Assembly: GCA_964573295.1 (NCBI GenBank)
Contig: CAZNJE010000013.1
Span: forward strand, 14,099 to 78,098
From: an uncultured bacterium
GTDB taxonomy: Bacteria > Eisenbacteria > RBG-16-71-46 > CAIMUX01 > WJJG01
Length of the DNA stretch: 64,000 bases
Reading direction: 5' to 3'
In this document: positions 1-64,000 of the stretch, in pieces
Numbering within the stretch: the first letter of the stretch is position 1
Layout of the letters: each line of letters begins with the position of its first letter
Notes under the pieces: generated by a model
What the model was told of the DNA's origin: nothing
Databases searched by the model: none
The model's input: only the letters and a program-made list of their open reading frames with translations
Translations under genes and position numbers: made by a program

Positions 1-534
1 GTGGCTCCAAGAGCCAATGTACGCGTAGTAGGCGGTTCCGTCGGCGTCCACCGCGATGGTGGGATCGCCGAGGTCGTAAGGATCGTCGATGCTGCCCTCT
101 TCCCAAGTGGCCCCGGCATCGCTGCTATAGAAGTAGTAGCAGCCGCCCCCTTGCGCCACGGCCATGAGGCGGTTCGGATCGGTCGGATCGATGACGATTC
201 CGGTTTCCTCCGGAGCGTAGAGAGCTTGGTCGACACGAACGTTGGGCCAGGTCGAACGCGTGTGGGGCACCTCTGCATCCAGCGGCAAGGGGACCGGTCG
301 GATGCCGTCTGTGTGAACTTCATCCGGGTCGTTTCCGAACATCGGCACCGTGCCTTCCGCTGGGGGTGCCAGGCCCGGGAGAGAGGCGGCATCCTCGGCG
401 GAATCCTTCGTTCGATCACTCGTTCGATCACTCGTTCGATCCCTCGCGAACAGAATCGTCACGGACAGAATCACGACGAGGATGAGGATGAGCCCCGAGG
501 CCGCGAACCATGTTGAAAGACTCCGTCGACTCAT
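1..534 (-). CDS. Secreted BNR/sialidase-like beta-propeller protein, 3' end runs off the window
   Basis: Not in the ORF track. Manual translation of the minus strand from ATG 534 (SD AGGAGGAGCAGGAG) gives MSRRSLSTWFAASGLILILVV... (signal-like), then EETGIVIDPTDPNRLMAVA, YYFYSSDAGATWEE (Asp-box SxDxGxTW) and GDPTIAVDADGTAYY, open to base 1. Confidence 0.8.
   Translation of the reverse strand, partial: MSRRSLSTWFAASGLILILVVILSVTILFARDRTSDRTSDRTKDSAEDAASLPGLAPPAEGTVPMFGNDPDEVHTDGIRPVPLPLDAEVPHTRSTWPNVRVDQALYAPEETGIVIDPTDPNRLMAVAQGGGCYYFYSSDAGATWEEGSIDDPYDLGDPTIAVDADGTAYYAYIGSWSH
409..444. repeat. 12-bp tandem repeat x3 (CGTTCGATCACT), encodes DRTS repeats
   Basis: Seen directly; third copy is CGTTCGATCCCT. 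Confidence 0.9.
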
Positions 535-996
535 CTCCTGCTCCTCCTGACCACGTTGCCCATCCCATGTTCGCGCCGACCCACACATCAATGATACATG
601 AAATCAGCATTGAACATCTTGGCAAGAGAAGCGGGGGCCGCGACACACGCTGGACTCTGCGGACGGCTTGGGATCACTGTCGCTGTCAGCGGCGCACAAT
701 TCTTCACGGTCTTCCGCCGGTCTTAGTCCTGAGGCCTCACGGCCGCGGTCCCCTTCACACGAAGTGGCAGAGAGCATGCCAATGGACCCAAAGCAGAACT
801 CTGGCGGGAGGCTGGAATCACGGTCTTTGCAATTCTTACCCAGGCAACCACTTGACGGCCTGACCAGGCCGAAGCCCTTCGCCTGCGCAGGCAGCGCCTG
901 TTCCGGGCGGAGGGACTTCCGTGGGTCAGCGCCCCGCGTGGGTCCGGATTCCGGTCCCGTGCGGTCCGGAAATCGGACGACATCGGGGATTTCCCC

Positions 997-1617
997 GTGA
1001 CCGACATAGTGCTCGAAGCGGTTCTGCACCCCTGGAATCAAGATCATGTGTGGATCTTCGAGTTTCCCGTCACCGCCTATGGCGGGGATTGGGCGCTGGG
1101 TGGGCCCGGAGGCTCGGGGAACAGCCTCCTCGTCTACCTCGAGGACGGCTCCCTCTACGTGGGCTCGATCCCCAACAGCTACGGTGGCGAGTTCTGGGGC
1201 TTCGTATCCGACATGCCGTTCTCCGCCGTCCGCGTGGTGGGCGGATCGGGCACCCAGCAACAGCACTACTGCATGGATGACATGGTCTACGTGCCCGAGT
1301 TCGAGCCCGGCCACGTCGAGCCGGACGAGCCTGGCCCGGTGACGAGCCGGCTCTCGCTACGGGTGCCGAGCCCCTATGGCATCGGCCAGACGATCCGGGC
1401 GACGGAAGATAGCGCCGGCGAGGCGTCGGCCGGTATCTTCGACACACAGGGTCGCCAGCTCCGAAACCTGGTCGCTCTCAGCCGTGGCTCGGGGGAGGCC
1501 CGTTTCAGCTGGGATGGCCGGACGGCGCAGGGGCGGGAGGTGCCCGCGTCCGCCCTATACATGCGGGTGCAGAGTGGAGGCAGCGCCATCACGCGCATGT
1601 TCGTCATCTTGCCGTAG
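997..1617 (+). CDS. Protein with C-terminal FlgD-Ig/T9SS-like domain; N-terminus probably missing
   Basis: C-terminus IFDTQGRQLRNL...FSWDGRTAQGREVPASALYMRV is FlgD-like. No signal peptide, and there is an in-frame TGA at 853-855 upstream. Confidence 0.6.
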   Translation: MTDIVLEAVLHPWNQDHVWIFEFPVTAYGGDWALGGPGGSGNSLLVYLEDGSLYVGSIPNSYGGEFWGFVSDMPFSAVRVVGGSGTQQQHYCMDDMVYVPEFEPGHVEPDEPGPVTSRLSLRVPSPYGIGQTIRATEDSAGEASAGIFDTQGRQLRNLVALSRGSGEARFSWDGRTAQGREVPASALYMRVQSGGSAITRMFVILP

Positions 1618-1682
1618 CGAGATGGTGCAATCAGTGGGCTACGTCGTCAAACAGCGCTTCGAACCGCGTGGCGAGCATTCGC

Positions 1683-2057
1683 CTAGCTTGCCCTCCGCTG
1701 GCTCTGTTTCTCTCTGATGACCTGGATGACTTCTCGATTGAACGCGCACTCGCAGATTGCATCGCAGCGACCCAGCTGCTCTTTCTCCAGGCAGTAGCCG
1801 GGGCACTCTTCCTTGCCGGTTCGCCGTTCGGCATACTTCGGTCCCTCGTACAGATTCTGAAAGCGCTCGGCGGGGATGGTCAACGTCGAGTGACACCCCT
1901 GTTTGTGATGCGTGAAATAGAACAGGCTCAGTTCAAGTGACTCGAAATCCGCCATGTAGCCGTTGATACTCAAGGACGGATCGGAGATGAAATCCTGCTG
2001 TGTCCTCCATGCTTCGCCGCACATGGGACACGTCCGAAACGGACCGCTCTCGGGCAT
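1683..2057 (-). CDS. Cys-rich hypothetical protein (CxxC...H...C motifs)
   Basis: MPESGPFRTCPMCG..., nine Cys, G-rich SD-like sequence upstream of ATG 2057. Confidence 0.7.
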   Translation of the reverse strand: MPESGPFRTCPMCGEAWRTQQDFISDPSLSINGYMADFESLELSLFYFTHHKQGCHSTLTIPAERFQNLYEGPKYAERRTGKEECPGYCLEKEQLGRCDAICECAFNREVIQVIREKQSQRRAS

Positions 2058-2323
2058 GGTACCCCCCCTCGTCGCCTGCATGCATCTTGCTTGTCTCCAA
2101 GAAGTTATCGGCAACCAGCTCATCAATCTCCGGTGGTTTCGGGAATGGGGTGAGGGATGAGGAATGAGGGATGAGATCGCGATTGCCGTGACGGGCTTGC
2201 CGATAGAAGAGGCTGATAGAAGAGGTATACGAGGCGGCGCCTTGCCCCGGGGCAGATTCTGCTTGATTCAAGACCCATCTGGCTCGACGGTTATGGGTTG
2301 GGAACGCAAGCAAGGAGGTCAGA

Positions 2324-3598
2324 ATGCAAGCGGATTTCAAGAAAGCGGTCGAGATCGGCCGTCCCCCGAATGTCACCGCGCTGTTTCCGAACTCGCAGGC
2401 CCTACTGGTCAGCGGCAAGGTCATCGACCGGGCCCTGCTCGCCAAAGGCAAGGCGATGACGATTGCCGCCAACGGGCGGAACTACTTCGTCATCCGGGGC
2501 GCGCTCCTGGCCGCGCAGCGAGCCAACGCGGCGATCATCATCGAGATCGCCAAGTCCGAGGGCGGGGTGTCGGCCTACTGCGCGACGAACTACTGGAACA
2601 TGGCCCGCACGGTCGACGCGCTGTGCAACGAGCTGGGGATCACGGTCCCGGTGGCGGTGCACGCCGACCACTACGGTATCAAGGGGGCGCCCGACATCGA
2701 GCAGGCCCGCACGGAAATCCCAAGCATGTTCACCGCGGGCATCACCTCGATCGCCGTCGATGCATCTCACCTGCCCGACGACGAGAACCTGCTGGCCAGC
2801 CTCGAGCTGAACCAGTACATCCCGGACTGGGCCGGACTCGAGACCGAGGTCGGCGAGATCAAGGGCAAGGCCGGCCTCTCGACCACGGAAGAGGCGCTCT
2901 TCTTGATCCGGGGCCTCAATGCCCACGGCATCTTCCCCGATTGGATCGCGCTCAACAACGGCACCACGCACGGCCTCGAGGCCAGCGACGCGGGCATCCA
3001 GGTCGAGCTGACCGCCGCGATCCATGAGGCGCTTTCGCCCTACGAGGTCTCCGGCGCCCAGCACGGCACCTCGGGCAACAGCTCGGAACGCCTGCGTGCG
3101 ATCGCCTCCCAGACCAAGACGACCAAGGCCAACGTCGCCACGGCGCTACAGATGATCTCCTGGGGTCTGAAGGTCAACGACTACGGCAATGCCCAGCTCG
3201 ACGAGGACGGCAACTTCATCAAGATGGAGGGCGCGGGCGCGAGCGAAGAAGCCTGGCAGGAGATGCTGGCCTACGCACAGAAGCACGAACTGAAGGGCGG
3301 CAACTTCAAGAAGCTCAACCTGCCGTTCGAGAGCCGCCTGCTGTCCCAGCCCGAGGACTTTCGCCGCCGCATGACCAAGGCCGTCGAGGACTTCATCTAC
3401 ACGCTCTTGACCGACGTGTTCAATGCTCGCGACACCGCGCCGCTGGGGATCGAGGCCATTCTGAAGGCGGGCTCCTACGATCTCGGGCCCAAAGGCAAGC
3501 GGATCGAAGACCCGGCCGAGTGGACCGAAGAGAAGATCCGCGAGGGCGCCAAGGCCATCAGCAGCGACAAGGGGCCGGCGGGGGACTTCGACGACTAG
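2324..3598 (+). CDS. fba: Class II fructose-bisphosphate aldolase
   Basis: VAVHADH, AVDASHL, ETEVGEIKG, IALNNGTTHG, AQHGTSG and KANVAT motifs; SD AAGGAGG. Confidence 0.9.
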   Translation: MQADFKKAVEIGRPPNVTALFPNSQALLVSGKVIDRALLAKGKAMTIAANGRNYFVIRGALLAAQRANAAIIIEIAKSEGGVSAYCATNYWNMARTVDALCNELGITVPVAVHADHYGIKGAPDIEQARTEIPSMFTAGITSIAVDASHLPDDENLLASLELNQYIPDWAGLETEVGEIKGKAGLSTTEEALFLIRGLNAHGIFPDWIALNNGTTHGLEASDAGIQVELTAAIHEALSPYEVSGAQHGTSGNSSERLRAIASQTKTTKANVATALQMISWGLKVNDYGNAQLDEDGNFIKMEGAGASEEAWQEMLAYAQKHELKGGNFKKLNLPFESRLLSQPEDFRRRMTKAVEDFIYTLLTDVFNARDTAPLGIEAILKAGSYDLGPKGKRIEDPAEWTEEKIREGAKAISSDKGPAGDFDD

Positions 3599-3670
3599 CT
3601 GCGTGGCCGGCGACACGCGCCGGCCAGCCGCCTGGCGAGCGATTCGCGCCGGCCTCATGGGAACCACCAA

Positions 3671-6097
3671 ATGACCCACCTCGATCCGACAGGGCCCCGC
3701 ACCGACGGGGCCCTGCAGGTTCTGGTCCCCGTCGGGGCCAGCGCACTCGCCGGCAGCCAGCTTTCGCTGCTGCGCCTGATCGCGGCCGTGCCGGCCGACC
3801 GAGTGCGTTTCCATCTGTGGGTCTTCGAGGACGGTCCCTTGCTCGAGACGCTCGAGCAGCGCGGCGTCTCCTTCGACCGCCTGCCGCGTTCTTGGCTTCG
3901 CACCCCGTGGGGCGCAGCGCGCTTGCTCGCCGCCCTGCGATCCCGCCGCCCTGACCTGATCTATCTCCATGCCAGCCGTCTGCTGGCGCTGCTCGCCCGC
4001 CGCGCGGGCATCCCCTGCCTGGAACGGGTCAACATGCCGCGCGCGCGCGGCGCCGGCGGCTGGTGCCGCTACCGATGGCTGGACCGCTGGGCCTCGAACC
4101 TCAACACCGGCCTCTTGCCCGTATCGGCCGCCCTTGCCCAGCAACTCGCGGGCCGAGGCGTCGCACCGGCGAAGCTCTGCGTCTTCCGCGACCTGATCCA
4201 CCCGGAGCAGTTCCGCCGGCCGGAGTTGCGCGCGCCGGTCCGCGCCGAGCTAGGTGTGGCCGAGGATGAGATCCTGGTGCTCTCGATCGGCCGCCTGGTC
4301 GAGCAGAAGGGACCGGACCTGTTCGCCGATGTTGCCCGGCACCTGCGGTCCAACGGCGAAGGCCGCTTTCGGTTCTGTTGGCTGGGGGATGGGCCGCTGG
4401 CCCCTGTGCTCGGGAATCGCGGCCCCCGGACACACCCGGACGAACGGACGAATCAATGTCCCGTCCTGCATCTTCCCTTCCGCAAGGATGTCGCCGGCGT
4501 GCTGGCCGCGGCCGACATCTTCTTGCAGACCTCGCGGTGGGAAGGTCTGGCCAACACGTTGCTGGAAGCCATGGCGGCCGGCTTGCCGATCGTGGCCACC
4601 GAGGTCGACGGCACGGCCGAGGCATTGACGGTCTACCCGCCAGGCAAGCTCACCCCGTCCGATGACGCCGACGCCGCGGCTGCGGCGCTGCGCGAAATCG
4701 TCCGGCAGTTCCCCGAGTCTCGCCCACCCGCCCGCGCGGCCACCACCGACGTCCCCCGGTTTCCCGCAATGTTCACGGCCCCGTCCGTAGCCGGTCACTT
4801 CGTGGCACTGGTCGCGGCCGCGGCCGCAGGCAGGCCATTGCCCGAGGCTGATGCGGTAGAGAAGCCCTTCACCGAAAAGAACGCGGTGAGCGCAGGGCGT
4901 CCGGAGCCAAGGTCATCCCGTCACAGGGCATCCGCTTCCACACCCGTGGTCGTGCTGGCCAATGACCCGTTCGATTCGCAGTGGCGACGCAAGCAGCAGC
5001 TCTACTCCCGGCTGGCACGGCGCCGGCCGGTCGTATGGGTGGATCCCCCGTTCTCGGTTCTCGACTTCGCACGCGGCCGGCGCGAGCTGGCGTCACACCT
5101 GCGGACGCCGATCCGCATTCGCTCACCGCGCGAGGGATTGACGATCCTCTCCGGCTCCCCGGGCCTGCCGGGTGAGACCTACGCTGGTACGCTCACCATC
5201 GCCAACGCCTGGCTGCACCGGCACTGGTGCCGGCGCGCGTTACGGCACCTCGACGCCCAGCGACCCGGATCGGCCTCGCGGGCCATCCTGGTATGCTATT
5301 GGCCGCTCTTTCATCCGCTACCCGGGCTGCCGCCCGAGCTCCGCCCCCGGAAGCTGGTCTACGACGCCATCGACGACTACGCCGCCCTCACGCCGTTCAG
5401 CGGATTGCGCCGGCGCATCGATCGCGCCGCCGACCTCTTGGCCGCCGCAACCGATCTCACCCTGGTTACCAATCGCCGCCTCGCCGACCGGTTGGCCGCC
5501 GCGGCCCGCCGCATCGAAATCCTGCCGCACGGTGTCGATACGGCGCTCTTCCATCCCGGCGCAGCCGAGGGAAGCCGCTTCGAAGCAATTGCCGCCGAGC
5601 CCGGTCTCAAGGTCGTCTTTCACGGCACACTGGACCACCGGCTCGATCAAGCCGTCTTGATCAAGATTCTCGAAGATGGCATCACGCTGCTTCTGGCCGG
5701 CCAGGTCGGGTGGCGCCGGGGGGAGTTGGCGCGGCTCGAGGCGGCGGGAGACTGTCGTTACGCCGGTGAGCTCACCCAGGCCGACGCCGCCGCGCTGGTG
5801 GCCGCCGGCGATGTGGGCATCATCCCCTATCGCCGGCTGCCGGGCATGGACCGCGTGCAAACGCTCAAGCGGCTGGAGTTCTTCGCCAGCGGCCTGCCGG
5901 TCGTCGCGACCGACATGGCGCCCTACCGGGATCACGCCGGGGAACTCATTTTGGCCGGCGATCCGGCCTCGTTCAGCCAAGCGGTTCGCCGAGCCGAAAC
6001 CCTCTCACCGCTCAGCCGCGACGCACGAATCGCCCTGGCCGAGGAAAACACCTGGGAAGCGCGCGTCAATGCTTTAGACGGCCATCTGATGGATTGA
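3671..6097 (+). CDS. Two-domain glycosyltransferase (GT4 plus TuaH-like GT-B)
   Basis: N half has FLQTSRWEGLANTLLEAMAAGLPIVAT. C half has DPFDSQWRRKQQL, YDAIDDY, PHGVD and KRLEFFASGLPVV. Confidence 0.85.
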   Translation: MTHLDPTGPRTDGALQVLVPVGASALAGSQLSLLRLIAAVPADRVRFHLWVFEDGPLLETLEQRGVSFDRLPRSWLRTPWGAARLLAALRSRRPDLIYLHASRLLALLARRAGIPCLERVNMPRARGAGGWCRYRWLDRWASNLNTGLLPVSAALAQQLAGRGVAPAKLCVFRDLIHPEQFRRPELRAPVRAELGVAEDEILVLSIGRLVEQKGPDLFADVARHLRSNGEGRFRFCWLGDGPLAPVLGNRGPRTHPDERTNQCPVLHLPFRKDVAGVLAAADIFLQTSRWEGLANTLLEAMAAGLPIVATEVDGTAEALTVYPPGKLTPSDDADAAAAALREIVRQFPESRPPARAATTDVPRFPAMFTAPSVAGHFVALVAAAAAGRPLPEADAVEKPFTEKNAVSAGRPEPRSSRHRASASTPVVVLANDPFDSQWRRKQQLYSRLARRRPVVWVDPPFSVLDFARGRRELASHLRTPIRIRSPREGLTILSGSPGLPGETYAGTLTIANAWLHRHWCRRALRHLDAQRPGSASRAILVCYWPLFHPLPGLPPELRPRKLVYDAIDDYAALTPFSGLRRRIDRAADLLAAATDLTLVTNRRLADRLAAAARRIEILPHGVDTALFHPGAAEGSRFEAIAAEPGLKVVFHGTLDHRLDQAVLIKILEDGITLLLAGQVGWRRGELARLEAAGDCRYAGELTQADAAALVAAGDVGIIPYRRLPGMDRVQTLKRLEFFASGLPVVATDMAPYRDHAGELILAGDPASFSQAVRRAETLSPLSRDARIALAEENTWEARVNALDGHLMD

Positions 6098-6111
6098 TCC
6101 GCGCGGACCCG

Positions 6112-7158
6112 TCACAGCCGCACGATGAGCACCCTGCCGGACTCCACTATCGCCCCGTAGCGAACGCATACGAAGAGCAGACCCGTCGGAGCTCCCGCTG
6201 TGTCCAGCCGCAGCTGACTGGGCCCCGCATCCACATTGCGCACCACCGCGGGCGCAACCGCGCGCCCGAGTACGTCGAACAGCTGCACCTGAACCTCGCC
6301 GGAAGCGGCAACCTCCAGCTGCAGATCCACCGCACGACCTCCACGAACCGCGCGCACCGACTGCATGCGCAGGCGTGCAACCTCCCGAGACCTGGATTCA
6401 TCGACCGCGGAGGTCGTGATGCCGTCATCTACCTTGTAGATCATGTCATTGGTGTTGACCGCGATCCACAGGTTGTCGCCGTCGTGGGTGATACCGTTCG
6501 GGGCCCCCCCGCCGTCCGGACACGGGAACGAATCGAGAACCTCTCCCGTCTCGGGGTCGAGCTTGTAGATAGTGGCCGGCGCGCCACCGAGCATGTTGTT
6601 CGACACCCAGATGAAGCCGGCGCCCCAAGCCAGGCCGAATGGGGAATCCCCGGGAGTAGGAATCTGCCCGTGTACGACCCCAAGGGTATCAACCTTCCAG
6701 ATCTTCTCCGGACCGTGCGTGTCGGCGATGTAGAGCCATTCGCCATCCCAGCCGATTCCCAGATGCTGTCCTTCGGCCCCGCCTGGTGCGGGGAAGGAAT
6801 CGCGCACCGCGCCTGAGATTGGATTCAGCTTGTACAACACATCGTTGGGGTAATCTCCCTGCCAAAGGTTGTACCCATCGTAGGCGAGGCCGTGCGGGCT
6901 CTCGCCGGCATAAGGAACCACTCCCAGCACGTCACCGGTCTCGGGATCCATCCGGTAGATGTTCCGATCTTCGATTGGATTGTAGATCTCCTGATAGAGA
7001 ACTCCATCAACCCACGCCAGATCGGACGTACTCGAGCCGGCGGCACATGGAAACGACAGCAGGACATCACCCAGCTCGGCGACGGCCGGTCCCGACATGA
7101 GGCCAGTCAGGATGAAGAAACAAAGAACGATCCGGGGAATGACACGGAAGCACAGCAT
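6112..7158 (-). CDS. Secreted beta-propeller protein (glutaminyl-cyclase/YncE-like repeats) with FlgD-like C-terminal domain
   Basis: Signal peptide; repeated 'SFPAPG...GLA(W/Y)DG..LW' blades; tail VQLFDVLGR...GLLFVCVRYG. Confidence 0.75.
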   Translation of the reverse strand: MLCFRVIPRIVLCFFILTGLMSGPAVAELGDVLLSFPCAAGSSTSDLAWVDGVLYQEIYNPIEDRNIYRMDPETGDVLGVVPYAGESPHGLAYDGYNLWQGDYPNDVLYKLNPISGAVRDSFPAPGGAEGQHLGIGWDGEWLYIADTHGPEKIWKVDTLGVVHGQIPTPGDSPFGLAWGAGFIWVSNNMLGGAPATIYKLDPETGEVLDSFPCPDGGGAPNGITHDGDNLWIAVNTNDMIYKVDDGITTSAVDESRSREVARLRMQSVRAVRGGRAVDLQLEVAASGEVQVQLFDVLGRAVAPAVVRNVDAGPSQLRLDTAGAPTGLLFVCVRYGAIVESGRVLIVRL

Positions 7159-7300
7159 GGCGAAAGCCCTCCTCACTTCGGATCTCAGGAGCCTGCGGCA
7201 GGAACTCCAGGACGCACGCGCCCATCCGACGTCGGGGGAAACGGGACGAGGGCGCAACAAAGATGCTACATGGGCATCCTAGCACGCTACGGTGACGGTC

Positions 7301-8227
7301 TCAATCGAGCAGAATGGTTTCCGAAGAATCGACAGGCTGGAGATTCGGCACACCGAGCGAAGGTCTCCTCTGCCCGCAGTCGAGCCGGCGGGCGACGATG
7401 ATCAGAAGACCGCCCCAGCGGTCCGCGCGCCGCGCGAGGATTCGCTCGAGACCTGCATAGAACCCGGCGCGCGCGAGCAATCGGTCCTTCAGCCGCAACA
7501 GCCCGTTCCACGCTCGGGCGGCAGACGGCCCCACGTCCGGTTCCCGCGCGCCCAGCAGATCCAGCAGCGTCACGCCGTAGAGCGGCAGGATCCGGCGCGA
7601 GGCGGTGACCTCGAACGCGCCGCCGGCCGTGATAAGTCCGGTGAGCTCGGCGGTCGAGAAGGCCCGCTGCCAGCCGTAGAGATCCAGCGTCCGGGCGCGG
7701 CGATGCCGGAACGTGTTGAGATGCGGGCGCGCGGGCACGATGAGGCACACCCACTCTCGTGACAGTGCGAGGTGCTTGCGCACCACCAACTCACGGGCCT
7801 CGCCCGAGAAGTGTTCAGCGAGCCCGGAAGAGAAGACGAGATCGTAGCGGGGATCCTCCGGCAGGTCGAAGAGGTCGGCCTCCACGAACCGGCAGGCACC
7901 CGCCCCGGTGAGCTCACGGCGGGCGCGGCCGAGCGCGGTAGCGGAGAAGTCGACCAAGGTGGCGCCGCGGGCTCCCGCATCCAGCATCAGCCGGCACAGG
8001 TGTCCGCTTCCCGCGCCCAGCTCGAGCACGTCCATCCCGCGCACATCCAGGAGGCTGGCGAGCGCATCGAAGATCCGCTGGTCGAGGCCGGCGATCTGCG
8101 CGGTGGCGGTCGATGCCCAGGTGCGGTTCCAGAGGGCGGAGTCGGTACCCACGCCGACGGCGCCATCGCGGCCGGTGGAAGCGCAACCCGCGGCGGGGGA
8201 TTCAGCGGTGGGGCGATCAGCGCACAT
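7301..8227 (-). CDS. Class I SAM-dependent methyltransferase
   Basis: VLELGAGSG, LVDFS, ADLFDL, YDLVFSSGLAEHF. ATG 8227 overlaps the upstream sulfatase stop. Confidence 0.8.
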   Translation of the reverse strand: MCADRPTAESPAAGCASTGRDGAVGVGTDSALWNRTWASTATAQIAGLDQRIFDALASLLDVRGMDVLELGAGSGHLCRLMLDAGARGATLVDFSATALGRARRELTGAGACRFVEADLFDLPEDPRYDLVFSSGLAEHFSGEARELVVRKHLALSREWVCLIVPARPHLNTFRHRRARTLDLYGWQRAFSTAELTGLITAGGAFEVTASRRILPLYGVTLLDLLGAREPDVGPSAARAWNGLLRLKDRLLARAGFYAGLERILARRADRWGGLLIIVARRLDCGQRRPSLGVPNLQPVDSSETILLD

Positions 8228-9854
8228 AGCCCAGGCTCCGCAGGAGCTCGATATCCTCCGGCGCCAGGTCGACGGGCTCGCCGCGCGGCACCGACTCGGC
8301 CAGCCGGGCGGTGTGCTCGCGGAAGTCGGCCAGCTCACGTGTGAGGTAGGCGGCCACCGGGTGATCGGATCCGGCAAGATCGCTCTGCTCGCCGGGATCC
8401 CGGCTAACATCGAAGAACTCGGTGCCCGCGCGCACCGGCGCCCCAAAGTGGTTCTGACCGGTATCGGCGGTACCGATGAGCTTGAAGCGGGGTCCGCGCA
8501 CGGCCTGGCGCTCGATGTTGAAACGAGCATTCTCGGCATAGACCAATGCTCCCTCGCCAGTCGATGAACCAGGAGCCCGATTGCCCACCCCTTCGCCGAC
8601 TCCCCCTGATGTTGCGCCCACGCCCGGAATCCAGCGCGTCAGATCCTCCCCCTGGAATCCCTCGGGGGCGTCGAGCGACGCGAGCGACAGTAGTGTCGGC
8701 GCCAGATCGATCAGCTCGACCGGACGACCCACCACGGATCCGGCAGCACGGGCCTCGGGCAACCGCAGAATGAGCGGCACGCGGATCACCTCGTCGTAGA
8801 GCGTCCAGCCGTGGCCCTCCATCGAGCCGTGGTCGCCGAACTCCTCGCCGTGGTCGCTCATCAGCGCCACGACACAACGATCCAGATCGAGCTTTGAATC
8901 CAGAAACGCCAGCAAGCGCCCTAGATGATCGTCCGTGTAGCGGATCTCACCGTCGTAGAGCGCCACGACATGCTCGCGATCGCGCTCGGGCATCTGTGCC
9001 GGCGGCACGGGGAAGTACTTGATGTAACGTGACAGGTAGCGGTGCGTGCCCTTCGCCGGCCCGGAATACGGGGAGCCGAACATCGTGTCGTAGGGCGGCG
9101 GCGGCGAGTAGTCCATGTGCGGATCGAAGTAGTGAACGAAGAGGAAGAGGGGCCGCCCGCCATCCTGTCCGTTCCCACCACCGGCACCCTCACCGGCACC
9201 CCCACCAACACCCTCACCAACGCCCTCACCGGCGAGCGTACGCTTGAGGTACGCGTCAAGCCAGCTCGCGACGTGTCCCGTCACGTGCTCGGCCCGGTAG
9301 GCGCCCCCGCCGGAGGCCATCTGCAGATGGTCGCGGTTGATGAGCTCGCGAAACTGATCGAACCCGTGCGCGAACCCGAAGCTACGTCCCACGTAGACCC
9401 AGCTCACGAACGCCGACGTGTAGTAGCCCCCTTGCCGAAACGCCTCGGCCAGGGTGGTGACCGACTCGGCCAAGGAGACCTCGTCGTTCTCCACGCCGTG
9501 GACGCTCGCATACTGGGAGGTCATGACCGACATATGGGACGGAAGCGTCCAGGACGCCTGGCTGAACGCGTTCTCAAAGCGCACGCCCCGCGATGCGAGC
9601 ACATCGATCGCCGGGGAGGTCTCGCGCGGATAGCCGTAGCATCCCAGGTGATCGGCGCGGAGGGTGTCGATCGAGATCAGGATCACGTGTGGCGGCCGGG
9701 CCCGCTCCGCTGGACCACAGCCCAGGCCGGCCAGGACCAGGATGCCCACGACCAGCGCGAACCAGCTCGGGACGCCACGCGTGGCGGCGGCGGAGATGCC
9801 GCTGAGGTTGCCGCGCGAGGAGCGCGGCCGACGACTTTCCGAATCGTGTTCCAT
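8217..9854 (-). CDS. Sulfatase-like (alkaline phosphatase superfamily) lipoprotein
   Basis: Lipobox LAGLGC; ILISIDTLRADH, WTLPSH, HYFDPH, YDGEI, SDHGEEF and VPLILR motifs. Confidence 0.85.
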   Translation of the reverse strand: MEHDSESRRPRSSRGNLSGISAAATRGVPSWFALVVGILVLAGLGCGPAERARPPHVILISIDTLRADHLGCYGYPRETSPAIDVLASRGVRFENAFSQASWTLPSHMSVMTSQYASVHGVENDEVSLAESVTTLAEAFRQGGYYTSAFVSWVYVGRSFGFAHGFDQFRELINRDHLQMASGGGAYRAEHVTGHVASWLDAYLKRTLAGEGVGEGVGGGAGEGAGGGNGQDGGRPLFLFVHYFDPHMDYSPPPPYDTMFGSPYSGPAKGTHRYLSRYIKYFPVPPAQMPERDREHVVALYDGEIRYTDDHLGRLLAFLDSKLDLDRCVVALMSDHGEEFGDHGSMEGHGWTLYDEVIRVPLILRLPEARAAGSVVGRPVELIDLAPTLLSLASLDAPEGFQGEDLTRWIPGVGATSGGVGEGVGNRAPGSSTGEGALVYAENARFNIERQAVRGPRFKLIGTADTGQNHFGAPVRAGTEFFDVSRDPGEQSDLAGSDHPVAAYLTRELADFREHTARLAESVPRGEPVDLAPEDIELLRSLGYVR

Positions 9855-10152
9855 CGCAGGCGAAGCCTACGCGGAAGCAACCGGCGGGGACAAGACCTAT
9901 CCGGGGCCTATCCGGTCCGCTTGCGGGAGACCTGCCGGCGCCGTCGCGGTGTAAGGAACAGGACCCTGCAAAACGGGCCGCTGCTGGCAACGGCCAACGC
10001 CCGTAGCCCACGCCGAGGAAAGGGGTTGTGCGGCCGAGGCCGGCAGGGCCCGCGGCCGCGCAGATCTCCATTTGGTTCTGAGATCGAGAGGGTGTAGGAT
10101 ACGCGCTTCCCCACATCCGCGTTGGTCTCACATCCGGAAGGGAAAAGGAACG

Positions 10153-11601
10153 ATGTGCGGCGTCATGGGCATGCTCAGCCCGCCACAGGACGACGTCTTT
10201 GCGGATCTCACGCACGGGCTCTTTCAGATGCAGCACCGCGGTCAGGACGCGTGCGGGATCGCGATCTCGGACGGCGACCTGCTGCGGCTGCACCGTGGCT
10301 TGGGCTACGTGCGCGAGGTCTTCGCCGACCGCCCCTACGAGGCCTTCCGCGGCTGGCTGGGTTGCGGCCATGTTCGGTACCCGACGCAGGGAAGCAATCG
10401 CCTGCAGAATGCCCAGCCTCACATGACCTCCTCGTTCCCCAACCGTCAGATGGCCTTGGCCTCGAACGGCGACCTGACCAACTACTGGGCAATCCGCGCC
10501 CAACTCGAGGCCCATGGTGTCCGATTCTCCGGCACCAACGACGCCGAACTCTTGCTCAACTTCATCACGTTTGACCACGTCTGTCAGGGGAAGAGCCTGG
10601 AAGAGGCGATCGCTCATCTGATGGGTGAGCTTCAGGGCGCCTATAGCGCTGTGCTGGTGACGCGCTCAGCCATGTACGCCTTCCGCGATCCCTACGGCAT
10701 CCGCCCGCTGTGTTTCGGCAGCGGCAAGGGCACCTGGGTGGTCGCCAGCGAAACCACCGCGCTCGACATCCTGCACGCGGATCTGGTCTCCGAGATCGAG
10801 CCCGGCGAGCTGATCCGTTTCGACCAGGACGGGGTGCGTCGCATCCCCCATCCGGCGCCGGTCGAAGCGCGCCACGGGCGGGAGAAGCCGGCCCATTGCG
10901 TCTTCGAGTACGTCTACTTCAGCCGCCCCGATGCGATCTGCTACGGCCAGCGGGTCTACGATGTCCGCAAGCGAATCGGCGCCTGGCTGGCCCGTCACGA
11001 CGCTGTCGAAGGCGATGTGGTCGTGCCGGTGCCCGACTCTTCGAACTCGGTTGCGCTGGGCTATGCGCTCGAGGCAGGGCTACCCTTCGAGTTCGGCTTG
11101 ATCCGCAACCACTACGTGGGACGCACCTTCATCAATCCCGATCAACCCCGGCGGGATGATAGCGTCCGGATGAAGTTCAATCCCCTGCGCAGTATCTTCA
11201 AGGACCGCCGCGTCATCCTGGTCGACGATTCGATCGTGCGGGGCACCACCTCGCGCAAGCTGGTGCGGATGGCGCGCGCCGTCGGCGCCAAGGAGGTACA
11301 CCTGCGCATCGGCAGTCCGGTGACGCGCCACTCCTGCTTCTACGGGATCGATACCCCCACGGCCGAAGAGCTGATCGGCAACCAGCTCAGCGTGGAGGAG
11401 ATTCGTGCGTACCTGACGGCCGACTCGCTCATGTACACTCCGGTCGAAGGCCTCCGGGAATGCGTGAATGACCAAGGGCAGTTCTGCATGGCCTGCTTCG
11501 ACGGCGACTATCCGGTGCCGCTCAGCGAGGCGAAGGTCTCGCGCGAGAGAGCCAGGCGGGTGAGGTCGGCCGCCGCCGAACCGGCCACCGAACCCGAGTA
11601 G
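10153..11601 (+). CDS. purF: Amidophosphoribosyltransferase
   Basis: N-terminal MCG, QHRGQD, GHVRYPT, NGDL, VDDSIVRGTT (PRPP loop), CFYGID and FCMACF. Confidence 0.95.
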   Translation: MCGVMGMLSPPQDDVFADLTHGLFQMQHRGQDACGIAISDGDLLRLHRGLGYVREVFADRPYEAFRGWLGCGHVRYPTQGSNRLQNAQPHMTSSFPNRQMALASNGDLTNYWAIRAQLEAHGVRFSGTNDAELLLNFITFDHVCQGKSLEEAIAHLMGELQGAYSAVLVTRSAMYAFRDPYGIRPLCFGSGKGTWVVASETTALDILHADLVSEIEPGELIRFDQDGVRRIPHPAPVEARHGREKPAHCVFEYVYFSRPDAICYGQRVYDVRKRIGAWLARHDAVEGDVVVPVPDSSNSVALGYALEAGLPFEFGLIRNHYVGRTFINPDQPRRDDSVRMKFNPLRSIFKDRRVILVDDSIVRGTTSRKLVRMARAVGAKEVHLRIGSPVTRHSCFYGIDTPTAEELIGNQLSVEEIRAYLTADSLMYTPVEGLRECVNDQGQFCMACFDGDYPVPLSEAKVSRERARRVRSAAAEPATEPE

Positions 11602-11641
11602 GACGGCGCTTTCGCGCACTGGCCCGCTGGTGGCGTACGGT

Positions 11642-12583
11642 TCAGTCACCGGTTCTCTTGCGGTCCTTCTCCTTCTCGGTCTTCTGCACCTGGTAGTCAT
11701 CGAGCGGCTCCAGATGGGCGATGACATCGACGACCGGCTCCAAGCGCTCGCATAGCACACGTTCCACCTCCTCGGCGACCGCGTGCCCTTCCTCGACGCT
11801 GATCGAAGGATCGACCTGGACGTGCAAGTCCACGTAGACCTCGGTCTCCGAGCCCCGGGTGCGAACCTGATGGCACCCCAGCACGCCCGGGACCTGGCCC
11901 GCCACCTCGCACACCCTCTCCGGTGCCAGGCGGGCCTGATCGGACAACGTCTCGTTCGCCTTCTTGAGTACCTTCCATGCGGCACGGGCAATGGCCAGCG
12001 CCACCACGAGCGCGACGATCGGATCCGCAATGGGAAAGCCGAGCTCGGTGGCCGCCAGGCCCAGAATCACCCCCAGACTGACCAGCACGTCGCTGGCGGT
12101 ATGGCTAGCGTCGGCCAGGAGAATCTCGCTACGGAGCTTGCGGCCGACCCTGCGCTCATAGAGCGTCACCCCGATGTTCACGAGCATCGTGCCGGCCATG
12201 ATGGCATAGGAGACGAAGGAAACCTCGGGAGCCCGGTCCGGCCGCACGAGCTGATGAAAGGCGCTCTTGCCGACCTCGTAGGCCACCAGGGCGAGCATCA
12301 TTCCGATCAAGGCGGACGCGTAGGTCTCGAACTTGTGATGCCCGTAGGGATGGTCCTTGTCGGCGGGCTGAGAGGCCAGGTAAATGCCCACGAGGCCGAT
12401 GACGTTCGAGGCGCCGTCGAACAGGCTGTGGAAGCCATCGGCCTGCATCGCGATCGATCCGGAAAGGATTCCCCAGACGAGCTTCGCAATCGCGACGGTG
12501 AGGTTGAGCGCCAGGATGGCCCACAGCACCCGCCGGACCTTTAGCGTTCGGGAGGCTCTGCTGCGCTCTCCGGTTCCGCTCAT
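11642..12583 (-). CDS. Cation diffusion facilitator (FieF-like) with cytoplasmic C-terminal domain
   Basis: ADGFHSLFD, HPYGHHKFE, ADASHTASD; C-terminal domain VDLHVQVD...EGHAVAE...IAHLEP. Confidence 0.9.
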   Translation of the reverse strand: MSGTGERSRASRTLKVRRVLWAILALNLTVAIAKLVWGILSGSIAMQADGFHSLFDGASNVIGLVGIYLASQPADKDHPYGHHKFETYASALIGMMLALVAYEVGKSAFHQLVRPDRAPEVSFVSYAIMAGTMLVNIGVTLYERRVGRKLRSEILLADASHTASDVLVSLGVILGLAATELGFPIADPIVALVVALAIARAAWKVLKKANETLSDQARLAPERVCEVAGQVPGVLGCHQVRTRGSETEVYVDLHVQVDPSISVEEGHAVAEEVERVLCERLEPVVDVIAHLEPLDDYQVQKTEKEKDRKRTGD

Positions 12584-12763
12584 GTGATAGCCCATCGCCC
12601 CCCCAAGCCGGCACGTCCGCCGCGCATCGCTCGCCGGCGGCAACTCCCATGGACGGCCCATCCTACGCCTACCCATCGGCGCGGTTCAACGCTCTCCCGT
12701 GGACCGGATCCAGATTCCGAATTCGCTCCAATGGAGCCGTTCAAGATGTGGGCGTGATCGAGT

Positions 12764-12800
12764 TCGATCCCGGCTCTCGATCCCGGCTCTCGATCCCGGC
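12764..12800. repeat. 13-bp tandem repeat x~3 (TCGATCCCGGCTC), intergenic
   Basis: Seen directly. Confidence 0.85.
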
Positions 12801-12865
12801 CCGAACCACAGACATTGCAAACCCCATCCTACGGATGGATTGCGCCCACACAAAGGAGGTCGCCC

Positions 12866-14302
12866 ATGCGTCGCTATCTCGTACTCGTCATCCCAATCAT
12901 CATGTTCTGCTTCATTGGATGTTCGCAGGAGGAAGTATCCTCTCCCGAACCTTCGGCAGACCAGCCTCTTGTCAGTCCCGAGCTGGAAGCCATCGCCTGG
13001 GATCTCATTGAGAAAGCACAGTGGCCCGTCGTGGCGCCCGGAGACGAGCTCGAGGCCCACGGACTCACCCAGGGCCACGGTCCCCACGGAGGCCCTCATT
13101 TCCCGCTCTTCGGCTTCGAACGTACGCGCATCCAGGGGAATATCTATCACTACTTCGTCGAGATCCCGGTCGGTCCCGGAATACATGAACGAATCGGCCT
13201 GCATCGGGTGGTCAAGGAACGCCGCCCATTCCGCCCGATCGACACCGATAAAACGCTCTTTGGCCTTCACGGCACCCCGGGGCATTTCGAGGTCATGTAC
13301 CTGGCCGGGACCGTGAGCGATGAAGTGCCCGATGATCAGTCCCTCGCCGTCTACCTGGCCGAGCACAACGTCGACGTCTGGGGCATCGATCAAGCCTACA
13401 CGCTGTTGCCGGGCGGCATCACCGACTTCTCCTTCATGGATGGCTGGGACATGGCCTTCGACGCTCAGAACCTGCGAACCGGGATGGCCGTCGCCCGTCT
13501 GGTACGGCTGATCACCGGCAGCGGCTTCGGGAAGATGAATCTGATGGGCTACAGCACGGGGTTAGCGGTCGGTTTCGCCGCCGTCAACATGGAGGCGCCA
13601 CTCCCCAACTGGCAGCGGCAGATCGGGGGCTTCATTCCGGTGGATTACTTCATGAAGACCGACGATGTCCCAAACATCGAGAGCGGGTGTGAGTATGCGG
13701 CCAGCCTCGAGGATATGCTCGCCGCAGGCGAATTTTCCACCAATGTCGGCGAGTTGTTCCAGACGATTGGCTACCTGGCAGACACCGATCCCGGGGGGGA
13801 CTCACCTATCATCCCAGACTTCAACAACTTGCAGACTGCCTTGTTCGCCGCTGCACAAACCAGCCTTTTCGCTGGATTTCCCGGTGACGCGCACTTCTTT
13901 GCCGGCATCTTCGACGATGAGACCGGCCTGCCTATCGACCTTCGCTACACTGATGTACAGCACTATCTCGATTGGCTACAGGCGTTCAACTACTACAATT
14001 CGAACTTCGTGGAGTACGACATTGCCGTCCTTCACTGTGACGAAGATGACTCGCCGCACGACGACTATCTGGACCTGATCGAGATCCCGGTCTTCTTCCT
14101 GGGCGCGAATGGGGGTTGGGGACACTTGATGGACTACACCGCCTCGCTCCTTACGAGTTGCGACGACATCGAGATCCTCAATGTCTCCCTCTACTCGCCC
14201 CAGGCCGAAGACGTCGGCCACGTGGACATCTACACCGCCGGCAATGCCGAGACAGAGTTCTGGTCGCCGGTGCTGGAGTGGATCGAAGACCACGCCGATT
14301 AG
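12866..14302 (+). CDS. Alpha/beta-hydrolase fold lipoprotein
   Basis: SD AAGGAGGT; lipobox FIGC; nucleophile elbow MGYSTG; C-terminal GHVD. Confidence 0.8.
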   Translation: MRRYLVLVIPIIMFCFIGCSQEEVSSPEPSADQPLVSPELEAIAWDLIEKAQWPVVAPGDELEAHGLTQGHGPHGGPHFPLFGFERTRIQGNIYHYFVEIPVGPGIHERIGLHRVVKERRPFRPIDTDKTLFGLHGTPGHFEVMYLAGTVSDEVPDDQSLAVYLAEHNVDVWGIDQAYTLLPGGITDFSFMDGWDMAFDAQNLRTGMAVARLVRLITGSGFGKMNLMGYSTGLAVGFAAVNMEAPLPNWQRQIGGFIPVDYFMKTDDVPNIESGCEYAASLEDMLAAGEFSTNVGELFQTIGYLADTDPGGDSPIIPDFNNLQTALFAAAQTSLFAGFPGDAHFFAGIFDDETGLPIDLRYTDVQHYLDWLQAFNYYNSNFVEYDIAVLHCDEDDSPHDDYLDLIEIPVFFLGANGGWGHLMDYTASLLTSCDDIEILNVSLYSPQAEDVGHVDIYTAGNAETEFWSPVLEWIEDHAD

Positions 14303-14323
14303 GCGGCTGCCTACCAGTCTCTG

Positions 14324-14373
14324 GGTGTCGCCGAAGCGGGCCGATCGTGTCTAGGCTCGCTTCGGCCGACACC
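14324..14373. terminator. Strong GC-rich hairpin after the hydrolase gene
   Basis: GGTGTCG-CCGAAGCGGGCC...GGCTCGCTTCGG-C-CGACACC; no clear U-tract. Confidence 0.45.
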
Positions 14374-14564
14374 AACCACGGCCTCACAGGCTCGCTGGCC
14401 GGCGCAAGCCAGATCGTCCACTCCGAGACCGTCCTGACCGCAAGCTCCTGAACCACGCTTCTTTGCCAGCACGCCTCTGGCCCTGAGCCCCTGCCTACGC
14501 TAGACTTCCGGGCATGCTTCGGCTCGGGGTCGAAGCGACGCCTTGGCGGAAGGAGAGCATTCCC

Positions 14565-16427
14565 ATGGAACATCCTCGTCTGGTGATGCCAGCGGCCGGC
14601 TTGGGCCTGCTGGCGGGCACCGCAGCGTGGGCGGGCATGGCCCTGCTGGTCGGCATGATCGTGCTGGCAGGCCTGACCGCACTGGCCGGCATGGCCGTAC
14701 CGGCCGGCGCCCAGACCATCGACGCCCAGGAGTACTGGCTCGACAATGGCATGCAGGTGCTGATCGTCGAGCGCCACGAGAGCCCAACCTTCATGGCGGC
14801 GATCGCCGCGCGGGTGGGGTCGGTCAACGAGATGACCGGCATCACCGGCATTTCCCATCTTTTCGAGCACATGATGTTCAAGGGCACGAAGACGATCGGA
14901 ACGAAGGACATCGAGCGGGACCTGGCCATCATGGCCCAGCTCGATTCGCTCCGTGCCCTAATGCGCGAGGAAGAGCGCGTGATGCGCGAGGCCTTGCGTC
15001 GCGGCCGGATCGATGACATGCACGATCCCAAAGCCAAGACGCCCCGCTACCGGGAGCTGGAGGCCGGCTTCGACCGGCTGATCGAGGAGCAGCGCGAGCT
15101 GATCGTGAAGGACCAGCTCGACGAAATCTACAGCAAGCACGGCGGCACGTTCTTGAACGCTATGACATCGAACGACATGACGATGTACTTCGTGCGGCTG
15201 CCCAGAAACAAGCTCGAGCTCTTCATGTGGATGGAATCCGACCGGTTCTTGAACCCCGTCTTCCGCGAGTTCTACTCCGAGCGCAATGTGGTGCGCGAGG
15301 AACGGCGCCTGACCCTGGAATCGACCCCCACCGGCCTCATCGACGAGGACTTCGCCTCGATGTTCTGGAAGTCTTCTTCCTACCGGTGGGAGGTGATCGG
15401 CTGGCCTTCGGATCTCTACAGCATCACCCGCGAGCAGGCCGAGGACTATTTCGATACCTACTACTCTCCCAACAACCTTACGATGATCCTGGTCGGCGAC
15501 CTCGATCCCGACGAGACGATGAAGCTGGTGCGCACCTATTTCGAGCGCTTGCCGCGCGGCACGAACGAGCCGCCCGATGTGGTCACGCTGGAGGAACGCC
15601 AGTACGGCGCCAAGCGCCTGGTCGCCGAGGCCGAGACCAGCCCGCAGGTCGAGATCTGGTACCACACCGTGGCCTGGAAGCACCCCGACAGCTACCCGCT
15701 CGACGTGCTGGCCGGCCTCATGAGCGGCAAGACCGGGCGGCTGTACAAGAAGCTGGTCGAGGAGCATGGCATCGCCAAAGCCTCGGTCTCCGGAGGCGGC
15801 CGCATGATGCCCGGCGGCGACAACCTGGCCGTCCGGGCCGGCCAGGATTCACGCAAGTATGCCGGCGCGTTCCAGATCAGCGCCGAAGGCGTCTCCGACA
15901 CGCGCTCCGAGATCCTTGAAGAGGCCGTCTACGAGGTCATCGAAGACCTCAAGACCCGCCCCGTGCCCGAGCAGGAGCTGCAGAAGGTGAAGAACCAGAT
16001 GCAGGTGCGCGACATCCGATTCATGGACATCATGTCGGGGCTTGGGATCATGTTCCGTCTGGCCCCCAACGCGGCGATGGGAGACTGGACCGAGGCGAAC
16101 CGCGGGCCCGAGAAGCGCGCGCAGGTAACGGCCGAGGACGTTCGCAGGGTCGCCAACACCTACTTCGCCGACGATCAGCGCAACATCCTCAACATCAACC
16201 CCAAGGCCGGCACCGAAGTGGCCTCGGAGGATGACGGCGATGCGCGCAAAGCGCAGATCGTAGAGCGCATCAAGGCGATCAAGGATCCCGCCCAGCTCGA
16301 ACAGATGATCGGCATGGTCCAGATGGGACTCGGCCAGGTCGAAGACCCCGAGCGCAAGGCCCAGATGGAAGAGATGCTCCAGATCGCCAGCGAACACCTG
16401 GAATCGCTGAAGTCGCAAGAGAAGTAG
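14565..16427 (+). CDS. M16 family zinc peptidase, catalytic subunit
   Basis: Inverted motif HLFEH, NAMTSND, ERNVVREERR; signal peptide; SD AAGGAGAG. Confidence 0.9.
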   Translation: MEHPRLVMPAAGLGLLAGTAAWAGMALLVGMIVLAGLTALAGMAVPAGAQTIDAQEYWLDNGMQVLIVERHESPTFMAAIAARVGSVNEMTGITGISHLFEHMMFKGTKTIGTKDIERDLAIMAQLDSLRALMREEERVMREALRRGRIDDMHDPKAKTPRYRELEAGFDRLIEEQRELIVKDQLDEIYSKHGGTFLNAMTSNDMTMYFVRLPRNKLELFMWMESDRFLNPVFREFYSERNVVREERRLTLESTPTGLIDEDFASMFWKSSSYRWEVIGWPSDLYSITREQAEDYFDTYYSPNNLTMILVGDLDPDETMKLVRTYFERLPRGTNEPPDVVTLEERQYGAKRLVAEAETSPQVEIWYHTVAWKHPDSYPLDVLAGLMSGKTGRLYKKLVEEHGIAKASVSGGGRMMPGGDNLAVRAGQDSRKYAGAFQISAEGVSDTRSEILEEAVYEVIEDLKTRPVPEQELQKVKNQMQVRDIRFMDIMSGLGIMFRLAPNAAMGDWTEANRGPEKRAQVTAEDVRRVANTYFADDQRNILNINPKAGTEVASEDDGDARKAQIVERIKAIKDPAQLEQMIGMVQMGLGQVEDPERKAQMEEMLQIASEHLESLKSQEK

Positions 16428-16463
16428 TCCCTGACGAGGGATCCTATAGAGGGAGTAAGAATC

Positions 16464-18110
16464 ATGGTGTCCACCCATCTGCCCACCTGTGCGAGCACCT
16501 ACGCGTCCGGCGGCGCGACCGCCTATGCATCCACCCGTACGTCCACCCACGGAACGCGCGGGGTCTCGGCCCGCGCGTCCCTTCGAGCCGCTGTCTCCGC
16601 GCACGCGTTTCTTTGGACCACGCTGATGGCCTGCGCGCTGATCAGCCTCGCGCCGGCCTTCGCCCCAGCCTTCGGGCTGGGCTCCGCGCCGGCGCACGCC
16701 GGCGAGATCGCCGACCATCCCGACCAGCTCACCTTCCCCGAGTTGACCTTCACCCCGCCTGAGCCGGCCGATTACCGCCACGAGCTCGACTGTGGCGTCA
16801 CCGCCTACATCGCCGAGAACCATACGGTCCCGACCTTTGAACTCACGATCCTGGCGCGCACCGGATCGATGTACGAGCCGGTGGAGAAGGCCGGCCTGGC
16901 CACGATGACGGGCCACCTCATGCGAAACGGCGGCGCCGGCGAATTGACGGCCAGCGAGTTGGACGAACGGCTCGCCTACCTGGCGGGCACGATCGATGTC
17001 CGGATGCTGGACGACCAGGCCCGCGTCTCGCTGTTCTGTCTATCCAAGGATGTGGACGAGGGGTTGGATTTGCTGCGCAAGGTGCTGCGCGAGCCGCTCT
17101 TCGATCAAGCCATGCTGGAACGTCACCGGACCGACATGCTTGCCGAGCTCGAGCAAGGCAATGCCTCGACGGCGGCCATCGAAGATCGCGAGTGGGCCTT
17201 CTTGCTCTACGGCCACCATCCGTGCACGAACCGCTACCGCCGAACCGCCGCCTCGCTGGAATCGATCACGCGCGAGGATGTCAAGAGCTTCCACGCCCGT
17301 TTCTTCTTCCCTGCCAACTTCGTCGTGGCCGTCTCGGGCGACTTCGAGATTCGCGCTGCCATCGAAAGGCTGGAGAATCTCTTTGCGGACTGGCCGTCGC
17401 CGCGAATCATGATCCCGCCGGTCACCGATCAGGTCGCCGAGCCGGCACCCGGCGTCTACATGATTCCGAAGGCCGACGTGAATCAGTCCCGCGTCCGGAT
17501 CGGGCATCTGGGCGTGACGCGTGACATTCCCGAGCAGTATGCGCTCATGTTGATGAACGAAATCTTGGGCGGCGGCGGCTTCAGCTCGCGCATCACCCGT
17601 CGGGTGCGCTCCGACGAGGGTCTGGCCTACAGCACGGGAAGCCGCTTCGACCGCCCGGTAGATTATCCGGGCACGTTTCGCGCATGGTTGCAGACGAAAC
17701 ATGCCACCGCCGCGTTCGGCTCGCGTCTGATCGTCGACGAGATCGAGCGGATCCGCGACGAGCGCTGCTCCGAAGACGCTCTCGAGCTCGCGAAGGCCAG
17801 CTTCATCGGCAACCTGGTCAACCCGTTCAGCAGCAAGAGCAGCATCGTGGAGACCTTCGCCCAGGACGACTTCACCGGCCGGCCCGACGATTACTGGCAG
17901 GACTACCAAGAAAAGATCCAGTCGGTCACGCCCGAGCAGGCGCAGGAGGCCGCCCGGAAGTTCCTGCATCCCGATGAGCTGATCTTCTTGGTGGTGGGAG
18001 ACCCCGAGGCCGTCCAGGCAGGGTCGGAGAAGCACCCCGACCGTTTCTCCGACTTCGGGAAGGTCACGGTCATGCCCCTCCGAAACCCGATGACGTTGGC
18101 CTTCGAGTAG
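16464..18110 (+). CDS. M16 family peptidase, non-catalytic partner subunit
   Basis: No HxxEH; ILGGGGFSSRITRRVRSDEGLAYS motif; secretion signal. Confidence 0.85.
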   Translation: MVSTHLPTCASTYASGGATAYASTRTSTHGTRGVSARASLRAAVSAHAFLWTTLMACALISLAPAFAPAFGLGSAPAHAGEIADHPDQLTFPELTFTPPEPADYRHELDCGVTAYIAENHTVPTFELTILARTGSMYEPVEKAGLATMTGHLMRNGGAGELTASELDERLAYLAGTIDVRMLDDQARVSLFCLSKDVDEGLDLLRKVLREPLFDQAMLERHRTDMLAELEQGNASTAAIEDREWAFLLYGHHPCTNRYRRTAASLESITREDVKSFHARFFFPANFVVAVSGDFEIRAAIERLENLFADWPSPRIMIPPVTDQVAEPAPGVYMIPKADVNQSRVRIGHLGVTRDIPEQYALMLMNEILGGGGFSSRITRRVRSDEGLAYSTGSRFDRPVDYPGTFRAWLQTKHATAAFGSRLIVDEIERIRDERCSEDALELAKASFIGNLVNPFSSKSSIVETFAQDDFTGRPDDYWQDYQEKIQSVTPEQAQEAARKFLHPDELIFLVVGDPEAVQAGSEKHPDRFSDFGKVTVMPLRNPMTLAFE

Positions 18111-18364
18111 GCGGCCCCTGGAGGTGAAGTGGACCCGGCAACTCCACCCCAAGGATCTCGAGCAGATCCAGAGGCACCCCAATGCCGTCATCGCGAGCCG
18201 GGCGCGAAGCACAAGCGACCTCTTGGGGATCCCGGTTGTGCCCGTGCCCGTCGTCGCTTTGCGGATTGACCATCTTCCCCAGTGACAGACGCCGAATGGC
18301 TTGTGCCGAACGGTCGGTGCCGAATGGTTCACCGGGAGCCGCCGCATCGTAGCGACGACCGAAT

Positions 18365-19810
18365 CTAGGGCCCGCTGTCCGGCTCACGCCCGGATGAATA
18401 CCACACGCGGTACCCGGTGGGGTCCACGGTCAGCTCACCTTGCAGCGAGCCCTCCGCCACGGGGTGGAACTGCCCCTCGCGCCATTCGTACCACGCCCGG
18501 GCCGCCAGGCCCGGGGGCAACCGAAACGTAGGGCGCAGATCCGAGAGGTTCACCGCGCAGAGCATCAGCTCGCCTTCCAGCGAACGGGCATAGACCAGAA
18601 TGTCCGGATGCTCTGCGGGAATCCGTTCCAGCGAACCCCGCCGCAGGACGGCGCTGCTCCCGCGTAGCCTCGTGACATCCCTGTACAGATCGAGGTAGTC
18701 CGGATTCCCTTCGGCCCACGCCACCGACCACGGTTCACTCGGCGTCGCCGGGGTGCGGTCGGCGATCTCCTGTCCCATCAGAAGCTGAGGCGTTCCGGGT
18801 ACGGTCATCAGGAAGGCGGCATAGCCACGCACATACGGCCAGCGATAGAGCGTGCTCGAGCGCGGGCTGAAGTGATCTTCCAGGTAGATCACGGTCGTCT
18901 GGTTGGGGCCCGGAAGATCGGCGGTGGCACTCAGCGCAAGCCAGAGTTCCTCGGTCAGGCCGGGTTCGGCCATGTCCTCCATCCGGCACTCGTCGAGCCG
19001 CTCCTTGAGCCCAGACGCATAAATGGCGTGAAACCCGAGCTCGAGCGATCGCGGGTCGGCCGACTCGGCCATGAAGACGAGGCTTGGGTAGGTTTCGTGA
19101 AGATTCAAGATGAGCGCTTGCCAGAAGTCGTCCGGGGCGAGGGTGGCCAGCGCGCACCGAAAGCCATCGACGCCGGCCTCGCGTACCCAATGCTTGAGTG
19201 TGCCTTCGAGATACTCGCGCGCCGCGGCGTTGTCGAAGTCGAAATCCGCAATGCCCGTCCAGCGGGCCATCTTGCGCGTCAGGACGCCGGTGGCATCGCG
19301 GCGGAACCAGTCCGCATGCTCGTCGATCCGCACATGATTCACGGCCGCCACCGGCAAGACCACATCCAGCAGCACGCGCAACCCGCGCTCGTGTGCCGCC
19401 GTGACGAAACTCCGTAGCGCGTCCAGGTCCCCGAACTCGTCGGCTACGGCTGCGTGATCCCGAACGGCATAGAGATTCCCCAGTTCCCCGTCCCGCTCGG
19501 GCTCGCCGGTCGGGAAGATCGGGGCCAGCACGAGGTTGGCCACGCCCAGGTCCGAGACGCGATCTAGCGCTTGAGTGGCCCCATCCAGATCACCGCTCGA
19601 TGAGAATGCCCGCAAATGCAGCTCGTAGAGCGTGTGGCCCATGAACCAGTCCAGCCTCCCAGGATCCTGGTTGTGGGCCTCGACCGCACCTTCGGTCTTA
19701 CGATCCCCGCCGCATCCGGCGGTGAGAAGAAGGGCGGCGCCGAACAGGAGGGCGGCCCACACAGGCGGGCGGCGCAAGGCGTCCAGCGGGCAGGTTTCGT
19801 GCTCAATCAT
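18365..19810 (-). CDS. GH13 alpha-amylase-fold lipoprotein, predicted catalytically inactive
   Basis: Lipobox LLLTAGC; YELHLRAFS, GNLYAVRDH, FGDLDALRSFVTAAHERGLRVLLD, GVDGFRC, PQLLMGQE. The conserved Asp positions read RCAL and EDHF. Confidence 0.85.
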   Translation of the reverse strand: MIEHETCPLDALRRPPVWAALLFGAALLLTAGCGGDRKTEGAVEAHNQDPGRLDWFMGHTLYELHLRAFSSSGDLDGATQALDRVSDLGVANLVLAPIFPTGEPERDGELGNLYAVRDHAAVADEFGDLDALRSFVTAAHERGLRVLLDVVLPVAAVNHVRIDEHADWFRRDATGVLTRKMARWTGIADFDFDNAAAREYLEGTLKHWVREAGVDGFRCALATLAPDDFWQALILNLHETYPSLVFMAESADPRSLELGFHAIYASGLKERLDECRMEDMAEPGLTEELWLALSATADLPGPNQTTVIYLEDHFSPRSSTLYRWPYVRGYAAFLMTVPGTPQLLMGQEIADRTPATPSEPWSVAWAEGNPDYLDLYRDVTRLRGSSAVLRRGSLERIPAEHPDILVYARSLEGELMLCAVNLSDLRPTFRLPPGLAARAWYEWREGQFHPVAEGSLQGELTVDPTGYRVWYSSGREPDSGP

Positions 19811-20768
19811 CCTCGTCCTTCTCCTGGTTTCTAGACGCGGGCTTGGGAGGAGAGATCCGCCGCCGGGGCGGGGAGTCTCCGGCCTTCTCTTGGCTGTCAC
19901 GCAGGTAGTAGATCGACCGTGTCGGATCGGGGTCCAGACGCACGGTGCTGCGCTCGAAGACCTCGCTGAGCGCGTTCAACCACTGTAGATGCCGCGTGAT
20001 CTCGGGCGATCGTCGGTACTCGGCCGCCAAACGCGCGAAGGCGACCGAGTCGCTGCTCGCCCGTTCCCGGGCCTCGGTGGCGTGGGCCTCGGCGGCCGCG
20101 ACGCTTGCACGCGCCTCGCCACGCGCGCGCGGGACGACCGCGCCGGCGTACCCGCGGGCGTCCTGGACGATTTCCTGCTTCTGCGAGCGAGCGCTCGCCA
20201 CACGCTGGAAGGCCTCACTCACCGTCTCCGGCGGAGAGACATTCGCCAGTTCCACCGAGATGATGCGCACCCCCAGGTCGAGCCGGTCGGCCACCCGCTG
20301 GACCGAGTCACGCACCGTCTGCCTCAGGAGCGACTGCCCGCCGGTCATGGCGATATCTACGCTGACCGCGGCAAGTTCCCGGCACAGGCTTTCCTGCCCG
20401 ATGGCCCGCAACACACGATCGAGCTCCCGCACACCGAATCTCGAACGATCGAGGTCGTAGATATCGTAGCTGGCGATGGCGCTGACCATGACCAGGTTGG
20501 CATCCCCGGTAAGGAGTTCGCGCCCCTCTACGCCTACCTGCAGCTCCAGACCATGGACCTCACTCACTCGCGCCCGCGTGACCCGGTCGATGGGGTAGGG
20601 CAAATGGACATGCACCCCCGGTTCCGCCTGCCGTGCGATGACCCGGCCCCAGCGCAGGACCAGGGCCTCCTCACCGCTGGAGAGGGAGTAGACACCGCTG
20701 GCGAACCACGCGGTCAATGCGGCCCCTACGAGCAGCCCCACGAGCAGCCGGGTGTGATTACGGCGCAT
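19803..20768 (-). CDS. hflK: HflK-like SPFH protein
   Basis: TM helix then GEEALVLRWG, PGVHVHLPYPID, LLTGDANLV, PPETVSEAFQRV, ARGEA coiled-coil; stop overlaps the next ATG (ATGATTGA). Confidence 0.85.
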   Translation of the reverse strand: MRRNHTRLLVGLLVGAALTAWFASGVYSLSSGEEALVLRWGRVIARQAEPGVHVHLPYPIDRVTRARVSEVHGLELQVGVEGRELLTGDANLVMVSAIASYDIYDLDRSRFGVRELDRVLRAIGQESLCRELAAVSVDIAMTGGQSLLRQTVRDSVQRVADRLDLGVRIISVELANVSPPETVSEAFQRVASARSQKQEIVQDARGYAGAVVPRARGEARASVAAAEAHATEARERASSDSVAFARLAAEYRRSPEITRHLQWLNALSEVFERSTVRLDPDPTRSIYYLRDSQEKAGDSPPRRRISPPKPASRNQEKDEDD

Positions 20769-21804
20769 GTTGCCGCCCTCCCTTCGCGGCTGGTCCGAAA
20801 CCCTCCGCCGACCCGCGTCCCTCCGCCGACCCGCGTCCCTCCGCCGACCCGCGTCCCTTCGCCGACCCGCGTCCCTTCGCCGACTCGTATCCCTCCACTG
20901 CCCGGGATCCGGACTCCGCGGGCACGTCGCTCTCAGCACCCGGCTGCAGGGCTTCCAGGAGCGGGGAGTTCTCGTCCAGCACGATGGTGGTTTCTTCGTC
21001 GAAGATCTTCTTGTAGGCCTCCAGAGAGCGTACGAAACGATAGAAGGACAGGTCTCCCCGATAGGTGTCGCCGTAGATGCGCATGGCCTCAGCTTCCGCG
21101 GTGCCACGGATGACACCGGCCTCGTGCTCGGCCTCGGCCAAGATGGTCCGGCTGGCCAGATCGGCCTCGGCGCGAATGCGCAGCGCCTCCTCTTCCCCTT
21201 CCGCGGCGTACCTGCGCGCGATGCGGTTTCGTTCGGCGCGCATGCGCTTGTAGAGCGCGGCCTTGTTCTGTTCGGGCAACATGATCTGCTTGACGAACAC
21301 ACGCTCGATGTGAATCCCCATGCCCTCGCTGGCATCCCGCAGGGCCGCGGTCAAATCTTCGACCAGCCGGTCGAATGCGAGCTGCCCGGCATCGATATTG
21401 ACCAGCGCATCGAGATCGCATTGACCCAGCAGCATGCCCGTGAAAGAGGTCATCAGATCGGTCAACCGCAGTTCCAGGCCCTTCACGTCGCGCACCGTCT
21501 TGATGAAAACGATCGGATCGATGATGCGGTAACAGATCGCCTCCGCCAGAACGACGTTCTTCTTGTCCGCCGTCAAGAATTCCGAAGGCCGCGGTTCGAT
21601 CACCGCGAGACGCGCGTCCAGACGGCGTGGCTGATCGATCGGCGCGGGCAGCTTCCAGTAGAGACCCGGCTGGGTGATAACGCGCACCGGCTTGCCAAAG
21701 CGCTGCACGACAGTGATCTCCCCTTGCTGGGAGACGACCGTGCAGAGGAGCAGTGTCACGCCGGCCAGGACGACCAATGGAATCAGGGATAGACGTTTAT
21801 TCAT
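20758..21804 (-). CDS. hflC: HflC-like SPFH protein
   Basis: VVQRFGKP, PGLYWKLP, FLTADKKNVV, RMRAERNRIARRYAAEG, FYRFVRSLEAYKK. Confidence 0.9.
   Translation of the reverse strand: MNKRLSLIPLVVLAGVTLLLCTVVSQQGEITVVQRFGKPVRVITQPGLYWKLPAPIDQPRRLDARLAVIEPRPSEFLTADKKNVVLAEAICYRIIDPIVFIKTVRDVKGLELRLTDLMTSFTGMLLGQCDLDALVNIDAGQLAFDRLVEDLTAALRDASEGMGIHIERVFVKQIMLPEQNKAALYKRMRAERNRIARRYAAEGEEEALRIRAEADLASRTILAEAEHEAGVIRGTAEAEAMRIYGDTYRGDLSFYRFVRSLEAYKKIFDEETTIVLDENSPLLEALQPGAESDVPAESGSRAVEGYESAKGRGSAKGRGSAEGRGSAEGRGSAEGFGPAAKGGRQHAP
20801..20890. repeat. 18-bp tandem repeat x5 (CCCTCCGCCGACCCGCGT) in the HflC C-terminal tail
   Basis: Seen directly; encodes (K/E)GRGSA repeats. Confidence 0.95.
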
Positions 21805-23611
21805 AGTCGAGGTTTTCCTCTAGGGACGAAAGAACGATGCGCCGCTGGGTGGCAGCCGGCAAAATGGTGATCCGCTTTCCGGCGAGCACTTCCTCGATCG
21901 CGTCCCAGTGCAGGCGAATACGATGAACATTCTCGTCGATTCCGAAGGCGTGCTGTTGCAAGCGAAACCGGTCGGCTCCGCCCAGGGCAGCCACAACCCG
22001 GGTGATCGAATCGGCCTCGGCCGCCTTGACCAGAGCAACGGCTTGGCCACGGCTGCGGGGCACCAGTTCGTTGCTGTATTCGTGCGCCCGATGGATGACC
22101 TCGCTCTTTGTCTCCTTGGCGCTCACCACGGCCCGGTACTGTGGTACGACCGGAAGGGGCGGATGGGCTTCGAGCGAGTAGACCTGGTGGATGGCCACGC
22201 CGATGTCCAGTTCGGCCGCCCGCCGTCTCAAGCGAGGCAGCAGAGTGTCCTGAAGCCGCTGGCGATCGGACGTCAGCAAGCCGTCGAGGGGGATGTGCCG
22301 CTGCACGGCATGGACTTCATGGGCGAAGGCGGCCCGGAGGATCTCGACGGGATCCCGGGCTTGGAGCCCAAAGCGCACGGGATCGATGATCCGATAGTAG
22401 CACACCACGCGACTGTCGACGAGATTCTCATCGCCGGTCAGCGTCAGTGCCTCCTCGGGACGTGTGCGGAAGCGCCCCTGTGTATGCATCGCTTCCCATA
22501 GATTGGCGGAAAGCGAGTCATCCTCGGCATTGAGGTCGGTGCGGAATCCGAGCTCCAGGCGAGAGAGAAGACCGGTACCGATGATCTCGACCGTCCCGAA
22601 GGGCGGCGGCGCGTGAAGGTGCAGGCCGGGGCCGTGCACCGCCACCGCGCGTCCCAGGCCGATCTCGACACCTTCCTCCCAGGGCTGGACGCTGTAGAAC
22701 CCAAGCCCCCCGTAGAGCCCCAGGATCAACACGACCAGTGCGACCAGAACGAGCGGCGCATGACGTCTGATCCACGCGTCCTGGAGAAAGAACGGGGGAC
22801 GGATGCGTGCGATCCGTTCGTTCAAGCGTCGCCCACTCGCCCGCAGGCTTCGTCCGAGCTCGACCGGCCACCGGGGCAAGACGATCGCTCGCACGACGCG
22901 CTGCAGGCGCAGGGGCAGCCGTTCGAAGCCCCGGGCCAGGCTCTGCTGCATCGCCCGCCCCGTCTTCGCCAGCGAGGCGGGCCAGCGGACGCGCAGTTGG
23001 CCAACCGTGCGGATCAAGAGACGGACGGTCATATTGAGGATCGCCAGTCCGATCAAGGCCGTCATCGCGCGTTCGATGTCCAGGCCGAAATAGCCGACCA
23101 GCAACGTGACCCACACCCCGAACGAGGTCAGAAAGTCGGAATGGGTATGCGCCCCTTCGGCTTCGAAGAGCGGAGAATCGTACCGCCGTCCGATGCGCTT
23201 CTTGTAGCCGGCCATGACGAAGGTCACGACCAGCGCGCAGGAGATGCCGACAAACGCGATCACCTGATTCGGGTCGCGGGCCTGGATGAAGCGGTCGGGC
23301 GGATTCTGGACGACGTAGGTCAGAAGTTCCACGGCGCCCACGCCCATGACCCCGGCCACGCCCAGGCATAGGAGCGATTCGGCGAACCGCCCCCAGCTCT
23401 TCGATAGATAACGGTGGTTGACCAGGATCGACAGCAGCACGGTCGCGGTCACACCCAGGTCGCCCACCGAGTGGAACGTATCGGCCAGCAATACCGTGCT
23501 ACCGGTCAGACGAGAGAGACCATACAGAAGTACGATCAGCCCGGTGTCGGCGCCGATCGCGAGGAGCGAGGCGCGCACGAGGGCCTTGAAGCGAATGGAC
23601 TCCGTGGACAT
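21797..23611 (-). CDS. Fusion of a CDF cation-efflux transmembrane domain and an HflK/SPFH domain
   Basis: N-terminal LLADTFHSVGD and EGAHTHSD (CDF TM2/TM5); C-terminal FYSVQPWEEGV, LTGDENLVD, AHPPLPVVPQYRAVVSAK and VPRSRGQA (HflK); one uninterrupted ORF. Confidence 0.85.
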   Translation of the reverse strand: MSTESIRFKALVRASLLAIGADTGLIVLLYGLSRLTGSTVLLADTFHSVGDLGVTATVLLSILVNHRYLSKSWGRFAESLLCLGVAGVMGVGAVELLTYVVQNPPDRFIQARDPNQVIAFVGISCALVVTFVMAGYKKRIGRRYDSPLFEAEGAHTHSDFLTSFGVWVTLLVGYFGLDIERAMTALIGLAILNMTVRLLIRTVGQLRVRWPASLAKTGRAMQQSLARGFERLPLRLQRVVRAIVLPRWPVELGRSLRASGRRLNERIARIRPPFFLQDAWIRRHAPLVLVALVVLILGLYGGLGFYSVQPWEEGVEIGLGRAVAVHGPGLHLHAPPPFGTVEIIGTGLLSRLELGFRTDLNAEDDSLSANLWEAMHTQGRFRTRPEEALTLTGDENLVDSRVVCYYRIIDPVRFGLQARDPVEILRAAFAHEVHAVQRHIPLDGLLTSDRQRLQDTLLPRLRRRAAELDIGVAIHQVYSLEAHPPLPVVPQYRAVVSAKETKSEVIHRAHEYSNELVPRSRGQAVALVKAAEADSITRVVAALGGADRFRLQQHAFGIDENVHRIRLHWDAIEEVLAGKRITILPAATQRRIVLSSLEENLDYE

Positions 23612-23805
23612 ACGCTGCGGCCCACCGCGCTCGCATGTTTCGGGCTCGTGTGTACCCTGTTTGGCGGTACCGTGCTCGGGTCTGTCAGTTGCAGGCATCC
23701 GGCCCCCTCGTGGGTCTCAAAACCACGATACGGGGACCCCGCGCATCGGCGCGGAGCCCCCGCAAATCAGATCAATGCGTAGGACGATTCCAGCCTAGAT
23801 CGCGC

Positions 23806-25575
23806 TTACTGGAGCACGGTCAGCCGCTTCGTCTCGATGTAACCGTTGACGTCGAGCTTGTACCAGTAGGTACCGCTGGCGCAACGAAGGCCGTTGGCGT
23901 CCGTGCCGTCCCACATCAGCGAGTGGGCGCCGGCCGACATCGTCTGATCGGTCAATGTCCGAACCGTACGACCCTGCACATCGAGAATCTCCAGCGAGGC
24001 GTGCACCTCGTTGGGCAGATCGAACTTGATGTTGGTGGTCGCCCGCACCGGATTCGGCCAGTTGGCGTACAGCAGCCCGCCGGAGCGAACGTCGTCGTTC
24101 GTGCCCGGTTCGAACGGCTCGTCGTCCAGAATCGGCGTCGGCTCGTCAAACAGGGTGAAGATCGCCAGCGCAAGCTCGGTGTTGTCCAGGTAGTTGCCCA
24201 CCACCGGGTCGAGCTCATCCGCGTAGGAAGCCAGGACGTTCGAGCCATAGCCCTTGTAGAAGAACGGAATGGCCTGGTTCGTATGTCCCGCCGAATTGGT
24301 CGGATTCTGCCAGTCGTCCCCGGGAGCACTGTAGAAGTAGAAGCCGGGAACTACGCCAGGGCCGTTGTCGGCGACCGGAGCGAACCAGGTATCGGGGTTC
24401 TCCGGATCGACGCCATCACCCCACAAGAAGCCGGTCTCGTGGTCACCGGTGACCACGACCAGTGTCTCGTTCCAGTTGCTGTGGGTCTCAACCCAGTCGA
24501 CGACCGCCTGGAAGGCGTTGTTCCAGTCATTCTGCTCTTCGATCTGGCGACCCATCAGGCGGGCGTGACCCGCCCAGTCGATGGCGCCACCCTCGATCAT
24601 CAGGGCGAAGCCGTCGGCATCCTGGCCCAGGACGTTCAGTGCACCGCGCGCCATCGTCTCGAGCGTGGGGACATTCGCGATCATCGGATCGTGGTAAGGG
24701 GGGAGGGTGGTGTTGTAGTTGCCGCCGTAGGGCACGCTGTCGCCGCTGCGGTTGAACTGCAGGGTGTGCGAGACCTGGGTCACACCAAAGACCTTCTCAG
24801 CCTGGAGAGAGCCGTCGGCCAGCGCCTCGAAGTCGGCCTTCTCATCCATGAAGGTCCAATCGGTCATGCCGCTGGACAGATCCGTCCACAGATCGTAGCC
24901 GCCAACATACTTCCAGTCACCCGGCGCCTCCGGGTCGCCGGGATCCCATTGGCCGTCGGCGTCGTAGTTCGGGTGACCGCAACCCATCACGACTTCGGCA
25001 TCACTGGCGGCCAGCTCTTGGGCGATTTCGGCGTAGTTGTTGCGGCTCTCGTTGTGGGCGACGAAGGTGGCAGGGGTCGCATGGCTCAGCTGCACACTGG
25101 TAATGACGCCGGTAGCCTTGCCAAGTTCCTCGGCCCGCTCGAAGATGTGGAAAAGCGGCTCGCGCTGGCCCGGACCGTCACCGATGCTCATGCCGATTGA
25201 TCCCTTGTAGGTCTTGACGCCCGCCGACATGGCCGTACCCGCCGCCGCCGAGTCGGTGGCGTAGTTCTGCATGTACCACCAGTCGTTCCAGGCCATGTCC
25301 GGATCATAGCCGTAGATGCCGACGAAACCACCGCCACCGTACGGGGGGGTCTCGCCACCTTCGAGGTACATGTAGTTCGTCATGCCGCAGTAGTTCCACG
25401 TCGGATCCACCTCGTACTCCATTCGCTCGCCCTGGTAGTAGGCCGTGGCGTCCAAAGTGGACTGGCCCCAACCATCGGAAATCATGATGATCACGTTCTT
25501 GAGCTCGGCCTGGGCGGTTCCCACCGCTAGAACCAGCGCCAGCACGACGAGCAGTCCCTTGATGCTTCCTCGCAT
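23806..25575 (-). CDS. phoA: Secreted alkaline phosphatase with FlgD-like C-terminal domain
   Basis: IMISDGWG, TDSAAAGTA, HATPA, IEGGAIDWAGH, VTGDHETG; tail NWPNPV...WDGTDANG..CASGTYWYKL. Confidence 0.9.
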   Translation of the reverse strand: MRGSIKGLLVVLALVLAVGTAQAELKNVIIMISDGWGQSTLDATAYYQGERMEYEVDPTWNYCGMTNYMYLEGGETPPYGGGGFVGIYGYDPDMAWNDWWYMQNYATDSAAAGTAMSAGVKTYKGSIGMSIGDGPGQREPLFHIFERAEELGKATGVITSVQLSHATPATFVAHNESRNNYAEIAQELAASDAEVVMGCGHPNYDADGQWDPGDPEAPGDWKYVGGYDLWTDLSSGMTDWTFMDEKADFEALADGSLQAEKVFGVTQVSHTLQFNRSGDSVPYGGNYNTTLPPYHDPMIANVPTLETMARGALNVLGQDADGFALMIEGGAIDWAGHARLMGRQIEEQNDWNNAFQAVVDWVETHSNWNETLVVVTGDHETGFLWGDGVDPENPDTWFAPVADNGPGVVPGFYFYSAPGDDWQNPTNSAGHTNQAIPFFYKGYGSNVLASYADELDPVVGNYLDNTELALAIFTLFDEPTPILDDEPFEPGTNDDVRSGGLLYANWPNPVRATTNIKFDLPNEVHASLEILDVQGRTVRTLTDQTMSAGAHSLMWDGTDANGLRCASGTYWYKLDVNGYIETKRLTVLQ

Positions 25576-25882
25576 TGTGTCTCCTCCTTAGAGATACGAC
25601 TCCATGGCTGACTTGGGTGACTTCAAACCCAATCCCAATGTGACAACCGTCGATGACGGGGACGCGAACGACCCTCCGTGGTCCATGTGCATGCGATGAG
25701 ACGTGCTCTCCCTGAGGGAAAGTGGATTCGTCGCCAGCGGGAACCGGACGAACCGTTCACTCCCGACGCCGGGGACTATGCTCCATCGTTGTCAATGTGT
25801 AGTGTGCCGGAAATTAGGAATGCATGAATCGACCGGGAGGGATAGCTCCCGTTGGCGAATGCTGAGGGGCTGGCTGAGGCGC

Positions 25883-28800
25883 CTACTTCGTCTGGACGGC
25901 GGTCCGCCGCCCGCGCCCGAACATTCGGTAGATCGCCGGCAAAACGATCAGCGTCAGGATGTTCGCCGAGACCACCCCGCCGATCACCACGGTCGCCAGG
26001 GGCCGCTGCACCTCCGCGCCGATGCCGGTGTTGAGCGCCATGGGCACGAAACCCAGAGCGGCGACCATCGTTGTCATCAGCACCGGGCGCAGGCGCATCA
26101 GCGCGCCCTGCTCGATCGCTTCATCGGGCGGCTCGCCCGACTCCAGCCGCCGCCGCATGGTGGAGACCAGGACAAGCCCATCGAGCATCGCCACGCCGCA
26201 GACGGCCACAAAGCCGATCCCGGCCGAGACCGTGTAGGGCATGTCACGCAGCCAGAGGGCCAGGATCCCGCCCACCGCCGCAAAGGGGGCGCCGGTAAAG
26301 ATGATGAACGCGTCCCGCACCGAGTTCATGCTGTTGTAGAGCAGGAACAGAATCAGAAGCAGTGCTGCCGGTACGATAAGCCTAAGACTCCTGCGCGCCC
26401 GCTCCATATGCTCGAACTGCCCCGCCATGCGCACGAAGTAGCCCGGCGGCATGTCGACCTCCGCCGCAATTCGATCGCGGGCCTCGGCCACGAAGCTACC
26501 CACGTCACGGCCGTCGACGTTACATTGGACGACGATCCGGCGCTTCTGCCACTCCCGCGTGACCGTCGCGGGGCCTTCCACGTGCTCGATGGTCGCCAGT
26601 TGATCCAGGGGAATGCGCGCGCCGGCGGCGGTGGGTACGAGGATCCTTCGCAGGGCGTCCGGGTGATCCCGGTAGCGTTCGGGCAAGCGCAGCACCAGGT
26701 CGAACCGGCGCTGGTCCTCTCGAATCTCACCCACCCGCACGCCGCCGACCGCTTCGACCAACTCCAGCACATGCTGGGCCGAGACGCCGTGGCGCGCCAC
26801 GGCGTCCTGGTCCACCCGCACCTCGAGTATGGGCTGCCCGGTGATCTGCTCCACGTAGAGGTCGGTGGCGCCCTCGATCGAATCGAGGACATCGGCCACC
26901 TGGTCGGCGGTTTCGCGCAACCGGCCGAGGTCGTCGCCGAAGATCTTGACCCCGATGTCGGTGCGGATGCCGGCAATCATCTCGTTGACGCGCATCTCGA
27001 TCGGCTGCGTGAAGATCATGCGCATCCCGGGCAGACCTGCCAGGTCGGCGCGCATGTGCTCGACCAGCTCATCCTGCGTACTCGCCCGCGTCCACTCATC
27101 TCGCGGGGTCAGGGTGATGAAGATGTCGGTCAGCTCCATCCCCATCGGGTCGGTGGCCACCTCCGCTGTGCCGGTACGCGCCCACACATCGCGAACCTCG
27201 TCGGGAAACTTCTCGAGGATCACCTTCTCGATCTGCGTGCCGTAGCGGATCGACTCCTCCAGCGACACGCCGGCCAACCGGACGGTGTTGATGACGATGC
27301 CTCCCTCCGATAGCCGCGGAATGAATTCCGATCCGATGGTGAGCCCCAACGCCGCGGCGCCGGCCACCACCAACACCGCGCCGGCGATGACCGCACGCCG
27401 CCGCTGCAGCACGAAGTGGATGACCGGCCGGTAAAGGCGCTTCGCCAAGCGCGCGAACCAGCTCTCGCTGAATGTCTGTCCCCGCTTGAGCGCCAGGCTG
27501 GCCAGCACCGGCATGAGAGTGAGCGAGAGAATCATCGAACCCGCCAAGGCGAACAGCAGGGTCAGCGCCATCGGCCGGAAGAGCTTGCCCTCGATCCCTT
27601 CCAGAGCGAGCACGGGTAGGAAGACGACGGCGATGATGAGCTCGCCGTACATCGTGGGCATGCGCACCTCGAGGGCCGCGTCGCGCACCGTCTCTAGAAC
27701 CGAACGACGCTGATCTCCCTCGCAGCGCTCATCTCCCTCGGAAAGCTTTCTGACGCTATTCTCCACCATGACGACCGAGCTGTCGACGAGCAGACCGAAG
27801 TCGATTGCCCCCAGGCTCAGCAGGCTGCCGGCGATGCCGAAGCGAGCCATCCCCTGAGCCGCGAAAAGCATCGACAGCGGGATCGCCGAGGCCACGATCA
27901 AGCCGGCGCGGATGTTGCCGAGGAAGGCGAAGAGCACCGCGATCACCAAAAGGGCGCCAAGCAACAGGTTCTCCTCGACGGTCCTGAGCACTTCGTCGAC
28001 GAGCTCGGTTCGTTCGTAGACCGGCCGGATCTCGACCCCCGCGGGCAGGATCTTGCGGATCTCCTCCATCCGCTGCTGCAGGCGGGTCGTCACCTCGTGG
28101 CTGTTCTCGCCCATCAGCATGAAGCCGAGCCCCAGCACGACCTCACCCTCGCCGTTGGCGGTCACCGCCCCGCGGCGAATCTCGTACCCCTCGCGGACCT
28201 CGCCAATGTCGCGCACGTGGACCGGCACGCCGTCGTGGGCGGTGATCACGATGTTGCCGATCTCCTCGAGGCTGGTCGTGAGGCTCACCCCCTGGACCAG
28301 ATGAAGCTCGCCGGCTTGCTCCAGGTACCCGCCGCCGACATTGAGATTGTTGCGCGCCAGGGCACCGGCGACCTCGTCGAAGGTGAGCTCGTACTTCGTC
28401 AGTCGCACGGGATCGATCATCACGTGGAACTGCTTCTTCTCGCCGCCCCAGGTGTTGACCTCCGCCACCCCGGCGACCGACTGCAATCGCGGCTTGATGA
28501 CCCAATCGTGCAGGGTGGTCAGCTCCCGCAACGTGTGCGTCTCGCTGGAGAGGACGTAGTGGTAGATCTCCCCCAGTCCGGTCGCCACCGGCCCCATCTG
28601 GGGCTGGGCGATGCCCTCGGGCAGCTGGGCCCCTTGCAGACGTTCCATCACGAGCTGGCGGGCGAAGTAGATATCGGTGCCGTCTTCGAAGATCACGGTC
28701 ACCTGCGACAGTCCGAACTTCGAGATCGAGCGGACCTCCTCCAGGCCCGGCAACCCCGAGATCGCCCGTTCGACGGGGAAGCTGATCTGTTGCTCGATCT

Positions 28801-28978
28801 CCAGCGGCGAGAGGGCCGGGGCGGTCGTGTTGATCTGCACCTGGACCGGGGTCGTATCCGGAAAGGCATCCACAGGCAGGCGCAGCACGGTGTGCACCCC
28901 CACCCCGATCAACACCAGGGTGAGAACGATGACCGTCAAGCGGTGATTCAGGGACCAGTTGATGATCGCGCTCAGCAT
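25883..28978 (-). CDS. czcA: CusA/CzcA-family heavy-metal RND permease
   Basis: LPVDAFPDTTPVQV, GAIDFGLLVD, LFRPMA, RLRPVLMT, EVQRPLATVVIGG. Confidence 0.95.
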   Translation of the reverse strand: MLSAIINWSLNHRLTVIVLTLVLIGVGVHTVLRLPVDAFPDTTPVQVQINTTAPALSPLEIEQQISFPVERAISGLPGLEEVRSISKFGLSQVTVIFEDGTDIYFARQLVMERLQGAQLPEGIAQPQMGPVATGLGEIYHYVLSSETHTLRELTTLHDWVIKPRLQSVAGVAEVNTWGGEKKQFHVMIDPVRLTKYELTFDEVAGALARNNLNVGGGYLEQAGELHLVQGVSLTTSLEEIGNIVITAHDGVPVHVRDIGEVREGYEIRRGAVTANGEGEVVLGLGFMLMGENSHEVTTRLQQRMEEIRKILPAGVEIRPVYERTELVDEVLRTVEENLLLGALLVIAVLFAFLGNIRAGLIVASAIPLSMLFAAQGMARFGIAGSLLSLGAIDFGLLVDSSVVMVENSVRKLSEGDERCEGDQRRSVLETVRDAALEVRMPTMYGELIIAVVFLPVLALEGIEGKLFRPMALTLLFALAGSMILSLTLMPVLASLALKRGQTFSESWFARLAKRLYRPVIHFVLQRRRAVIAGAVLVVAGAAALGLTIGSEFIPRLSEGGIVINTVRLAGVSLEESIRYGTQIEKVILEKFPDEVRDVWARTGTAEVATDPMGMELTDIFITLTPRDEWTRASTQDELVEHMRADLAGLPGMRMIFTQPIEMRVNEMIAGIRTDIGVKIFGDDLGRLRETADQVADVLDSIEGATDLYVEQITGQPILEVRVDQDAVARHGVSAQHVLELVEAVGGVRVGEIREDQRRFDLVLRLPERYRDHPDALRRILVPTAAGARIPLDQLATIEHVEGPATVTREWQKRRIVVQCNVDGRDVGSFVAEARDRIAAEVDMPPGYFVRMAGQFEHMERARRSLRLIVPAALLLILFLLYNSMNSVRDAFIIFTGAPFAAVGGILALWLRDMPYTVSAGIGFVAVCGVAMLDGLVLVSTMRRRLESGEPPDEAIEQGALMRLRPVLMTTMVAALGFVPMALNTGIGAEVQRPLATVVIGGVVSANILTLIVLPAIYRMFGRGRRTAVQTK

Positions 28979-29081
28979 GCTCGGCTCCTTCTGTTGACCC
29001 TAGCGGGCGGCCCAAGGCCGTGCGGTACAGGGCCGATCGGTCCGCACGCAGGAACCCATCGGCCGCGCCCCGCCCGGTGTC

Positions 29082-30737
29082 CTACTGGCCCGGATGCACC
29101 TCGCAACAACCGGCACCCAGGTTGCCGCGCAGGATCTCGGTCTTGAGCAGGAAGCTTCCCTGGGTGACGACCTCGTCTCCGGGGGCGATGCCCGCGAGCA
29201 CCTGGTAGGACCCGCCCTGGGCGTCGCGCAGCTGTACCGCGCGGGGCTGGTAGACCGCATCGCTCTGCTTCACGAAGACCACATTGCAGCAGCCCTCCCA
29301 CTGGACGGCCGCCTGGGGAACGACCAGGGCCGGTTCGCGATCCCGCACCAGGACATTCGCCTCCGCGAACATGTGTGCCTTCAGCAGGCCGGTGGAGTTG
29401 TCGAACTCGGCGCGGGCCCGCAGCGTGCGCGTGCGCGGATCCAGCTCCGCGCTCACCCAGCTGATGTAGCCGCCGAAAACCCGCTCGGGCAGACTGGCGA
29501 CGCGCAAGGTCACGGTCTGTCCCTTGGCAATCTCATCGAGGTCGGCCTCGTAGACATCGAGGATCGCCCACATCTGGGTCACATCGGCGACCGCGAAGAG
29601 CGGCTTGGCCGGACCGACGACTTCACCCACGACGGCATGCCGCTCCACGACCACCGCATCGAAGGAGGCGGTGATCAGGTAGCGGGGACTCGTGTCCTGG
29701 GTTCGCGTGATGGCGTCGATCTCGTCGGCGGAGAGCCCGAAGCTCAGGAGCATCTGCTCGGCTTCGGCCAGCTCGATGCGACTCTCGGCCAGTTGGGTCT
29801 CCATCTCGAGCAGCACCTTCTCGCTGGATAGGCCGCTCGCGTGCAGCTCGGCCTCGCGCTCGTGATTCTGCCTCCGGAGCTTGGTGACCGCCCGCGCTTT
29901 GAGGTAGTGCGACTTCGCCACGCCCAGGTCGGGCGAGGTGATGACGGCCAGCACGTCGCCGGCTTCGACCTCATCGCCCAAGTCGGCATGGACCTCCGCC
30001 ACGATCCCCGGCATCTGCGGGGCCAGACGGGCGTAGAGGTTGCGGTTGTAGTCGAGCACGGCATTGCACTCGACCCACCGGCTGACCGGCTGAACCCGCG
30101 CCGTGGCGAACTCGAGTCCCGCCTCTTGGGCAATCGCCGGAGAAGCGAGGCGTACGATCGAGTTCACCTTGGCGCACACGGTGGCCGGCGCCTGGTGCAT
30201 TCGGGAAGGTGTGGCCGCACCCAGATCCCAACCGGACCCGCCAGCCTGTTCGCCGCCCCCGGTCACTGGAGCGGGAGACACGTTGCCGCCCGCCGCGGCC
30301 TGGACGGGAGACCAGGCACCAGCGCCAGCTTCCGCGTGGGCGGCCGAGCCTGCCCCGCCGCCACCCGCGTTCGCCGGGGCCACCTCGGGATTGCAGATGG
30401 CGCACTGCGACTCGGGCCGCTCGTGCGGGGCACACCAATCCCCCACCGCCTTGAACGCGGGGATGAGAGCGGAATTGCACTGGTAGCACAAAGCCTCCGG
30501 CACGCCGTGGCCGGGGCACGGTCCCATCGACTCGATCAGGGACGGATTGCAGAAAGGACACTGGGCCTCGGCGATCTGGTGCTCGGCGCAGAATGCACCC
30601 TCTTGGGCCGACACCGACGCGTCGGATCCCAGCACCTCGGCCTCGCGGCCATCCTGCCGGTCGCAGCCGAGCTGCGCCGCGGCCAGGATCAGCAGCAAGA
30701 TCACGAGAGACCATCCCAGGGATTGGATGCGCTTCAT
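29082..30737 (-). CDS. CzcB-like RND periplasmic adaptor lipoprotein with N-terminal Cys/His motifs
   Basis: Lipobox AQLGC; three CxxH..xE..CxxC motifs; MFP core; C-terminal VVTQGSFLLKTE...GCC. Confidence 0.9.
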   Translation of the reverse strand: MKRIQSLGWSLVILLLILAAAQLGCDRQDGREAEVLGSDASVSAQEGAFCAEHQIAEAQCPFCNPSLIESMGPCPGHGVPEALCYQCNSALIPAFKAVGDWCAPHERPESQCAICNPEVAPANAGGGGAGSAAHAEAGAGAWSPVQAAAGGNVSPAPVTGGGEQAGGSGWDLGAATPSRMHQAPATVCAKVNSIVRLASPAIAQEAGLEFATARVQPVSRWVECNAVLDYNRNLYARLAPQMPGIVAEVHADLGDEVEAGDVLAVITSPDLGVAKSHYLKARAVTKLRRQNHEREAELHASGLSSEKVLLEMETQLAESRIELAEAEQMLLSFGLSADEIDAITRTQDTSPRYLITASFDAVVVERHAVVGEVVGPAKPLFAVADVTQMWAILDVYEADLDEIAKGQTVTLRVASLPERVFGGYISWVSAELDPRTRTLRARAEFDNSTGLLKAHMFAEANVLVRDREPALVVPQAAVQWEGCCNVVFVKQSDAVYQPRAVQLRDAQGGSYQVLAGIAPGDEVVTQGSFLLKTEILRGNLGAGCCEVHPGQ

Positions 30738-30892
30738 GGCTATTCTCCTCCCGATGTGCACGCGAGCGTGCCCGCTGATCGACACGTGCGTGCGCATGAC
30801 GGCGGCCTACTCTGCTCGGATGCCTGCCGGCAAAGAGTCCGCCCGTTGTCTGTTCGGACAAGAAAGGTTGGTGGTGATGGCGAGACCGGGTA

Positions 30893-31339
30893 CTAGGAGC
30901 GGGGAGGATGGAAGATGTCCACCGGATCCAGCGAGCAGAAGACCCCAATCACGGGGATCCGGTGGGGGCGGACCACGTAACGGGGCGAAAGGGTGACCGG
31001 TCGTGGCTGGAGGACCAAGAGCCCCGCGCAGCACGATCGGAAACAGCTGTGGCAGGCGGTGGGGCAGCCGGTGGGGCAGCAGTCGTTCTGATCGGCGCCG
31101 AAATCGGGACAAGCGTTCAGCGCCGATGAGAGCGGCTCATCGAAATCCGACGCCCGTTCGTCCGGCCGGCGCTCGTCTGGTAGGGAGATGGGCTCACAGG
31201 CCTCCTCCTCAGCTGAGCACCCACACCGGTTCGCCGCCGCGGCCGAGGCGCGATCAGCGCCCACGGCGAACACGGGCGTGCTTCCCAGTCCCATCGTGAC
31301 CAGGAGCAAGCATGTGATGATGCAAGGCAAGGTGTTCAT
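30893..31339 (-). CDS. Small secreted Cys-rich protein ending FHPPRS (DUF2946/CzcI-like)
   Basis: Signal peptide, CCxxxCxxxCxxCxxxCC cluster, terminal HPPR; first gene upstream of the metal RND pair. Confidence 0.7.
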   Translation of the reverse strand: MNTLPCIITCLLLVTMGLGSTPVFAVGADRASAAAANRCGCSAEEEACEPISLPDERRPDERASDFDEPLSSALNACPDFGADQNDCCPTGCPTACHSCFRSCCAGLLVLQPRPVTLSPRYVVRPHRIPVIGVFCSLDPVDIFHPPRS

Positions 31340-31764
31340 CCCGTGAACCGTCCGCCTACCCGTCATGAACGCAAGCCGAGGCACTGCTCTCACTGTGACC
31401 CTACCCCACCCCTCGGGCAGGGGTGAGTTCCAGCGGGTCCGGCCACCGCGGGGGTTGCAAGCCACGCCTGGGTCGCCATCGTGTTGCGCCTAGGGCGATC
31501 CATTGGGAGTCGGCCACACGCGTGATGCCCGCGAAGAACTCGCCGGCCCCAGCGGACCAGGCGGGGAAAATAGCGGCGACGAGCAGGACGATCACTCCTC
31601 GGGGGATCGTACCCACCCGGACCGGTCTTCCGGGACCCGACGTGTTCCCCTCATCGATCACTCCTCGCTAGGCGCGCGTGATCGTGTCTTGTCCTCGGAT
31701 TCCTGTGCGCTATCCTTGGTCGCTCATCTTGCGCGGAGTCTGGAGTTCGGATCGAGGAAGTAGC

Positions 31765-32189
31765 ATGCTGCCACGAATGCTGATGATGACCATCCTCTGC
31801 CTGCTGGCCGCCGCTCCATCGGGGGCGGACTCGGGAGTGCGGGCTCGTCCGCCGAGGGCGACCCTGTCATCCGCACCGGGGTCACGGTGGTTTTGCCCCG
31901 GGGCAAAACTCCCCACCCCTATCGGGCCGACTGGTTCACGCTCAACGGCGATGGCGAACTCACCGGCCTGTCGTACGTCCAGGACTTCGGCGCCGGCTAC
32001 GGTCCGATCGAGATCACCAAGACCAACAGCGTGGGCATCGTGCGCGATGCCATTGGACAGTGGTGCCAGGCCCGGTTCGGCAGTAATGTGTTGGTCGCCG
32101 CCGAGACCATGACCGGCATCCACGGCCACCGGCTGCACGCCTTGCCGCATGACCGGCTGCGTGAGGTGATGAAGGCCTACGGCCGCTAG
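31765..32189 (+). pseudogene. DmpA/P1 (S58) peptidase relic with two internal deletions and a frameshift
   Basis: Frame 1: signal peptide plus VRAR. Frame 3: EGDPVIRTGVTVVLPRG...WFTLNGDGELTG...ITKTNSVGIVRDA, joined directly to the C-terminal VAAETMTG...ALPHDRLREVMKAYGR. Confidence 0.8.
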
Positions 32190-32219
32190 CGCGACCGCAT
32201 CTGGCGCGACCGCATCCGG
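32190..32219. repeat. 15-bp tandem duplication (CGCGACCGCATC(T/C)GG)
   Basis: Seen directly after the DmpA-like stop codon. Confidence 0.8.
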
Positions 32220-32269
32220 GCGCAACCCCATCCAGCCATCGCTTGATGAAGGTGAGAGGAGCCCCACCG

Positions 32270-34450
32270 ATGCCAAGCAACCACGTCACCACGATCGCGC
32301 GCGAGCTACAGCTCGAACCGCAGCGCGTGGAAGCCGCCGCCCAACTGCTGGGCGGCGGCGCTACGGTGCCCTTCATCGCCCGCTATCGCAAGGAAGCCAC
32401 CGGATCACTCGATGAGGTGGCCATCACCGCGATTCGCGACCGGCTCGAACAGCTGGCCGAACTCGACCGGCGGCGAGAAGCTATCCTGAAGTCGCTCACC
32501 GAGCGTGAGCTCCTGTCGCCCGAACTCGAAGCGAAGATTTCCGCCGCTCCCACACTGGCCGTCCTCGAGGACGTCTATCTTCCCTTCCGTCCCAAGCGGC
32601 GCACGCGAGCGATGATCGCGCGCGAGAAAGGTCTCGAGCCCCTGGCCGAACTGTTGTTCGAGCAGCGCGGCGATCGGCCCCTCGATCCGGAAGCGGCCGC
32701 CCGCGACTACATCGATCAAGAGCGCGGCGTGCCCGATGCGGCGTCGGCACTGGCGGGAGCTCGCGACATCATCGCCGAGCAGGTCAGCGAGCACGCCGAC
32801 GCGCGGGCCCGTTTGCGCGAGTTCTTCAAACGTAAGGGGATCCTGACCTCACGCGTGGCCAAGAACAAGGAGACCGAGGGCGCGAAGTACAAGGACTACT
32901 TCGACTGGCAGGAGCCGGCACTGGCGGCGCCCTCCCACCGCGTGCTCGCCATGCTGCGTGGTGAGAAGGAGGGCTACCTATACCTTCACATCGCGCCGCC
33001 CGAAGAGCCGGCCCTCGCATTGCTCGAGCGTCTCTTCGTGCGCGGCACGGGCCCGGCCTCCCAACAGGTGGCCCTGGCCACGGAAGACGGCTACAAACGG
33101 CTGCTGGCCCCCTCGCTGGAGACCGAACTGCGCGTGGCGATCAAACTGCGCGCCGATGATGAGGCGATCCGGGTCTTTGCCGACAACCTGCGTGAGCTGC
33201 TGCTGGCGCCACCGCTGGGACAAGAACGAGTGCTGGCCCTTGACCCAGGCTTTCGGACCGGCTGCAAGCTCGTGTGTCTGGATGCCCAGGGCGCATTGCT
33301 GCACCACGAAACGATCTACCCGCATACCGGCGGCGCTCGGGCCGAAGAGGCATCCGGGCGGTTGCGTGACCTTGGTCAACGTTTCGAGATCGAGGCGGTC
33401 GCGATCGGCAACGGTACCGCCGGACGGGAGACCGAGCGCTTTGTTCGTGCGGCCGGCCTGCCGAAGGCCATCGCGATCGTGATGGTCAATGAGTCGGGAG
33501 CGTCGGTCTACTCCGCATCCAAAGCCGCGCGCGAGGAGATGCCCGAGCAGGACGTCACCGTGCGCGGGGCCGTCTCGATCGGCCGGCGCCTGATGGATCC
33601 GCTGGCCGAGCTGATCAAGATCGACCCCAAGTCGATCGGCGTGGGACAGTATCAGCACGACGTCGACCAGGGCGCGCTCAAACGCAGTCTCGACGATGTG
33701 GTGATGAGCTGCGTCAACAGCGTGGGCGTGGACGTGAACACCGCCAGCCATCAGCTCCTGGCCTACGTCTCCGGGCTGGGCCCGCAGCTCGCCCGCGGAA
33801 TCGTGGCCCACCGCACCGAGCACGGGCCGTTCCCTCACCGGCGCGCGTTGCTCAAGGTCTCACGCCTGGGGCCGAAGGCCTTCGAACAGGCTGCCGGGTT
33901 CTTGCGCATCCGAGGCGGGGAACATCCGCTCGATGCCAGCGCGGTGCATCCCGAGAGCTATCCGATCGTTGACGCCATGGCGCGTGATCTGGGCAGCACG
34001 GTCGGCGATCTGCTCCAAGACCAGAAGCAGCGAGAGCGCATCGATCTCGAGCGCTATGTGGATGATCGCGTTGGCATGCCCACCCTGCGCGACATCCTGG
34101 CCGAACTGGCGCGGCCGGGACGCGATCCGCGCGAACGCTTCGAAGCCTTTGCCTTCGCCGAGAATGTCGCCGCCATCGAGGACGTCCGGCCGGGCATGCT
34201 GCTGCCGGGCATCGTGACCAACGTCACCGCCTTCGGCGCCTTCGTCGATATCGGTGTTCATCAGGACGGACTCGTCCACATCAGCCAGCTCGCCGACCGC
34301 TTCGTGCGCGATCCCGCCGAGGTGGTCAAGGTGGGGCAGCAAGTATCGGTGGCGGTGCTGGAGGTCGACCTGGAACGTAGGCGCATCTCGCTGTCGATGC
34401 GTTCGGCCGCCGGCGGCTCGAGGAACCGAGCCCAGACTGATTCAGGTTGA
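32270..34450 (+). CDS. tex: Tex family RNA-binding transcriptional accessory protein
   Basis: TVPFIARYRKEATG, DPGFRTGCK, NESGASVYSAS, DPKSIGVGQYQHD; C-terminal S1 domain. Confidence 0.95.
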   Translation: MPSNHVTTIARELQLEPQRVEAAAQLLGGGATVPFIARYRKEATGSLDEVAITAIRDRLEQLAELDRRREAILKSLTERELLSPELEAKISAAPTLAVLEDVYLPFRPKRRTRAMIAREKGLEPLAELLFEQRGDRPLDPEAAARDYIDQERGVPDAASALAGARDIIAEQVSEHADARARLREFFKRKGILTSRVAKNKETEGAKYKDYFDWQEPALAAPSHRVLAMLRGEKEGYLYLHIAPPEEPALALLERLFVRGTGPASQQVALATEDGYKRLLAPSLETELRVAIKLRADDEAIRVFADNLRELLLAPPLGQERVLALDPGFRTGCKLVCLDAQGALLHHETIYPHTGGARAEEASGRLRDLGQRFEIEAVAIGNGTAGRETERFVRAAGLPKAIAIVMVNESGASVYSASKAAREEMPEQDVTVRGAVSIGRRLMDPLAELIKIDPKSIGVGQYQHDVDQGALKRSLDDVVMSCVNSVGVDVNTASHQLLAYVSGLGPQLARGIVAHRTEHGPFPHRRALLKVSRLGPKAFEQAAGFLRIRGGEHPLDASAVHPESYPIVDAMARDLGSTVGDLLQDQKQRERIDLERYVDDRVGMPTLRDILAELARPGRDPRERFEAFAFAENVAAIEDVRPGMLLPGIVTNVTAFGAFVDIGVHQDGLVHISQLADRFVRDPAEVVKVGQQVSVAVLEVDLERRRISLSMRSAAGGSRNRAQTDSG

Positions 34451-34604
34451 GGACGTTGAAGACTTCAGAGTCTCCTGCTCCACAATTCACTCGGTATGGT
34501 GCGCAAATTTGGTCGCGACATTGAGCAGTTTGCCTGCCCGAGTTTCCGGCTCAGCGAAGCCTGCTCCCGCCATCCGCGACCTCGCCGCACCCACCTGGGA
34601 GCGT

Positions 34605-35087
34605 TCACGGAGACCGTAGCGGCACCGCGATCCGCCCCAGGATCGCCTCCAGACCGCGGACATCGGCCTCGGTAAAGGCGCCCTTGCGATCCGAGTCCAC
34701 GTCCAGCACGCCGATCAGTGTGCCCGCCGCGTCACGGAGTGGCATGACCACCTCGCTGCGCGAGCGCGCGTCGCACGCCACGTGATCCGGAAACGCCTCC
34801 ACATCCTCGACCAGCACCGGCTCGCCCCGCTTCACACAGGCCCAGCACACACCGTCGGGGCCGGGCAGAACCGCGCAGGCCAGCGGGCCTTGATAGGGTC
34901 CCACGATGAGCCGATCACCGGCCAGACGATAGAACCCCGTCCAGAAGTAGTGGGGCATCTTGTGATGCAGGAGGGCCACGGTCGTGGCCATGCGGGCGGT
35001 GAGATCGCCGGTCTTCTCGAAGAGCTCGGCCAGTTGCAGGTCGATGCGCTCGTAACGTCCAGCCAGACTTTCAGATCCTGGGGCCAT
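34605..35087 (-). CDS. GAF-domain protein (free methionine-R-sulfoxide reductase-like)
   Basis: FWTGFY, VGPYQGPLAC, GVC, FPDHVACD, SEVVMP, GVLDVDS. Confidence 0.85.
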   Translation of the reverse strand: MAPGSESLAGRYERIDLQLAELFEKTGDLTARMATTVALLHHKMPHYFWTGFYRLAGDRLIVGPYQGPLACAVLPGPDGVCWACVKRGEPVLVEDVEAFPDHVACDARSRSEVVMPLRDAAGTLIGVLDVDSDRKGAFTEADVRGLEAILGRIAVPLRSP

Positions 35088-35120
35088 GCTCTGTACTCTC
35101 CCATTCTCCGGCCGATGCGC

Positions 35121-35150
35121 TTGGCACGGCTTGGCTTGAACCGATATGCT
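35121..35150 (+). promoter_or_regulatory. Sigma70-like promoter TTGGCA-N18-TATGCT
   Basis: Sequence match; the implied start site near 35157 coincides with the 5' end of a long hairpin. Confidence 0.45.
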
Positions 35151-35157
35151 AACCGCC

Positions 35158-35300
35158 GAACCCGAGCATGACCTGCGTACGAGGGTCGCAGCCCAGGTCG
35201 ACGTTCGAGTACCGGCAGCCGTAGGTCGTACGCTGGGGATCGCCGGCCGAGGACCTCGTACCGGTGGCCCTCCGTGCACAGGTTCGCCGCCAGTGGGTTC
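35158..35300 (+). ncRNA. Candidate rod-shaped structured RNA (6S-like or unknown leader)
   Basis: Nested pairings found by hand: GAACCC/GGGTTC, GACCTG/CAGGTT, GTACG/CGTGC, AGGGTCGC/GTGGCCCT, AGGTC/GACCT, CCGGC/GCCGG. Confidence 0.4.
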
Positions 35301-35332
35301 CCTCGCAACCGTGGAATGGGAAGGGTCGAGAC

Positions 35333-36529
35333 ATGCGAGTGCTTCTCTTGGGCGTGGGCATGCAAGGCAAAGCCGCCCTCCACGACCTCGTGGCCAGCAC
35401 CGAGGTCACCGGTATCCTGGCCGCCGACGCAAACCTCGATGGCCTGCGTGCCCACGCGGCCCGGATGGGGTATGAGGCCTGTGGCCACCTGCAGTGCGTA
35501 CCCTGTGACGCGGACGACTCGCGGCAACTCAGGGTCCTCTTCGAGCAGCGGCCCGATGTCGTCATCGACCTTCTGCCGGTCCACTTCGGTCACGCGGTCG
35601 CGCAGCTTGCCATCGAGCATCAGGTGGACCTGGTCAACACGATGTACGTACGTCCCGAAATCCGCGCCCTTGCCGATCGCGCCCGAGCCCGCGGCGTCAC
35701 CATCCTGCCGGAGTTCGGCCTCGATCCCGGGATCGACCTGGTTCTCCTGGGCGAGGTGGTGCGCTCGCTGGATGAGATCGAAACACTCGACAGCTACGGC
35801 GGCGGCCTCCCCGAACCCGATGCCGCCGAGCCGCCTCTGCGCTACCGCGTGACCTGGACCTTCGCCGGGGTCTTGCGCGCCTATCGCCGCGCGGCGCGGC
35901 TCGTCGCCGATCGCGGTGTGCGGGAAATTCCACCCGAGGAGATCTTCGCCCCGCAGCACATTCACCCCGTGGAGGTCGACGGCCTGGGGAGGCTCGAAGC
36001 CTATCCGAACGGAGATGCTCTCGCCTTCGCCGAGGCAGCCGGGCTGGATCCGGGGCGCCTCCGATCGACCGGCCGCTATACCCTGCGCTATCCCGGCCAT
36101 GCCGAGCTATGGCGATTGCTGGGTCGGCTGCACCTGCTCGACGAGGAGCCGGTCTTCGTCGGCGGCCATCCGGTGAACCGGCGCGACTACCTGGCCGGCG
36201 TGTTGGGGCCGCACCTCGAGCTCGGAGAGGACGAGAGGGATGTGTCGATCGTGCGCATCGAGGCGACCGGACGGCGCGAGGGACGGCGCGTTCGCGTGAT
36301 CGCCGAGCTGATCGACTGGCGCGATCACGAGTCGGGACTCACCGCCATGAGCCGGACGGTGGGCTTCACCGCCAGTATCGGCGCCCATCTGCTGGCGCGC
36401 GACGCACTGCCCGGGCCCGGCCTGCTCTCGCCGGTGCGCGACGTTCCCTACGATCGCTTCACCCGCGAGCTCGAACGACGCGGGATCCGCACGACCCTGC
36501 GGATCGAGACCGAGGAGGGAGCTCGATGA
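35333..36529 (+). CDS. Saccharopine dehydrogenase family protein
   Basis: N-terminal Rossmann motif LLGVGMQG, FGLDPGID, YGGGLP, YRVTWT, LEAYPNG, TLRYPGH, AMSRTVGF. Confidence 0.9.
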   Translation: MRVLLLGVGMQGKAALHDLVASTEVTGILAADANLDGLRAHAARMGYEACGHLQCVPCDADDSRQLRVLFEQRPDVVIDLLPVHFGHAVAQLAIEHQVDLVNTMYVRPEIRALADRARARGVTILPEFGLDPGIDLVLLGEVVRSLDEIETLDSYGGGLPEPDAAEPPLRYRVTWTFAGVLRAYRRAARLVADRGVREIPPEEIFAPQHIHPVEVDGLGRLEAYPNGDALAFAEAAGLDPGRLRSTGRYTLRYPGHAELWRLLGRLHLLDEEPVFVGGHPVNRRDYLAGVLGPHLELGEDERDVSIVRIEATGRREGRRVRVIAELIDWRDHESGLTAMSRTVGFTASIGAHLLARDALPGPGLLSPVRDVPYDRFTRELERRGIRTTLRIETEEGAR

Positions 36530-36978
36530 CTCTTCCCCAACCATCCCGACCGATCGAGATCCTGCTCATCGAGGACAATCCCGCCGACGTCCGGCTGACC
36601 GAGGAGGCGCTGCTCGAAGGCCGGATGAGCAATCATCTCAGTGTCGCCGGCGACGGCGAGACCGCGCTCCAGATGCTCAGGCGCGAAGGCGTCTACGCAA
36701 ACCAGCCCCGGCCCGATCTCATTCTGCTGGACCTCAACCTACCGAAGCTCGATGGGCGGGATGTACTGGCCCAGCTCAAGCAAGACCCGGTTCTTCGCAA
36801 GATTCCAATCATCGTCCTGACGACCTCGTCGGCACGTGAGGACATCGAGCAGAGCTACCGGCTCCATGCGAACTGCTACATCTCGAAGCCGGTCGAGTAT
36901 GGGGAATTCCTGGAGGTGATCCGCCTGATCGAGGACTTCTGGCTCCGGAGAGTGCGGTTGCCGGGCGTATGGGACTAG
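36526..36978 (+). CDS. Single-domain response regulator (Rcp1-like)
   Basis: ILLIEDNPAD, PDLILLDLNLPKLDG, VLTTSS, ANCYISKP; ATGA overlap with the upstream gene. Confidence 0.95.
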   Translation: MTLPQPSRPIEILLIEDNPADVRLTEEALLEGRMSNHLSVAGDGETALQMLRREGVYANQPRPDLILLDLNLPKLDGRDVLAQLKQDPVLRKIPIIVLTTSSAREDIEQSYRLHANCYISKPVEYGEFLEVIRLIEDFWLRRVRLPGVWD

Positions 36979-36995
36979 GAAGTCCAAGGCAGAAT

Positions 36996-37880
36996 CTAGT
37001 CTTCGGGCTCCAGCCGGGCACCGCAGTACTTGCAGTGCACCGCATCCGGGTCATGTCCCTCGGCGGCACACATCGGACAGGCTTGGGTGGAGACCATCTC
37101 CCGGCCCGTGCGCGCCAACTCCACCGAAACGATACCGGTCGGCACCGCGATGATCCCGTAGCCCATGATCATGACCACCGACGCCAGCAACCGTCCCAGC
37201 ACCGTGGCCGGGGCCAGGTCGCCGTAGCCCACGGTCGTCATGGTGACCACAGCCCAGTAGATACTGATCGGAATGCTGGAGAAGCCGCTCGCCTCGCCCT
37301 CGATCAGGTACATCAAAGCCCCGACGATGACAAGCAGCGTCACGACACCTGCCAGAAAGACGACGATCTTGCGAGCACTGGCGCGCAGGGCGGTCCTCAG
37401 ATGCTCCGCTTCCCCCACGAAGTAGCCAAGCTTGAGCACGCGGAAGACGCGCATCATACGCAGCGCGCGGATCACGGCGAGGGATTGTGTGCCGGGAAGG
37501 ATGACGCTCAGGTAGGTTGGCAGAATCGCCAGTAGGTCGACGATCCCGAAGAAGCTTCGCGCATAACGTATCGGGCGGCCTACGACCAGAAGCCGCATGA
37601 GATACTCCGCGGAGAACAGTCCCGTGATGATCCACTCGATGGTTCGCATTGCCGCGCCGTAGCGCTCCCTGAGCGGCGCGACGCTCTCCAGCAAGACGGT
37701 CGTGACGCTGAGCACGATCAGTATCAAGAGGGCTATGTCGAACGTCTTGCCGGCAGCCGAATCGGCTTCGAAGATGATCTCGTGCGCGCGGTGTCTCCAC
37801 GGCGCCTGGTGGGCTGTCGGCGGGCCGTCCGGCCGGCTCGATGGCGTCATCGGTGTCGTCGATGTCGTCGGTTTCATCAC
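36996..37880 (-). CDS. Six-TM potassium channel / ion transporter
   Basis: S4 helix IRALRMMRVFRVLKL; filter TTVGYGD; C-terminal CxxC...CxxC. Start could be 37848. Confidence 0.9.
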   Translation of the reverse strand: MMKPTTSTTPMTPSSRPDGPPTAHQAPWRHRAHEIIFEADSAAGKTFDIALLILIVLSVTTVLLESVAPLRERYGAAMRTIEWIITGLFSAEYLMRLLVVGRPIRYARSFFGIVDLLAILPTYLSVILPGTQSLAVIRALRMMRVFRVLKLGYFVGEAEHLRTALRASARKIVVFLAGVVTLLVIVGALMYLIEGEASGFSSIPISIYWAVVTMTTVGYGDLAPATVLGRLLASVVMIMGYGIIAVPTGIVSVELARTGREMVSTQACPMCAAEGHDPDAVHCKYCGARLEPED

Positions 37881-37915
37881 CGAGAACCCTAGGCGAGGCC
37901 CCCCGCCGAATCAAG

Positions 37916-38568
37916 ATGACACTGCGATCGGCACATGCACTCCGCCACCGGGCCGCCATTCTCCTGGCCAGCTTCGTATCCGCCGGGTACGTCGGGTGTA
38001 CCGGGCACGCCGGGTGTGCCGGGTCCAGGACCCAACACGACGGCGCCATGGTCACGGTTACTGATCACCGGCCCCAATGTGACCGCGCCATGACCGAGGA
38101 TGCCGGTCAGCAAGCCCAAGATGATGCGGTCGACCGGTGGGTTCATCGGTGGATGCAGGAGCGCCACATCCCAGGCCTCTCCCTCGCGGTCGTCAAGGGA
38201 GGCCGCGTCGTCAAGACGCGCGCCTACGGACTCGCAAGCATCGAGCTCGAGGTGCCCGCGAGTACCACGACCGTCTACGCCCTGGCCCCTGGTACAGCCG
38301 TCTGGCGCTGACCGAGGAAGGACTTCGTCCGGGCAACCGGTTGCATCGCCTTCACGTCGAGTACCCCGAATTCATGCGCACCGCCGGTGGTCTGAACTCC
38401 ACGGTCTCCCTTCATCGCTACCTGGATGACGATCTCACGGTCATCGTGCTCACGAACTGCCAGGGGGCGGGACCCAACGAAATCGCCGAGGGCGTGGCAC
38501 GCGTCTATGTTCCCGAACTCGCCGAATCCCCGGTGTTTCTGTCCGCTGCCGCCCATAACGAAGATTGA
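37916..38568 (+). pseudogene. Serine hydrolase (beta-lactamase fold) lipoprotein relic with two internal deletions
   Basis: Lipobox YVGC; HIPGLSLAVVKGG...YGLASIELEVPASTTTVYALA breaks just before SxxK; shifted frame gives PWYS...AGGLNSTV, joined to RYLDDDLTVIVLTN. Confidence 0.8.
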
Positions 38569-38665
38569 GCTTGCAAGGAACCCGGCGAAGCTGCGTAATC
38601 CCTGCCCATAAGCGACCTCAACTGAAGTCCGATTCCCATCTACCCCGTGCGGAAGAGGTGGCTCG

Positions 38666-40264
38666 ATGGATCCGAACTCATCCCCACGCATCGCCGGGTC
38701 GGTACCGACTCCGGGGCGACGGCGCACCGGTGCCCAGCCGGGCTATCGATCGCGCTCCAAACCGTGCCGTGGACCGCGACTCGGGACGCCCCGCGGAGGG
38801 CGATGCCGTTCGCGCCGTGAATCCGACCGCGCCAGCGGATTGATCCCCTGGCTCCTCCTTCTGATCCTGGGCCTTTCGGGGCAGCTTGGCGGACCAGCGC
38901 ACGGGGATTCGAACACGATCACCCTCTCGGATGCCCTCGAACGGGCCCTGGCGAACAATCCCGAGCTGCAAGCCAGCCACCACGCCGCCGAAGCGGCGCG
39001 GTGGACTTCCCGCCAAGCAAAGGGCCAACTCCTCCCCTCGCTCAACCTTCAAAGCGGGTTCACCCGTCTGGACGAGGAGACGGTCGCGCGGGCCAACGCC
39101 CTCGGTACCGAGTTCACGATGTACTTCCCCGACAGCAGCGGGATGCTTCAACCGGTGACGATCGAAATTCCTCAGACCGTCTTTCGTGACGGCTACCGAA
39201 CGACCCTGACCGCCCAGTGGCTGCTGCTCAATCCCTCGGTGTGGAACACGGCATCGCTGGCCGGTACGGCCGCCGGCGTCGCCCGCGCCGAACACGAGGT
39301 AGCGCGCCAGCGAACGATCCACCAGGTCATCTCCCGCTATCTGGACCTGCTCAAGGCCCACGAGGCCGCCACGATCCAGCGGGATCACCTCGCCCTGGCT
39401 CGCCAGAGCCGGGAGCAAGCCGAGCGGCTCTACGATGTCGGCCGTTATGCCGAAGCCGATGTGCTGCGCTGGCGCGTGGAGGAAGCGCAGCAGCAGCAAC
39501 TCCTGGTCCGGCAGGAGAGCGCCCGGCACATCGCCGCCCTGGCGCTGGAGAACGCCCTCGGCGAAATGCCCCTCGGACACACGCGGCCGGTGCCGGAGCT
39601 GCCCGCGCCGCTCGAGCACGCGCTGGAGGGTTTCCGCGTCCAGGATGAGACCGCCTGGCACGACTTCTTGGACCGATCGCTCGATCCGGCGGTCCGAGCC
39701 ACGCCGACCTACGCGATCCTGGAGGGCGCCGTGCGTAGCGCCCGGCTCGAACACCGGCAGAGCACCTACGAGTTCCTGCCCACGCTGGTCGTGAGCGGCA
39801 GCTACGGGTGGCAAGAAAACGACACCTTCGAGCCCGATGGAGAGAAAGCCTGGTCGGTGGGTGCCACCCTCAACCTACCTCTCTTCGACGGACTGCGGAA
39901 TGTCTCCGGCTTCCAGGCCAGCGACCACCGCCTGGCCGAGGCCCGCCGAACGCTCGAGACCTCCTACCGGAATATGCTGTTGGCCGCGGGGAGCGCCCGC
40001 ACCCAGATTCAGAGTTTCGTCGAGCAACTTCGCTTGGCCGAAGCCAGTCTGGAGAGCGCCCGGCGCAGTTTCGAGATCCGGAAGAACAGCTTCTCGCTGG
40101 GGCGTCTCAGCAACATCGAGTGGATCGACGCCCACCTGACGCTACGCACCGCTGAACAGAACCGGACCCTGGCCTACTACGATCTGATCCAATCGATCGC
40201 CGACTACCACCATGCCATCGGACGCATTGATGAACTGACATCGATCCAAGGGAGAAGACGATGA
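38666..40264 (+). CDS. TolC family outer membrane factor
   Basis: TLSDALERALANNPEL; two OEP repeats; the true start may lie downstream. Confidence 0.9.
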   Translation: MDPNSSPRIAGSVPTPGRRRTGAQPGYRSRSKPCRGPRLGTPRGGRCRSRRESDRASGLIPWLLLLILGLSGQLGGPAHGDSNTITLSDALERALANNPELQASHHAAEAARWTSRQAKGQLLPSLNLQSGFTRLDEETVARANALGTEFTMYFPDSSGMLQPVTIEIPQTVFRDGYRTTLTAQWLLLNPSVWNTASLAGTAAGVARAEHEVARQRTIHQVISRYLDLLKAHEAATIQRDHLALARQSREQAERLYDVGRYAEADVLRWRVEEAQQQQLLVRQESARHIAALALENALGEMPLGHTRPVPELPAPLEHALEGFRVQDETAWHDFLDRSLDPAVRATPTYAILEGAVRSARLEHRQSTYEFLPTLVVSGSYGWQENDTFEPDGEKAWSVGATLNLPLFDGLRNVSGFQASDHRLAEARRTLETSYRNMLLAAGSARTQIQSFVEQLRLAEASLESARRSFEIRKNSFSLGRLSNIEWIDAHLTLRTAEQNRTLAYYDLIQSIADYHHAIGRIDELTSIQGRRR

Positions 40265-41430
40265 AGGCGGTATCGAGCCAACCCCTTCGCCCCGGCGCGC
40301 GACTCCCGGCCGGCGCACGACTCCCGGCCGGCGCGCCCCCGCCGGCCAGCCTATTTCTGGCCGGCTTGCTGTTCCTGGCCGCCGGCTGCGAGAAGCCGGC
40401 CGAGGAGGTGCCCGAGGCGCCGCCGGTCTCGGTGGGCACGATGCGGCTCGCCCGGGAAACCCTGTCCGAATCCTACAACCTGACCGGCATCCTGCGCGCC
40501 TATCGCGATGTCGACATCGTGGCGGAGGTCTCGGGAAGCCCGGAGCGCGTGTTGCACGACGTGGGCGACGAGGTGTCTCGAGGCGCCGTCCTGGCCGTGC
40601 TCGAGAAGGAGGTGCCGCAGGCATCGCTGCGCCAGGCCGAAGCCGCCCTGCTCGCCTCCGAGGCCCGGGCCCGCGTGGCCGCCGCCGACTTCCGGCGCGA
40701 CTCGACCCTTCATGCCGCCGGCGACATTGCCGCCGCCGCCTTTGAGGCCAGCCGCATGGCGGCTCAGACCGCCCGCGCCGACTACCTCGCGAGCCAGGCC
40801 ACGCACGACCTGGCAGCCCGTGAGCTCCGCGAGACCGAGATCCGCGCGCCGCTAGGCGGCCGCGTCGCTCGCCGGATGATCGACGAAGGCGGCTTCGTCA
40901 CCCGGGGCACCCCGGTCTTCCGGATCGTCGATCTGGACTCGCTGAAGCTCTCGCTGTCGGTTTCCCAGCGAGACGTCGCTCGGATCGAGATAGGCGATCC
41001 CGTGTGGATCGACACCGGCCTCGCCACGATCCGGGGACGAATCCGGCGCATCGCCCCCGAGGCCGACGAGGTCTCCCGCACCTTCCCCGTCGAAGTGGTG
41101 CTGCCCAACACGCCGGCTCACGACCTGCGCGCCGGTATGGTGGTGCGGGTCACCCTCCAGCTCTCCGAGTATCCGGATGTGCTGGCAGTTCCCAAAGACG
41201 CCGTCCTCACCGAGGGCGGCGCGCCCTACGTCTTCGTCATCGTCCACGACACGCTCGCGGTTCGCCGCCCCGTCGCGCCCGGGTCACTCATCGATGACCG
41301 GGTCATCATCGAGGCCGGTCTTGCGCCGGGCGAGAGAATCATCCATGTGGGGCTGACGAGCTTGCGTGACTCCACGCGCATTCGCATCGACACCGGCAAC
41401 GAGCTGCCCGCTCGGGAGGTGGCCCGATGA
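40261..41430 (+). CDS. RND periplasmic adaptor lipoprotein
   Basis: Lipobox LAAGC; IRAPLGG, SRTFPVEV, LRAGM; ATGA coupling at both ends. Confidence 0.9.
   Translation: MKAVSSQPLRPGARLPAGARLPAGAPPPASLFLAGLLFLAAGCEKPAEEVPEAPPVSVGTMRLARETLSESYNLTGILRAYRDVDIVAEVSGSPERVLHDVGDEVSRGAVLAVLEKEVPQASLRQAEAALLASEARARVAAADFRRDSTLHAAGDIAAAAFEASRMAAQTARADYLASQATHDLAARELRETEIRAPLGGRVARRMIDEGGFVTRGTPVFRIVDLDSLKLSLSVSQRDVARIEIGDPVWIDTGLATIRGRIRRIAPEADEVSRTFPVEVVLPNTPAHDLRAGMVVRVTLQLSEYPDVLAVPKDAVLTEGGAPYVFVIVHDTLAVRRPVAPGSLIDDRVIIEAGLAPGERIIHVGLTSLRDSTRIRIDTGNELPAREVAR
40292..40337. repeat. 18-bp tandem repeat x2.5 encoding PAGARL
   Basis: Seen directly in the adaptor N-terminus. Confidence 0.8.
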
Positions 41431-44400
41431 GTACGCTCCCCCGTCTGTCGGTGGGCCAGCCGGTTCTGGTCAACCTCCTGATGGTGGGCATCATCGTGGG
41501 CGGCTTCTTCGCGCTGCTCGACATGCCCCAGGAGCTGAACCCCAACGTCAGCTTCAACTGGGTGTTCGTCACCATCCCCTACCCCGGCGCCTCGCCCGCC
41601 GAGGTGGAAGACTTGATCATCATTCCGGCCGAGGAAGAGGTCGATAAGATCGACCGCATCGACGAGCTCCTCTCGACGGCCGGGGAGGGCTGGGGGTTCC
41701 TGTGGATCAAGTTCGAGGAGATGTCGCAGCACGACTTCACCGCGGCCATGCAGGATGTGCGCATGCACATCGATCAGGCCGATCTTCCCAACGACATTGA
41801 GGACCCGATCATCGAAGACTTCGGGTCCGACGACTTCGCTCCGGTCATTTCGGTGGGCATCACCTTCTCCAGTGATGAGGACGCGGCCGCCGACATCGCC
41901 GACGACTTGGCCGACGACATCGAGCACATCGCCGATGTGGCCAAGGTGCAGATCTCCGGACTCGAAGACCGCGAAATCTGGGTCGAGGTGGACCCATTCC
42001 AGCTCGCCGCGCAGAATCTCACACTTTCGAGCGTCGTCGGCGCCCTGGCCGCCCGCAACATCAACCTGCCGGGCGGCAACGTCACGATCGGCCGCTCGGA
42101 GTACTTGGTCCGCGCGGTAAGCCGCTACGAGTCCCCGGAGGAGATCAGAGAGACCGTGCTCTTCTCGGCCCCCGACGGCCGGATCGTCCGTCTGGGAGAC
42201 GTGGCCCGGGTCCGCGCGGTCCGGGCCGAACAGACGGTGCTCGCGCGTTTGAACGGTACGCGCTCGATCACGATCTCGGTCTCGAAGAAAGCCGGTGGCT
42301 CCACCTACGCGCTGGCCGACGAGGTCAAGGCCCTGGTCGCCGAGTACGAGACCCGCAGTCCCGCGGGCATCGAGTACACGATCACGATGGACTCGACCGA
42401 GATGATCTCGGAGATCTTGGGCGTCCTGCGCAACAACGCGCTCTTCGGCATCGTCTTCATCTTCGCCATCCTGCTCACCTTCCTGGGCCTGGGCAACGCG
42501 TTGCTGGCCTCGATGGGCATTCCGCTCTCGTTTCTGATCACCTTCATCCTCATGAACCTCACCGGGCAGACGGTCAACGGCTCGAGTCTCTTCGCCCTCA
42601 TCATCGTGCTCGGGATCATCGTCGATGACGCCATCATCGTGATCGAGAATGTCCACTCGCATCGCCAGCGCGGCAAGCCGTTGCGCCAGGCGGTGATCGA
42701 AGGCACCGAGGAGGTGCTGGGGCCGGTCACCTCGGGCATCCTGACCACGATCGCGGCCTTCCTGCCACTCATGCTGCTGCCCGGCATCATGGGCAAGTTC
42801 ATGCGGGTGATTCCAATGGTGGTGAGCCTGGCCCTGCTCGCTTCGCTCTTCGAGGCGACCACGATCCTGCCGGCACACATCCACGACTGGACCCGCAAGG
42901 CCACCCATCACACGAAGCCGGAGATGCGTTTCTACGTGTGGCTGCGCGACCGCTACGAGCGCGGGCTGCGCGCGCTCCTGAAACGCCGCTATTGGGTGCT
43001 GGGTGCCACGGTCCTGCTGATGGCCCTGAGCACCATGGCGATCCCGCTGGTGGGGATCGAGCTCTTCGGCGAGGAGAACCTGGACTTCTTCACCGTGCTC
43101 GTGAAGCTTCCCGAGGGCAGTTCACTGGAAGAGACCGACCGGGTCATCGAACGCATCGAGGCCGCCGCGCTCGAGCTTCCGGCCGAGGATCTCCGCTACG
43201 TCGTGGCCAATGCCGGCCTCTACCAGGGCAACGACGAGTGGACGACGCGCAAGAGCGTGGGGCAGGTGGTTGTAACGCTCAAGCCCGCGGCCGAACGGGT
43301 GCGCTCGATCGATGAGATGATCGCGCTTCTGCGCGAGCGGGTGAGCGACATCAGTGGGATGACTTCCCTCCAGTTCCAGAAGCCCTCCGGCGGGCCGCCG
43401 ACCGGTAAGCCCATCTCGATCCGGGTAGCCGGCAAGCATCTCGATGAGCTCGAGAGCGCCGCCGCGGATCTGAAGGAGGTGCTGGGCACGGTTGCGGGGG
43501 TCTACGACATCGGCGACGACTTCCCGCGCGGCAAGAAGGAGATCCTGATCAAGGTCGATGAGGAGCGCGCCGCGCTGCTCGGCTTCTCGCCGCAGCAGAT
43601 CTCACTCGAGCTGCGTACCGCCATCGAAGGCGTGACCGCCACCACCTTCCGCGAGGGGGACGAGGATATCGACGTCATCGTGAAGCTCGCCGACTCGAAG
43701 CAGCAGTCCTTGGAGGACATCGGCAGCCTGAAGCTCACCAGCCTGCACGGCGGAAACGTACCGGTGAAGGATCTGGCGGAGATGACCGTGCGCGACGGCG
43801 CCTCCGAGATCAAGCACCGCAACCTGACGCGAACGATCATGGTGACCGCCGAGCTGGACGACGAGATCGTTTCCTTGGATGAGGCGGTCGCCCAGGCGCG
43901 GCGCCACTTCGATCGAATCGCCGCGCGCTATCAGGACGTGCGGTTCGAGATGGGAGGCGAGTTCGAGGAGTTCACCACGGCCTTCAACAACATCGCGATG
44001 CTCTTCGGTGTGGGCGTCCTCCTGATCTACTTGATCCTGGGCACCCAATTCCGCTCCTACATCCAGCCGATCATCATCCTGTTGACCGTGCCGCTGGCCT
44101 TCATCGGCGCCATGGTCGGCCTCATGATCAACGGCGATCGGTTCAGCATCGTGACCCTCTTCGGCATCGTGGCGCTGGCCGGGATCGTGGTGAATGATTC
44201 GATCGTCATGATCGCCTTCATCAACAATGCCCGCCTCCGCGGCCAGGATCGCTGGGAGTCGATCGTCGCCGGCGGCCGGCAGCGCCTGCGGCCGATCATC
44301 CTCACCTCGGTGACCACCATCGGCGGCCTGTTGCCCACCGCCATCGGTCTTGGCGGCAGCTCCAGCGTCTGGCGGCCCCTGGCGAGCACGATCGCCTACG

Positions 44401-44510
44401 GCCTGCTCTTCTCGACGATCCTGACCCTCTTCGTAATCCCTGCGTTTCTGGCAATCGTCGACGACGTCAAGAAACGGACCGGCGCCTCGCTCATGCCCCG
44501 GAAGGAGTAG
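41427..44510 (+). CDS. AcrB/AcrD/AcrF family RND permease
   Basis: GIIVDDAIIVIEN, GIVVNDSI, RLRPIILTSVTT, WRPLASTIAYGL. Confidence 0.95.
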   Translation: MSTLPRLSVGQPVLVNLLMVGIIVGGFFALLDMPQELNPNVSFNWVFVTIPYPGASPAEVEDLIIIPAEEEVDKIDRIDELLSTAGEGWGFLWIKFEEMSQHDFTAAMQDVRMHIDQADLPNDIEDPIIEDFGSDDFAPVISVGITFSSDEDAAADIADDLADDIEHIADVAKVQISGLEDREIWVEVDPFQLAAQNLTLSSVVGALAARNINLPGGNVTIGRSEYLVRAVSRYESPEEIRETVLFSAPDGRIVRLGDVARVRAVRAEQTVLARLNGTRSITISVSKKAGGSTYALADEVKALVAEYETRSPAGIEYTITMDSTEMISEILGVLRNNALFGIVFIFAILLTFLGLGNALLASMGIPLSFLITFILMNLTGQTVNGSSLFALIIVLGIIVDDAIIVIENVHSHRQRGKPLRQAVIEGTEEVLGPVTSGILTTIAAFLPLMLLPGIMGKFMRVIPMVVSLALLASLFEATTILPAHIHDWTRKATHHTKPEMRFYVWLRDRYERGLRALLKRRYWVLGATVLLMALSTMAIPLVGIELFGEENLDFFTVLVKLPEGSSLEETDRVIERIEAAALELPAEDLRYVVANAGLYQGNDEWTTRKSVGQVVVTLKPAAERVRSIDEMIALLRERVSDISGMTSLQFQKPSGGPPTGKPISIRVAGKHLDELESAAADLKEVLGTVAGVYDIGDDFPRGKKEILIKVDEERAALLGFSPQQISLELRTAIEGVTATTFREGDEDIDVIVKLADSKQQSLEDIGSLKLTSLHGGNVPVKDLAEMTVRDGASEIKHRNLTRTIMVTAELDDEIVSLDEAVAQARRHFDRIAARYQDVRFEMGGEFEEFTTAFNNIAMLFGVGVLLIYLILGTQFRSYIQPIIILLTVPLAFIGAMVGLMINGDRFSIVTLFGIVALAGIVVNDSIVMIAFINNARLRGQDRWESIVAGGRQRLRPIILTSVTTIGGLLPTAIGLGGSSSVWRPLASTIAYGLLFSTILTLFVIPAFLAIVDDVKKRTGASLMPRKE

Positions 44511-44618
44511 CCGGGCAGCGCACGCCTGGTGCCAGATGCCTGACAGCAAATGCCTCGCAGGCAGATGCCCGACACGCAAGCACCTCGCAGGACCTCGCAG
44601 GAAGATGCCCGACACGCA

Positions 44619-44663
44619 AATGCCCGCCGCGGACAGCTGGGCAGCTGTCCACCGGCGGGCATT
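44619..44663. terminator. Strong hairpin between convergent genes
   Basis: AATGCCCGCCG/CGGCGGGCATT outer stem and GGACAGCTG/CAGCTGTCC inner stem. Confidence 0.6.
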
Positions 44664-44691
44664 CGTGAACTTTTGACAGCGGGAGGAGCTG

Positions 44692-44985
44692 TTACCAGCG
44701 ATTCCGGCCGCCACCGCCGCCGCCACCGCGGGGACGGTCCTCACGGGGACGGGCCTCGTTGACCTTCAGGTTCCGACCGCCGAACTCGGTCTCGTTCAGA
44801 GCGCTGATGGCCTCGTTGGCCCCTTCGCTCATCTCGACAAAACCGAATCCGCGGGGACGGCCCGTGTCGCGATCCGTGATGAGTTTCACCGAATCCACCT
44901 GCCCGTACTGCCCAAAGAGGTCGCCAAGTCCTTCCTCCGTCGCGTCGAACGGAAGATTGCCTACATAGATCTTCTTCATTGTCAT
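44692..44985 (-). CDS. RRM-domain RNA-binding protein with Gly-rich tail
   Basis: RNP2 IYVGNL, RNP1 [18 protein letters not shown]. Confidence 0.95.
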
Positions 44986-45287
44986 GTCCTCGCTACGCGC
45001 CTGCATCCACAGCAACGCACGTCGAGTTACCAACCGCAGGAAAGAGGGTGAAACCTGAACTCAGGAAGGCGAGGCGGAAACCGCTTTCACTTCACGAGGG
45101 AAGTCACCTACTTGCCTTGTGGGAACACCCCACGGCGCGGAACGGTATCACGTTCCTCCGCCAGAATGCCAGAAAATTCGTGCAGGCCGATCGGGTGCCG
45201 CCCAGCAGAATCAGGACCCGCCCCGCGCCCGACGTCTCCCCGGATCGATGCTCGCAACGCGTACTCTTGTAAGCAGATCGCGTTCTC

Positions 45288-45975
45288 GTGCGCAGGTGGC
45301 GAACGGTCGTTGCCGGCCGTTTTGTTGCTGTTGGTCTCGGGATTGCTTGCGGCGCCGGCGGCAGGACAGCAGAAGGCCATCGATCTTTGCCTGTTCGGCG
45401 GCATCAACCTGGCGAATCTCGATACCGATCCCGAGCCGGACCCATCTCTCGAGAACCTCATGCGCTTCTGAGGCGGTGCGGGACTCTGTTTCAACATCCG
45501 CCGCGGCCTGAGCTTGGAGATCGAGGGCCTCTATATTGGAAAAGGCGCTAGCGGGGAAAGCAACGGCACCGAGTACGAGACCCACCTGGACTACATCGCG
45601 GTCAGTCCCGTGCTGCGCATCGCACCGTCGATTCGCCACTCGGGCTTCTATCTTCTGGCCGGCGCCGAGTTCGCCTTCTTGTTGGGGGCGACCTCGGCAA
45701 GCGGGGATGGCGACCTGGAGGGTGCCTCGACCACGAGCTCGAACGAGCGGGACATCAAGGATTCCTTGAACGACACCGACTTCGGCGTGTGCGCCGGGCT
45801 CGGCCTCCAGATCGGCGGCGAGGGGCAAGTGGCCTTCACCCTGGAAGGCCGCTACGTCCTGGGACTGACCAACATCTTAGACACCGGCATCGAGGATGAT
45901 CACCTCCCGGAGGACTCGATCGACCCTGAGTGGAAGACGCAGGGAATCTACGTGTTCGCCGGTCTCCGCCTCTAG
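45288..45975 (+). pseudogene. Outer-membrane beta-barrel (porin-family) gene with in-frame TGA at 45469-45471 and a probable signal-peptide frameshift
   Basis: GGINLA...RF*GGAG...LEIEGLYIGKG...LDYIAVSPVLR...DFGV.AGLG...EGRYVLGLTNI...FAGLRL. The two flanking ORFs are in the same frame. Confidence 0.75.
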
Positions 45976-45976
45976 G

Positions 45977-46023
45977 AGGAGCCCGGATTCCGAGGAGCCC
46001 GGATTCCGAGGAGCCCGGATTCC
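45977..46023. repeat. 16-bp tandem repeat x3 (AGGAGCCCGGATTCCG)
   Basis: Seen directly after the porin stop codon. Confidence 0.9.
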
Positions 46024-46108
46024 AGATTCCCTTGGGCCCTCTTCGGTAGCGCAGTTTCCCTGGGCAGCTCCGGCTCTCCTCGGCCGCCCTGTGGATCCGC
46101 CGACGCCC

Positions 46109-49015
46109 TCAGTTGGCCGCAAGCCCCGAGAAGAACGCCCGCATATCCGGGTCATAGATCGGCTCGGGCGCCACCCTTTGGAGAAGATCCAGCGTGCTCT
46201 CCAACTCGAAGGCCGGGTCGAGGACGAAGATCTTCTGATACTCCTGCCGGGCGCGGTCCTCGTCGCCTTGGCGGTAGAAGCACGCACCCAGAAGCTGATA
46301 GAGAATGACGCGCTGCCGGGGGGTCAAACGGGCAGCGTCACGCACGACCATCTGGCCGAGGCAATCGGCTGCGCCCGAGAACTCCTCCGCGCGCCAGTGC
46401 GCCAGAGGTTCGGCGAGAAGCGCGCGTAAGTCCAGCAGAGCCACGTGCTCATCGTAGTGGGCTCGTAGCTCCGCGCAGTCCGGCGAAATCGCGCCCGCAT
46501 AGGTGCGGATGAAGACGGCTGCCGTGATCGTATCTCCGGCAACCATGGCCGAATCATAGACCGCTTGGGTTGCGTCGATCAGCGCCGAGTCGGCCAGCTC
46601 GGCGCAGGGGAGGTTGGCGTTCGTCACCTCGAGCAGGATATCCGCCGCCGCGTTCGGCTCGCCCAGGGCGAGATGAGCCCGCGTCATCACGATTCCGTAG
46701 CGAACCCGCTGGGCATCGGCGACCGACGCTCGCAGCGGCGTTCCGGTGGCCACGACCTCAGCGGCATCGCCGCCCTCGGCCGCAGCAAGGAACAAGACGA
46801 GCTGAAGACGCTCGCGCATCTCCGGCGCGGCATTGAATGAATCGGTTCCCTCGCTGGCCAGCTGTGTCAGGGTCTGCTGTGCCCAGTCGACCGCGGTGGG
46901 GAGATCCCCCGCGCCGTCGGGCCCCATCGCCATCAAGCCTGGCAAGGCCACCGGCCGGCTGGGTTTTCCCGGCATGCCCCCCAATCCCACAGCCGCCACC
47001 CGCAGGGCCGCCGGCGTCGTGCCCGCCGACTCGGCCAGCGGCACGTGGATACGGTGGTCATTGCCCCGGTAGAGCAGGCTGTCCGGCCCGTTGCCCTCCG
47101 AATTGTGGTACCCGTAGACCTCGTAGCCGGTCACATAGCGGCCCAGGCACTCGTCCCAGAGCACGTTCGCCCCGCCGGCATCGTAGACCACGCTGAAGCG
47201 ATCGGGCGTCGGCAGGGTGGCCGACCAGTGATAGACATGCGTGCACCGCTCCTTGCGGTCGGGCACGTAGATGTTGCCGCGATCGTCGGCCAACAGGCCG
47301 GCCGGCTCACCATAGGCTCTCTCGGGACCGAATGCGAAGATCACCTCTTGGCCGGCCGGATCGATGACCGAGATGCGCTGGCTCTCGCCGTTCAGCACGA
47401 CGAAGTTGCCGGCTGGGTCGAAGGTGAGTCCGGCCAACTTGGCGGGAAACGCCGGACTCAAGATCGGCTCAACGCGGTCTTGGCCGGCTGGAATCATCGA
47501 CAGTCCGGTGCCGTCTTCCGACCAAACGTAGATGTTGTCCTGACCGTCACAGGCAACCCCGACCGGCTTGCGAAACTCGATGCTGTTGACGCTGGCCAGG
47601 TCGGAGCTGACGATGCGCACGTGGTTGGTGTTCCTGTCCGCCACCACGATGCAACCGCTGCGGGCGATCGCCACGCCGCGCGGATCATCGAATCGGCGGT
47701 CGTCCCGGTAGCCATCGCCCAGCGTTGCGATCAGCTTGCCGCTCGTGCGCTCGTAGACGGCAATGCGGTCCTTCGACGGATCCGACACCACGAGCCACAC
47801 CTCGTTCACGGCCACCGAACCCACCGATTCGAGCTGGTCACGATACTCCGCGGCCAGCGCACCCATGTCGGGTTCATACGCCTGCGCGGGATCGCCGGCG
47901 CTGGTCGCGAACTCGGTTGCACGCACGGGATGGGCGAGAATGACCTTCTCATCGGCAAAGCAGAAGCTACGAACGCCATCTTCGCCGCGATCGATGGCTT
48001 CGAGCACAGCCTCGATCTTCCCCGGCCGGGCGTAGCACGCGGTGATCGCCATGCGCCTAGATCCCGGAACCGATGGTGCGTCTTCAGCCGTGATCCGGAT
48101 GCGCTCGACCTTGCGGACCTTCCGGTCGAGGATGAGGAGTTCATCTCCGCTCACCCAGGCCAGGCCGATGGCCTCATCGAACGATCCGAAGGCGTCTCCC
48201 AAACCGCCATACACGTAGTCGCTGGCGCCGACGGGCGTCTCATCCAGCGGGCAACGGCGCCAGAGCTTACCCGTCCTTCGATCGAGTAGGAACAGCGTGC
48301 CGCAGTCGCTCGACACCATGTCGGCAACGTCCTCCAGCTCGCCGCCGCGAAGCATGATGCTCTTGGCGCAAGAGCCCGGCAGCGGTCCCGTCCACGGCAC
48401 TGCATTGTAGGAAGGCAGCTGGTAGAAGCGCCGCTGGAGCGCCTTGTCGCTGATGTAGATCATGCCGTCGGGCGTCACCGCGAGCGCAGTTGGCTCGGCC
48501 AGCAAGTCGGCCGGGGTCACTTCGCGAATGAAGAGCCCGGTTGACGAGAAGATCTGTACACCCTTGCGTCCCTTGTCGAGGATGTGAAGCAGGCCCTCCG
48601 GACCGCGGGCCATGTCGATGGGGTCGCGGAATTCTCCGGCGTAACCGCCTCCCCGGCCGAATGTCCCCAGGAGCTGCCCCGCGGCATCGTAGGTTACGAC
48701 CTGCTTTCGGTTGCTATCGAGAATGAGCATGCGGCCGGCCTCACCGGCGACGATCGCCACAGGCCGTTCCAGTTCGCCCATTCCGTAGGTGTGAAGCAGC
48801 TCGCCCTCACCGTTGAAGACCACCACCTTGCCCTCACCATCCAGGACGTGGATCCGATCCTGACCGTCGACGGTCAGTGCCAGCGGATCCTTGACGGTCA
48901 GCCCCACATCCCGCGGCGGCAGGTCGAAAGACTTCTCTCTCAGATAGGAAGCCTGCTGGGCGTGGGCGGCGGTCATCGACAGCATCAAACTCCACAAGAG
49001 CATCATCAAGCGCAC
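46109..49015 (-). CDS. Large secreted NHL-repeat (two propellers), FN3-like and TPR protein
   Basis: GTG start after GGAGGGGAGG; signal peptide; NHL repeats (FRDPIDMARG, FDDPRGVAI, YGEPAGLLADDRGNIYVPD); C-terminal TPR-like helices. Confidence 0.8.
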   Translation of the reverse strand: MRLMMLLWSLMLSMTAAHAQQASYLREKSFDLPPRDVGLTVKDPLALTVDGQDRIHVLDGEGKVVVFNGEGELLHTYGMGELERPVAIVAGEAGRMLILDSNRKQVVTYDAAGQLLGTFGRGGGYAGEFRDPIDMARGPEGLLHILDKGRKGVQIFSSTGLFIREVTPADLLAEPTALAVTPDGMIYISDKALQRRFYQLPSYNAVPWTGPLPGSCAKSIMLRGGELEDVADMVSSDCGTLFLLDRRTGKLWRRCPLDETPVGASDYVYGGLGDAFGSFDEAIGLAWVSGDELLILDRKVRKVERIRITAEDAPSVPGSRRMAITACYARPGKIEAVLEAIDRGEDGVRSFCFADEKVILAHPVRATEFATSAGDPAQAYEPDMGALAAEYRDQLESVGSVAVNEVWLVVSDPSKDRIAVYERTSGKLIATLGDGYRDDRRFDDPRGVAIARSGCIVVADRNTNHVRIVSSDLASVNSIEFRKPVGVACDGQDNIYVWSEDGTGLSMIPAGQDRVEPILSPAFPAKLAGLTFDPAGNFVVLNGESQRISVIDPAGQEVIFAFGPERAYGEPAGLLADDRGNIYVPDRKERCTHVYHWSATLPTPDRFSVVYDAGGANVLWDECLGRYVTGYEVYGYHNSEGNGPDSLLYRGNDHRIHVPLAESAGTTPAALRVAAVGLGGMPGKPSRPVALPGLMAMGPDGAGDLPTAVDWAQQTLTQLASEGTDSFNAAPEMRERLQLVLFLAAAEGGDAAEVVATGTPLRASVADAQRVRYGIVMTRAHLALGEPNAAADILLEVTNANLPCAELADSALIDATQAVYDSAMVAGDTITAAVFIRTYAGAISPDCAELRAHYDEHVALLDLRALLAEPLAHWRAEEFSGAADCLGQMVVRDAARLTPRQRVILYQLLGACFYRQGDEDRARQEYQKIFVLDPAFELESTLDLLQRVAPEPIYDPDMRAFFSGLAAN

Positions 49016-49291
49016 GGTAACCTCCCCTCCATGTGGATGAACGCTCCTATCTTGCGACAACTTCCGCAGGTCGCGCAAGGGGGACTGGGACGGCGGACGA
49101 AGGGTTGCAGGGATCGACTGATTGCGTTCCGCCTGATGGTCCTTCCGAGGAAAACTAGTGAATCCCGGCTGTGCCTCCTGGAATCGGTCCGACCACTGAA
49201 TCCTTCTTGATCGGCTTACGACCAAACGGCACAATCGACCGTGCCGTTCGACGCCGAACGTACGGTTCGAAGCCCCATCGGAGCTGGATGA

Positions 49292-49702
49292 ATGACTCGC
49301 GATCACATCATCAAGACGCTGCGTGATCTCCTGCGGGAAGCACACCCAGAGGTCCAGACCGCCTACCTGTTCGGAAGCGTTGCCCGAGACGAGGCTCGGG
49401 TGTCCAGCGACATCGATGTGGCGGTTCTCTTGCGTAAGACACCACCGCCGACTCTGGATGGACTGGGTGCATCACTTCGCATCCAAGACAATGCCGAAGC
49501 GAAGCTGAGGCAACCGGTTGACGTGGTTGTCCTGAACACTGCTCCCATCGATCTCATTCACCGAGTACTGCGGGACGGGGTGATCTTGCTTGATCGCGAC
49601 TCGCCGCAGCGGGTCCGTTTTGAGGCCAGATCATGTCTTGCTTACCTGGACTTCCTTCCGGTGCTTCGGCTATATCGACGACCAAGAGGTATCCAGCCGT
49701 GA
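49292..49702 (+). CDS. Minimal nucleotidyltransferase (MNT antitoxin)
   Basis: AYLFGSVARD...SDIDVAV, VDVVVLNTAP. Confidence 0.9.
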   Translation: MTRDHIIKTLRDLLREAHPEVQTAYLFGSVARDEARVSSDIDVAVLLRKTPPPTLDGLGASLRIQDNAEAKLRQPVDVVVLNTAPIDLIHRVLRDGVILLDRDSPQRVRFEARSCLAYLDFLPVLRLYRRPRGIQP

Positions 49703-50115
49703 CGGATCCCGAGCTCCTGGAAAAGAAATTGGCCTTTGTCGAGACGTGTGTGAGTGAGCTTCGCTCGATGGCCGACCCCGGCCGCCTTGATTCCGATCTT
49801 CGCGAAGAGCGCTTCGTGGTTCACACCCTTCAAATCGCGATTCAGGCTGTGCTGGATGTCGGTGCGCACATCTGTGCAGCCGAGCGATTGGGTGAACCCC
49901 AAAGCTACCGCGAGATCTTCGATCTCCTCGTGAAGCACGGTTGGTTGCCCGCTACCTACGCGACCTCACTGCGCAACATGGCGGGTTTCCGAAACGTCGT
50001 CGTTCATGGCTATGAATCCGTGAACCTGGGGGTTGTGAGGGAGATTCTGGAATCCCACCTGCAGGACTTGCTCGATTTCGTCGCGGCAATTCGGGAAAGG
50101 CTCCGGGCTGACTGA
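49699..50115 (+). CDS. HEPN/DUF86 toxin
   Basis: GTGA overlap with MNT; IQAVLDVGAHI, PQSYREIF; RxxxxH motif FRNVVVHGY. Confidence 0.9.
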   Translation: MTDPELLEKKLAFVETCVSELRSMADPGRLDSDLREERFVVHTLQIAIQAVLDVGAHICAAERLGEPQSYREIFDLLVKHGWLPATYATSLRNMAGFRNVVVHGYESVNLGVVREILESHLQDLLDFVAAIRERLRAD

Positions 50116-50149
50116 CGGTCGCCCCCCAAGACACTCAGATGCCCAATGG

Positions 50150-50652
50150 GTGCGAGGCCCGCTCCCAGCTTCACTCGGCCGCCGGGCACGGATCCTCGAA
50201 CTGGAGGAGCAGGTGGCCGCGCTGCAAGCGGAAGCGCGACGCTACCGCACGCTCTTCGATGCCTTCCCAGGCGGCCTCACCATTGCTGACGCGGAAGGCA
50301 AAGTCGTTGGCCGGCGTCATCGCACTTCGTGAAGGACGGCCGGTCTTCAACCAGGAGATGGGCGTGATGACCGATGAGGGTGTGACCTGGATCAATGTGT
50401 CGGCGGCCCTGCTCCCCCCGAAGAAGGAGGCATCGTGATCACCTACAACGATGTGACCGAAGGCCGGCACACCGAGGCGGATCCAGCCGCCTACGACCTG
50501 GTCATCTGAGCCCGGAAGAGGCCAAATCGATCTGCGCCCAACGAGGCCTACTCAAGCCGGTCACGAGGGCCGACTTGTCACGCGCGGTTCGCGAGGTCTT
50601 GGATCAGGCAGCGTCAGCGCCGCTCGGTCAGCCACCAGACCAGCAGCAATAA
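50150..50652 (+). pseudogene. Relic of a PAS hybrid histidine kinase/receiver gene
   Basis: Fragments in successive frames: ILELEEQV...RYRTLFDAFPGGLTIADAEGKV; WINVSAALLP; GIVITYNDVTE; YDLVI; LLKPVTRADLSRAVREVLD. No H-box or HATPase domain. Confidence 0.7.
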
Positions 50653-51312
50653 CCCCACCGGCACCATGAGCAGGATCAGTGCCGGCCAGAGAAACATGAA
50701 GTGCATGGCCACGGGTTGGTGGGCCACCGCGTGGCCCGATAGCAGCCACGCCCCGCCGCGCGTCATCAGCGCGAGCAGGAAGAACAGCGCCGGACCACCC
50801 AGTGCCACGACGGCCACCACGCGCAGGACCCACGGCAGCCCGCCGCGCTGAATCCGGTGCGCCGCCCGGTCACCAGCCAGAACCCGCCAGACCAGGAGCC
50901 CTCCCACGGCGACGACGGTTAGCTGAATGATCAGATGCAGCAGACGCGTGGAGGTGAAGATGGGCGGCTCGAAGTCGGGGAGGCCCGACCCGAAGGTGGT
51001 CAGCTGGGCGGCGAGGCCGCCCACGACCAGGAGCAGAAGGGTCACCACGCCCCCGATGGTAAGCCAGCGCATGCGAAGACCCCGCCTGCGACCCGGATCC
51101 GCAAGCGCGAACTCGGCGCCGAGGGCGTCGGCGTCGCCGAGCCGCCGGGCTGCGACCAAGAAGGCTTCCTCCCGCTGCAACCCGCGTGCCTGCAGATCCG
51201 CAATGGCCTCGCGAAGGTGGTCTTCCAACTCGTCGAGATCATCGGCCCCCAGGTCGGCGCGCTGGGCGAAACGCCGTCGCCAGGCCGTGATGGCGGCGTT
51301 CAGGTCGAACAT
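50614..51312 (-). CDS. Permease-prefix-domain membrane protein (PadR partner)
   Basis: FDLNAAITAWRR...LDELEDHLRE..I..L...G...EEAFLVA.RRLG, followed by TM helices; SD AAGGAGG. Confidence 0.85.
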   Translation of the reverse strand: MFDLNAAITAWRRRFAQRADLGADDLDELEDHLREAIADLQARGLQREEAFLVAARRLGDADALGAEFALADPGRRRGLRMRWLTIGGVVTLLLLVVGGLAAQLTTFGSGLPDFEPPIFTSTRLLHLIIQLTVVAVGGLLVWRVLAGDRAAHRIQRGGLPWVLRVVAVVALGGPALFFLLALMTRGGAWLLSGHAVAHQPVAMHFMFLWPALILLMVPVGLLLLVWWLTERR

Positions 51313-51668
51313 GACTTAGCCTCCTTCCGCAGGCGGTCGAACACCGAGCTGACCAGCGACCACTGCTCGAGCTGGCGGGCGAGCTCTTGACGGCCGGCTG
51401 CTTCGATCCGGTAGAAGCGCCTACGCCTGCCGCCCGCGGCGCCGTCCCAGAATGAGGTGATCAGCCCCTGCGCCTCGAGGCGCCGCAAGACCGGGTAGAG
51501 CATGCCGTCGGACCAGGCGATGCGTTCCCCTGAGAGCTCCCGGATGCGCTTGATCAGGGCATACCCGTAGCCGTCCCCCTGCTCGAGCAGGGAAAGCACG
51601 AGCGGAATGGTGGACGCTGCGACGAGTTCCTTCGATAAGGTCATCTGGGGCCGTACGGGTCGATCCAT
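51300..51668 (-). CDS. PadR family transcriptional regulator
   Basis: GYGYALIKRI, GMLYPVLRRLE..GLI, RRRFYRI...G..EL. Confidence 0.95.
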   Translation of the reverse strand: MDRPVRPQMTLSKELVAASTIPLVLSLLEQGDGYGYALIKRIRELSGERIAWSDGMLYPVLRRLEAQGLITSFWDGAAGGRRRRFYRIEAAGRQELARQLEQWSLVSSVFDRLRKEAKSCST

Positions 51669-51672
51669 GACT

Positions 51673-51703
51673 GCACTATACATAGTGCTGCTATGTATGT
51701 CTA
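51673..51703 (-). promoter_or_regulatory. Sigma70 promoter TAGACA-N17-TATAGT, 6 nt before ATG, with overlapping palindromes
   Basis: Palindromes ATACATAG-N5-CTATGTAT (51678-51698) and GCACTAT-AC-ATAGTGC (51673-51688). Confidence 0.7.
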
Positions 51704-51734
51704 GTCCACTTTCGCGATGATCCGAGGATCTCTG

Positions 51735-53387
51735 CTATCGCACAGCCGCACCCACCGGCTGCTCGGCCGCCAACCGGTGCCCCTCTGCTGGGGCGATCCC
51801 ACTCGGCACCTGGAGAGGTTCGAGCTCGGCCAATGCCATCTGGCGGTCCAGACGATCCTGCAGGAAGCGGGCGTAGGGTTTGATGTGGAGGTAGAGGGCG
51901 GCAAAGGTCACCGCGCTGCGAATGGAACGCGGATTGTGCGTCAGGCAATCGCCGAAGGTCTGCCAGTAGGCGCCTCGTGCTTCGCGATCACGCACGCCCA
52001 GCTTCCAGCTGATCTTGGCGAGCGATCGCAGGTTCCGCCACTGACGGCGCAGTGGGGTGCGGATCCGGTGCTGGGAGAGATCGAGGGCACGGTTCAGACG
52101 GCGAACGCGCGCGAAGAAGGCATGCGGGGCGTAGATCGCTTCGATGACCGCACGGTAGTCGCGGAGGATCTCCTTGCGTGGACGGTGGGTGTGGTAATTG
52201 AGGCCCGAGGTGCACTGATCGGCATCGCTATCGGAGAACCCACGATCGCTGTCGGCGTGGAGCCGGCCCTCCTTCTGCAAACGCCGGGACAGCTGGGTAT
52301 GTGGCAGCGCATAGAGCAACCCCACCATGCAGATGGGAATCGCCGCGTCTTCGATGCAGCCGATCATCGAGTCCGCCACCGAGCCGGTCTCGCCATCGAA
52401 GCCCACGATGAACCCCGCGTTGACGAACATCCCGGCCTGATTGATCCTGCGGATGCTGGCGGCGATGTCCTTCTTGGTGTTGTGCGTCTTCTGGGCACTG
52501 CGCAGCACGCAGGGGTCGGGGGTCTCGATGCCCACGAACACTGCGAAGAAGCCGGCCCGGGCCATCGATAAGAGCAGTTCCTCGTCATCTGCCAAACTGA
52601 GACAGGCCTCGCTCGTGAACTCGAACGGGTACCCGTGCCGGGCACGCCAACCGGCGAGGGCAGAGAGCAGCGCACGGACGGCCTTTCGATTGCCGATCAG
52701 GTTGTCGTCGACAAAATCGACGTGGCCCCGATAGCCGAGCTCGTAGAGCGTGTCGAGTTCGGCCAGGATCTGATCGGGCGATTTCTGCCGCGGCACCCGC
52801 CCATTGAGCTCGATGACGCTGCAGAACTCGCAATGGAAAGGACAACCGCGACCAAACTGGACCCCGACGTGCATGTAGTCCTCGAGGCGCAGCAGGTCGA
52901 ACCGAGGTACCGGGGAGGCGGCGAGGTCGGGGAAGCCGCTAGCCGTGAAGACACCGCGGCGCTCGCCGGCCTGCCAGGCGGCCACGAAATCGCCCATGAT
53001 GTCCTCGGCCTCACCAATGACGCGGAACTCGGCCTCCTCGTACACCCCGGGACTCAGTGTCACGTCGGGGCCGCCCACCACGACCGGCTTGTCTTGCTCG
53101 TGGGCCAAGGCGATGACCCGCTTCGCGTCGGGCTGCTGGGAGAGCATACCGCCGATCATGACCAGGTCGGCCCAGCGCAGATCTTCCTCTCCCAGCGTGG
53201 AGGTATTGCGATCGATGAGCCGAACCGGCCAGCTCTTCGGCAGCAATGCGGCAACGGTGATCAGTCCGAGGGGGGCCGCGACATAGCGAGCGCCGACGAT
53301 GGCGCAGGTCTCGCGGTAGTTCCAAAACGACTGCCCGGTAAAGCGAGGACTGACCATCAAGACATTGGGAACCAGCGTACGAACCAC
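51735..53387 (-). CDS. B12-binding radical SAM protein (DUF4070-type)
   Basis: PLGLITVAALLP, VVVGGP, GCPFHCEFC (CxxxCxxC), FVDDNLIGN, VFVGIETP, GFIVGFD. Confidence 0.9.
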   Translation of the reverse strand: MVRTLVPNVLMVSPRFTGQSFWNYRETCAIVGARYVAAPLGLITVAALLPKSWPVRLIDRNTSTLGEEDLRWADLVMIGGMLSQQPDAKRVIALAHEQDKPVVVGGPDVTLSPGVYEEAEFRVIGEAEDIMGDFVAAWQAGERRGVFTASGFPDLAASPVPRFDLLRLEDYMHVGVQFGRGCPFHCEFCSVIELNGRVPRQKSPDQILAELDTLYELGYRGHVDFVDDNLIGNRKAVRALLSALAGWRARHGYPFEFTSEACLSLADDEELLLSMARAGFFAVFVGIETPDPCVLRSAQKTHNTKKDIAASIRRINQAGMFVNAGFIVGFDGETGSVADSMIGCIEDAAIPICMVGLLYALPHTQLSRRLQKEGRLHADSDRGFSDSDADQCTSGLNYHTHRPRKEILRDYRAVIEAIYAPHAFFARVRRLNRALDLSQHRIRTPLRRQWRNLRSLAKISWKLGVRDREARGAYWQTFGDCLTHNPRSIRSAVTFAALYLHIKPYARFLQDRLDRQMALAELEPLQVPSGIAPAEGHRLAAEQPVGAAVR

Positions 53388-53740
53388 GGTCGACGTCTCC
53401 CGGCGGGGGAACCCCCTCACCCATTGCGAGGTCCGCTGGATGAGCTTCGCGGGGTGGCTCGCGGAATCTCCGAGCGGTCCTGGATCCGAGCGCGTCTGCT
53501 CCATGAGGTCCGCCCGGCTTTTCCGGGAGTCCTTCGCCCAGCCCCACCGCTGAGCAACTCACCCGGCATCATACGTCAATGTCAGGCTGAGCGACAGGAA
53601 GATGATCGGGCTCCATCCGGGGCGGGGCACGGGGACGGGGACTGGCGACTGTTGGCAACCCCGTGGCGGTCCGTGCTATCATGGATGCGCTCTTGAAGAC
53701 GCAAGCGCATCGCGTGAACCCGCACACAGGAGGAGCCGTC

Positions 53741-55408
53741 ATGGCCAACCTTCACCGCCACTCGGTCCTCACCTTCCCCGGAACAACTCTCATGACTCTC
53801 ATGGCAGCCGCCCTCGTGATGGGCTCGTCTCTGCTGTTGCCCTCAGTGTCCCGGGCCGACACCGAGCTTCTCTGGTCCTTCGCCGGCAACGGCAGCCTGG
53901 AAGCCATCGCCGCCTTCCCGGACATTGATGGAGATGGCGGCCCCGACATCGTCTTCGAAGGCTACGGCAGCGGCCCCTCGGGCGTGGACCACGTCTTCGC
54001 CGTACGCGGCGCATCGGTGGGCACCGGCGAGATGATCTGGTCGGCGCGCCCGATCGGCGGCGCGAGCAGCGGCGGCGGCAGCGGCGACAACTGCCTGCGC
54101 ATGGGACCCGACCTCAACGGCGACGGCTTCCCCGAGGTCCTGCTCGCCACCGCCTGGGGTGGGCGCACCGCCTATGCGCTCAATGGCCTCACCGGCGAGA
54201 CGTTCTGGAGCTTCGACACCTACCTCCAGCCGCAGTCGGGGTGGGTCTACGCGATGGATGACCTGGGCAGCGACATCACCGGGGACGCCGTCCCCGAGGT
54301 CGTCATCTGCTGCGGCAGCTACAACGACCGAATGTACTGCCTGAACGGCGCGACCGGCGAGCAGGTCTGGGTCTACAACGGGCAGGATGCGTCCTTAGAG
54401 ATTCGTTCGTGCCAGGACATCAACAACGACGGCATTCGTGACGTCGTCGCGGGACTGGGCGACAACTCAGTGCCCGAGCAAGTGATCGCGCTCAGCGGCG
54501 CCGACGGCGGGCTCCTGTGGTCGCGCCCCACCGGCGGCTCGGTGTGGAATCTCACCTTCGTCAGCGACCTGGACGGCGACGGCATACGCGAGGTCGTCCC
54601 GGCCCTGTGGGAAGGCGCCTTGATGTGCATCAACGGGCGCACGGGCGCCGTGGAATGGAACGTGAGCGCTCCCTACCAGCAGCGCGTGGCCACACTGCAG
54701 GATGTCAACGGGGACGGCTACGATGACGTGGTCGTTGGATTCAACACGTCGATCGGGGTGCGCGCCTACGACGGCACCGACGGCACGCTGCTCTGGACCG
54801 CGATCACGCCCGACTGGGTATGGGCGGTCGATCAGGTCGCCGATTGCACCCAGGATGGCATAGGCGATGCGGTGGCCGGCGATTTTGACGGCTACATGTA
54901 CTTGATCGACGGGGTGAGCGGCGAGATCGTCTGGAGCTGGCTCAACCCCACGGGCGATAAGATCATGACGATCCGCGGCGTCCCCGACCTCAACGGCAAC
55001 GGCCAGCCCGACGTCGTGGGCGGCACGCAGCTGCTCTACAGCCCGCCGACCGGCGGCAATGTCTACGCCGTCGAGGGCAATCACGAACCGATGTCGGTCC
55101 CCGAACTCGTGCTCGATCAGGGCCATGGCCTGCGCCTTTCGCCGGCTTACCCCAATCCCGCGCACGGGCACGTTTCCTGGAAGCTGGGTGCACAGCAGGG
55201 CGGATACGTGCAGGTGCTCGTCATCGGTGCCGACGGCCGCCGCGTGGCTGAGCTCGGCGGCTTCAGGGCCGCCGCGGGAAGCGAGGTCGGTCTGTCGTGG
55301 AACGGTCTGGACCGCTTCGGCCGGCCGGTGGCCGCGGGCATCTACCACACGCGCGTCTTACTCGACGGCGAGCTGGCGGCACAAGGTCGGGTCGTGCAGG
55401 TTCGGTAA
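53741..55408 (+). CDS. Secreted FG-GAP/PQQ-like propeller protein with FlgD-like C-terminal domain
   Basis: SD AGGAGGAG; repeated D(I/L/V)(D/N)GDG motifs; tail AYPNPA...WNGLDRFGRPVAAGIYHTR. Confidence 0.85.
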   Translation: MANLHRHSVLTFPGTTLMTLMAAALVMGSSLLLPSVSRADTELLWSFAGNGSLEAIAAFPDIDGDGGPDIVFEGYGSGPSGVDHVFAVRGASVGTGEMIWSARPIGGASSGGGSGDNCLRMGPDLNGDGFPEVLLATAWGGRTAYALNGLTGETFWSFDTYLQPQSGWVYAMDDLGSDITGDAVPEVVICCGSYNDRMYCLNGATGEQVWVYNGQDASLEIRSCQDINNDGIRDVVAGLGDNSVPEQVIALSGADGGLLWSRPTGGSVWNLTFVSDLDGDGIREVVPALWEGALMCINGRTGAVEWNVSAPYQQRVATLQDVNGDGYDDVVVGFNTSIGVRAYDGTDGTLLWTAITPDWVWAVDQVADCTQDGIGDAVAGDFDGYMYLIDGVSGEIVWSWLNPTGDKIMTIRGVPDLNGNGQPDVVGGTQLLYSPPTGGNVYAVEGNHEPMSVPELVLDQGHGLRLSPAYPNPAHGHVSWKLGAQQGGYVQVLVIGADGRRVAELGGFRAAAGSEVGLSWNGLDRFGRPVAAGIYHTRVLLDGELAAQGRVVQVR

Positions 55409-55410
55409 GG

Positions 55411-55472
55411 CGCGTCCAACGCGTATCCAACGCGTATCCAACGCGTATCCCATGCGTATTCCATGCGTGTCC
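55411..55472. repeat. 11-bp tandem repeat (AACGCGTATCC x3 plus degenerate copies)
   Basis: Seen directly between convergent genes. Confidence 0.9.
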
Positions 55473-55552
55473 TGCCACGCACGCCGCGATCCTGGAGGAT
55501 GCCCGGGGCCTGATCGCTGGGGCGGAGCAGGGGTAGCCGATCATGGGTCCTG

Positions 55553-56734
55553 TCACCGGGAAAGCAGCGCACCGGACCAGAGCTCGCGACAGAACACGTC
55601 CCAGGGCAGTACCTCGATCCCATCGGCGGTCTGGCGGCGGTCGGGTTCGCGCGAGACGACCAGGCAGCGCCGGGGCGTGCGTTCATCCATGAGCGCGCGG
55701 AGCCCTTTCAGGTCCACGGCGCGAATCTCGCGCGAGGACTTGCACTCGATGGCGAGATCCATGTCGCCGACGATGAGATCGACCTCGAAGCCGGACCTGG
55801 TCCGCCAGAAACTCAGAGGTTGGTCGACCCGCTTGTAGTGCAGGAAGGCCCGCACTTCATTCAGGATGACATGCTCGAAGGCACGCCCGAATGCGTCGGT
55901 TCCTTCTTCGATCGAGCGTACTTCGGGGTGAAGTGCGTTGGCGACCCCCACGTCGAAGAAGTAGAACTTCTCGGTTTCAACAAGCTGCCGCTTAGCGCGC
56001 CGACGCCAGGGCTCCAGCCGAAAGCCCAGCAGCGTGTCGTCGAGAATCTGATAGTAGCTGCGAATGGTGCTGGCCGAGACGCCGCTTTCCCGAGCGGCAT
56101 TCGCGTAGTTGACTTGTTGGGCATGCATAAGCCCGGCCACCCGCATGAAGCGGGTGAACGCGGGGATGTTTCGGGTGGCCGCTTCGTCCACGACCTCCTC
56201 TTTGATGTAGTTGTTGATGTAGGCCTTCAGTAGCGGCGCAGGATCGTCCACCAGATAGTGGGCCGGGAGGGCGCCGTGGCGCAGAAGCCGGAAAAGATCC
56301 ACCTCCCCGATCTCACGGGTGGTAAGAGGCAGCAAGGAGTTGTCCGTGGCCCGACCGCCCAGGAGATTGTGAGATCGTCGGCGGAGCTTTCGGGCGCTCG
56401 ATCCACACAGGATGAACGAGATGGCGGTGTTCTCCAGCAGCCAGTGAACCTCTTCCAGAAGAGGGGGGACCTTCTGGATTTCATCGATCACGACGAGTGA
56501 GGGCCTTTGGGCCAGGAGATGCTCCCGAAGGAGGTAGGGCCGGACGGTCAATTCGGCGCTAAGTTCAGTGTCGAGAAGGTCATAGAAGCGCGCTTCCGGA
56601 AAGGCCGTGTGGAGATAAGTCGTCTTGCCGACTTGACGGGGGCCCCAAAGAAACGCCGCGCTGGATCCGGTGAGCGGATTCGGGATGCGCGTGACCTCCA
56701 AGCGACGCTCAAATCTGGAAATCCGAGGACTCAT
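55553..56734 (-). CDS. AAA_14 ATPase with DUF4143 / restriction-endonuclease-like C-terminus
   Basis: Walker A GPRQVGKTT, Walker B VVIDEIQK, GSSA, KFYFFDVG, FWRTRSGFEVDLI...AIECK. Confidence 0.9.
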   Translation of the reverse strand: MSPRISRFERRLEVTRIPNPLTGSSAAFLWGPRQVGKTTYLHTAFPEARFYDLLDTELSAELTVRPYLLREHLLAQRPSLVVIDEIQKVPPLLEEVHWLLENTAISFILCGSSARKLRRRSHNLLGGRATDNSLLPLTTREIGEVDLFRLLRHGALPAHYLVDDPAPLLKAYINNYIKEEVVDEAATRNIPAFTRFMRVAGLMHAQQVNYANAARESGVSASTIRSYYQILDDTLLGFRLEPWRRRAKRQLVETEKFYFFDVGVANALHPEVRSIEEGTDAFGRAFEHVILNEVRAFLHYKRVDQPLSFWRTRSGFEVDLIVGDMDLAIECKSSREIRAVDLKGLRALMDERTPRRCLVVSREPDRRQTADGIEVLPWDVFCRELWSGALLSR

Positions 56735-56767
56735 GTGCGGAATTTCGCGAAAATCCGCAGATGAGTC
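56728..56767. promoter_or_regulatory. 40-bp near-perfect palindrome over the ATPase start codon
   Basis: GACTCATGTGCGGAATTTCG|CGAAAATCCGCAGATGAGTC; 18 of 20 positions pair. Confidence 0.65.
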
Positions 56768-56769
56768 AA

Positions 56770-57785
56770 CGATTTTACTCGTTTCCCCTCGACCGGCTCG
56801 AGCGGTGGCGGGCGTCGACGCCTTCTTCGTGGGGTACGATACCGGGTTTCACGTCGCCGATGTTCAGAATTCAGCCAACGTCGCACCCATCGGGACAGCA
56901 ACGATCGGGTACTCCGCCCGCGGGATCGACGTGAGTGGGACCATCGTCTGTGTCGCGGACTCGTACGCCGGATTTCGGATAATCGACATTGCAGATCCTT
57001 CGAATCCTGAGACGATCGGGATACTTGATCTGCAAAGAGTCGCATTCGACGCGCAACTCCATGGATCGCTGGCTTTCGTCGTCACACGCTTCACAGGCCT
57101 CGACATCGTGGACATCGCAGACCCCACCAATCCCGAGGTTCTCAGCACGATTGACGTCGGAAGTGGCGCCGGCGCTGCGGCCCGCGATAGTTTCGTCTAC
57201 CTGATTGATTGTAGTTCCACACTATATGTGATCGACATAACAAACCCAGAGAGCCCCGCTATTGTCCATGCAGACTCCGGATGCAGACTCCGGATTCGGA
57301 TATCTTCGCAGTATTGCTATCGATGGTGACCACGTCTATGTGACCGATGGGGAGACCGGCCTCACGATCATGGATCTCAGCACCCCGTCGGTCCCCTCTC
57401 ACGTTGGCGTGCTGCCTATGGAGGGATACGCCCGGGGCGTGGCCGTATCCAACGGGCTCGCGTGCATTGCCGGGGCGCAAGGAGGCATGCGCGTCGCAGA
57501 TGGTAAGCTCACCCACGAGCCCCTGCGTGGTGGGACTGCGTGGTGGGACAATCAGCCCACCTGAATCCGTTTGGCATCGCGGCCTCCGCTGATTACGTCT
57601 TCTTGGGGGCCGGCGATCTGTTCATCTACCCAGCCCAGTGTGGCACAGGTGGTATAGACCCGGATGCATGGCGCACGGGAATCCCCGGCCTGCTAGGCCC
57701 GGGTCGGACAGATCTCGTCTGGGACGAACAGGACGGTTATCGATTTGTGCCCTCAGGAGCGCCTTCACACACAGATCGAGGATGA
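56770..57785 (+). pseudogene. LVIVD-repeat protein relic (5' truncated, frameshifted)
   Basis: LVIVD repeats (FRIIDIADPSNP, LDIVDIADPTNP, LYVIDITNP, LTIMDLSTP). A 13-bp duplication at 57268-57293 shifts the frame, with a second break near 57540. No start or signal peptide. Confidence 0.8.
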
Positions 57786-57883
57786 GGCGCATCCTCCCAC
57801 TCATTGATCTTCGGCCCGGTCGCATCGTCTCTGAGCCGGGATTGACCATTGGAGGAGCCCTGGAGAGACGGTATCTTATCTCC

Positions 57884-58081
57884 ATGGGATCGCATCTAAC
57901 CGAGGAGTACATCGCCCAACTGAGACGGATGACGGGCGAGCAGAAATGGCACGCGGCATTCCGACTCTACTGGGGCGCCCGCATGCTCAAAGCGACCGCG
58001 CTCCGTGAGCAGCACCCGGATTGGAGCGCGGAGCAGATTGAGCAGAAGGTGAAGGAAATCTTCCTCCATGCCCGAACCTGA
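57884..58081 (+). CDS. Small helical protein, partner of the downstream nucleotidyltransferase
   Basis: YIAQLRRMTGEQKW...LREQHPDWSAEQI; overlaps the next gene; TATCTT 6 nt upstream of ATG and no SD. Confidence 0.75.
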   Translation: MGSHLTEEYIAQLRRMTGEQKWHAAFRLYWGARMLKATALREQHPDWSAEQIEQKVKEIFLHART

Positions 58082-58634
58082 ACCTTTCGTGATTTTCACG
58101 AGAAGATTGGAACAGCTTGCCCTTCAGTACATGGTGTCCGGCTCAATCGCCTCGATCTACTATGGCGAACCGCGGCTCACTAACGATGTTGACATCATCT
58201 TGGTCCTTCCGTCGAGCTCAGTGGAGCGCTTCTTGGCTGCATTCCCGTTGGACGAGTTCTACTGCCCACCTCTCGACGTCATACATCTGGAACGGGCGCG
58301 CCCCGAGCGGGGCCACTTCAACCTCATCCACCATGAGACCGGCTTCAAGGCAGATATCTATCTCGCTCACAACGACCAGCTCCACCAGTGGGGACTCGAC
58401 CGCGTGCGACAGGTCTTCCTGGGAACCGATACGATTCGTCTGGCGCCTCCCGAGTACGTGATCATCCGCAAGCTTCAATTCTACAAGGAAGGGGGGCATG
58501 AGAAGCACCTGCGGGACATCCAGCGCATGCTCGTTGCGCTCGACGATCAGTGGAGCCGGGACGAGCTACTGAATCTGATCGGACGCTACGGTTTGGCTGA
58601 TGCATGGAACAGGGCTGAGCACTACACTGCCTAG
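58068..58634 (+). CDS. Pol-beta superfamily nucleotidyltransferase (DUF6036-like)
   Basis: YMVSGSIAS..YGEPRLTNDVDI, FKADIY, APPEYVIIRKL, KHLRDI. Confidence 0.8.
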   Translation: MPEPEPFVIFTRRLEQLALQYMVSGSIASIYYGEPRLTNDVDIILVLPSSSVERFLAAFPLDEFYCPPLDVIHLERARPERGHFNLIHHETGFKADIYLAHNDQLHQWGLDRVRQVFLGTDTIRLAPPEYVIIRKLQFYKEGGHEKHLRDIQRMLVALDDQWSRDELLNLIGRYGLADAWNRAEHYTA

Positions 58635-58709
58635 TCCGCAGGCATGTGCCGGGGATGATCGCCACGCCCGCAACGAACACGCGCCGGCACGTTGTCCTTG
58701 GCCGCCCGG

Positions 58710-59519
58710 CTAACGCAGACGCGGCCAGGCGCCACGAATGCTGCCTGGATGAAACAGGACCCGGCCTTCGCCAAGGGCATCCGGAAGAACGCCTGCCGTT
58801 TCCTTCAGTAGCAGGCCATGCTCGTCCAAGACGCATGTTCCGGCATCATCCGGAGGAAGCACCTCCACGATGCGCCTCGCTTCATCGAGGATCCTGCGCC
58901 AGCGTCGTGACAATTCCCCCGCATCCGGCGTCTCCCCCCGGAAGGACAGCGACGACACCTCCGCCTGCGAATACCGGCTCGACCGGGCGGCCTGTTCGAG
59001 GATGGCCGCGGGGCTGAAGCCGGGATCCTTGCCGCTGGCGGCCCAGGCGAGATACCCCAGCGGCTGTATGGCTTCATCGCTCGTCATCACATCCACCCAG
59101 TCGCGAACCTCCAGACGTCCGACCAGCGCGAGGACCTTGTTGGTGGCCAGATCCACGGGATGGAGCGTCAGGCCCAGTGCCTCATGTTCCACGAGTGGGA
59201 AGAACCGAAAGGCGCTGTCTTGCGCCCACTGGAACGCGACCGCCTCACCCGATCGCCGCGCAACGGCCTCGATGAACCCGGGATACCGGCGCAGCACCTC
59301 GAGCTCACATCCATGGGACTCGAGCAGTGCGCGGTCGGCCTGCCAGCTGGCTTCCACGGCCACCGCGGTATCGTGAAACAGGTCGATGTCTCGCGAAACC
59401 CGCGCCGAGGCGCTGAAGGCATTGAGTGCGGCCGCGCCGGCCACATAGCTCTCACCCCGCTCCATGCGGGCTCGTGCCATTACTCGGCAGAGTTCTCTTT
59501 GGAGTTCTGTAAGAACCAT
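58710..59519 (-). CDS. AbiEii-like nucleotidyltransferase (type IV TA toxin-like)
   Basis: YVAGAAAL...ARVSRDIDLF, DLATNKVLALVGRLEVRDWVD. Confidence 0.8.
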   Translation of the reverse strand: MVLTELQRELCRVMARARMERGESYVAGAAALNAFSASARVSRDIDLFHDTAVAVEASWQADRALLESHGCELEVLRRYPGFIEAVARRSGEAVAFQWAQDSAFRFFPLVEHEALGLTLHPVDLATNKVLALVGRLEVRDWVDVMTSDEAIQPLGYLAWAASGKDPGFSPAAILEQAARSSRYSQAEVSSLSFRGETPDAGELSRRWRRILDEARRIVEVLPPDDAGTCVLDEHGLLLKETAGVLPDALGEGRVLFHPGSIRGAWPRLR

Positions 59520-59707
59520 CGTTTCAGGGTAGCGGCTTTCTGAAACGCCGCCCGGTCTCCGTGCTTCTCAATTGCTTCTAGGACTGTTACAGCTTCCCGG
59601 ATCGTCTGCGGATAGTAGTCCGGACGAAGAAACCACAAGCAACGATCTCGGTACTCGTCGACCAACTGGTAGACCTCGTCCATGGCTGTCGTCTTGTCCG
59701 GCTTCAT
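59480..59707 (-). CDS. Small antitoxin-like partner protein
   Basis: LVDEYRDRCLWFLRPDYYP...VLEAIEKHGD; overlaps the toxin start; TTGTGT-N17-TAGGAT 9 nt upstream of ATG. Confidence 0.75.
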   Translation of the reverse strand: MKPDKTTAMDEVYQLVDEYRDRCLWFLRPDYYPQTIREAVTVLEAIEKHGDRAAFQKAATLKRWFLQNSKENSAE

Positions 59708-59863
59708 GGCACAGCGATCCTAGAACCGGAGGCACACGGACACAAGAACCCTTGGTGGAGCCGGCTGGCCGGCGCCTCGAGGAGGCCACCAACACACCTC
59801 GGTCGCGTGGCGTTTCCGAGCGTACTCCGCCCAGCGGACAAGCGTCCTCGGGCTGGCAGCCGG

Positions 59864-59923
59864 ACTCGCACCCGAACTCGCACCCGAACTCGCGCTCGAG
59901 CTCGCCCGCAGGCTCGCACCCGG
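59864..59923. repeat. 12-bp degenerate tandem repeat x5 (ACTCGCACCCGA)
   Basis: Seen directly. Confidence 0.8.
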
Positions 59924-59925
59924 GC

Positions 59926-60667
59926 TCAACTCAGCGGAATCACCACGTGGCTGCGCAGCGGGCAGCTCGCCATGACGTTCGGCGGGACCTCACCGAGCAG
60001 CAGGAGCATGTCCCCTCCCCCGGCGCCGGTGGGCTTGACCCTGAGCCCATGGCCGCGGGCCCAGGCGGCCACCTTCTCGTAGGCCGGGGGCACGTAGTCG
60101 ATCCTGGCGGCGGCCATGAGCGTCCTGATCCGCTCGAGATACTCGTCGAGTCGGTCCTTCCAGCCCGTGGCGCCGGGCACGCTGCGCAGCGTCTCGGCCA
60201 GCGCATCGCCGGCGGCACGACTGCCAGCGGTGGCCCGCGCGCTGGTAGCGAAGCGCGATCACCCCGACGCACTCGGCGGCCGATGACCCCAGGCCGAGTT
60301 TCAGGTCTCGGCCTTCCTCGTCGCGCCCCCGCAACTCCCACCGGTCGATGCAGGGATCGGGTAGCCCGTGTTCACGTTCAAACTCGGCGAGCTCGGGCAC
60401 CGGCTCGCGCAACGCCGCGGCGATGACCGGGGAACGCTCACCGGGGCCCTCCGCGGGCCTCCCGCCGCCGCCCCCATCTTCCGGCGGCGGGGTGGCAGCG
60501 GGGTCATCCACGTCACACTTCGGCGCCGGGCGCGGGTGGAGGGGCACCTCCTCCTGACGCCGCTCTTCCACATAGAGATAGCGCGGCACGGGACTGAGCA
60601 GCGACCATCCGCCGCGAAGCACGGCATACTCGCCGCAGATCATGACCTTGCCGGGAATGCGAATCAT
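59926..60667 (-). pseudogene. GHMP kinase (phosphomevalonate/mevalonate kinase-like) relic with internal deletion and frameshift
   Basis: PGKVMICGEYAVL and KLGLGSSAA in one frame; KPTGAGGGD C-terminus in another; the central substrate-binding block is absent. Confidence 0.8.
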
Positions 60668-60785
60668 GGGGTTCCTCCATCCTGTCGAGGCAACCTATCA
60701 CACGGCTCGGAAGCCGTCTTGCCCAGCAGCACCAGGCTGGCGTGAGAGACCGCGCCCCGGGTGGCCACCCCTGGGCTCTTCCTGC

Positions 60786-60840
60786 TTGCATCTTGTCAAA
60801 TCATTTGACAGAATATATGTCATCTTGTCAAATCATTGAC
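60786..60840 (+). promoter_or_regulatory. AT-rich promoter/operator with 17-bp direct repeat and palindrome
   Basis: CATCTTGTCAAATCATT at 60789 and 60821; TGTCAAA-TCA-TTTGACA at 60794-60810; SD AGGAGG follows. Confidence 0.65.
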
Positions 60841-60853
60841 TAGGAGGCACGGT

Positions 60854-62050
60854 TTGAATCCGCCTGAAGCAATAGAATTACATTCAATGGCCATGGAGAA
60901 GGTCTCCAGCTACGAGCGTCGGCGATTCCTCTTCGACGAGCTTCTCGAGCCACGTGGCAAGCATCACGTCGGCGTTCTGGGTCCCCGCGGGGCCGGCAAG
61001 ACGGTCATGCTCCTGCAGCTGGCATCGGCAACGGAGAATGCCATCTACTTGTCGCTTGATACCGTCGATCCGGACGCCGACGTCTTCGACCTCGTGCGCA
61101 CGCTTGCCGAGACCTATGGCTACCGGTCGTTCTTTCTCGATGAGGTGCACTATCACCCCGGCATCGAAGCCACGCTCAAGAAGATCTACGACTTCCTTCA
61201 AGTACGGCTGATTTTCACCAGCTCGATGGCGATATCGCTGCACCGATCCGCTCAGGATCTTTCGCGCCGGGTTCGCCTCGTGTCCCTCTATCCCTTCTCC
61301 TACCGCGAATCCCATGCCTTTCGCCACGGCGAGCTGCTTCCCCGTCTGTCGTTGCGCGACATCATCGAGCACCGCTGGCATGCGAATCACCTCCGGGCTT
61401 CGCATGGGTTCGACGAGTACATGCGGGGAGGCTTGATGCCCTTCTCGCTGGAGGAGCCAGACGTCCTCCCGCTTCTGGAGAACATCCTGGAGACGATCAT
61501 CTCCCGTGATGTCCCCAAGGTCGCACAGCTTCGCCTCGATGAACTCGAGCTCATGCGCAAGATGGTCCAGTTCATCGGCCGAGCCGGCATCGACGGCATC
61601 AACTACACGAGCCTGGCCCGGAATCTTTCGATCACGAAGTACAAGGCCGAGCAGTACGTGGATCTGCTGGAGATGGCCTTCGTCCTCCAGAGGATCTTCC
61701 CGGCGGGCACGAACGTCCTTCGTGAACCCAAGCTTCTCCTATGCCTGCCGTACCGGCTGCTGTACCGCGAGTGGACCGAAGCCCTCGGCGGCCTGCGCGA
61801 GGACTTCTGCGTGCAAGCCCTGCGGCAGGCGGAGGTCCCGGTCCACTACCTGAAGAGCACGCGGGGCCAGAAGACACCCGACTACCTCATCGAGCTGGAT
61901 GAGGAGACGTTGGTCGTCGAAGTGGGAGGCCGGGGGAAGGGCCGGGAGCAGTTCAAGGGCGTGACGCCGGACCGCAAGCTCATCATGACGCACAGCGATC
62001 GCACCGACGGGATCTACCGGCCCCTGCCGCTCCTCGGCTACCTGGTCTAG
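60854..62050 (+). CDS. AAA_14 ATPase (DUF4143-related)
   Basis: TTG start after AGGAGG; GPRGAGKT, FFLDEVH, FTSS, DLSRRV, PDYLI...VVEVGG. Confidence 0.85.
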   Translation: MNPPEAIELHSMAMEKVSSYERRRFLFDELLEPRGKHHVGVLGPRGAGKTVMLLQLASATENAIYLSLDTVDPDADVFDLVRTLAETYGYRSFFLDEVHYHPGIEATLKKIYDFLQVRLIFTSSMAISLHRSAQDLSRRVRLVSLYPFSYRESHAFRHGELLPRLSLRDIIEHRWHANHLRASHGFDEYMRGGLMPFSLEEPDVLPLLENILETIISRDVPKVAQLRLDELELMRKMVQFIGRAGIDGINYTSLARNLSITKYKAEQYVDLLEMAFVLQRIFPAGTNVLREPKLLLCLPYRLLYREWTEALGGLREDFCVQALRQAEVPVHYLKSTRGQKTPDYLIELDEETLVVEVGGRGKGREQFKGVTPDRKLIMTHSDRTDGIYRPLPLLGYLV

Positions 62051-62165
62051 ATCACCGGAGGAAGCTCCTTCGTCATTGACACCGCATGGATAACCCGCCC
62101 AAGGCACCCGCCCAGAAGGCGGCCGTCCACCAACCACTCGCATGCGCCGAACGGGTCCAACCACC

Positions 62166-63479
62166 TCACCTGACCACGGTCACCGCCTTGCTCTCGGACT
62201 CCCCAGGGGTCTCCAAGTGAATGTAGTAGATGCCCGATTCGACGGCGTGTCCCACATCGCTCCTGCCGTCCCACCGCATGGCGTGCTCACCAGGCAACAT
62301 CGTGCCCGTCCCAAGCGTCCTGACCTTGCGACCGAGCACGTCGTATACGCCAACATCGACGGCCGTGGCGGCCGGCAGCTCGAACCGGATCGCGGTATGG
62401 CCATGCAGAGGATTCGGCCGACAGGGAGCGAGGTGAAGCACTGTGGCTGCGGGGTCGGCTGAAGGGAGATCGCTGGTCGGGAAGCCGTCCCAGTAGGCGA
62501 CGTTGCTCACGGGAATGCCCCCGGCCTCGGAGAACCGCCCGCAGACATAGAACCGATCGGCCACCACCAGCACATCCTCGACGGGCATGTCGCCGGTGAC
62601 GACCAGGCCGTCACCCAGCGGTGACCACGTCTCAGTAGCTGGATCCCATGCGGCAATGTGGTTGGCGGGAACCCCGCCGGCCTCCGTGAACTCTCCGCCT
62701 ACGATGATCTGGTCATTGTATTCGGCCAGACAACTGACGTACCCGTTCAGCCCACTTCCAAGTGCGTGCCACGAGGCCCCGTCCAGACGTGCAATGCAGT
62801 TTGCAGGAACGTAGCTTGCCGCTGTGAACCAGCCTCCCACATAGAGGCTCCCTTGATGGCTGACCAGACTCCGAACAGCTGCATTCAGTCCACCATACGC
62901 ATTCTGCCACGTCGTGCCATTCCATATGGCCAGGTTGTCTATTTCGCCGGATCCAGATCCTGTTATATACCCTCCCGCATACAGGTCTCCATCATGTTTG
63001 CAAGCTGCCAACACCGCCCCGCCGTCCAGGCCAGCGCCTAGCTCATGGTATACAGCTCCGTCCCAGGCAACGATCAGGCCCGTCTGCGGGTTGCCCCAGA
63101 AATTCGCAAACCGTCCACCAATGATGAGTTCACCCTGACACGTCGTCAGGCAGTCCAGTCCGGGTTCAACCAACTCTTCCCCATACATGTCGATCCATCC
63201 ATCGCCATCCCAGGTTATGATGTACTTCGAGCGAATCATATCCCCCTGGCTAAACCCTCCAATCATGACCAGTTGATCGCCGTAGACCAGCATCCGGCGG
63301 ACACAACTCTCTTCCGGACTGTCACAAACAAGCCCATGACCCAGCTGCTGCCACTCCAGTATGCAATGTGATCCAGGTCGATTCCCCCAGCTGAAGTGAA
63401 GATGAATCGTCCCCGATTCATCGGCAACCAGCAGATCCAGATCTCCATCCGCATTCACATCTGCGATCATGGGCGTCAA
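62166..63479 (-). CDS. Galactose-oxidase-like repeat protein with FlgD-like C-terminal domain; N-terminus appears truncated
   Basis: Starts inside an FG-GAP repeat (IADVNADGDLDLLV) with no signal peptide; repeats 'W..LG.G..G.V..L.....LYVGG.F'; tail RPNP...WDGRSDVGHAVESGIYY. Confidence 0.65.
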   Translation of the reverse strand: MTPMIADVNADGDLDLLVADESGTIHLHFSWGNRPGSHCILEWQQLGHGLVCDSPEESCVRRMLVYGDQLVMIGGFSQGDMIRSKYIITWDGDGWIDMYGEELVEPGLDCLTTCQGELIIGGRFANFWGNPQTGLIVAWDGAVYHELGAGLDGGAVLAACKHDGDLYAGGYITGSGSGEIDNLAIWNGTTWQNAYGGLNAAVRSLVSHQGSLYVGGWFTAASYVPANCIARLDGASWHALGSGLNGYVSCLAEYNDQIIVGGEFTEAGGVPANHIAAWDPATETWSPLGDGLVVTGDMPVEDVLVVADRFYVCGRFSEAGGIPVSNVAYWDGFPTSDLPSADPAATVLHLAPCRPNPLHGHTAIRFELPAATAVDVGVYDVLGRKVRTLGTGTMLPGEHAMRWDGRSDVGHAVESGIYYIHLETPGESESKAVTVVR

Positions 63480-63525
63480 GGGAGTATCGGGGAACCGGCG
63501 TCTTCGACGTCCGCGCGTTCTCCCG

Positions 63526-64000
63526 TTACGACTCTAGCAATGTGCGCGGATCCGACGCGAAGAACTCCTGCAATGGCACCCCCCCGCTACCAATGATCAA
63601 ACTGCGCGCGCCGGGATGCCGTTCGCGAAATGCCCCCAACCCGGCCGCGGGTCGTGGGCGCCCGCTCTTGACCTCGAGAGCCCACAGCCGGTCTCCCGCC
63701 CGCACGACGAAGTCCACCTCGTGCTTGCGGTGGCGCCAATAGAAGACCTCGTAGGCCAGCCCTTGGAGATGGTTCAGCAGATGTGCTCCCACGGCATTCT
63801 CTACCCACCGTCCCCAGAGGTCCGTGTCCCGCCGGGCCTCATCGAGCGTGCGAAGGCTGGGCGCGGTGATCAGCGCGTTATTCCACAGCACCAGCTTGGG
63901 ACTGGACCCGCGGCTTCGGGCGCCCCCCGCTGAGTACTGCTCGAGACCGGAGATCAGGAAGGCCGTCTCCAGAAAGCGCAAGTAGTGCGCGAGCGTGGTC
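63526..64000 (-). CDS. AAA_14/DUF4143 ATPase, C-terminal part (5' end outside the window)
   Basis: SSPKLVLWNNAL, GRWVENAVGAHL, FYWRHRKHEVDFVV...ALEVKSG. Confidence 0.85.
   Translation of the reverse strand, partial: TTLAHYLRFLETAFLISGLEQYSAGGARSRGSSPKLVLWNNALITAPSLRTLDEARRDTDLWGRWVENAVGAHLLNHLQGLAYEVFYWRHRKHEVDFVVRAGDRLWALEVKSGRPRPAAGLGAFRERHPGARSLIIGSGGVPLQEFFASDPRTLLES

Follow-up and report, generated by a model that had tools for sequence, protein, structure and literature searches.

Among the described systems closest to the locus reported here is the HflK/HflC-FtsH complex of E. coli (7wi3, 7vhq, 9cz2). As in E. coli, hflK-type and hflC-type genes adjoin one another, and each protein carries an N-terminal transmembrane (TM) helix followed by a periplasmic SPFH domain and a coiled coil. 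However, the locus has three SPFH genes rather than two, in the order HflK (fused), HflC, HflK, and one HflK carries an N-terminal six-TM metal exporter and a loop insertion.

Stomatin forms an SPFH cage that encloses the transporters AQP1 and UT-B (PMC12407830; 9zd2, 9z7u), and this organization of a transport protein by an SPFH oligomer is the best functional analogy for the putative SPFH cage plus transporter considered here. The stomatin cage structure 9zd2 is among the structure matches of the AF2 model of the fusion protein. Whereas stomatin binds its client non-covalently within a homo-oligomeric cage on the cytoplasmic face, the client in the module described below is a covalently fused metal exporter, and the predicted cage is periplasmic and hetero-oligomeric. 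Bacterial SPFH-NfeD operons (QmcA-YbbJ, 8z5g) likewise pair an SPFH protein with a dedicated membrane partner in a tight operon. The present module lacks NfeD, however, and its partner is a fused transporter rather than a separate protein. The transporter itself has the six-TM Cation_efflux fold of CDF proteins (YiiP/FieF, CzcD, ZnT), with an H-D/H-D site A as in CzcD and ZnT, but where those proteins have the ZT_dimer domain it has a linker that is basic and helical, followed by TM7 and the HflK domain.

Organization of the locus

The window is a stretch of 64,000 nucleotides from an uncultured bacterium (GCA_964573295.1 CAZNJE010000013.1:14099-78098). A first-pass annotation had placed four overlapping minus-strand genes here, encoding a CDF-HflK fusion, HflC, HflK and a GH13 lipoprotein, and all four open reading frames are present where it put them. 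The relevant features are as follows.

23806..25575, minus strand, alkaline phosphatase (AlkP) with a FlgD_ig / T9SS-type C-terminal sorting domain (Pfam, synteny)
23729..23764, minus strand, terminator-like hairpin in the interval from the AlkP stop codon to the fusion gene (16-bp stem, 12 G-C pairs, T-rich tail)
21797..23698, minus strand, CDF-HflK fusion (Pfam, NCBIfam, hydropathy, AF2 model)
20758..21804, minus strand, HflC-type SPFH protein (TIGR01932, TM prediction, synteny)
20801..20896, no strand assigned, 18-nt unit repeated 5.3 times in tandem, translated as the GRGSA(E/K) repeats of the HflC tail
19803..20768, minus strand, free HflK-type SPFH protein (TIGR01933, TM prediction, synteny)
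18365..19810, minus strand, non-catalytic GH13 (AmyB-like) lipoprotein (orthologue alignment, structure match 4gkl)
11642-12676, ordinary CDF gene elsewhere in the window, with a PF16916 (ZT_dimer) match

Start-on-stop overlaps are borne out at all three junctions when these are read directly from the sequence. The fusion and HflC genes overlap by 8 nt (21804/21797; ATGAATAA), the HflC and HflK genes by 11 nt (20768/20758; ATGCGCCGTAA), and the HflK and GH13 genes by 8 nt (19810/19803; ATGATTGA). Such an arrangement suggests stoichiometric co-expression of the four genes, and the GH13 gene is predicted to be co-transcribed with, and translationally coupled to, the free HflK gene. The hairpin upstream is the predicted boundary of this transcription unit, and a similar G+C-rich hairpin lies 3' of AlkP in a more distant relative (L036). 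For the fusion gene, the ATG at 23698, which gives a protein of 633 amino acids, is a more likely start than the position 23611 chosen initially: an AGGGGG Shine-Dalgarno-like sequence is present, and the resulting N-terminal extension has a counterpart in two orthologues (P0002/P0003).

The fusion protein and its SPFH partners

The N-terminal part of the fusion protein matches Cation_efflux (PF01545; residues 16-204, E 2.7e-18, 66.9 bits versus a cut-off of 26.6), and hydropathy analysis places TM1-6 within residues 11-203. A basic, helical, cytoplasmic linker follows (residues 205-283, with 17 K/R versus 4 D/E), and then TM7 (residues 287-305) and an HflK-type SPFH/coiled-coil domain. Because of the linker and the seventh TM helix, this domain is expected to be periplasmic, which is the normal HflK topology. 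It matches Band_7 at residues 307-485 and TIGR01933 (hflK) at residues 305-585, in the latter case below equivalog level (106.3 bits versus 159.4). The AF2 model agrees with this division, matching both YiiP/ZnT structures (8f6k, 5vrf, and also ZnT3, ZnT7 and ZnT8) and HflK/C structures (9cz2, 7vhq, 7wi3), with its C-terminal half fitting HflK/C chains best.

Residues H47/D51/H155/D159 of TM2 and TM5 align with site A of YiiP (D45/D49/H153/D157). None of these four ligands varies among 24 homologues, down to 35% identity, and neither do D44 and E152. The HD-HD site suggests Zn, Co or Cd as the transported metal, such that the first-pass label of a Zn-type transporter is plausible. Metalloregulators adjoining some related modules (DtxR-family in three cases, Fur-family in two) hint instead at Fe or Mn; NicO/DUF1007 and FeoAB each occur once nearby. 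The CDF scores of the fusion are modest. It scores 64.9 bits against TIGR01297 (cut-off 82.35), its best NCBIfam CDF matches (MamB/MamM/FieF/MntE) are all far under their cut-offs, and no Pfam match to ZT_dimer (PF16916), the metallochaperone-like C-terminal domain that normally serves regulation and dimerization on the cytoplasmic side, was found in it or in any family member. Loss of that domain could mean that transport is altered or lost, but the invariance of the site argues against this.

The second gene encodes a protein that passes the hflC equivalog threshold (TIGR01932, 160.7 bits versus 134.4) and has a single N-terminal TM helix (residues 6-24) and a C-terminal tail carrying the GRGSA(E/K) repeat. 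The third product is HflK-like, falling just under equivalog level (TIGR01933, 157.4 bits versus 159.4), has a single TM helix at residues 8-26, and lacks the LWExxH loop insertion found in the fused HflK. K-type and C-type subunits are thus encoded side by side, and the N-terminal TM helix, extracytoplasmic SPFH domain and coiled coil of this class are recognized by Band_7, TIGR01932/01933, TM prediction and AF2.

The PF01545 + PF01145 architecture occurs in 24 protein clusters (35-85% identity). GTDB representative MAGs contain it at 25 loci, spread over many phyla and over lineages that include Aminicenantes, Zixibacteria, Desulfobacterales, SAR324, Spirochaetes and Ignavibacteria, and it recurs in further metagenome loci. 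Outside the window, each of the 29 distinct loci long enough to be assessed has the three genes in the same orientation and in the order fusion-HflC-HflK. Wherever a related locus extends far enough, the fusion gene is followed by HflC (50-85% identity), and a free HflK is the third gene in 29 of 29 complete related modules. What lies on either side differs from locus to locus, and no fourth gene is common to all of them. Judged by these comparisons, the trio is a conserved, portable module that is complete without the GH13 gene.

A parallel arrangement in Planctomycetota joins a complete P1B heavy-metal ATPase to HflK, again followed by HflC and HflK (L032). This gene order also occurs in the cultured Symmachiella dynata (QDT47166.1) and in a 659-kb contig. 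The PF00122 + PF00702 + PF01145 architecture is present in all of the 120 best-scoring protein clusters, so that at least 120 exist, and the P1B module is much commoner than its CDF counterpart. Of these best 120 clusters, 119 keep DKTGT, CPC and GDGxND intact, and members of the wider motif set (DKTGT, TGE, GDGxND and CPx in TM4) are present in 115-119. A P1B fusion scores 523.6 bits against TIGR01525 (cut-off 346.25), and such proteins are labelled in public databases simply as "Cu+-exporting ATPase" or "P-type Zn(2+) transporter". Both modules share the same three genes and the same succession of exporter, cytoplasmic linker, TM helix and periplasmic HflK domain, although the exporter of the planctomycete version is an ATP-driven CPC-type P1B pump. 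Both fused HflK types also carry a W-(E/Q)-x-x-H loop insertion (LWExxH or EWQxEH) that is absent from free HflK and HflC. The HflC partners of the two modules are monophyletic with 100% bootstrap support; descent of the two fused HflK types from one ancestor receives 54%. Our literature search found no paper describing a CDF-HflK or P1B-ATPase-HflK fusion. The earlier proposal that an SPFH assembly is genetically joined to a metal exporter is therefore upheld by the fusion itself, its gene order and the invariant CDF site, and is extended by the P1B analogue.

It is possible, though we give it less than even weight, that the locus encodes ordinary FtsH-HflK/C quality control, with the fusion handing the exporter to FtsH or shielding it and so controlling exporter abundance. 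HflK/C acts as a gate through which membrane substrates reach FtsH (PMC13097134), the module's HflC and free HflK pass or nearly pass their equivalog cut-offs, and the fold matches HflK/C chains of FtsH complexes. Conversely, the fused HflK scores well below its cut-off and has a family-specific loop, and a permanent substrate tether would be an unusual means of turnover control. FtsH motifs were found neither in the window, in keeping with the first-pass annotation, nor in any related locus, and no ftsH lies beside approximately 45 loci. E. coli ftsH does not adjoin hflKC either, and thus this absence is uninformative and counts at most as weak evidence against FtsH involvement. The quality-control reading overlaps with the explanation that we prefer, and the two are not mutually exclusive.

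The neighboring AlkP and GH13 genes

The product of the fourth gene comprises Alpha-amylase and Malt_amylase_C domains and otherwise retains the GH13 fold and sequence regions. Relative to the closest solved enzyme, AmyB (4gkl), the protein has Ala instead of the region II nucleophile Asp (GFRCALATL), DHF instead of NHD (region IV) and PV instead of the region I NH, such that the acid/base Glu of region III is the sole catalytic residue kept. The catalytic Asp is A/A/P/T and NHD is DHF in four of four orthologues, and the same losses mark a wider clade (P0155-P0159 and P0161). A lipoprotein signal (LLLTAG followed by the lipobox Cys) is present, with no uncleaved TM anchor. The protein was thus correctly described as a catalytically dead GH13 lipoprotein.

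AlkP, trio and GH13 are syntenic in all four genomes of the window's clade, and in L001, L006 and L009 the AlkP that precedes the module has 65-89% identity. In two more distant relatives, L036 (AlkP of 60% identity) and the P0157 contig, the dead GH13 gene directly follows the orthologous AlkP with no SPFH genes between. Vertebrate ZnT5/6/7 activate alkaline phosphatase, and a comparable clade-specific unit can be imagined in which the exporter supplies periplasmic Zn2+ to metallate the secreted Zn-dependent AlkP, with the dead GH13 protein as an AlkP partner. We consider this unlikely. The synteny, the retention of the AlkP/GH13 pair without the trio, and an HD-HD site typical of Zn CDFs would all be accommodated, but a terminator-like hairpin separates AlkP from the fusion gene, and AlkP is missing from the neighborhood of at least 25 other module loci.

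The GH13 protein had also been cast as part of a four-protein SPFH-transporter cage, serving on the periplasmic side as an ancillary or glycan-binding subunit, in parallel with the SLC3 heavy chains (4F2hc/rBAT), in which a GH13-fold protein lacking catalytic residues is likewise encoded beside a transporter. Within the window's clade this has some appeal: GH13 lies downstream of the trio in all four genomes, the pseudo-enzyme is under purifying selection (48-85% identity among orthologues) despite its lost catalytic residues, and the ATGAnTnA-type overlap with the HflK gene is kept in L009 and L001. In L006, however, a 3-nt gap replaces the overlap. Conservation beside the trio in other genomes, which the first-pass annotation had named as a test, extends to only three of the 23 loci for which 1.5 kb or more of sequence is available downstream, all of the window's own clade (fusion identity 55% or more); GH13 is absent from the other 20 and was not found in the P1B-ATPase modules of Symmachiella dynata and the 659-kb contig. 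It also occurs after AlkP without SPFH genes, as noted above. Architecture does not support the 4F2hc parallel either: 4F2hc has a type II single-pass TM anchor, forms a disulfide with its transporter and is obligatorily paired with it, whereas the GH13 protein is a lipoprotein and its pairing with the module is not obligatory. Membership of such a complex is accordingly improbable. Of the coupled membrane system originally envisaged, the fusion/HflC/HflK trio stands as a conserved gene module, and the GH13 protein probably falls outside it.

Since dead GH13 adjoins AlkP without SPFH genes in two distant relatives, the most likely history is that AlkP and GH13 were neighbors first and that the trio was inserted between them, with the direction of change, insertion versus deletion, resting on these two outgroup loci. 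By its distribution, the GH13 gene would be a lineage-specific passenger outside the conserved module, with AlkP as its ancestral neighbor. Nonetheless, because it is translationally coupled to the HflK gene in the window's clade, a local functional link to the trio may exist there.

A model for the tethered exporter

It is very improbable that the CDF portion is a degenerate, non-transporting membrane anchor or oligomerization handle within a three-paralogue SPFH scaffold; the missing ZT_dimer domain and modest CDF scores would fit, but the invariant metal ligands, six conserved TM helices that a mere anchor would not need, and the P-type ATPase catalytic motifs retained by the planctomycete fusions all argue otherwise.

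We instead regard it as probable that the trio is a self-contained, horizontally mobile module encoding an HflK/C-type assembly with a tethered divalent-metal exporter, of which the GH13 protein is not a component; the latter would have come under the trio's operon through insertion of the trio between AlkP and the dead GH13 gene. The three proteins would assemble in the inner membrane into a ring- or cage-shaped SPFH complex of the HflK/HflC type, with the fusion and its covalently tethered exporter occupying some of the HflK positions. HflC and HflK-type subunits presumably occupy alternating positions, as they do in the E. coli complex, and free HflK might dilute the bulky transporter-bearing form such that the ring can close. 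The exporter would be kept within the patch of membrane that the ring encloses, or next to it, and would export cytoplasmic metal, for which Zn2+ is the likeliest candidate given the HD-HD site, with Co, Cd, Fe or Mn also possible. The SPFH assembly may regulate, stabilize or compartmentalize metal efflux, either through the microdomain itself, like stomatin with AQP1 and UT-B, or through FtsH-dependent turnover.

The four overlapping genes and their encoded proteins

The four minus-strand genes, which encode a CDF-HflK fusion (g1), HflC (g2), a free HflK (g3) and a catalytically dead GH13 lipoprotein (g4), are linked by start-on-stop overlaps, as the first-pass annotation had described. All ORFs and junctions are present in the DNA, and direct reading gives ATGAATAA for g1/g2, ATGCGCCGTAA for g2/g3 and ATGATTGA for g3/g4. 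The genes and their flanking features are as follows.

18365-23698, minus strand: ORFs g1 to g4, read from the DNA
18365-19810, minus strand: g4, the dead GH13 lipoprotein
20801-20896: 18-nt tandem repeat (5.3 copies, 93% matches) encoding GRGSA(E/K) repeats in the C-terminal tail of HflC
23764-23729, minus strand: hairpin with a 16-bp G+C-rich stem and a T-rich tail, between the alkaline phosphatase stop codon and g1
23806-25575, minus strand: secreted alkaline phosphatase (AlkP) with a FlgD_ig/T9SS-type C-terminal domain
14514-18110, plus strand: pair of M16 (insulinase-type) peptidase genes, converging on the end of g4

Translation of g1 probably begins at the upstream ATG at 23698 and not at 23611, because the former has the better Shine-Dalgarno-like sequence and yields an N-terminal extension that is matched in orthologues; the choice makes no material difference. 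A hairpin separates AlkP from g1, and therefore g1 to g4 look like a transcription unit of their own. No sigma-70-like promoters were found across 17900-26000, which says nothing about non-proteobacterial promoter types. The window holds no Rfam match to a riboswitch or other RNA and no tRNA genes, and nine related loci gave only one partial tRNA. HflC tails in more distant loci are shorter, with matches to g2 stopping there near residue 290. Sorting domains of the T9SS type point tentatively to the FCB superphylum.

Pfam and NCBIfam place a Cation_efflux domain at residues 16-204 of g1, followed by a Band_7/HflK region at 305-585, and detect no ZT_dimer domain. The g2 product is HflC (TIGR01932, 160.7 bits, above the cut-off of 134.4), and that of g3 is HflK-like (TIGR01933, 157.4 bits against a cut-off of 159.4). 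Hydropathy assigns a single N-terminal TM helix to each of g2 and g3, and to g1 six TM helices within residues 11-203 and a seventh at 287-305. The intervening linker (205-283) is strongly basic, with 17 K/R against 4 D/E. With this topology the SPFH domain lies on the periplasmic side, as it does in canonical HflK. An AlphaFold2 model of g1 has a mean pLDDT of 67.5, with values of 70-90 in the TM domain and the SPFH core. Its N-terminal half matches YiiP/ZnT structures (8f6k, 5vrf, 9jj1) and its C-terminal half matches the HflK/C chains of FtsH complexes (9cz2, 7vhq, 7wi3).

The CDF portion of g1 looks like a working transporter, judging from the residues that it retains. Across an alignment of g1 with 23 homologues (35-85% identity), D44, H47 and D51 in TM2 and E152, H155 and D159 in TM5 are invariant. 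Compared by phmmer with PDB sequences, H47/D51/H155/D159 correspond to transport site A of E. coli YiiP (D45/D49/H153/D157), and the g1 site is therefore of the H-D/H-D type. Such a site A is typical of Zn/Co/Cd CDFs. Metal specificity is not settled by family assignment, since the best NCBIfam CDF matches (MamB, MamM, FieF and MntE) all fall far below their cut-offs.

Efflux genes are plentiful elsewhere in the window, and the ordinary CDF among them means that this genome has a conventional transporter besides the fused one, which lacks the C-terminal domain.

11642-12676, minus strand: ordinary full-length CDF (Cation_efflux and ZT_dimer), 9 kb away
25883-30797, minus strand: AcrB/CzcA-like RND pump and CusB/HlyD_D23-type adaptor, immediately upstream of AlkP
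38666-44510, plus strand: RND operon of OEP, HlyD_D23 adaptor and RND pump

A three-gene module with two classes of metal exporter

The conserved unit comprises three genes and does not include g4. The CDF-HflK architecture is represented by 24 protein clusters and occurs at 25 loci in MAGs that represent species of many phyla and groups, among them Aminicenantes, Zixibacteria, Desulfobacterales, SAR324, Spirochaetes, Ignavibacteria and Tariuqbacter, as well as on further metagenome contigs. After removal of duplicates, the order fusion, HflC, HflK is found in 29 distinct loci besides the window. Both partners are present at every locus with enough DNA, except for an apparently degraded copy, L049. 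In this metagenome locus (L049:6001-7689) the fusion (residues 7-452) and HflC are each matched in part only, which may reflect decay of the copy or faulty assembly. The module is present twice, on different contigs, in one SAR324 MAG (L028 and L033, the latter copy at 8115-9992 on the minus strand), which also has a stand-alone P1B ATPase 6 kb downstream of one copy. A search with the HflK domain of g1 alone was uninformative, giving six weak matches and missing known fusions.

Gene content around the module varies among loci, and neither clustering of all flanking ORFs nor a Pfam census of 77 neighbors revealed a universal fourth gene. The sole recurring theme, a faint one, is nearby metalloregulators and metal transporters: the DtxR family in three loci, the Fur family in two, and NicO/DUF1007 and FeoAB once each. 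TetR regulators were also scattered among the neighbors. A scan of the window and 33 loci for the HExGH, Walker A and RPGRFD motifs found no linkage to ftsH.

A counterpart with an unrelated exporter came from a Planctomycetota MAG (L032), found through the HflK motif. Its protein contains a complete P1B heavy-metal ATPase (TIGR01525, 523.6 bits, CPC present), after which come a short linker, a single TM helix and a fused HflK domain; the next genes are HflC and HflK. Examples of this arrangement in Planctomycetota are the following.

L032:2639-8257: P1B ATPase-HflK, HflC, HflK
L034:8001-13780: P1B ATPase-HflK, HflC, HflK
L035:8001-13592: P1B ATPase-HflK, HflC, HflK

At least 120 clusters of such proteins exist; the best 120 recovered with the L032 protein (49-60% identity, about 1100-1200 aa) all carry E1-E2_ATPase, Hydrolase and Band_7 domains, and 119 of them retain DKTGT, CPC and GDGxND. 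Among these 120 are proteins of the cultured Symmachiella dynata and S. macrocystis, whose public annotation reads only 'copper-importing P-type ATPase A' or 'P-type Zn(2+) transporter'. Two Band_7 genes follow the fusion in S. dynata, as they do on a metagenome contig of 659 kb. The CPC lies in TM4, and TM6 reads FHE(F/I/L), which to our knowledge matches no P1B subgroup signature.

In neighbor-joining trees, the HflC partners of the CDF and ATPase modules form one clade with 100% bootstrap, and a clade uniting the two fused HflK types receives only 54%. In both fused types an SPFH loop is extended by an insertion with a conserved W-(E/Q)-x-x-H motif, which reads LWExxH when the exporter is a CDF and EWQxEH when it is an ATPase; the insertion is absent from the free HflK, HflC and stand-alone HflK proteins compared. 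This common loop motif hints at a single origin, and is suggestive only. Two unrelated classes of metal exporter occupy the same module of fused HflK, HflC and free HflK, whether by common descent with transporter exchange or by convergence. Nothing else argues as strongly for a joint function of the SPFH assembly and the exporter as this shared design.

The dead GH13 lipoprotein and the alkaline phosphatase pair

The g4 product belongs to the GH13 alpha-amylase family, has Malt_amylase_C as its C-terminal domain and carries a lipoprotein signal (…LLLTAG|C). Its description as non-catalytic holds up on alignment with the nearest protein of solved structure, Thermotoga neapolitana AmyB (4gkl): the nucleophile Asp is replaced by Ala, region IV NHD by DHF and region I NH by PV. 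The nucleophile position is A, A, P or T in the four orthologues, with the surrounding residues kept. Exhaustive searching and alignment place such dead proteins in a small clade (P0155-P0159 and P0161, 35-62% identity) nested within ordinary active AmyB-like enzymes.

The first-pass annotation had also proposed that this protein is an ancillary or glycan-binding subunit of an SPFH cage that scaffolds a Zn-type transporter, in parallel with the animal heavy chain 4F2hc. Besides the window, the GH13 gene follows the trio only in L009, L001 and L006 (g1 identity 85, 67 and 55%), which belong to the window's clade; of the 23 module loci whose downstream DNA extends for 1.5 kb or more, 20 lack it, as do the Planctomycete ATPase modules. 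The g3/g4 overlap is kept in the window, L009 and L001, and is replaced by a 3-nt gap in L006.

Conversely, two of the more distantly related dead-clade proteins occur without the module. P0158 (in the outgroup locus L036) and P0157 each lie directly downstream of an AlkP with a FlgD_ig/T9SS-type tail, with no intervening SPFH gene.

L036:1369-4728: AlkP and dead GH13 pair
P0157 contig (JGI 3300042731), 2.8 kb: AlkP and dead GH13 pair

The L036 AlkP shares 60% identity with its window counterpart upstream of g1, and the same AlkP precedes the trio in all four window-clade genomes. AlkP and the dead GH13 are thus a conserved gene pair, adjacent in two outgroup loci and split by the trio in the window clade. 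A second GH13 lies upstream of AlkP in L036 (1-1198) with all its catalytic residues kept (GFRLD, GEAWD, NHD), so that an active and a dead GH13 stand on either side of AlkP.

The simplest history for this gene order would be that a mobile trio inserted into an older AlkP/dead-GH13 pair, downstream of the AlkP terminator, with g4 thereafter translated from the trio mRNA. Alternatively, the trio may have been deleted in the outgroups. Under either history, the GH13 gene is found without the module and the module without the GH13 gene, which argues against a GH13 component of the cage; a bacterial '4F2hc' is a tempting parallel, but the locus comparison does not support it. What stands of the original proposal is the link between SPFH proteins and a transporter, which is real and broader than was foreseen. 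Attention shifts to a separate pairing, that of a secreted AlkP with a dead GH13 lipoprotein.

Proposed organization and significance

What the analysis establishes directly is the gene content and topology, the intactness of the transport sites, the strict co-occurrence of the fused HflK, HflC and free HflK, and the existence of a parallel ATPase version. We classify the module as an HflK/C SPFH assembly with a built-in metal exporter, and not as a categorically new system. The three proteins would assemble as an alternating HflK/C-like ring, an arrangement that we consider quite probable. We are similarly confident that the exporter works and that a divalent transition metal is what it exports, with Zn2+ the likeliest single substrate at about an even chance. 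It is an evenly balanced question whether the free HflK dilutes the bulky exporter-bearing subunit and so lets the ring close, which would account for its retention in every module.

Other features of the model are more tentative. FtsH might belong to the complex and control exporter turnover, a doubtful but conceivable role that is compatible with confinement in a microdomain. Recent cryo-EM shows that eukaryotic stomatin cages enclose specific channels, stomatin enclosing AQP1 and UT-B (PMC12407830). By this analogy, the assembly could confine or regulate the exporter in a membrane microdomain, and might discharge metal into an enclosed periplasmic chamber near the conserved loop, although we regard this as rather unlikely. 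Less likely still is the fullest version, in which transporter-tethered HflK/C is an undescribed and widespread organization of heavy-metal efflux: CDF and P1B-ATPase exporters held covalently in an SPFH ring would discharge into the enclosed chamber, with the W-(E/Q)-x-x-H loop as acceptor or sensor. On that reading, the window-clade module may additionally supply Zn2+ to the adjacent secreted AlkP.

The fusion proteins are already in public databases under generic names. Full-text literature, with incomplete coverage, yielded no paper on a CDF-SPFH or P-type-ATPase-SPFH fusion or on the three-gene module, and transporter fusions go unmentioned in the 2009 survey of SPFH proteins in prokaryotes. 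The fused CDFs have traded a regulatory cytoplasmic domain for an SPFH scaffold, and so inform how CDF dimerization and regulation can be replaced. Tractable systems are at hand: S. dynata is in culture, and the small size of the CDF version suits it to heterologous expression and cryo-EM. The module bears on the roles of bacterial SPFH/HflK-C cages beyond FtsH gating, because a covalent HflK-exporter fusion, in two exporter classes and always with HflC and a free HflK, identifies a defined client by genetic means. If the fullest version of the model is correct, these natural fusions would reveal a physiological 'client' for bacterial SPFH cages besides FtsH.

Follow-up and report, generated by a model that had tools for sequence, protein, structure and literature searches.

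The window analysed here, a stretch of 64,000 nucleotides from an uncultured bacterium of the Eisenbacteria lineage, carries a gene whose product, hereafter GH13L, belongs to glycoside hydrolase family 13 and lacks residues on which catalysis in that family depends. Is GH13L a decaying enzyme, or a protein that is kept for another function? Few enzyme families have been studied as well as GH13, in which rBAT and 4F2hc are the accepted members without enzymatic activity and ISA2 is a further non-catalytic example. The criteria for GH13 include a (beta/alpha)8 barrel with domains B and C, an Asp/Glu/Asp triad, four to seven conserved sequence regions and the retaining cleavage of alpha-glycosidic bonds (PMC11239784). 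A first-pass annotation of the locus had described an intact lipoprotein of 481 amino acids, without two of the three catalytic residues, that would be a selected pseudo-enzyme. The features discussed below are collected in Table 1.

Table 1. Features of the GH13L gene and its upstream neighbours, in coordinates of the window.
Feature	Position	Strand	Basis
GH13L, GH13_48-like pseudo-glycosidase lipoprotein, 481 aa and stop	18365..19810	-	ORF, Pfam, 4GKL match, AlphaFold (AF2) model, dN/dS
GH13L domain C (beta-sandwich), intact	18392..18637	-	Pfam Malt_amylase_C, residues 392-468; AF2 strands 393-473
GH13L region IV, YLEDHFSPR; Asn replaced by Asp312, His313 kept, transition-state Asp replaced by Phe314	18860..18886	-	alignments
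GH13L region III, FMAES; acid/base Glu249 kept	19061..19075	-	alignments
GH13L region II, GVDGFRCALAT; Arg218 and Cys219 kept, nucleophile Asp replaced by Ala220	19142..19174	-	alignments
GH13L region I, DVVLPV; Asn-His of DxxxNH replaced by Pro153-Val154	19349..19366	-	alignments
GH13L signal peptide and lipobox, residues 1-33; predicted lipidated Cys33 at 19712-19714	19712..19810	-	PROSITE-type pattern
HflK-like SPFH protein; stop overlaps GH13L start by 8 nt	19803..20768	-	Band_7, 1.7e-15
HflC-like SPFH protein	20758..21804	-	TIGR01932 hflC, 160.7 bits (cut-off 134.4)
Cation-diffusion-facilitator (CDF) membrane domain fused to HflK-like SPFH domain	21797..23698	-	PF01545, PF01145, TIGR01297, TIGR01933
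GC-rich hairpin, 16-bp stem then TCGTGGTTTT, just 3' of the phosphatase stop; putative terminator or attenuator	23729..23764	-	sequence
PhoA-type alkaline phosphatase with FlgD_ig / T9SS-type C-terminal sorting domain	23806..25575	-	PF00245 (3.5e-49), PF13860, PF18962, TIGR04183

Gene, export signal and fold

The open frame begins with a GTG and spans 18365..19900 on the minus strand; the ATG at 19810, a start common to the 85%-identical orthologue P0002, gives the 481 amino acids and stop of GH13L. The purine-rich GGAGAAGGACGAGG lies 5' of this ATG, and the overlap with the stop of the upstream HflK-like gene reads ATGATTGA. Both PF00128 (2.3e-21) and Malt_amylase_C (PF16657, 2.7e-7) exceed their Pfam cut-offs. 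The signal peptide ends in the lipobox FGAALLLTAGC, whose cysteine is kept in the full-length orthologues and in an active relative, L014, and by these two features GH13L is predicted to be a bacterial lipoprotein. A Tat signal from Arg13-Arg14 was considered and rejected, the pair being without an RRxFLK-like context and missing in the 85%-identical orthologue.

The AlphaFold model is confident (pLDDT 84.4, pTM 0.83) and consists of a (beta/alpha)8 barrel, with strands and helices in alternation, and a C domain. Its structural alignment to AmyB (4GKL) gives a target-normalised TM-score of 0.85, and its top Foldseek matches are all GH13. On the model, GH13L thus has the barrel and the domains B and C of the family, and the intact GH13 lipoprotein of the first-pass annotation is borne out by the frame, the two Pfam domains, the lipobox match and the intact domain C.

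Loss of the catalytic residues

The motifs of GH13L were placed by phmmer against the PDB (4GKL, 1e-43; 3DHU, 1.5e-38) and by MAFFT alignment with 157 relatives; the alignments agree and every motif is placed unambiguously. In region I the DMVLNH of the relatives is DVVLPV in GH13L. Region II is GVDGFRC-A-LAT vs DGFRC-D-VAG, with the GCG codon of Ala220 at 19151-19153, and region IV is YLEDHFSPR vs FLENHDQPR, with the TTC codon of Phe314 at 18869-18871. The GH13 triad, formed by Asp on beta4, Glu on beta5 and Asp on beta7, corresponds in GH13L to Ala220, Glu249 and Phe314, the glutamate alone being present; by this criterion GH13L is a GH13 homologue and not a GH13 enzyme. The first-pass annotation had read the losses of the nucleophile, the region IV Asp and the region I His from the letters of the window, and all three stand in the alignments to 4GKL, 3DHU and the relatives, in which neither the nucleophile nor the region IV Asp position is acidic. 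Its further statement that the acid/base Glu remains is correct for the window protein; in a P0012-type sub-clade, however, this Glu is changed to Asp and the His to Arg, so that the clade is left without a common surviving catalytic apparatus.

Regions I, II, III, IV and VII (the last PGTPQLLMGQ) align in register, with key residues substituted. Misalignment of the motifs was rejected, as the phmmer alignment to PDB sequences and two MAFFT alignments agree and the flanks GFRC, LE-H and AE are in register. Among 126 relatives chosen for having all three triad residues, the Asp equivalent to AmyB Asp135 is conserved in 100% and the region IV Asn in 96%, whereas the members of the triad-less clade all deviate at the nucleophile and at both the Asp and the Asn of region IV, most of them also at the Asp135 equivalent. 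On this comparison, neither chance nor misalignment accounts for the losses.

GH13L keeps about 42 of the approximately 51 positions conserved in active relatives, and the changed ones include the sugar-contacting Asp186, Asp220, Asn312 and Asp314. It retains the stacking Tyr114 and the aromatic residues Trp184, Trp208, Phe229 and Phe260, which are conserved in active relatives. In AmyB, His103 and Asp135 form the site for the non-reducing-end sugar. The -1 subsite ligands gone from GH13L are the region I His, the equivalent of AmyB Asp135 and the region IV Asp, the latter replaced by a bulky Phe, and canonical glucose binding may be lost too. From the missing nucleophile we predict that GH13L is unable to run the retaining GH13 mechanism.

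The nucleophile position is occupied by A, P, T, L or I in the clade members and is never acidic, and this variability indicates that no new catalytic residue has arisen there. A new catalytic acid at or beside that position was likewise rejected, both it and the next position being variable in the clade. The clade-specific conserved residues are Gly58, His119, Leu152, Trp290, Asp312, Ala419, Phe429, Phe448 and Trp470, of which Asp312 is invariant throughout the clade; no new phosphate-binding residue was found among them.

Subfamily placement

By sequence as well as by fold the best PDB matches of GH13L are 4GKL and 3DHU, and on these matches it is closer to the AmyB-type subfamily GH13_48 than to other subfamilies. 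The marks of GH13_48 are a Cys before the nucleophile, a region VII ending in Gly-Gln and a region V ending in Leu-[Asp/Asn] (PMC11239784). GH13L has the signature Cys of GH13_48/49 (Cys219, in GFRC-A; Cys or Phe in the orthologues) and the Gly-Gln ending (PGTPQLLMGQE, with GQE invariant in the clade). Its region V is IADFD, with Phe-Asp; some clade members have VVDLE or VAELN, and AmyB itself has VVDFD. The best NCBIfam match is the model of the related GH13_49 MalA, far under its cut-off.

An old clade under selection

The nucleophile and the region IV Asp are missing from every orthologue and from a wider sister group that reaches down to about 35% identity, and this clade is monophyletic in 50 of 50 neighbour-joining bootstraps. 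Its basal members still carry the region I Asn-His, which indicates that the loss of this pair came after the other two. The dN/dS of GH13L is 0.24 against the 85%-identical orthologue and 0.21 against a 62%-identical one, in the same range as that of four neighbouring genes (0.12-0.27), and more than a dozen independent assemblies carry an uninterrupted frame. The shared losses, the bootstraps, these ratios and the confident fold support a selected pseudo-enzyme, not decay, as the first-pass annotation had argued, and the comparisons of substitutions and of dN/dS among orthologues that it had proposed both come out on its side. Its argument that each Asp change needs two or more substitutions holds for Asp to Phe and fails for Asp to Ala, which takes one non-synonymous change (GAC to GCC), GCG adding a silent step; such counting of codons is a weak argument for selection and an unneeded one.

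The clade is rare in public data and its members are uncultured bacteria. A word-indexed protein search gave only 7-8 members, one split locus (L056/L057) came from a scan of metagenome contigs, and an exhaustive representative search added P0010-P0013, P0015 and P0045. L016 is a C-terminal fragment only, and L007 seems frameshifted. Among the active relatives examined the nearest, L014 (32% identity, full triad), is a lipoprotein too and its gene directly follows that of a T9SS-tailed CBM20 protein; thus, the arrangement in which a GH13 lipoprotein comes after a secreted, tailed protein is older than the loss of activity. In the literature we found no described bacterial GH13 pseudo-enzyme and no link to a phosphatase in Eisenbacteria.

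A conserved alkaline phosphatase gene upstream

The main clue to function is a genomic partner, an alkaline phosphatase gene, which goes beyond the first-pass annotation. An FlgD_ig-tailed alkaline phosphatase is encoded upstream of GH13L on the same strand in 12 of the 12 loci with upstream DNA, although a single, poorly sampled lineage is the source of all of them and some of the shared order might simply have been inherited. A CDF-HflK/HflC/HflK trio separates the two genes in four of these lineages (the window, L008, L001 and L004); in the others (L005/6, L007, L012, L013, L057, the P0011 contig, L131 and L132) the trio is missing and GH13L directly follows the phosphatase. The contigs of P0006, P0010 and P0013 begin at the GH13L gene and are uninformative on what lies upstream. 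The pairing holds to 37% identity, and the outer flanking genes vary between loci. Seen from the phosphatase side, GH13L is immediately downstream in two of three independently sampled orthologues on long contigs, the exception being L133, which is without GH13L and is flanked by IS91 elements. The sequence of the phosphatase reads as intact in its catalytic Ser and metal-ligand motifs (DSAAAGT, IDWAGH, GDHE and AGHT). Downstream, PAP2 is found in L005, L006 and L009. Only at L132 are genuine alpha-glucan enzymes encoded near GH13L, namely a pullulanase and a canonical GH13 that lie upstream of it and share its strand. Genes of starch or maltodextrin metabolism were found neither in the window nor in most other loci.

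In the window the genes for CDF-HflK, HflC, HflK and GH13L are linked by overlaps of 8-11 nt, the HflK-like protein scoring 157 bits with TIGR01933 hflK, just under the cut-off of 159. The 8-nt overlap of GH13L with the HflK-like gene recurs in L008 and L001, and L004 has a 3-nt gap instead. A hairpin equivalent to that of the window is present 3' of the phosphatase gene in eight other loci, the intergenic gaps of 45-145 nt each containing the conserved hairpin; as it is terminator-like, the downstream genes may be transcribed separately. A search for sigma-70-type promoters in 17900-26200 returned none, a result that is uninformative for this lineage.

Proposed function and alternatives

We propose, with moderate confidence, that GH13L is a non-catalytic accessory lipoprotein of the upstream secreted PhoA-type phosphatase and that it works by binding. 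The data above show the missing catalytic residues, the selection, the intact fold, the lipobox and the conserved pairing of the genes; that the pairing reflects joint work of both proteins, and also what GH13L binds, is what we infer. GH13L would be a lipid-anchored, exported protein descended from lipoprotein alpha-amylases of the GH13_48 type. The common ancestor of the clade would have lost the nucleophile and the transition-state Asp, the lineage of the window would later have lost the region I Asn-His as well, and the barrel and C domain would then have been held under ordinary purifying selection. Transcription probably reads through the hairpin behind the phosphatase gene, and in the lineage of the window GH13L may be translationally coupled to the HflK/HflC/CDF-HflK membrane module. 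At the cell envelope GH13L most likely binds a glycan-type ligand or the phosphatase itself, with the result that phosphate would be released beside the cell.

A narrower form of this proposal, drawn by analogy and in our view rather improbable, is that phosphatase and dead GH13L form a two-protein cell-surface glucan phosphatase, in which GH13L would recognise alpha-glucan chains and present them to the PhoA-type enzyme, itself apparently without a carbohydrate-binding module of its own. The -1 pocket of GH13L, presumably stripped of its contacts to O6, O2/O3 and the non-reducing end, might then tolerate phosphorylated glucose units.

The alternative that survives best, possible though unlikely, is that GH13L is a stand-alone non-catalytic lipoprotein binding alpha-glucans or maltooligosaccharides, like a surface glycan-binding protein, and that the phosphatase linkage is inherited gene order. 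Its ancestry in lipoprotein amylases of starch loci, the retention of Tyr114, Arg218, Glu249, His313, Trp184, Trp208, Phe229 and Phe260, and the pullulanase and canonical GH13 at L132 are consistent with this; however, the window and most loci have no starch or maltodextrin genes, four -1 subsite contacts have given way to hydrophobic residues, and the pairing with the phosphatase persists to 37% identity while the other neighbours change.

We consider it improbable that GH13L is a periplasmic escort or scaffold of the CDF-HflK/HflC/HflK assembly, in the manner of 4F2hc/rBAT for SLC7 transporters. GH13 pseudo-enzymes are established as transporter subunits, and GH13L is the last cistron of a four-gene block wherever the trio occurs, overlapping the HflK-like stop by 8 nt in the window, L008 and L001, but most clade members are without the trio, and this excludes it as the partner of the ancestor or of the clade in general.

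Very doubtful is an enzyme with other chemistry, for instance an inverting phosphorylase or a natural glycosynthase, with phosphate or an activated donor in the space vacated by the nucleophile, or an enzyme acting on phospho-sugars. The window protein retains Glu249, Arg218 and His313 in a pocket that is two negative charges poorer, phosphate is a theme of the neighbourhood (alkaline phosphatase, and PAP2 in three loci), and GH130 offers a known case in which swapping acidic and basic residues switches between hydrolase and phosphorylase (PMC4599007). Against this, the clade has no new conserved basic residue, Asp312 being its sole new invariant polar residue; variable hydrophobic residues fill the vacated positions; the changes in the P0012-type sub-clade leave nothing catalytic in common; and an exported phosphorylase would be unusual.

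Finally, a decaying pseudogene or sequencing artefact, of the kind for which a GH13_48/49 survey dropped 17 triad-less sequences out of 364, taking them for probable errors or pseudogenisation (PMC11239784), and which the fragment L016 and the apparent frameshift of L007 might suggest, is for the window gene already refuted by the low dN/dS and by the substitutions common to a deep monophyletic clade; the intact frames in independent assemblies and the confident fold prediction also speak against it.

Among triad-less groups of the sort dismissed by that survey, at least one is thus a bacterial lineage that is old, has been kept by selection and has a genomic partner that is fixed, and the automatic annotation of the clade genes as alpha-amylase is wrong. 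If the partnership with the phosphatase is real, a bacterial glycosidase fold has been re-used as a phosphatase accessory, which would point to a candidate organisation of extracellular phosphate scavenging in uncultured bacteria with T9SS-type secretion.

Comparison with known systems

GH13L shares the three-domain A-B-C architecture, the signature Cys and the GQ of region VII with the GH13_48 proteins AmyB (4GKL) of Thermotoga neapolitana and 3DHU of Lactobacillus plantarum. Unlike AmyB it is without the nucleophile Asp, the transition-state Asp, the region I Asn-His and the equivalents of His103 and Asp135, and unlike both enzymes it is a predicted exported lipoprotein encoded in a putative phosphatase operon rather than in a starch locus. 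A whole GH13 clade that departs from the Asp/Glu/Asp triad is also found in GH13_45, where BmaN1, which is active on starch, retains the nucleophile and has only the transition-state Asp changed, to His; in GH13L, in contrast, the nucleophile itself is missing.

rBAT and 4F2hc, the recognised non-enzymatic members of GH13, are heavy subunits of heteromeric amino-acid transporters. Both are type II membrane glycoproteins of eukaryotes; a disulphide bond joins them to SLC7 transporters, and their relatives in GH13 are subfamilies of the oligo-1,6-glucosidase type. GH13L resembles them in having a GH13 barrel and C domain without catalytic machinery and, as we suppose, an extracytoplasmic accessory role; it differs in being a bacterial protein of the GH13_48 lineage with a lipoprotein signal in place of the transmembrane anchor. 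No SLC7-type gene was found at any examined GH13L locus, and the 4F2hc and rBAT structures are not among its top PDB matches by sequence or fold.

Plant ISA2, a non-catalytic isoamylase subunit of GH13 that acts via its partner ISA1, likewise carries substitutions at its catalytic residues and has been maintained by selection. Its partner, however, is an active GH13 paralogue in starch metabolism, whereas the neighbour of GH13L is a phosphatase and most loci have no adjacent active paralogue.

Plant SEX4 and LSF2 and animal laforin are dual-specificity glucan phosphatases with a fused CBM20 or CBM48. The likeness here is one of functional analogy only, a phosphatase being led to alpha-glucan by a non-catalytic glucan-binding unit, and the PhoA-type enzyme and GH13L are separate polypeptides. 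If GH13L does present glucan chains to the phosphatase, the pair would amount to a bacterial equivalent of SEX4 or laforin made of separate parts.

Results

Catalytic residues of the GH13-like gene

One long open reading frame fills positions 18365-19900 (-) of the window, and the ATG at 19810 is taken as the start of the gene under study (GH13L, 481 aa), since the orthologue P0002 (85% identity) agrees in start and length, the purine-rich GGAGAAGGACGAGG stands immediately 5' and the preceding gene terminates inside this frame, with an overlap of 8 nt between its stop and the ATG (ATGATTGA). The N-terminus is closed by the lipobox FGAALLLTAGC, whose Cys is kept in the orthologues, and Pfam recognises above cut-off both the alpha-amylase catalytic domain (PF00128, 2.3e-21) and the maltogenic-amylase C domain (PF16657, 2.7e-7); the intact frame, lipobox and C-terminal domain described in a first-pass annotation were thus recovered. 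In an NCBIfam search with GH13L every enzyme model fell far below cut-off, the top one being haloarchaeal MalA (115 vs 875 bits).

Among solved structures the best matches to GH13L are AmyB of Thermotoga neapolitana (4GKL, 1e-43) and an amylase of Lactobacillus plantarum (3DHU, 1.5e-38), and the four classical regions align with them in register. A MAFFT alignment with 157 relatives, collected by searching 1.8 billion representatives exhaustively, gave the same residue losses.

Conserved regions of AmyB and GH13L
Region	AmyB	GH13L	Change
I	DMVLNH	DVVLPV	Asn-His gone
II	DGFRCDVAG	DGFRCALAT	Ala220 (GCG) at nucleophile Asp position
III	SE	AES	Glu249 retained
IV	LENHDQPR	LEDHFSPR	His313 retained; Phe314 (TTC) at Asp position

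The annotation had held that both Asp residues and the region I His are missing while the acid/base Glu remains, and this was borne out, with no acidic residue at the nucleophile or region IV Asp position in the alignments to AmyB and 3DHU; its statement that each Asp change needs two or more substitutions stands for Phe314 and fails for Ala220, which is one non-synonymous step away. By these alignments the catalytic residues are really absent from GH13L. The Asp equivalent to AmyB Asp135 occurs in 100%, and the region IV Asn in 96%, of the 126 canonical relatives (those with all three triad residues), the corresponding residues of GH13L being Gly186 and Asp312. His103 and Asp135 form the non-reducing-end sugar site of AmyB (PMC11239784), and the equivalents of both are missing.

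History and maintenance of the pseudo clade

The same losses are found in every close homologue (P0002-P0007 and P0010, 85-43% identity), and a second set at 35-46% identity (P0011, P0012, P0013, P0015, P0045 and genes in loci L012, L013, L131 and L132) has kept the region I Asn-His but neither the nucleophile nor the region IV Asp. In a neighbour-joining tree this whole pseudo clade is monophyletic in 50/50 bootstraps, as is its core group, with P0011, P0012 and P0013 as basal branches. The simplest history is that both Asp were lost once, long ago, and that the window's lineage later lost the Asn-His of region I as well. The first full-triad relative is P0014 (34% identity).

The dN/dS of GH13L is 0.24 against L008 (dS 0.36) and 0.21 against L001, and that of four neighbouring genes is 0.12-0.27. 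An AlphaFold2 model (pLDDT 84.4, pTM 0.83) has a regular barrel and, at the C-terminus, a beta domain; Foldseek ranks 4GKL and 3DHU first for it (target-normalised TM-score 0.85). The shared losses, the monophyly, the dN/dS and the confident fold refute decay and favour the selected pseudo-enzyme that the annotation had proposed, GH13L being very probably a non-hydrolytic GH13 descendant under maintaining selection.

The relatives are all from metagenome bins of uncultured bacteria; the high G+C (~65%) and the FlgD_ig/T9SS-type tails tentatively fit a Candidatus Eisenbacteria neighbourhood. P0007 in L007 is called without its N-terminus, its start overlapped by a small ORF in another frame, and probably carries a frameshift, whether assembly error or real lesion. 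L016, from a Candidatus Eisenbacteria bin, holds the C-terminal third alone of a homologue (58% identity, region IV LENQFSQR) with no homologous sequence upstream; either the fragment is a true relic or the contig is chimeric.

Genomic context

Coordinates of features in the window and in homologous loci
Locus	Feature	Position	Strand
Window	495-aa predicted lipoprotein (FIGCSQ), no Pfam match	12815-14302	+
Window	M16 (insulinase-type) peptidase pair, convergent with GH13L	14514-18110	+
Window	GH13-like gene, GH13L	18365-19810	-
Window	HflK-like protein	19803-20768	-
Window	HflC	20758-21804	-
Window	Tandem repeat at HflC-like C-terminus	~20770-20890	-
Window	CDF membrane domain fused to HflK-like SPFH domain	21797-23698	-
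Window	Hairpin	23729-23764	-
Window	PhoA-type alkaline phosphatase with FlgD_ig/T9SS-type C-terminal sorting domain	23806-25575	-
Window	RND pump	25883-28978	-
Window	CusB/CzcB-like membrane-fusion protein	29082-30797	-
L004	PAP2-family phosphatase	8836-9627	opposite to GH13-like gene
L005	PAP2-family phosphatase	5320-5958	as GH13-like gene
L006	PAP2-family phosphatase	3892-4530	as GH13-like gene
L009	PAP2-family phosphatase	1669-2307	as GH13-like gene
L007	Region of P0007 and the small ORF overlapping its start	3635-3874, 3835-5028	
L016	C-terminal homologue fragment	9644-9901	
L132	Pullulanase and canonical GH13	899-6708	as phosphatase/GH13-like pair

Successive overlaps of 8-11 nt join the CDF-HflK, HflC, HflK-like and GH13L genes. 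The first three form an unusual module, conserved in L008, L001 and L004, and lie downstream of the RND/CzcB-like pair and of the alkaline phosphatase, a member of a zinc-dependent enzyme family. The HflC-like C-terminus carries about five copies of the peptide GRGSA(K/E) (GRRRDA in an alternative frame), a repeat that looks lineage-specific, as the L001 orthologue has 44 fewer residues.

The constant neighbour of GH13L across its relatives is the alkaline phosphatase, whose DSAAAGT (Ser) and metal-ligand motifs are kept, as read directly from the sequence; genes outside the pair vary by locus. The SPFH trio stands between the two in the window, L008, L001 and L004, and they directly adjoin, with gaps of 45-145 nt, in L005/L006, L007, L057, the P0011 contig, L012 and L013. 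From the GH13 side the pairing holds in 12/12 informative loci, counting L131 and L132 below, three further contigs that begin at the GH13L homologue itself being left out. A reverse search from the phosphatase side, with three orthologues on long contigs looked up, gave 2/3: in L131 and L132 (phosphatases of 57% and 56% identity) the next gene downstream is GH13-like and encodes 456 aa, and in L133 an IS91 transposase follows and the partner is absent. A PAP2-family gene, encoding a second phosphate-ester hydrolase, lies directly 3' of the GH13-like gene in four loci; the P0005/P0006 lineage has it on the strand of that gene, L004 on the other.

A strong GC-rich hairpin with a 12-17 bp stem follows the phosphatase stop in every locus examined (window, L008, L001, L004, L005, L007, L012, L013 and L057); that of the window has a 16-bp stem followed by TCGTGGTTTT, and a T-run is present in some loci only. 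As the entire phosphatase/GH13-like gap in L005 is just 61 nt, a separate promoter is less likely than read-through of the hairpin. The hairpin may be a terminator, attenuator or mRNA-stabilising element setting the ratio of phosphatase to downstream-gene expression.

L014, the nearest full-triad relative with an examined locus (32% identity; DMVINH, GYRCDVAG, AEWE, IENHDQER), is also a lipoprotein, and its gene comes immediately after those of a CBM20 protein with a T9SS tail and of a PorV-like protein. This indicates that the older layout had a GH13 lipoprotein behind a secreted protein with such a tail. In the pseudo clade a phosphatase, and not a starch-binding protein, is the tailed member.

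Discussion

The conserved pairing gives about even odds that GH13L works together with the alkaline phosphatase; with lower probability, it might bind a glycan ligand or tether the phosphatase at the envelope. We also considered a stand-alone glucan-binding protein. Of the ~51 positions with strong conservation among active relatives, GH13L retains about 42, including the stacking Tyr114, Asp118, His140, Asp149, Arg218, Glu249, His313 and Glu348, and nine are altered, Asp186, Asp220, Asn312 and Asp314 among them. Alpha-glucan genes were found near the pair in none of the loci examined except L132, where a T9SS-tailed pullulanase (PUD, CBM48) and a canonical 554-aa GH13 directly precede it.

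New chemistry at the old site, such as phosphorolysis, is disfavoured, since the clade shares no catalytic residue and shows no new basic one. At the nucleophile position its members have A, P, T, L or I, and the following residue also varies, so no new catalytic group is fixed there; P0012-type members additionally change the acid/base Glu to Asp and the region IV His to Arg. Of the old site, we found just Arg218, Glu311 and Asp312 to be invariant clade-wide. Chloride-dependent amylases bind their anion jointly through the region II Arg and the region IV Asn (in the human pancreatic enzyme Arg195 and Asn298), so that these side chains are neighbours. The invariant Asn-to-Asp change may therefore let Asp312 form a pair with Arg218, which has lost its usual acidic neighbours, and this points to a site neutralised rather than re-armed. 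A role as subunit of the SPFH/CDF module, to which the gene is joined in the window, cannot be general, as the module is absent from most members.

About ten other GH13_48-like representatives in the 157-relative alignment, beyond the pseudo clade, lack the nucleophile Asp or the entire triad (P0031, P0042, P0057, P0094, P0099, P0109, P0110, P0143, P0155 and P0157), and activity seems to have been lost repeatedly in this subfamily. In a 2024 survey, 17 sequences without the triad were set aside as likely errors or pseudogenes (PMC11239784). In the literature we found no account of a bacterial GH13 pseudo-enzyme clade, nor of a link to alkaline phosphatase; the interest of GH13L is raised by this invariant pairing, whose meaning we infer from gene order. 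Known non-enzymatic GH13 proteins are rBAT and 4F2hc (PMC11239784) and plant ISA2 (PMC12510319), and the BmaN1 clade has an altered triad yet is active. By descent GH13L is part of the GH13_48/49 neighbourhood, defined in 2024 (PMC11239784); the signature Cys directly precedes its nucleophile position, and its region VII ends in GQ. It lacks the complete catalytic triad that characterises the GH13 family, and should therefore be called a GH13_48-like pseudo-enzyme, not an alpha-amylase.

Follow-up and report, generated by a model that had tools for sequence, protein, structure and literature searches.

The DNA analysed here, a window of 64,000 nucleotides (64 kb) from an uncultured bacterium, encodes a protein that begins as a metal transporter of the CDF family and ends as an HflK-like SPFH protein. 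This raises the question of whether the two parts truly belong to one polypeptide, and what a metal transporter and an HflK subunit would do together. The first possibility to consider is that a CDF gene and a neighbouring hflK gene only look like one long ORF through an error of sequencing or assembly, or a frameshift error. A preliminary description of the sequence had allowed for a stop or frameshift in the linker; the frame is open throughout the linker, and the fusion is conserved in homologues. There are 24 full-length clusters at 35-100% identity from independent assemblies, and an exhaustive search returned at least 123 full-length fusion proteins, with at least 120 further clusters among the matches listed from one query. 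The fusion of Aquibium oceanicum B7 (WP_072608301.1) lies on the finished plasmid of a cultured bacterium, and the basic character of the linker, which varies in length from 20 to 95 aa, is kept family-wide (net positive in 104 of 114 proteins). Because the fusion is conserved across its relatives an artefactual join is refuted, and we leave it practically no probability.

The preliminary description had also reckoned with an architecture that is common and functionally described. Common it proved to be, with hundreds of clusters, but we found no functional description of the fusion or of the module in the literature. A profile search with the broader alignment A2 gave back the 28 proteins already known from the first one and added nothing, and among 72,556 plasmid records there is a single full-length CDF-HflK fusion. 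NCBI names the relatives either 'HflK' ('FtsH protease activity modulator HflK') or 'cation transporter', such that half of each protein is hidden in hundreds of fusions.

The gene had been taken to start at 23611, but this is an internal Met. The start is likely the ATG at 23698 (Table 1), which is favoured because a GAGGGGG Shine-Dalgarno sequence lies just 5' of it and because the N-terminus is conserved in the 85%-identical homologue P0002; both proteins have the N-terminal extension 'MPA.DR.EHG'. In the resulting 633-aa protein, Pfam Cation_efflux (PF01545) matches residues 45-233 with 66.8 bits (cut-off 26.6; profile positions 2-195 of 198) and Band_7/SPFH matches residues 336-514 with 26.7 bits (cut-off 23.6). 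The cytoplasmic ZT_dimer domain (PF16916) is typical of CDFs, though not universal; it has no match in the fusion protein, nor in any relative among the 24 clusters and the at least 120 matches listed. The ordinary CDF encoded at 11642..12676 on the minus strand has both Cation_efflux and ZT_dimer, and the reported absence of the dimerisation domain from the fusion is thus upheld. Without a ZT_dimer domain, the C-terminal metal sites are absent as well. With the full-length CDF model TIGR01297 the fusion protein scores 64.8 bits, below the 82.35 cut-off. The hflK model TIGR01933 matches it at E=2e-30 with 106.1 bits, under the curated equivalog cut-off of 159.4, which is passed by the relatives P0037 (231.8) and P0087 (236.1), and HflK of PDB entry 7vhp is a sequence match to the SPFH part (9e-40).

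Table 1. Features of the fusion gene and its two downstream partners, as positions in the window.
Feature	Position	Strand	Remarks
CDF-HflK fusion gene	21797..23698	minus	uninterrupted ORF, 633 aa; stop codon TAA at 21797-21799
Six-helix CDF transmembrane domain, residues 45-233	23000..23566	minus	Pfam PF01545, AlphaFold helices, Foldseek to YiiP
Helix 2 transport-site motif HSVGD (H76, D80)	23459..23473	minus	CDF site A
Helix 5 transport-site motif HTHSD (H184, D188)	23135..23149	minus	CDF site A
Basic helical cytoplasmic linker, residues 234-313	22760..22999	minus	occupies the place of ZT_dimer
Seventh transmembrane helix, residues 314-335	22694..22759	minus	counterpart of the lone HflK membrane anchor
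Predicted periplasmic HflK-like SPFH1/SPFH2 domains and long coiled coil	21800..22693	minus	TIGR01933, PDB, Foldseek
SPFH1 insertion of ~40 aa with near-invariant LWE..H	22415..22546	minus	absent from E. coli HflK, HflK2 and HflC partners
HPP motif of the fused HflK	22157-22171	minus	EAHPP at residues 510-514
HflC-like partner gene, 348 aa	20758..21804	minus	TIGR01932; ATG overlaps fusion stop by 8 nt
Second HflK-like gene (HflK2), 321 aa	19803..20768	minus	ATG overlaps HflC stop by 11 nt

An AlphaFold model (the second one; mean pLDDT 84.4) places these parts in the order of six helices (27-65, 68-96, 100-131, 143-172, 176-203 and 209-235), linker helices (241-260, 263-273 and 276-298), helix 7, the SPFH fold and a long coiled-coil helix (residues 515-585). 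Helix 7 has a hydropathy peak of 2.61 and a pLDDT of 96-97, and aligns with residues 79-100 of E. coli HflK, its membrane anchor. Foldseek matches the model to HflK 7vhq_E (E=4e-15) and to YiiP 5vrf_A (rmsd 3.2 Å over 208 columns), with CDF structures as a group superposing at 3.2-4.8 Å over ~205 columns. The linker segment tested (residues 205-292 in the numbering of the preliminary description, which takes in the start of helix 7) has 19 K/R and 4 D/E. The predicted topology, with six CDF helices, a cytoplasmic basic linker, helix 7 crossing the membrane and a periplasmic SPFH part, fits the positive-inside rule. The proposed architecture of CDF membrane domain, basic linker, extra helix and HflK/SPFH domain is therefore borne out by Pfam, AlphaFold and Foldseek, and the topology prediction agrees with it. 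The further idea that the usual C-terminal domain has been replaced holds as far as its absence is concerned, but not as a like-for-like exchange. The CDF C-terminal domain is cytoplasmic, whereas the prediction puts the SPFH domain in the periplasm, where it cannot substitute in cytoplasmic metal sensing; oligomerisation is the most that it would contribute.

The CDF part has a complete transport site. Both motifs that had been described as intact, HSVGD and HTHSD, are found, at residues 76-80 and 184-188. Among the 123 fusions the helix 2 residues are retained as H in 119 and as D in 118, and the helix 5 H and D each in 121. In alignment A6, with 77 sequences, H76 and D80 are invariant and H184 and D188 are conserved at 90% or above; the helix 2 H and D are invariant in A2 too, and site A residues are retained in full-length homologues down to ~20% identity. 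This conservation across the family argues for selection on transport. CDF proteins are exporters from the cytoplasm, and the H-D/H-D tetrad is that of ZnT, CzcD and ZitB. Zinc selectivity, as had been suggested from the HD/HD pattern, is plausible on these residues; Zn2+ is the probable substrate, Fe2+ and Mn2+ being other possibilities. Assignment of the metal by family model was tried and abandoned, as every specific CDF equivalog scores far under its cut-off. The best CDF family matches, MamB, MamM, FieF and MntE, are weak. The cues to the substrate conflict, in that HD/HD points to Zn whereas these four matches and the Fe/Mn regulators or FeoB near relatives do not.

Two further SPFH genes follow the fusion gene directly. 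The first encodes an HflC-like protein that scores 160.7 bits with the TIGR01932 hflC model, over the 134.4 cut-off. The second, which we refer to as HflK2, has a GGGAGGG Shine-Dalgarno sequence 5' of its ATG and encodes a protein that scores 157.5 bits with TIGR01933 against a cut-off of 159.4; it has neither a transporter nor the SPFH1 insertion, and in a neighbour-joining (NJ) tree the HflK2 proteins form a separate orthologous group. As read from the sequence, the CDF-HflK, HflC-like and HflK2 genes are translationally coupled. The order CDF-HflK, HflC, HflK2 recurs in all related CDF-type loci of sufficient extent (assessed over loci L001-L021, L023, L025 and L047-L052), and the cassette is spread over many phyla, including the plasmid of the cultured Aquibium oceanicum. 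We found no conserved neighbour beyond the three genes. In a census of neighbouring ORFs (127 around 28 CDF-type loci, 73 around ATPase-type loci) no Pfam family occurs in more than four loci, and outside the cassette there are only scattered metal regulators and transporters. Neither the two SPFH genes immediately downstream of the fusion nor the P1B ATPase fusions of the same HflK clade, to which we now turn, figured in the preliminary description.

The HflK part of the fusion carries a signature of its own. Within the SPFH1 insertion the protein has LWEAMH at residues 400-405, and W401, E402 and H405, together with H512 of the HPP motif, are conserved at 90% or above in A6. Insertion and HPP motif are common to CDF-fused HflKs and to a second kind of fusion, in which the same HflK module accompanies the DKTGT motif of an ATPase (21 of 176 proteins classified). 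The four full-length ATPase fusions scanned are P1B heavy-metal ATPases (TIGR01525, 541-611 bits; cut-off 346), all four with a CPC motif. The ATPase fusions have a non-canonical helix 6 motif, HQxxS, and pass the cut-offs of the Cd/Zn subfamily model and, mostly, of the Cu subfamily model. Their loci have the same HflC and HflK2 genes downstream, and in the NJ tree their HflKs group with the CDF-fused ones, apart from E. coli HflK. A Burkholderia ubonensis plasmid (locus L056) shows an unfused version, with overlapping genes for HflK, HflC, an SPFH protein and a P-type ATPase, and this HflK has LWD..H-like and HPP motifs. The Aquibium fusion has neither insertion nor HPP motif, and the signature is thus not essential to the architecture. 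Evolution has linked one HflK clade covalently, on two or more occasions, to a presumed client, and the two kinds of metal pump concerned are unrelated. The cassette is a widespread three-gene module whose HflK subunit carries either a CDF or a P1B ATPase. The presence of the same HflK clade on P1B ATPases therefore ties it to metal export and not to CDFs as such.

We consider it reasonably probable that three SPFH proteins form an HflK/HflC-type membrane assembly to which metal exporters are tethered, and that the fusion is the subunit that brings in the transporter. Its CDF domain would most likely act as an antiporter that expels a divalent metal from the cytoplasm against protons, with Zn2+ (with Cd2+ or Co2+) as a first guess; a short basic cytoplasmic leash would lead to the seventh helix, by which the chain enters the periplasm, and the HflK-like SPFH/coiled-coil module would co-assemble there with the HflC-like and HflK2 proteins. 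The resulting ring or cage could hold several exporter domains within one membrane microdomain, and the SPFH assembly may supply the oligomerisation normally given by the CDF C-terminal domain. What the cage adds might be scaffolding, confinement of the exported metal, its hand-off, or control of turnover. In E. coli, 12 HflK/HflC heterodimers make up a cage that surrounds membrane clients (PMC12005517; PDB 7vhp, 7wi3). By homology to this 12+12 cage we infer a ring assembly, and we likewise infer the transport activity, its direction, the metal and the purpose of the cage. A bolder version, which we regard as a long shot, has the three SPFH proteins roofing the membrane on its periplasmic side with a closed, HflK/C-like dome, into which tethered CDF or P1B pumps would discharge metal; the His and Glu residues of LWE..H and HPP would then line a metal-receiving site, and the chamber would serve sequestration, buffering or hand-off to periplasmic clients. 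If true, this would be the first defined biochemical role of a bacterial SPFH cage besides control of FtsH.

Alternatively, the cassette could be a variant HflK/HflC modulator of FtsH, in which the CDF is mainly a metal sensor, a tether linking metal status to FtsH activity or substrate access, or an exporter under FtsH turnover control, rather than a working exporter organised by a cage. The SPFH part is closest to HflK, the partner scores over the curated HflC cut-off, relatives are named as modulators of FtsH protease activity by NCBI, and FtsH is a Zn metalloprotease (PMC12005517). However, there is no FtsH-like gene within the 64-kb window, and in the same neighbour census Peptidase_M41 (FtsH), like NfeD, is outside the 25 most frequent families. 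In E. coli, too, hflKC is unlinked to ftsH, and missing linkage is therefore not decisive. Two other observations weigh against an FtsH-centred role: full transport sites, including DKTGT and CPC, are kept in two mechanistically different pumps and would be needless for a mere sensor, and the fused clade lies apart from canonical HflK and has an insertion of its own. We give this role a minor, though real, chance.

The surroundings of the cassette bear both on the exporter assembly that we prefer and on a different role in metal supply. The window has a CzcA/CzcB-type RND pump and the ordinary CDF, Nramp and a heavy-metal ATPase lie next to the Aquibium cassette, and both settings resemble efflux or resistance islands. 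In the window and at L001 and L002 the gene directly upstream encodes a secreted alkaline phosphatase, which belongs to a family of Zn enzymes, and DtxR-type and Fur-type regulators, FeoB and DUF1007/NicO are near the loci of several relatives. The phosphatase, and the regulators and FeoB, would suit a system that operates under metal limitation, either by providing metal on the periplasmic side for exported metalloenzymes or by uptake, by analogy with the Zur-regulated hmtA/PA2437-2439 cluster of Pseudomonas aeruginosa. There a znuA mutant shows 5.6- to 14-fold induction of PA2435 (hmtA) and PA2437-2439, and a candidate Zur site is present (PMC4542158); Zn depletion raises the levels of the cluster proteins (PMC11761036), and import of Zn/Cu has been reported for HmtA (PMC8456098). 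Induction by Zn starvation and an importer thus argue against a simple detoxification role. We nevertheless think a supply role quite improbable: the P. aeruginosa cluster is likened by published description only, CDFs generally export from the cytoplasm, the island-like settings point to efflux, and a strong terminator-like hairpin (23729-23764) parts the alkaline phosphatase gene from the cassette. A riboswitch or leader RNA 5' of the fusion gene was considered and discarded, since an Rfam scan of 23600-23900 gave only sub-threshold matches, on the hairpin, for which a role as terminator of the phosphatase gene is the better interpretation.

What bacterial SPFH cages do and which clients they organise is a long-standing question, and deletions have weak phenotypes (PMC12005517, PMC13086221). 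The fusions name a presumed client class for such cages, metal exporters, and the cassette offers a directly testable system that includes a cultured host with the Aquibium oceanicum B7 plasmid.

The closest relative in kind is the E. coli HflK/HflC cage with FtsH (PDB 7vhp, 7vhq, 7wi3, 9cz2), which shares the single N-in anchor, the periplasmic SPFH1/2 domains, the long coiled coil and the adjacent HflC gene; E. coli HflK is the best match of the SPFH part in both sequence and fold. It differs in that the fusion has exchanged the N-terminal tail for a six-helix transporter, that HflK2 invariably accompanies it as a third SPFH gene, and that the fused clade has the ~40-aa insertion with LWE..H, and HPP in place of RPP. 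The transporter half resembles YiiP/FieF and ZnT (PDB 5vrf, 8f6e, 8xma) in its six-helix fold and in a transport site on helices 2 and 5, but in place of a ZT_dimer domain its C-terminus runs on into helix 7 and the periplasmic part. A CDF naturally without a cytoplasmic domain, MmCDF3 of Maricaulis maris (Russell & Soulimane 2012, as cited in PMC4995437), still binds Zn and Cd, although it stands alone, with neither an SPFH fusion nor SPFH partner genes. For the CDF field the fusion provides a natural case of a dispensable regulatory and dimerising C-terminal domain, for which an external scaffold may stand in functionally.

In P. aeruginosa, hmtA (PA2435) adjoins three Zn-responsive SPFH genes, PA2437-2439 or PaFlo5-7, annotated as HflK/HflC (PMC4542158, PMC11761036, PMC13086221), and the published work draws no mechanistic link between SPFH operon and pump. 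Judged by description only, the arrangement is like that of the Burkholderia plasmid locus; it differs from the cassette in its unfused genes, its induction by Zn starvation and the reported importer function of HmtA. The plasmid matches included no Pseudomonas record. Stomatin with aquaporin 1 (PDB 9zd2) and QmcA-YbbJ (PDB 8z5g) likewise combine an SPFH oligomer with a channel or membrane partner, but whereas the clients there are held non-covalently, that of the fusion is covalently attached and is a metal pump.

The reading frame of the CDF-HflK fusion was checked for a stop or frameshift and is single and uninterrupted, encoding 633 aa, and the fusion is conserved among relatives. The preliminary description started the protein at 23611, but this is an internal methionine; the ATG at 23698 is preceded by GAGGGGG, and the additional N-terminus is shared with P0002, a homologue 85% identical. 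The same description proposed a CDF membrane domain that lacks its dimerisation domain and carries an SPFH domain, and this is borne out by Pfam: Cation_efflux and Band_7 both score above their gathering cut-offs and ZT_dimer is not matched in the fusion protein. The ordinary CDF said to retain the dimerisation domain elsewhere in the window matches both Cation_efflux and ZT_dimer, and the HSVGD and HTHSD motifs, described as intact, were both located.

Features of the fusion gene, its surroundings and related loci (window coordinates unless indicated)
Feature	Location	Strand	Remarks
Ordinary CDF	11642..12676	-	Cation_efflux, ZT_dimer
M16 (insulinase-type) peptidase pair	14514-16427; 16464-18110	+	
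HflK2 (second HflK-like)	19803..20768	-	TIGR01933 157.5 bits, just under cut-off 159.4
HflC-like	20758..21804	-	TIGR01932 160.7 bits, above cut-off 134.4
18-nt tandem repeat, x5.3	20801-20896		in HflC-like gene
CDF-HflK fusion	21797..23698	-	633 aa
CDF-domain helices	residues 27-65, 68-96, 100-131, 143-172, 176-203, 209-235		second AlphaFold model
Cation_efflux	residues 45-233	-	Pfam 66.8 bits, gathering cut-off 26.6
HSVGD	residues 76-80		
HTHSD	residues 184-188		
Three linker helices	residues 241-298		second AlphaFold model
Helix 7	residues 314-331		second AlphaFold model
Band_7/SPFH	residues 336-514	-	Pfam 26.7 bits, gathering cut-off 23.6
70-residue helix	residues 515-585		second AlphaFold model; after alpha/beta SPFH region, before final helix
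Terminator-like hairpin	23729-23764		16-bp, GC-rich, with T-run
Secreted alkaline phosphatase	23806-25575	-	FlgD_ig and Por_Secre_tail sorting domains
CusA/CzcA-family heavy-metal RND pump	25883-28978	-	TIGR00914 1215 bits
CzcB/CusB-like adaptor	29082-30797	-	upstream of cassette
Fourth conserved gene, examples	L029:10759-11247; L033:10752-11234; L042:5538-6017		ATPase-type loci
Aquibium fusion domains	Cation_efflux 8-198; Band_7 243-414		plasmid protein
HflK-hflC pair with nhaA	L055:5845-9232		Vibrio plasmid
HflK of pMSMB2035	L056:5107-7002		631 aa

The hydropathy profile has six helices, a charged stretch and a strongly hydrophobic seventh helix, and the linker segment examined contains 19 K/R versus 4 D/E, in agreement with the basic linker and extra transmembrane helix described previously; with this charge the linker is expected to be cytoplasmic. 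A first AlphaFold model had a mean pLDDT of 67.6, and a second, from a 77-sequence alignment, a mean of 84.4. Foldseek comparison with the PDB gave HflK as the best match (7vhq_E, E=4e-15), with further matches to YiiP (5vrf_A, rmsd 3.2 Å across 208 columns), SLC30A10 and several ZnT structures; searching PDB sequences with a profile gave a concordant result (HflK 7vhp, 9e-40; FieF 2qfi, 3e-8). Because the CDF N- and C-termini are inside and helix 7 follows, the SPFH part is predicted to be periplasmic, which is the topology of HflK (PMC12005517). The architecture and predicted topology of the fusion are established by these analyses: in effect, the transporter stands where HflK has its N-terminal tail or, equivalently, a leash, anchor helix and HflK replace the CDF C-terminal domain.

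The fusion is real and conserved. A word-indexed search yielded 24 full-length clusters with PF01145 and PF01545 (35-100% identity), and an exhaustive profile search added far more; of the 176 proteins gathered by then, 123 combine the CDF and SPFH parts. A search from P0037, a distant CDF fusion, gave 120 further clusters among the matches listed, all full length, all with PF01145 and PF01545, and none with PF16916. NCBI names these 'FtsH protease activity modulator HflK', and their labels include Eisenbacteria, Chloroflexi and Actinobacteria; the sole database name of another homologue, P0014, is 'cation transporter'; either name hides half of the protein. Labels for the window's subfamily in species-representative genomes include Aminicenantes, Zixibacteria, Desulfobacterales, SAR324, Ignavibacteria and Spirochaetes. 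Of the 123 fusions, 119 and 118 keep the first H and D of the transport site, and 121 each keep the second H and D; these residues are invariant or almost so in alignments down to about 20% identity; as judged from these alignments, the CDF transport site is under selection. Linker length varies from 20 to 95 aa across the family, with a net positive charge in 104 of 114 proteins.

The fusion, HflC-like and HflK2 genes form a translationally coupled cassette. Each of the latter two has a Shine-Dalgarno sequence of its own and a start codon that overlaps the preceding stop, by 8 nt for the HflC-like gene and by 11 nt for HflK2. The HflC-like protein carries GRGSA(E/K) hexapeptide repeats in its C-terminal tail, encoded just before the overlapping HflK2 start. 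A hairpin separates the cassette from the alkaline phosphatase gene upstream of it; this region matches no known RNA family, and neither further SPFH genes nor an FtsH-like ORF were found in the 64-kb window outside the cassette. In tblastn with the window proteins, all related loci that reach far enough (L001-L021, L023 and L025) have the fusion first, then HflC and then HflK2, and the order is identical in a distant subfamily (L047-L052).

Conservation of other neighbours stops at the two closest relatives. The alkaline phosphatase, a member of a Zn-enzyme family, immediately precedes the fusion gene in L001 and L002 as well, and the RND pump and adaptor, two genes upstream of the cassette, are conserved in L001 only. 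Together with the ordinary CDF, the pump and adaptor make this region rich in metal efflux genes, a context kept in L001 only and partly in L002. An M16 peptidase gene pair also lies near the cassette. Elsewhere among CDF-type loci (L050, L052 and others), genes of metal homeostasis are scattered: DtxR-family repressors occur in three, Fur family members in two and FeoB in two; DUF1007 is present in two, one shown with NicO.

The exhaustive search also recovered proteins of about 1000 aa with the same HflK module C-terminally and a P-type ATPase N-terminally. The four full-length examples scanned are P1B heavy-metal ATPases (TIGR01525 541-611 bits, cut-off 346), and all of these fusions have CPC in the metal-binding helix, while their last helix carries an unusual HQxxS. 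In P0087, P0092 and 19 other ATPase fusions, CPC is accompanied by HQxxSLxVxxNSLRLL, and the N-terminal metal-binding domain is absent; this atypical last-helix motif differs from the usual Zn-type and Cu-type signatures. At metagenome loci an HflC-like gene follows, then a second HflK-like gene where the contig is long enough. At ATPase-type loci (L026-L043) there is also a fourth conserved gene, about 155 codons long and not found at CDF-type loci or in the window, whose product combines a hydrophobic N-terminal segment with a conserved domain of some 110 aa and matches no Pfam family. Two features, an HPP motif and an insertion of some 40 aa (R.E.GFRT...YLWE..H..GRY..EE..LTGDEN), are common to the HflK modules fused to CDFs and those fused to ATPases; neither occurs in E. 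coli HflK or in the HflC and HflK2 partners. In a rough neighbour-joining tree, calculated without support values, the HflC partners, the HflK2 partners and the transporter-linked HflKs fall into three orthologous groups, with E. coli and stand-alone HflKs outside the last. One HflK clade is associated, through fusion or a shared operon, with two unrelated kinds of metal pump.

Among 72,556 plasmid records, the only full-length fusion is a 515-aa CDF-HflK protein on the Aquibium oceanicum B7 conjugative plasmid NZ_CP018172.1 (PLSDB). This protein lacks the insertion and HPP motif; HflC and HflK genes follow its gene, and genes for Nramp, a heavy-metal ATPase and a two-component system adjoin. 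Burkholderia ubonensis pMSMB2035 has overlapping genes for HflK, HflC, an SPFH protein and a CPC P-type ATPase, and is an unfused form of the pump and SPFH arrangement. Its HflK has 'RLWDTPH' and 'VHPP' motifs, and the N-terminal 300 or so residues, a polytopic membrane region matching no Pfam family, could represent one more membrane module joined by fusion. On Vibrio parahaemolyticus plasmid NZ_CP013250.1, hflK and hflC form a pair in translational coupling with nhaA, an Na+/H+ antiporter gene, a further case of such a pair sharing an operon with a cation transporter.

We propose that the three SPFH proteins would assemble into an HflK/C-like ring that tethers and oligomerises the CDF domains, standing in for the missing C-terminal domain, and that the CDF would export a divalent metal. 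The cage could act as a scaffold, confine exported metal or hand it off, or allow turnover that depends on FtsH. Zn2+ would be the favoured substrate: the site is of the HD/HD type, the fused ATPases score with the Cd/Zn family, and there is a zinc link in Pseudomonas. The DtxR-type, Fur-type and FeoB neighbours in relatives and the weak best CDF model matches (MamB, FieF, MntE) make this a tentative assignment.

The CDF and HflK parts each belong to a well-known family. Literature searches pairing names for the cage part (SPFH, HflK, Band 7) with names for the transporter (CDF, cation efflux, P-type ATPase) returned no account of such fusions. Three things appear undescribed so far: the fusion, the interchangeability of its pump and the obligatory second paralogue of HflK. 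A possibly analogous arrangement, described in the literature, is the P. aeruginosa cluster in which hmtA (PA2435), encoding a P1B ATPase that reportedly imports Zn/Cu, adjoins PA2437-2439, annotated as HflC or HflK family. A candidate Zur site lies in this cluster, which is induced when znuA is mutated (PMC4542158); its proteins increase upon Zn depletion (PMC11761036), and deletion of PA2437-2439, the PaFlo5-7 operon, gives only subtle phenotypes (PMC13086221).
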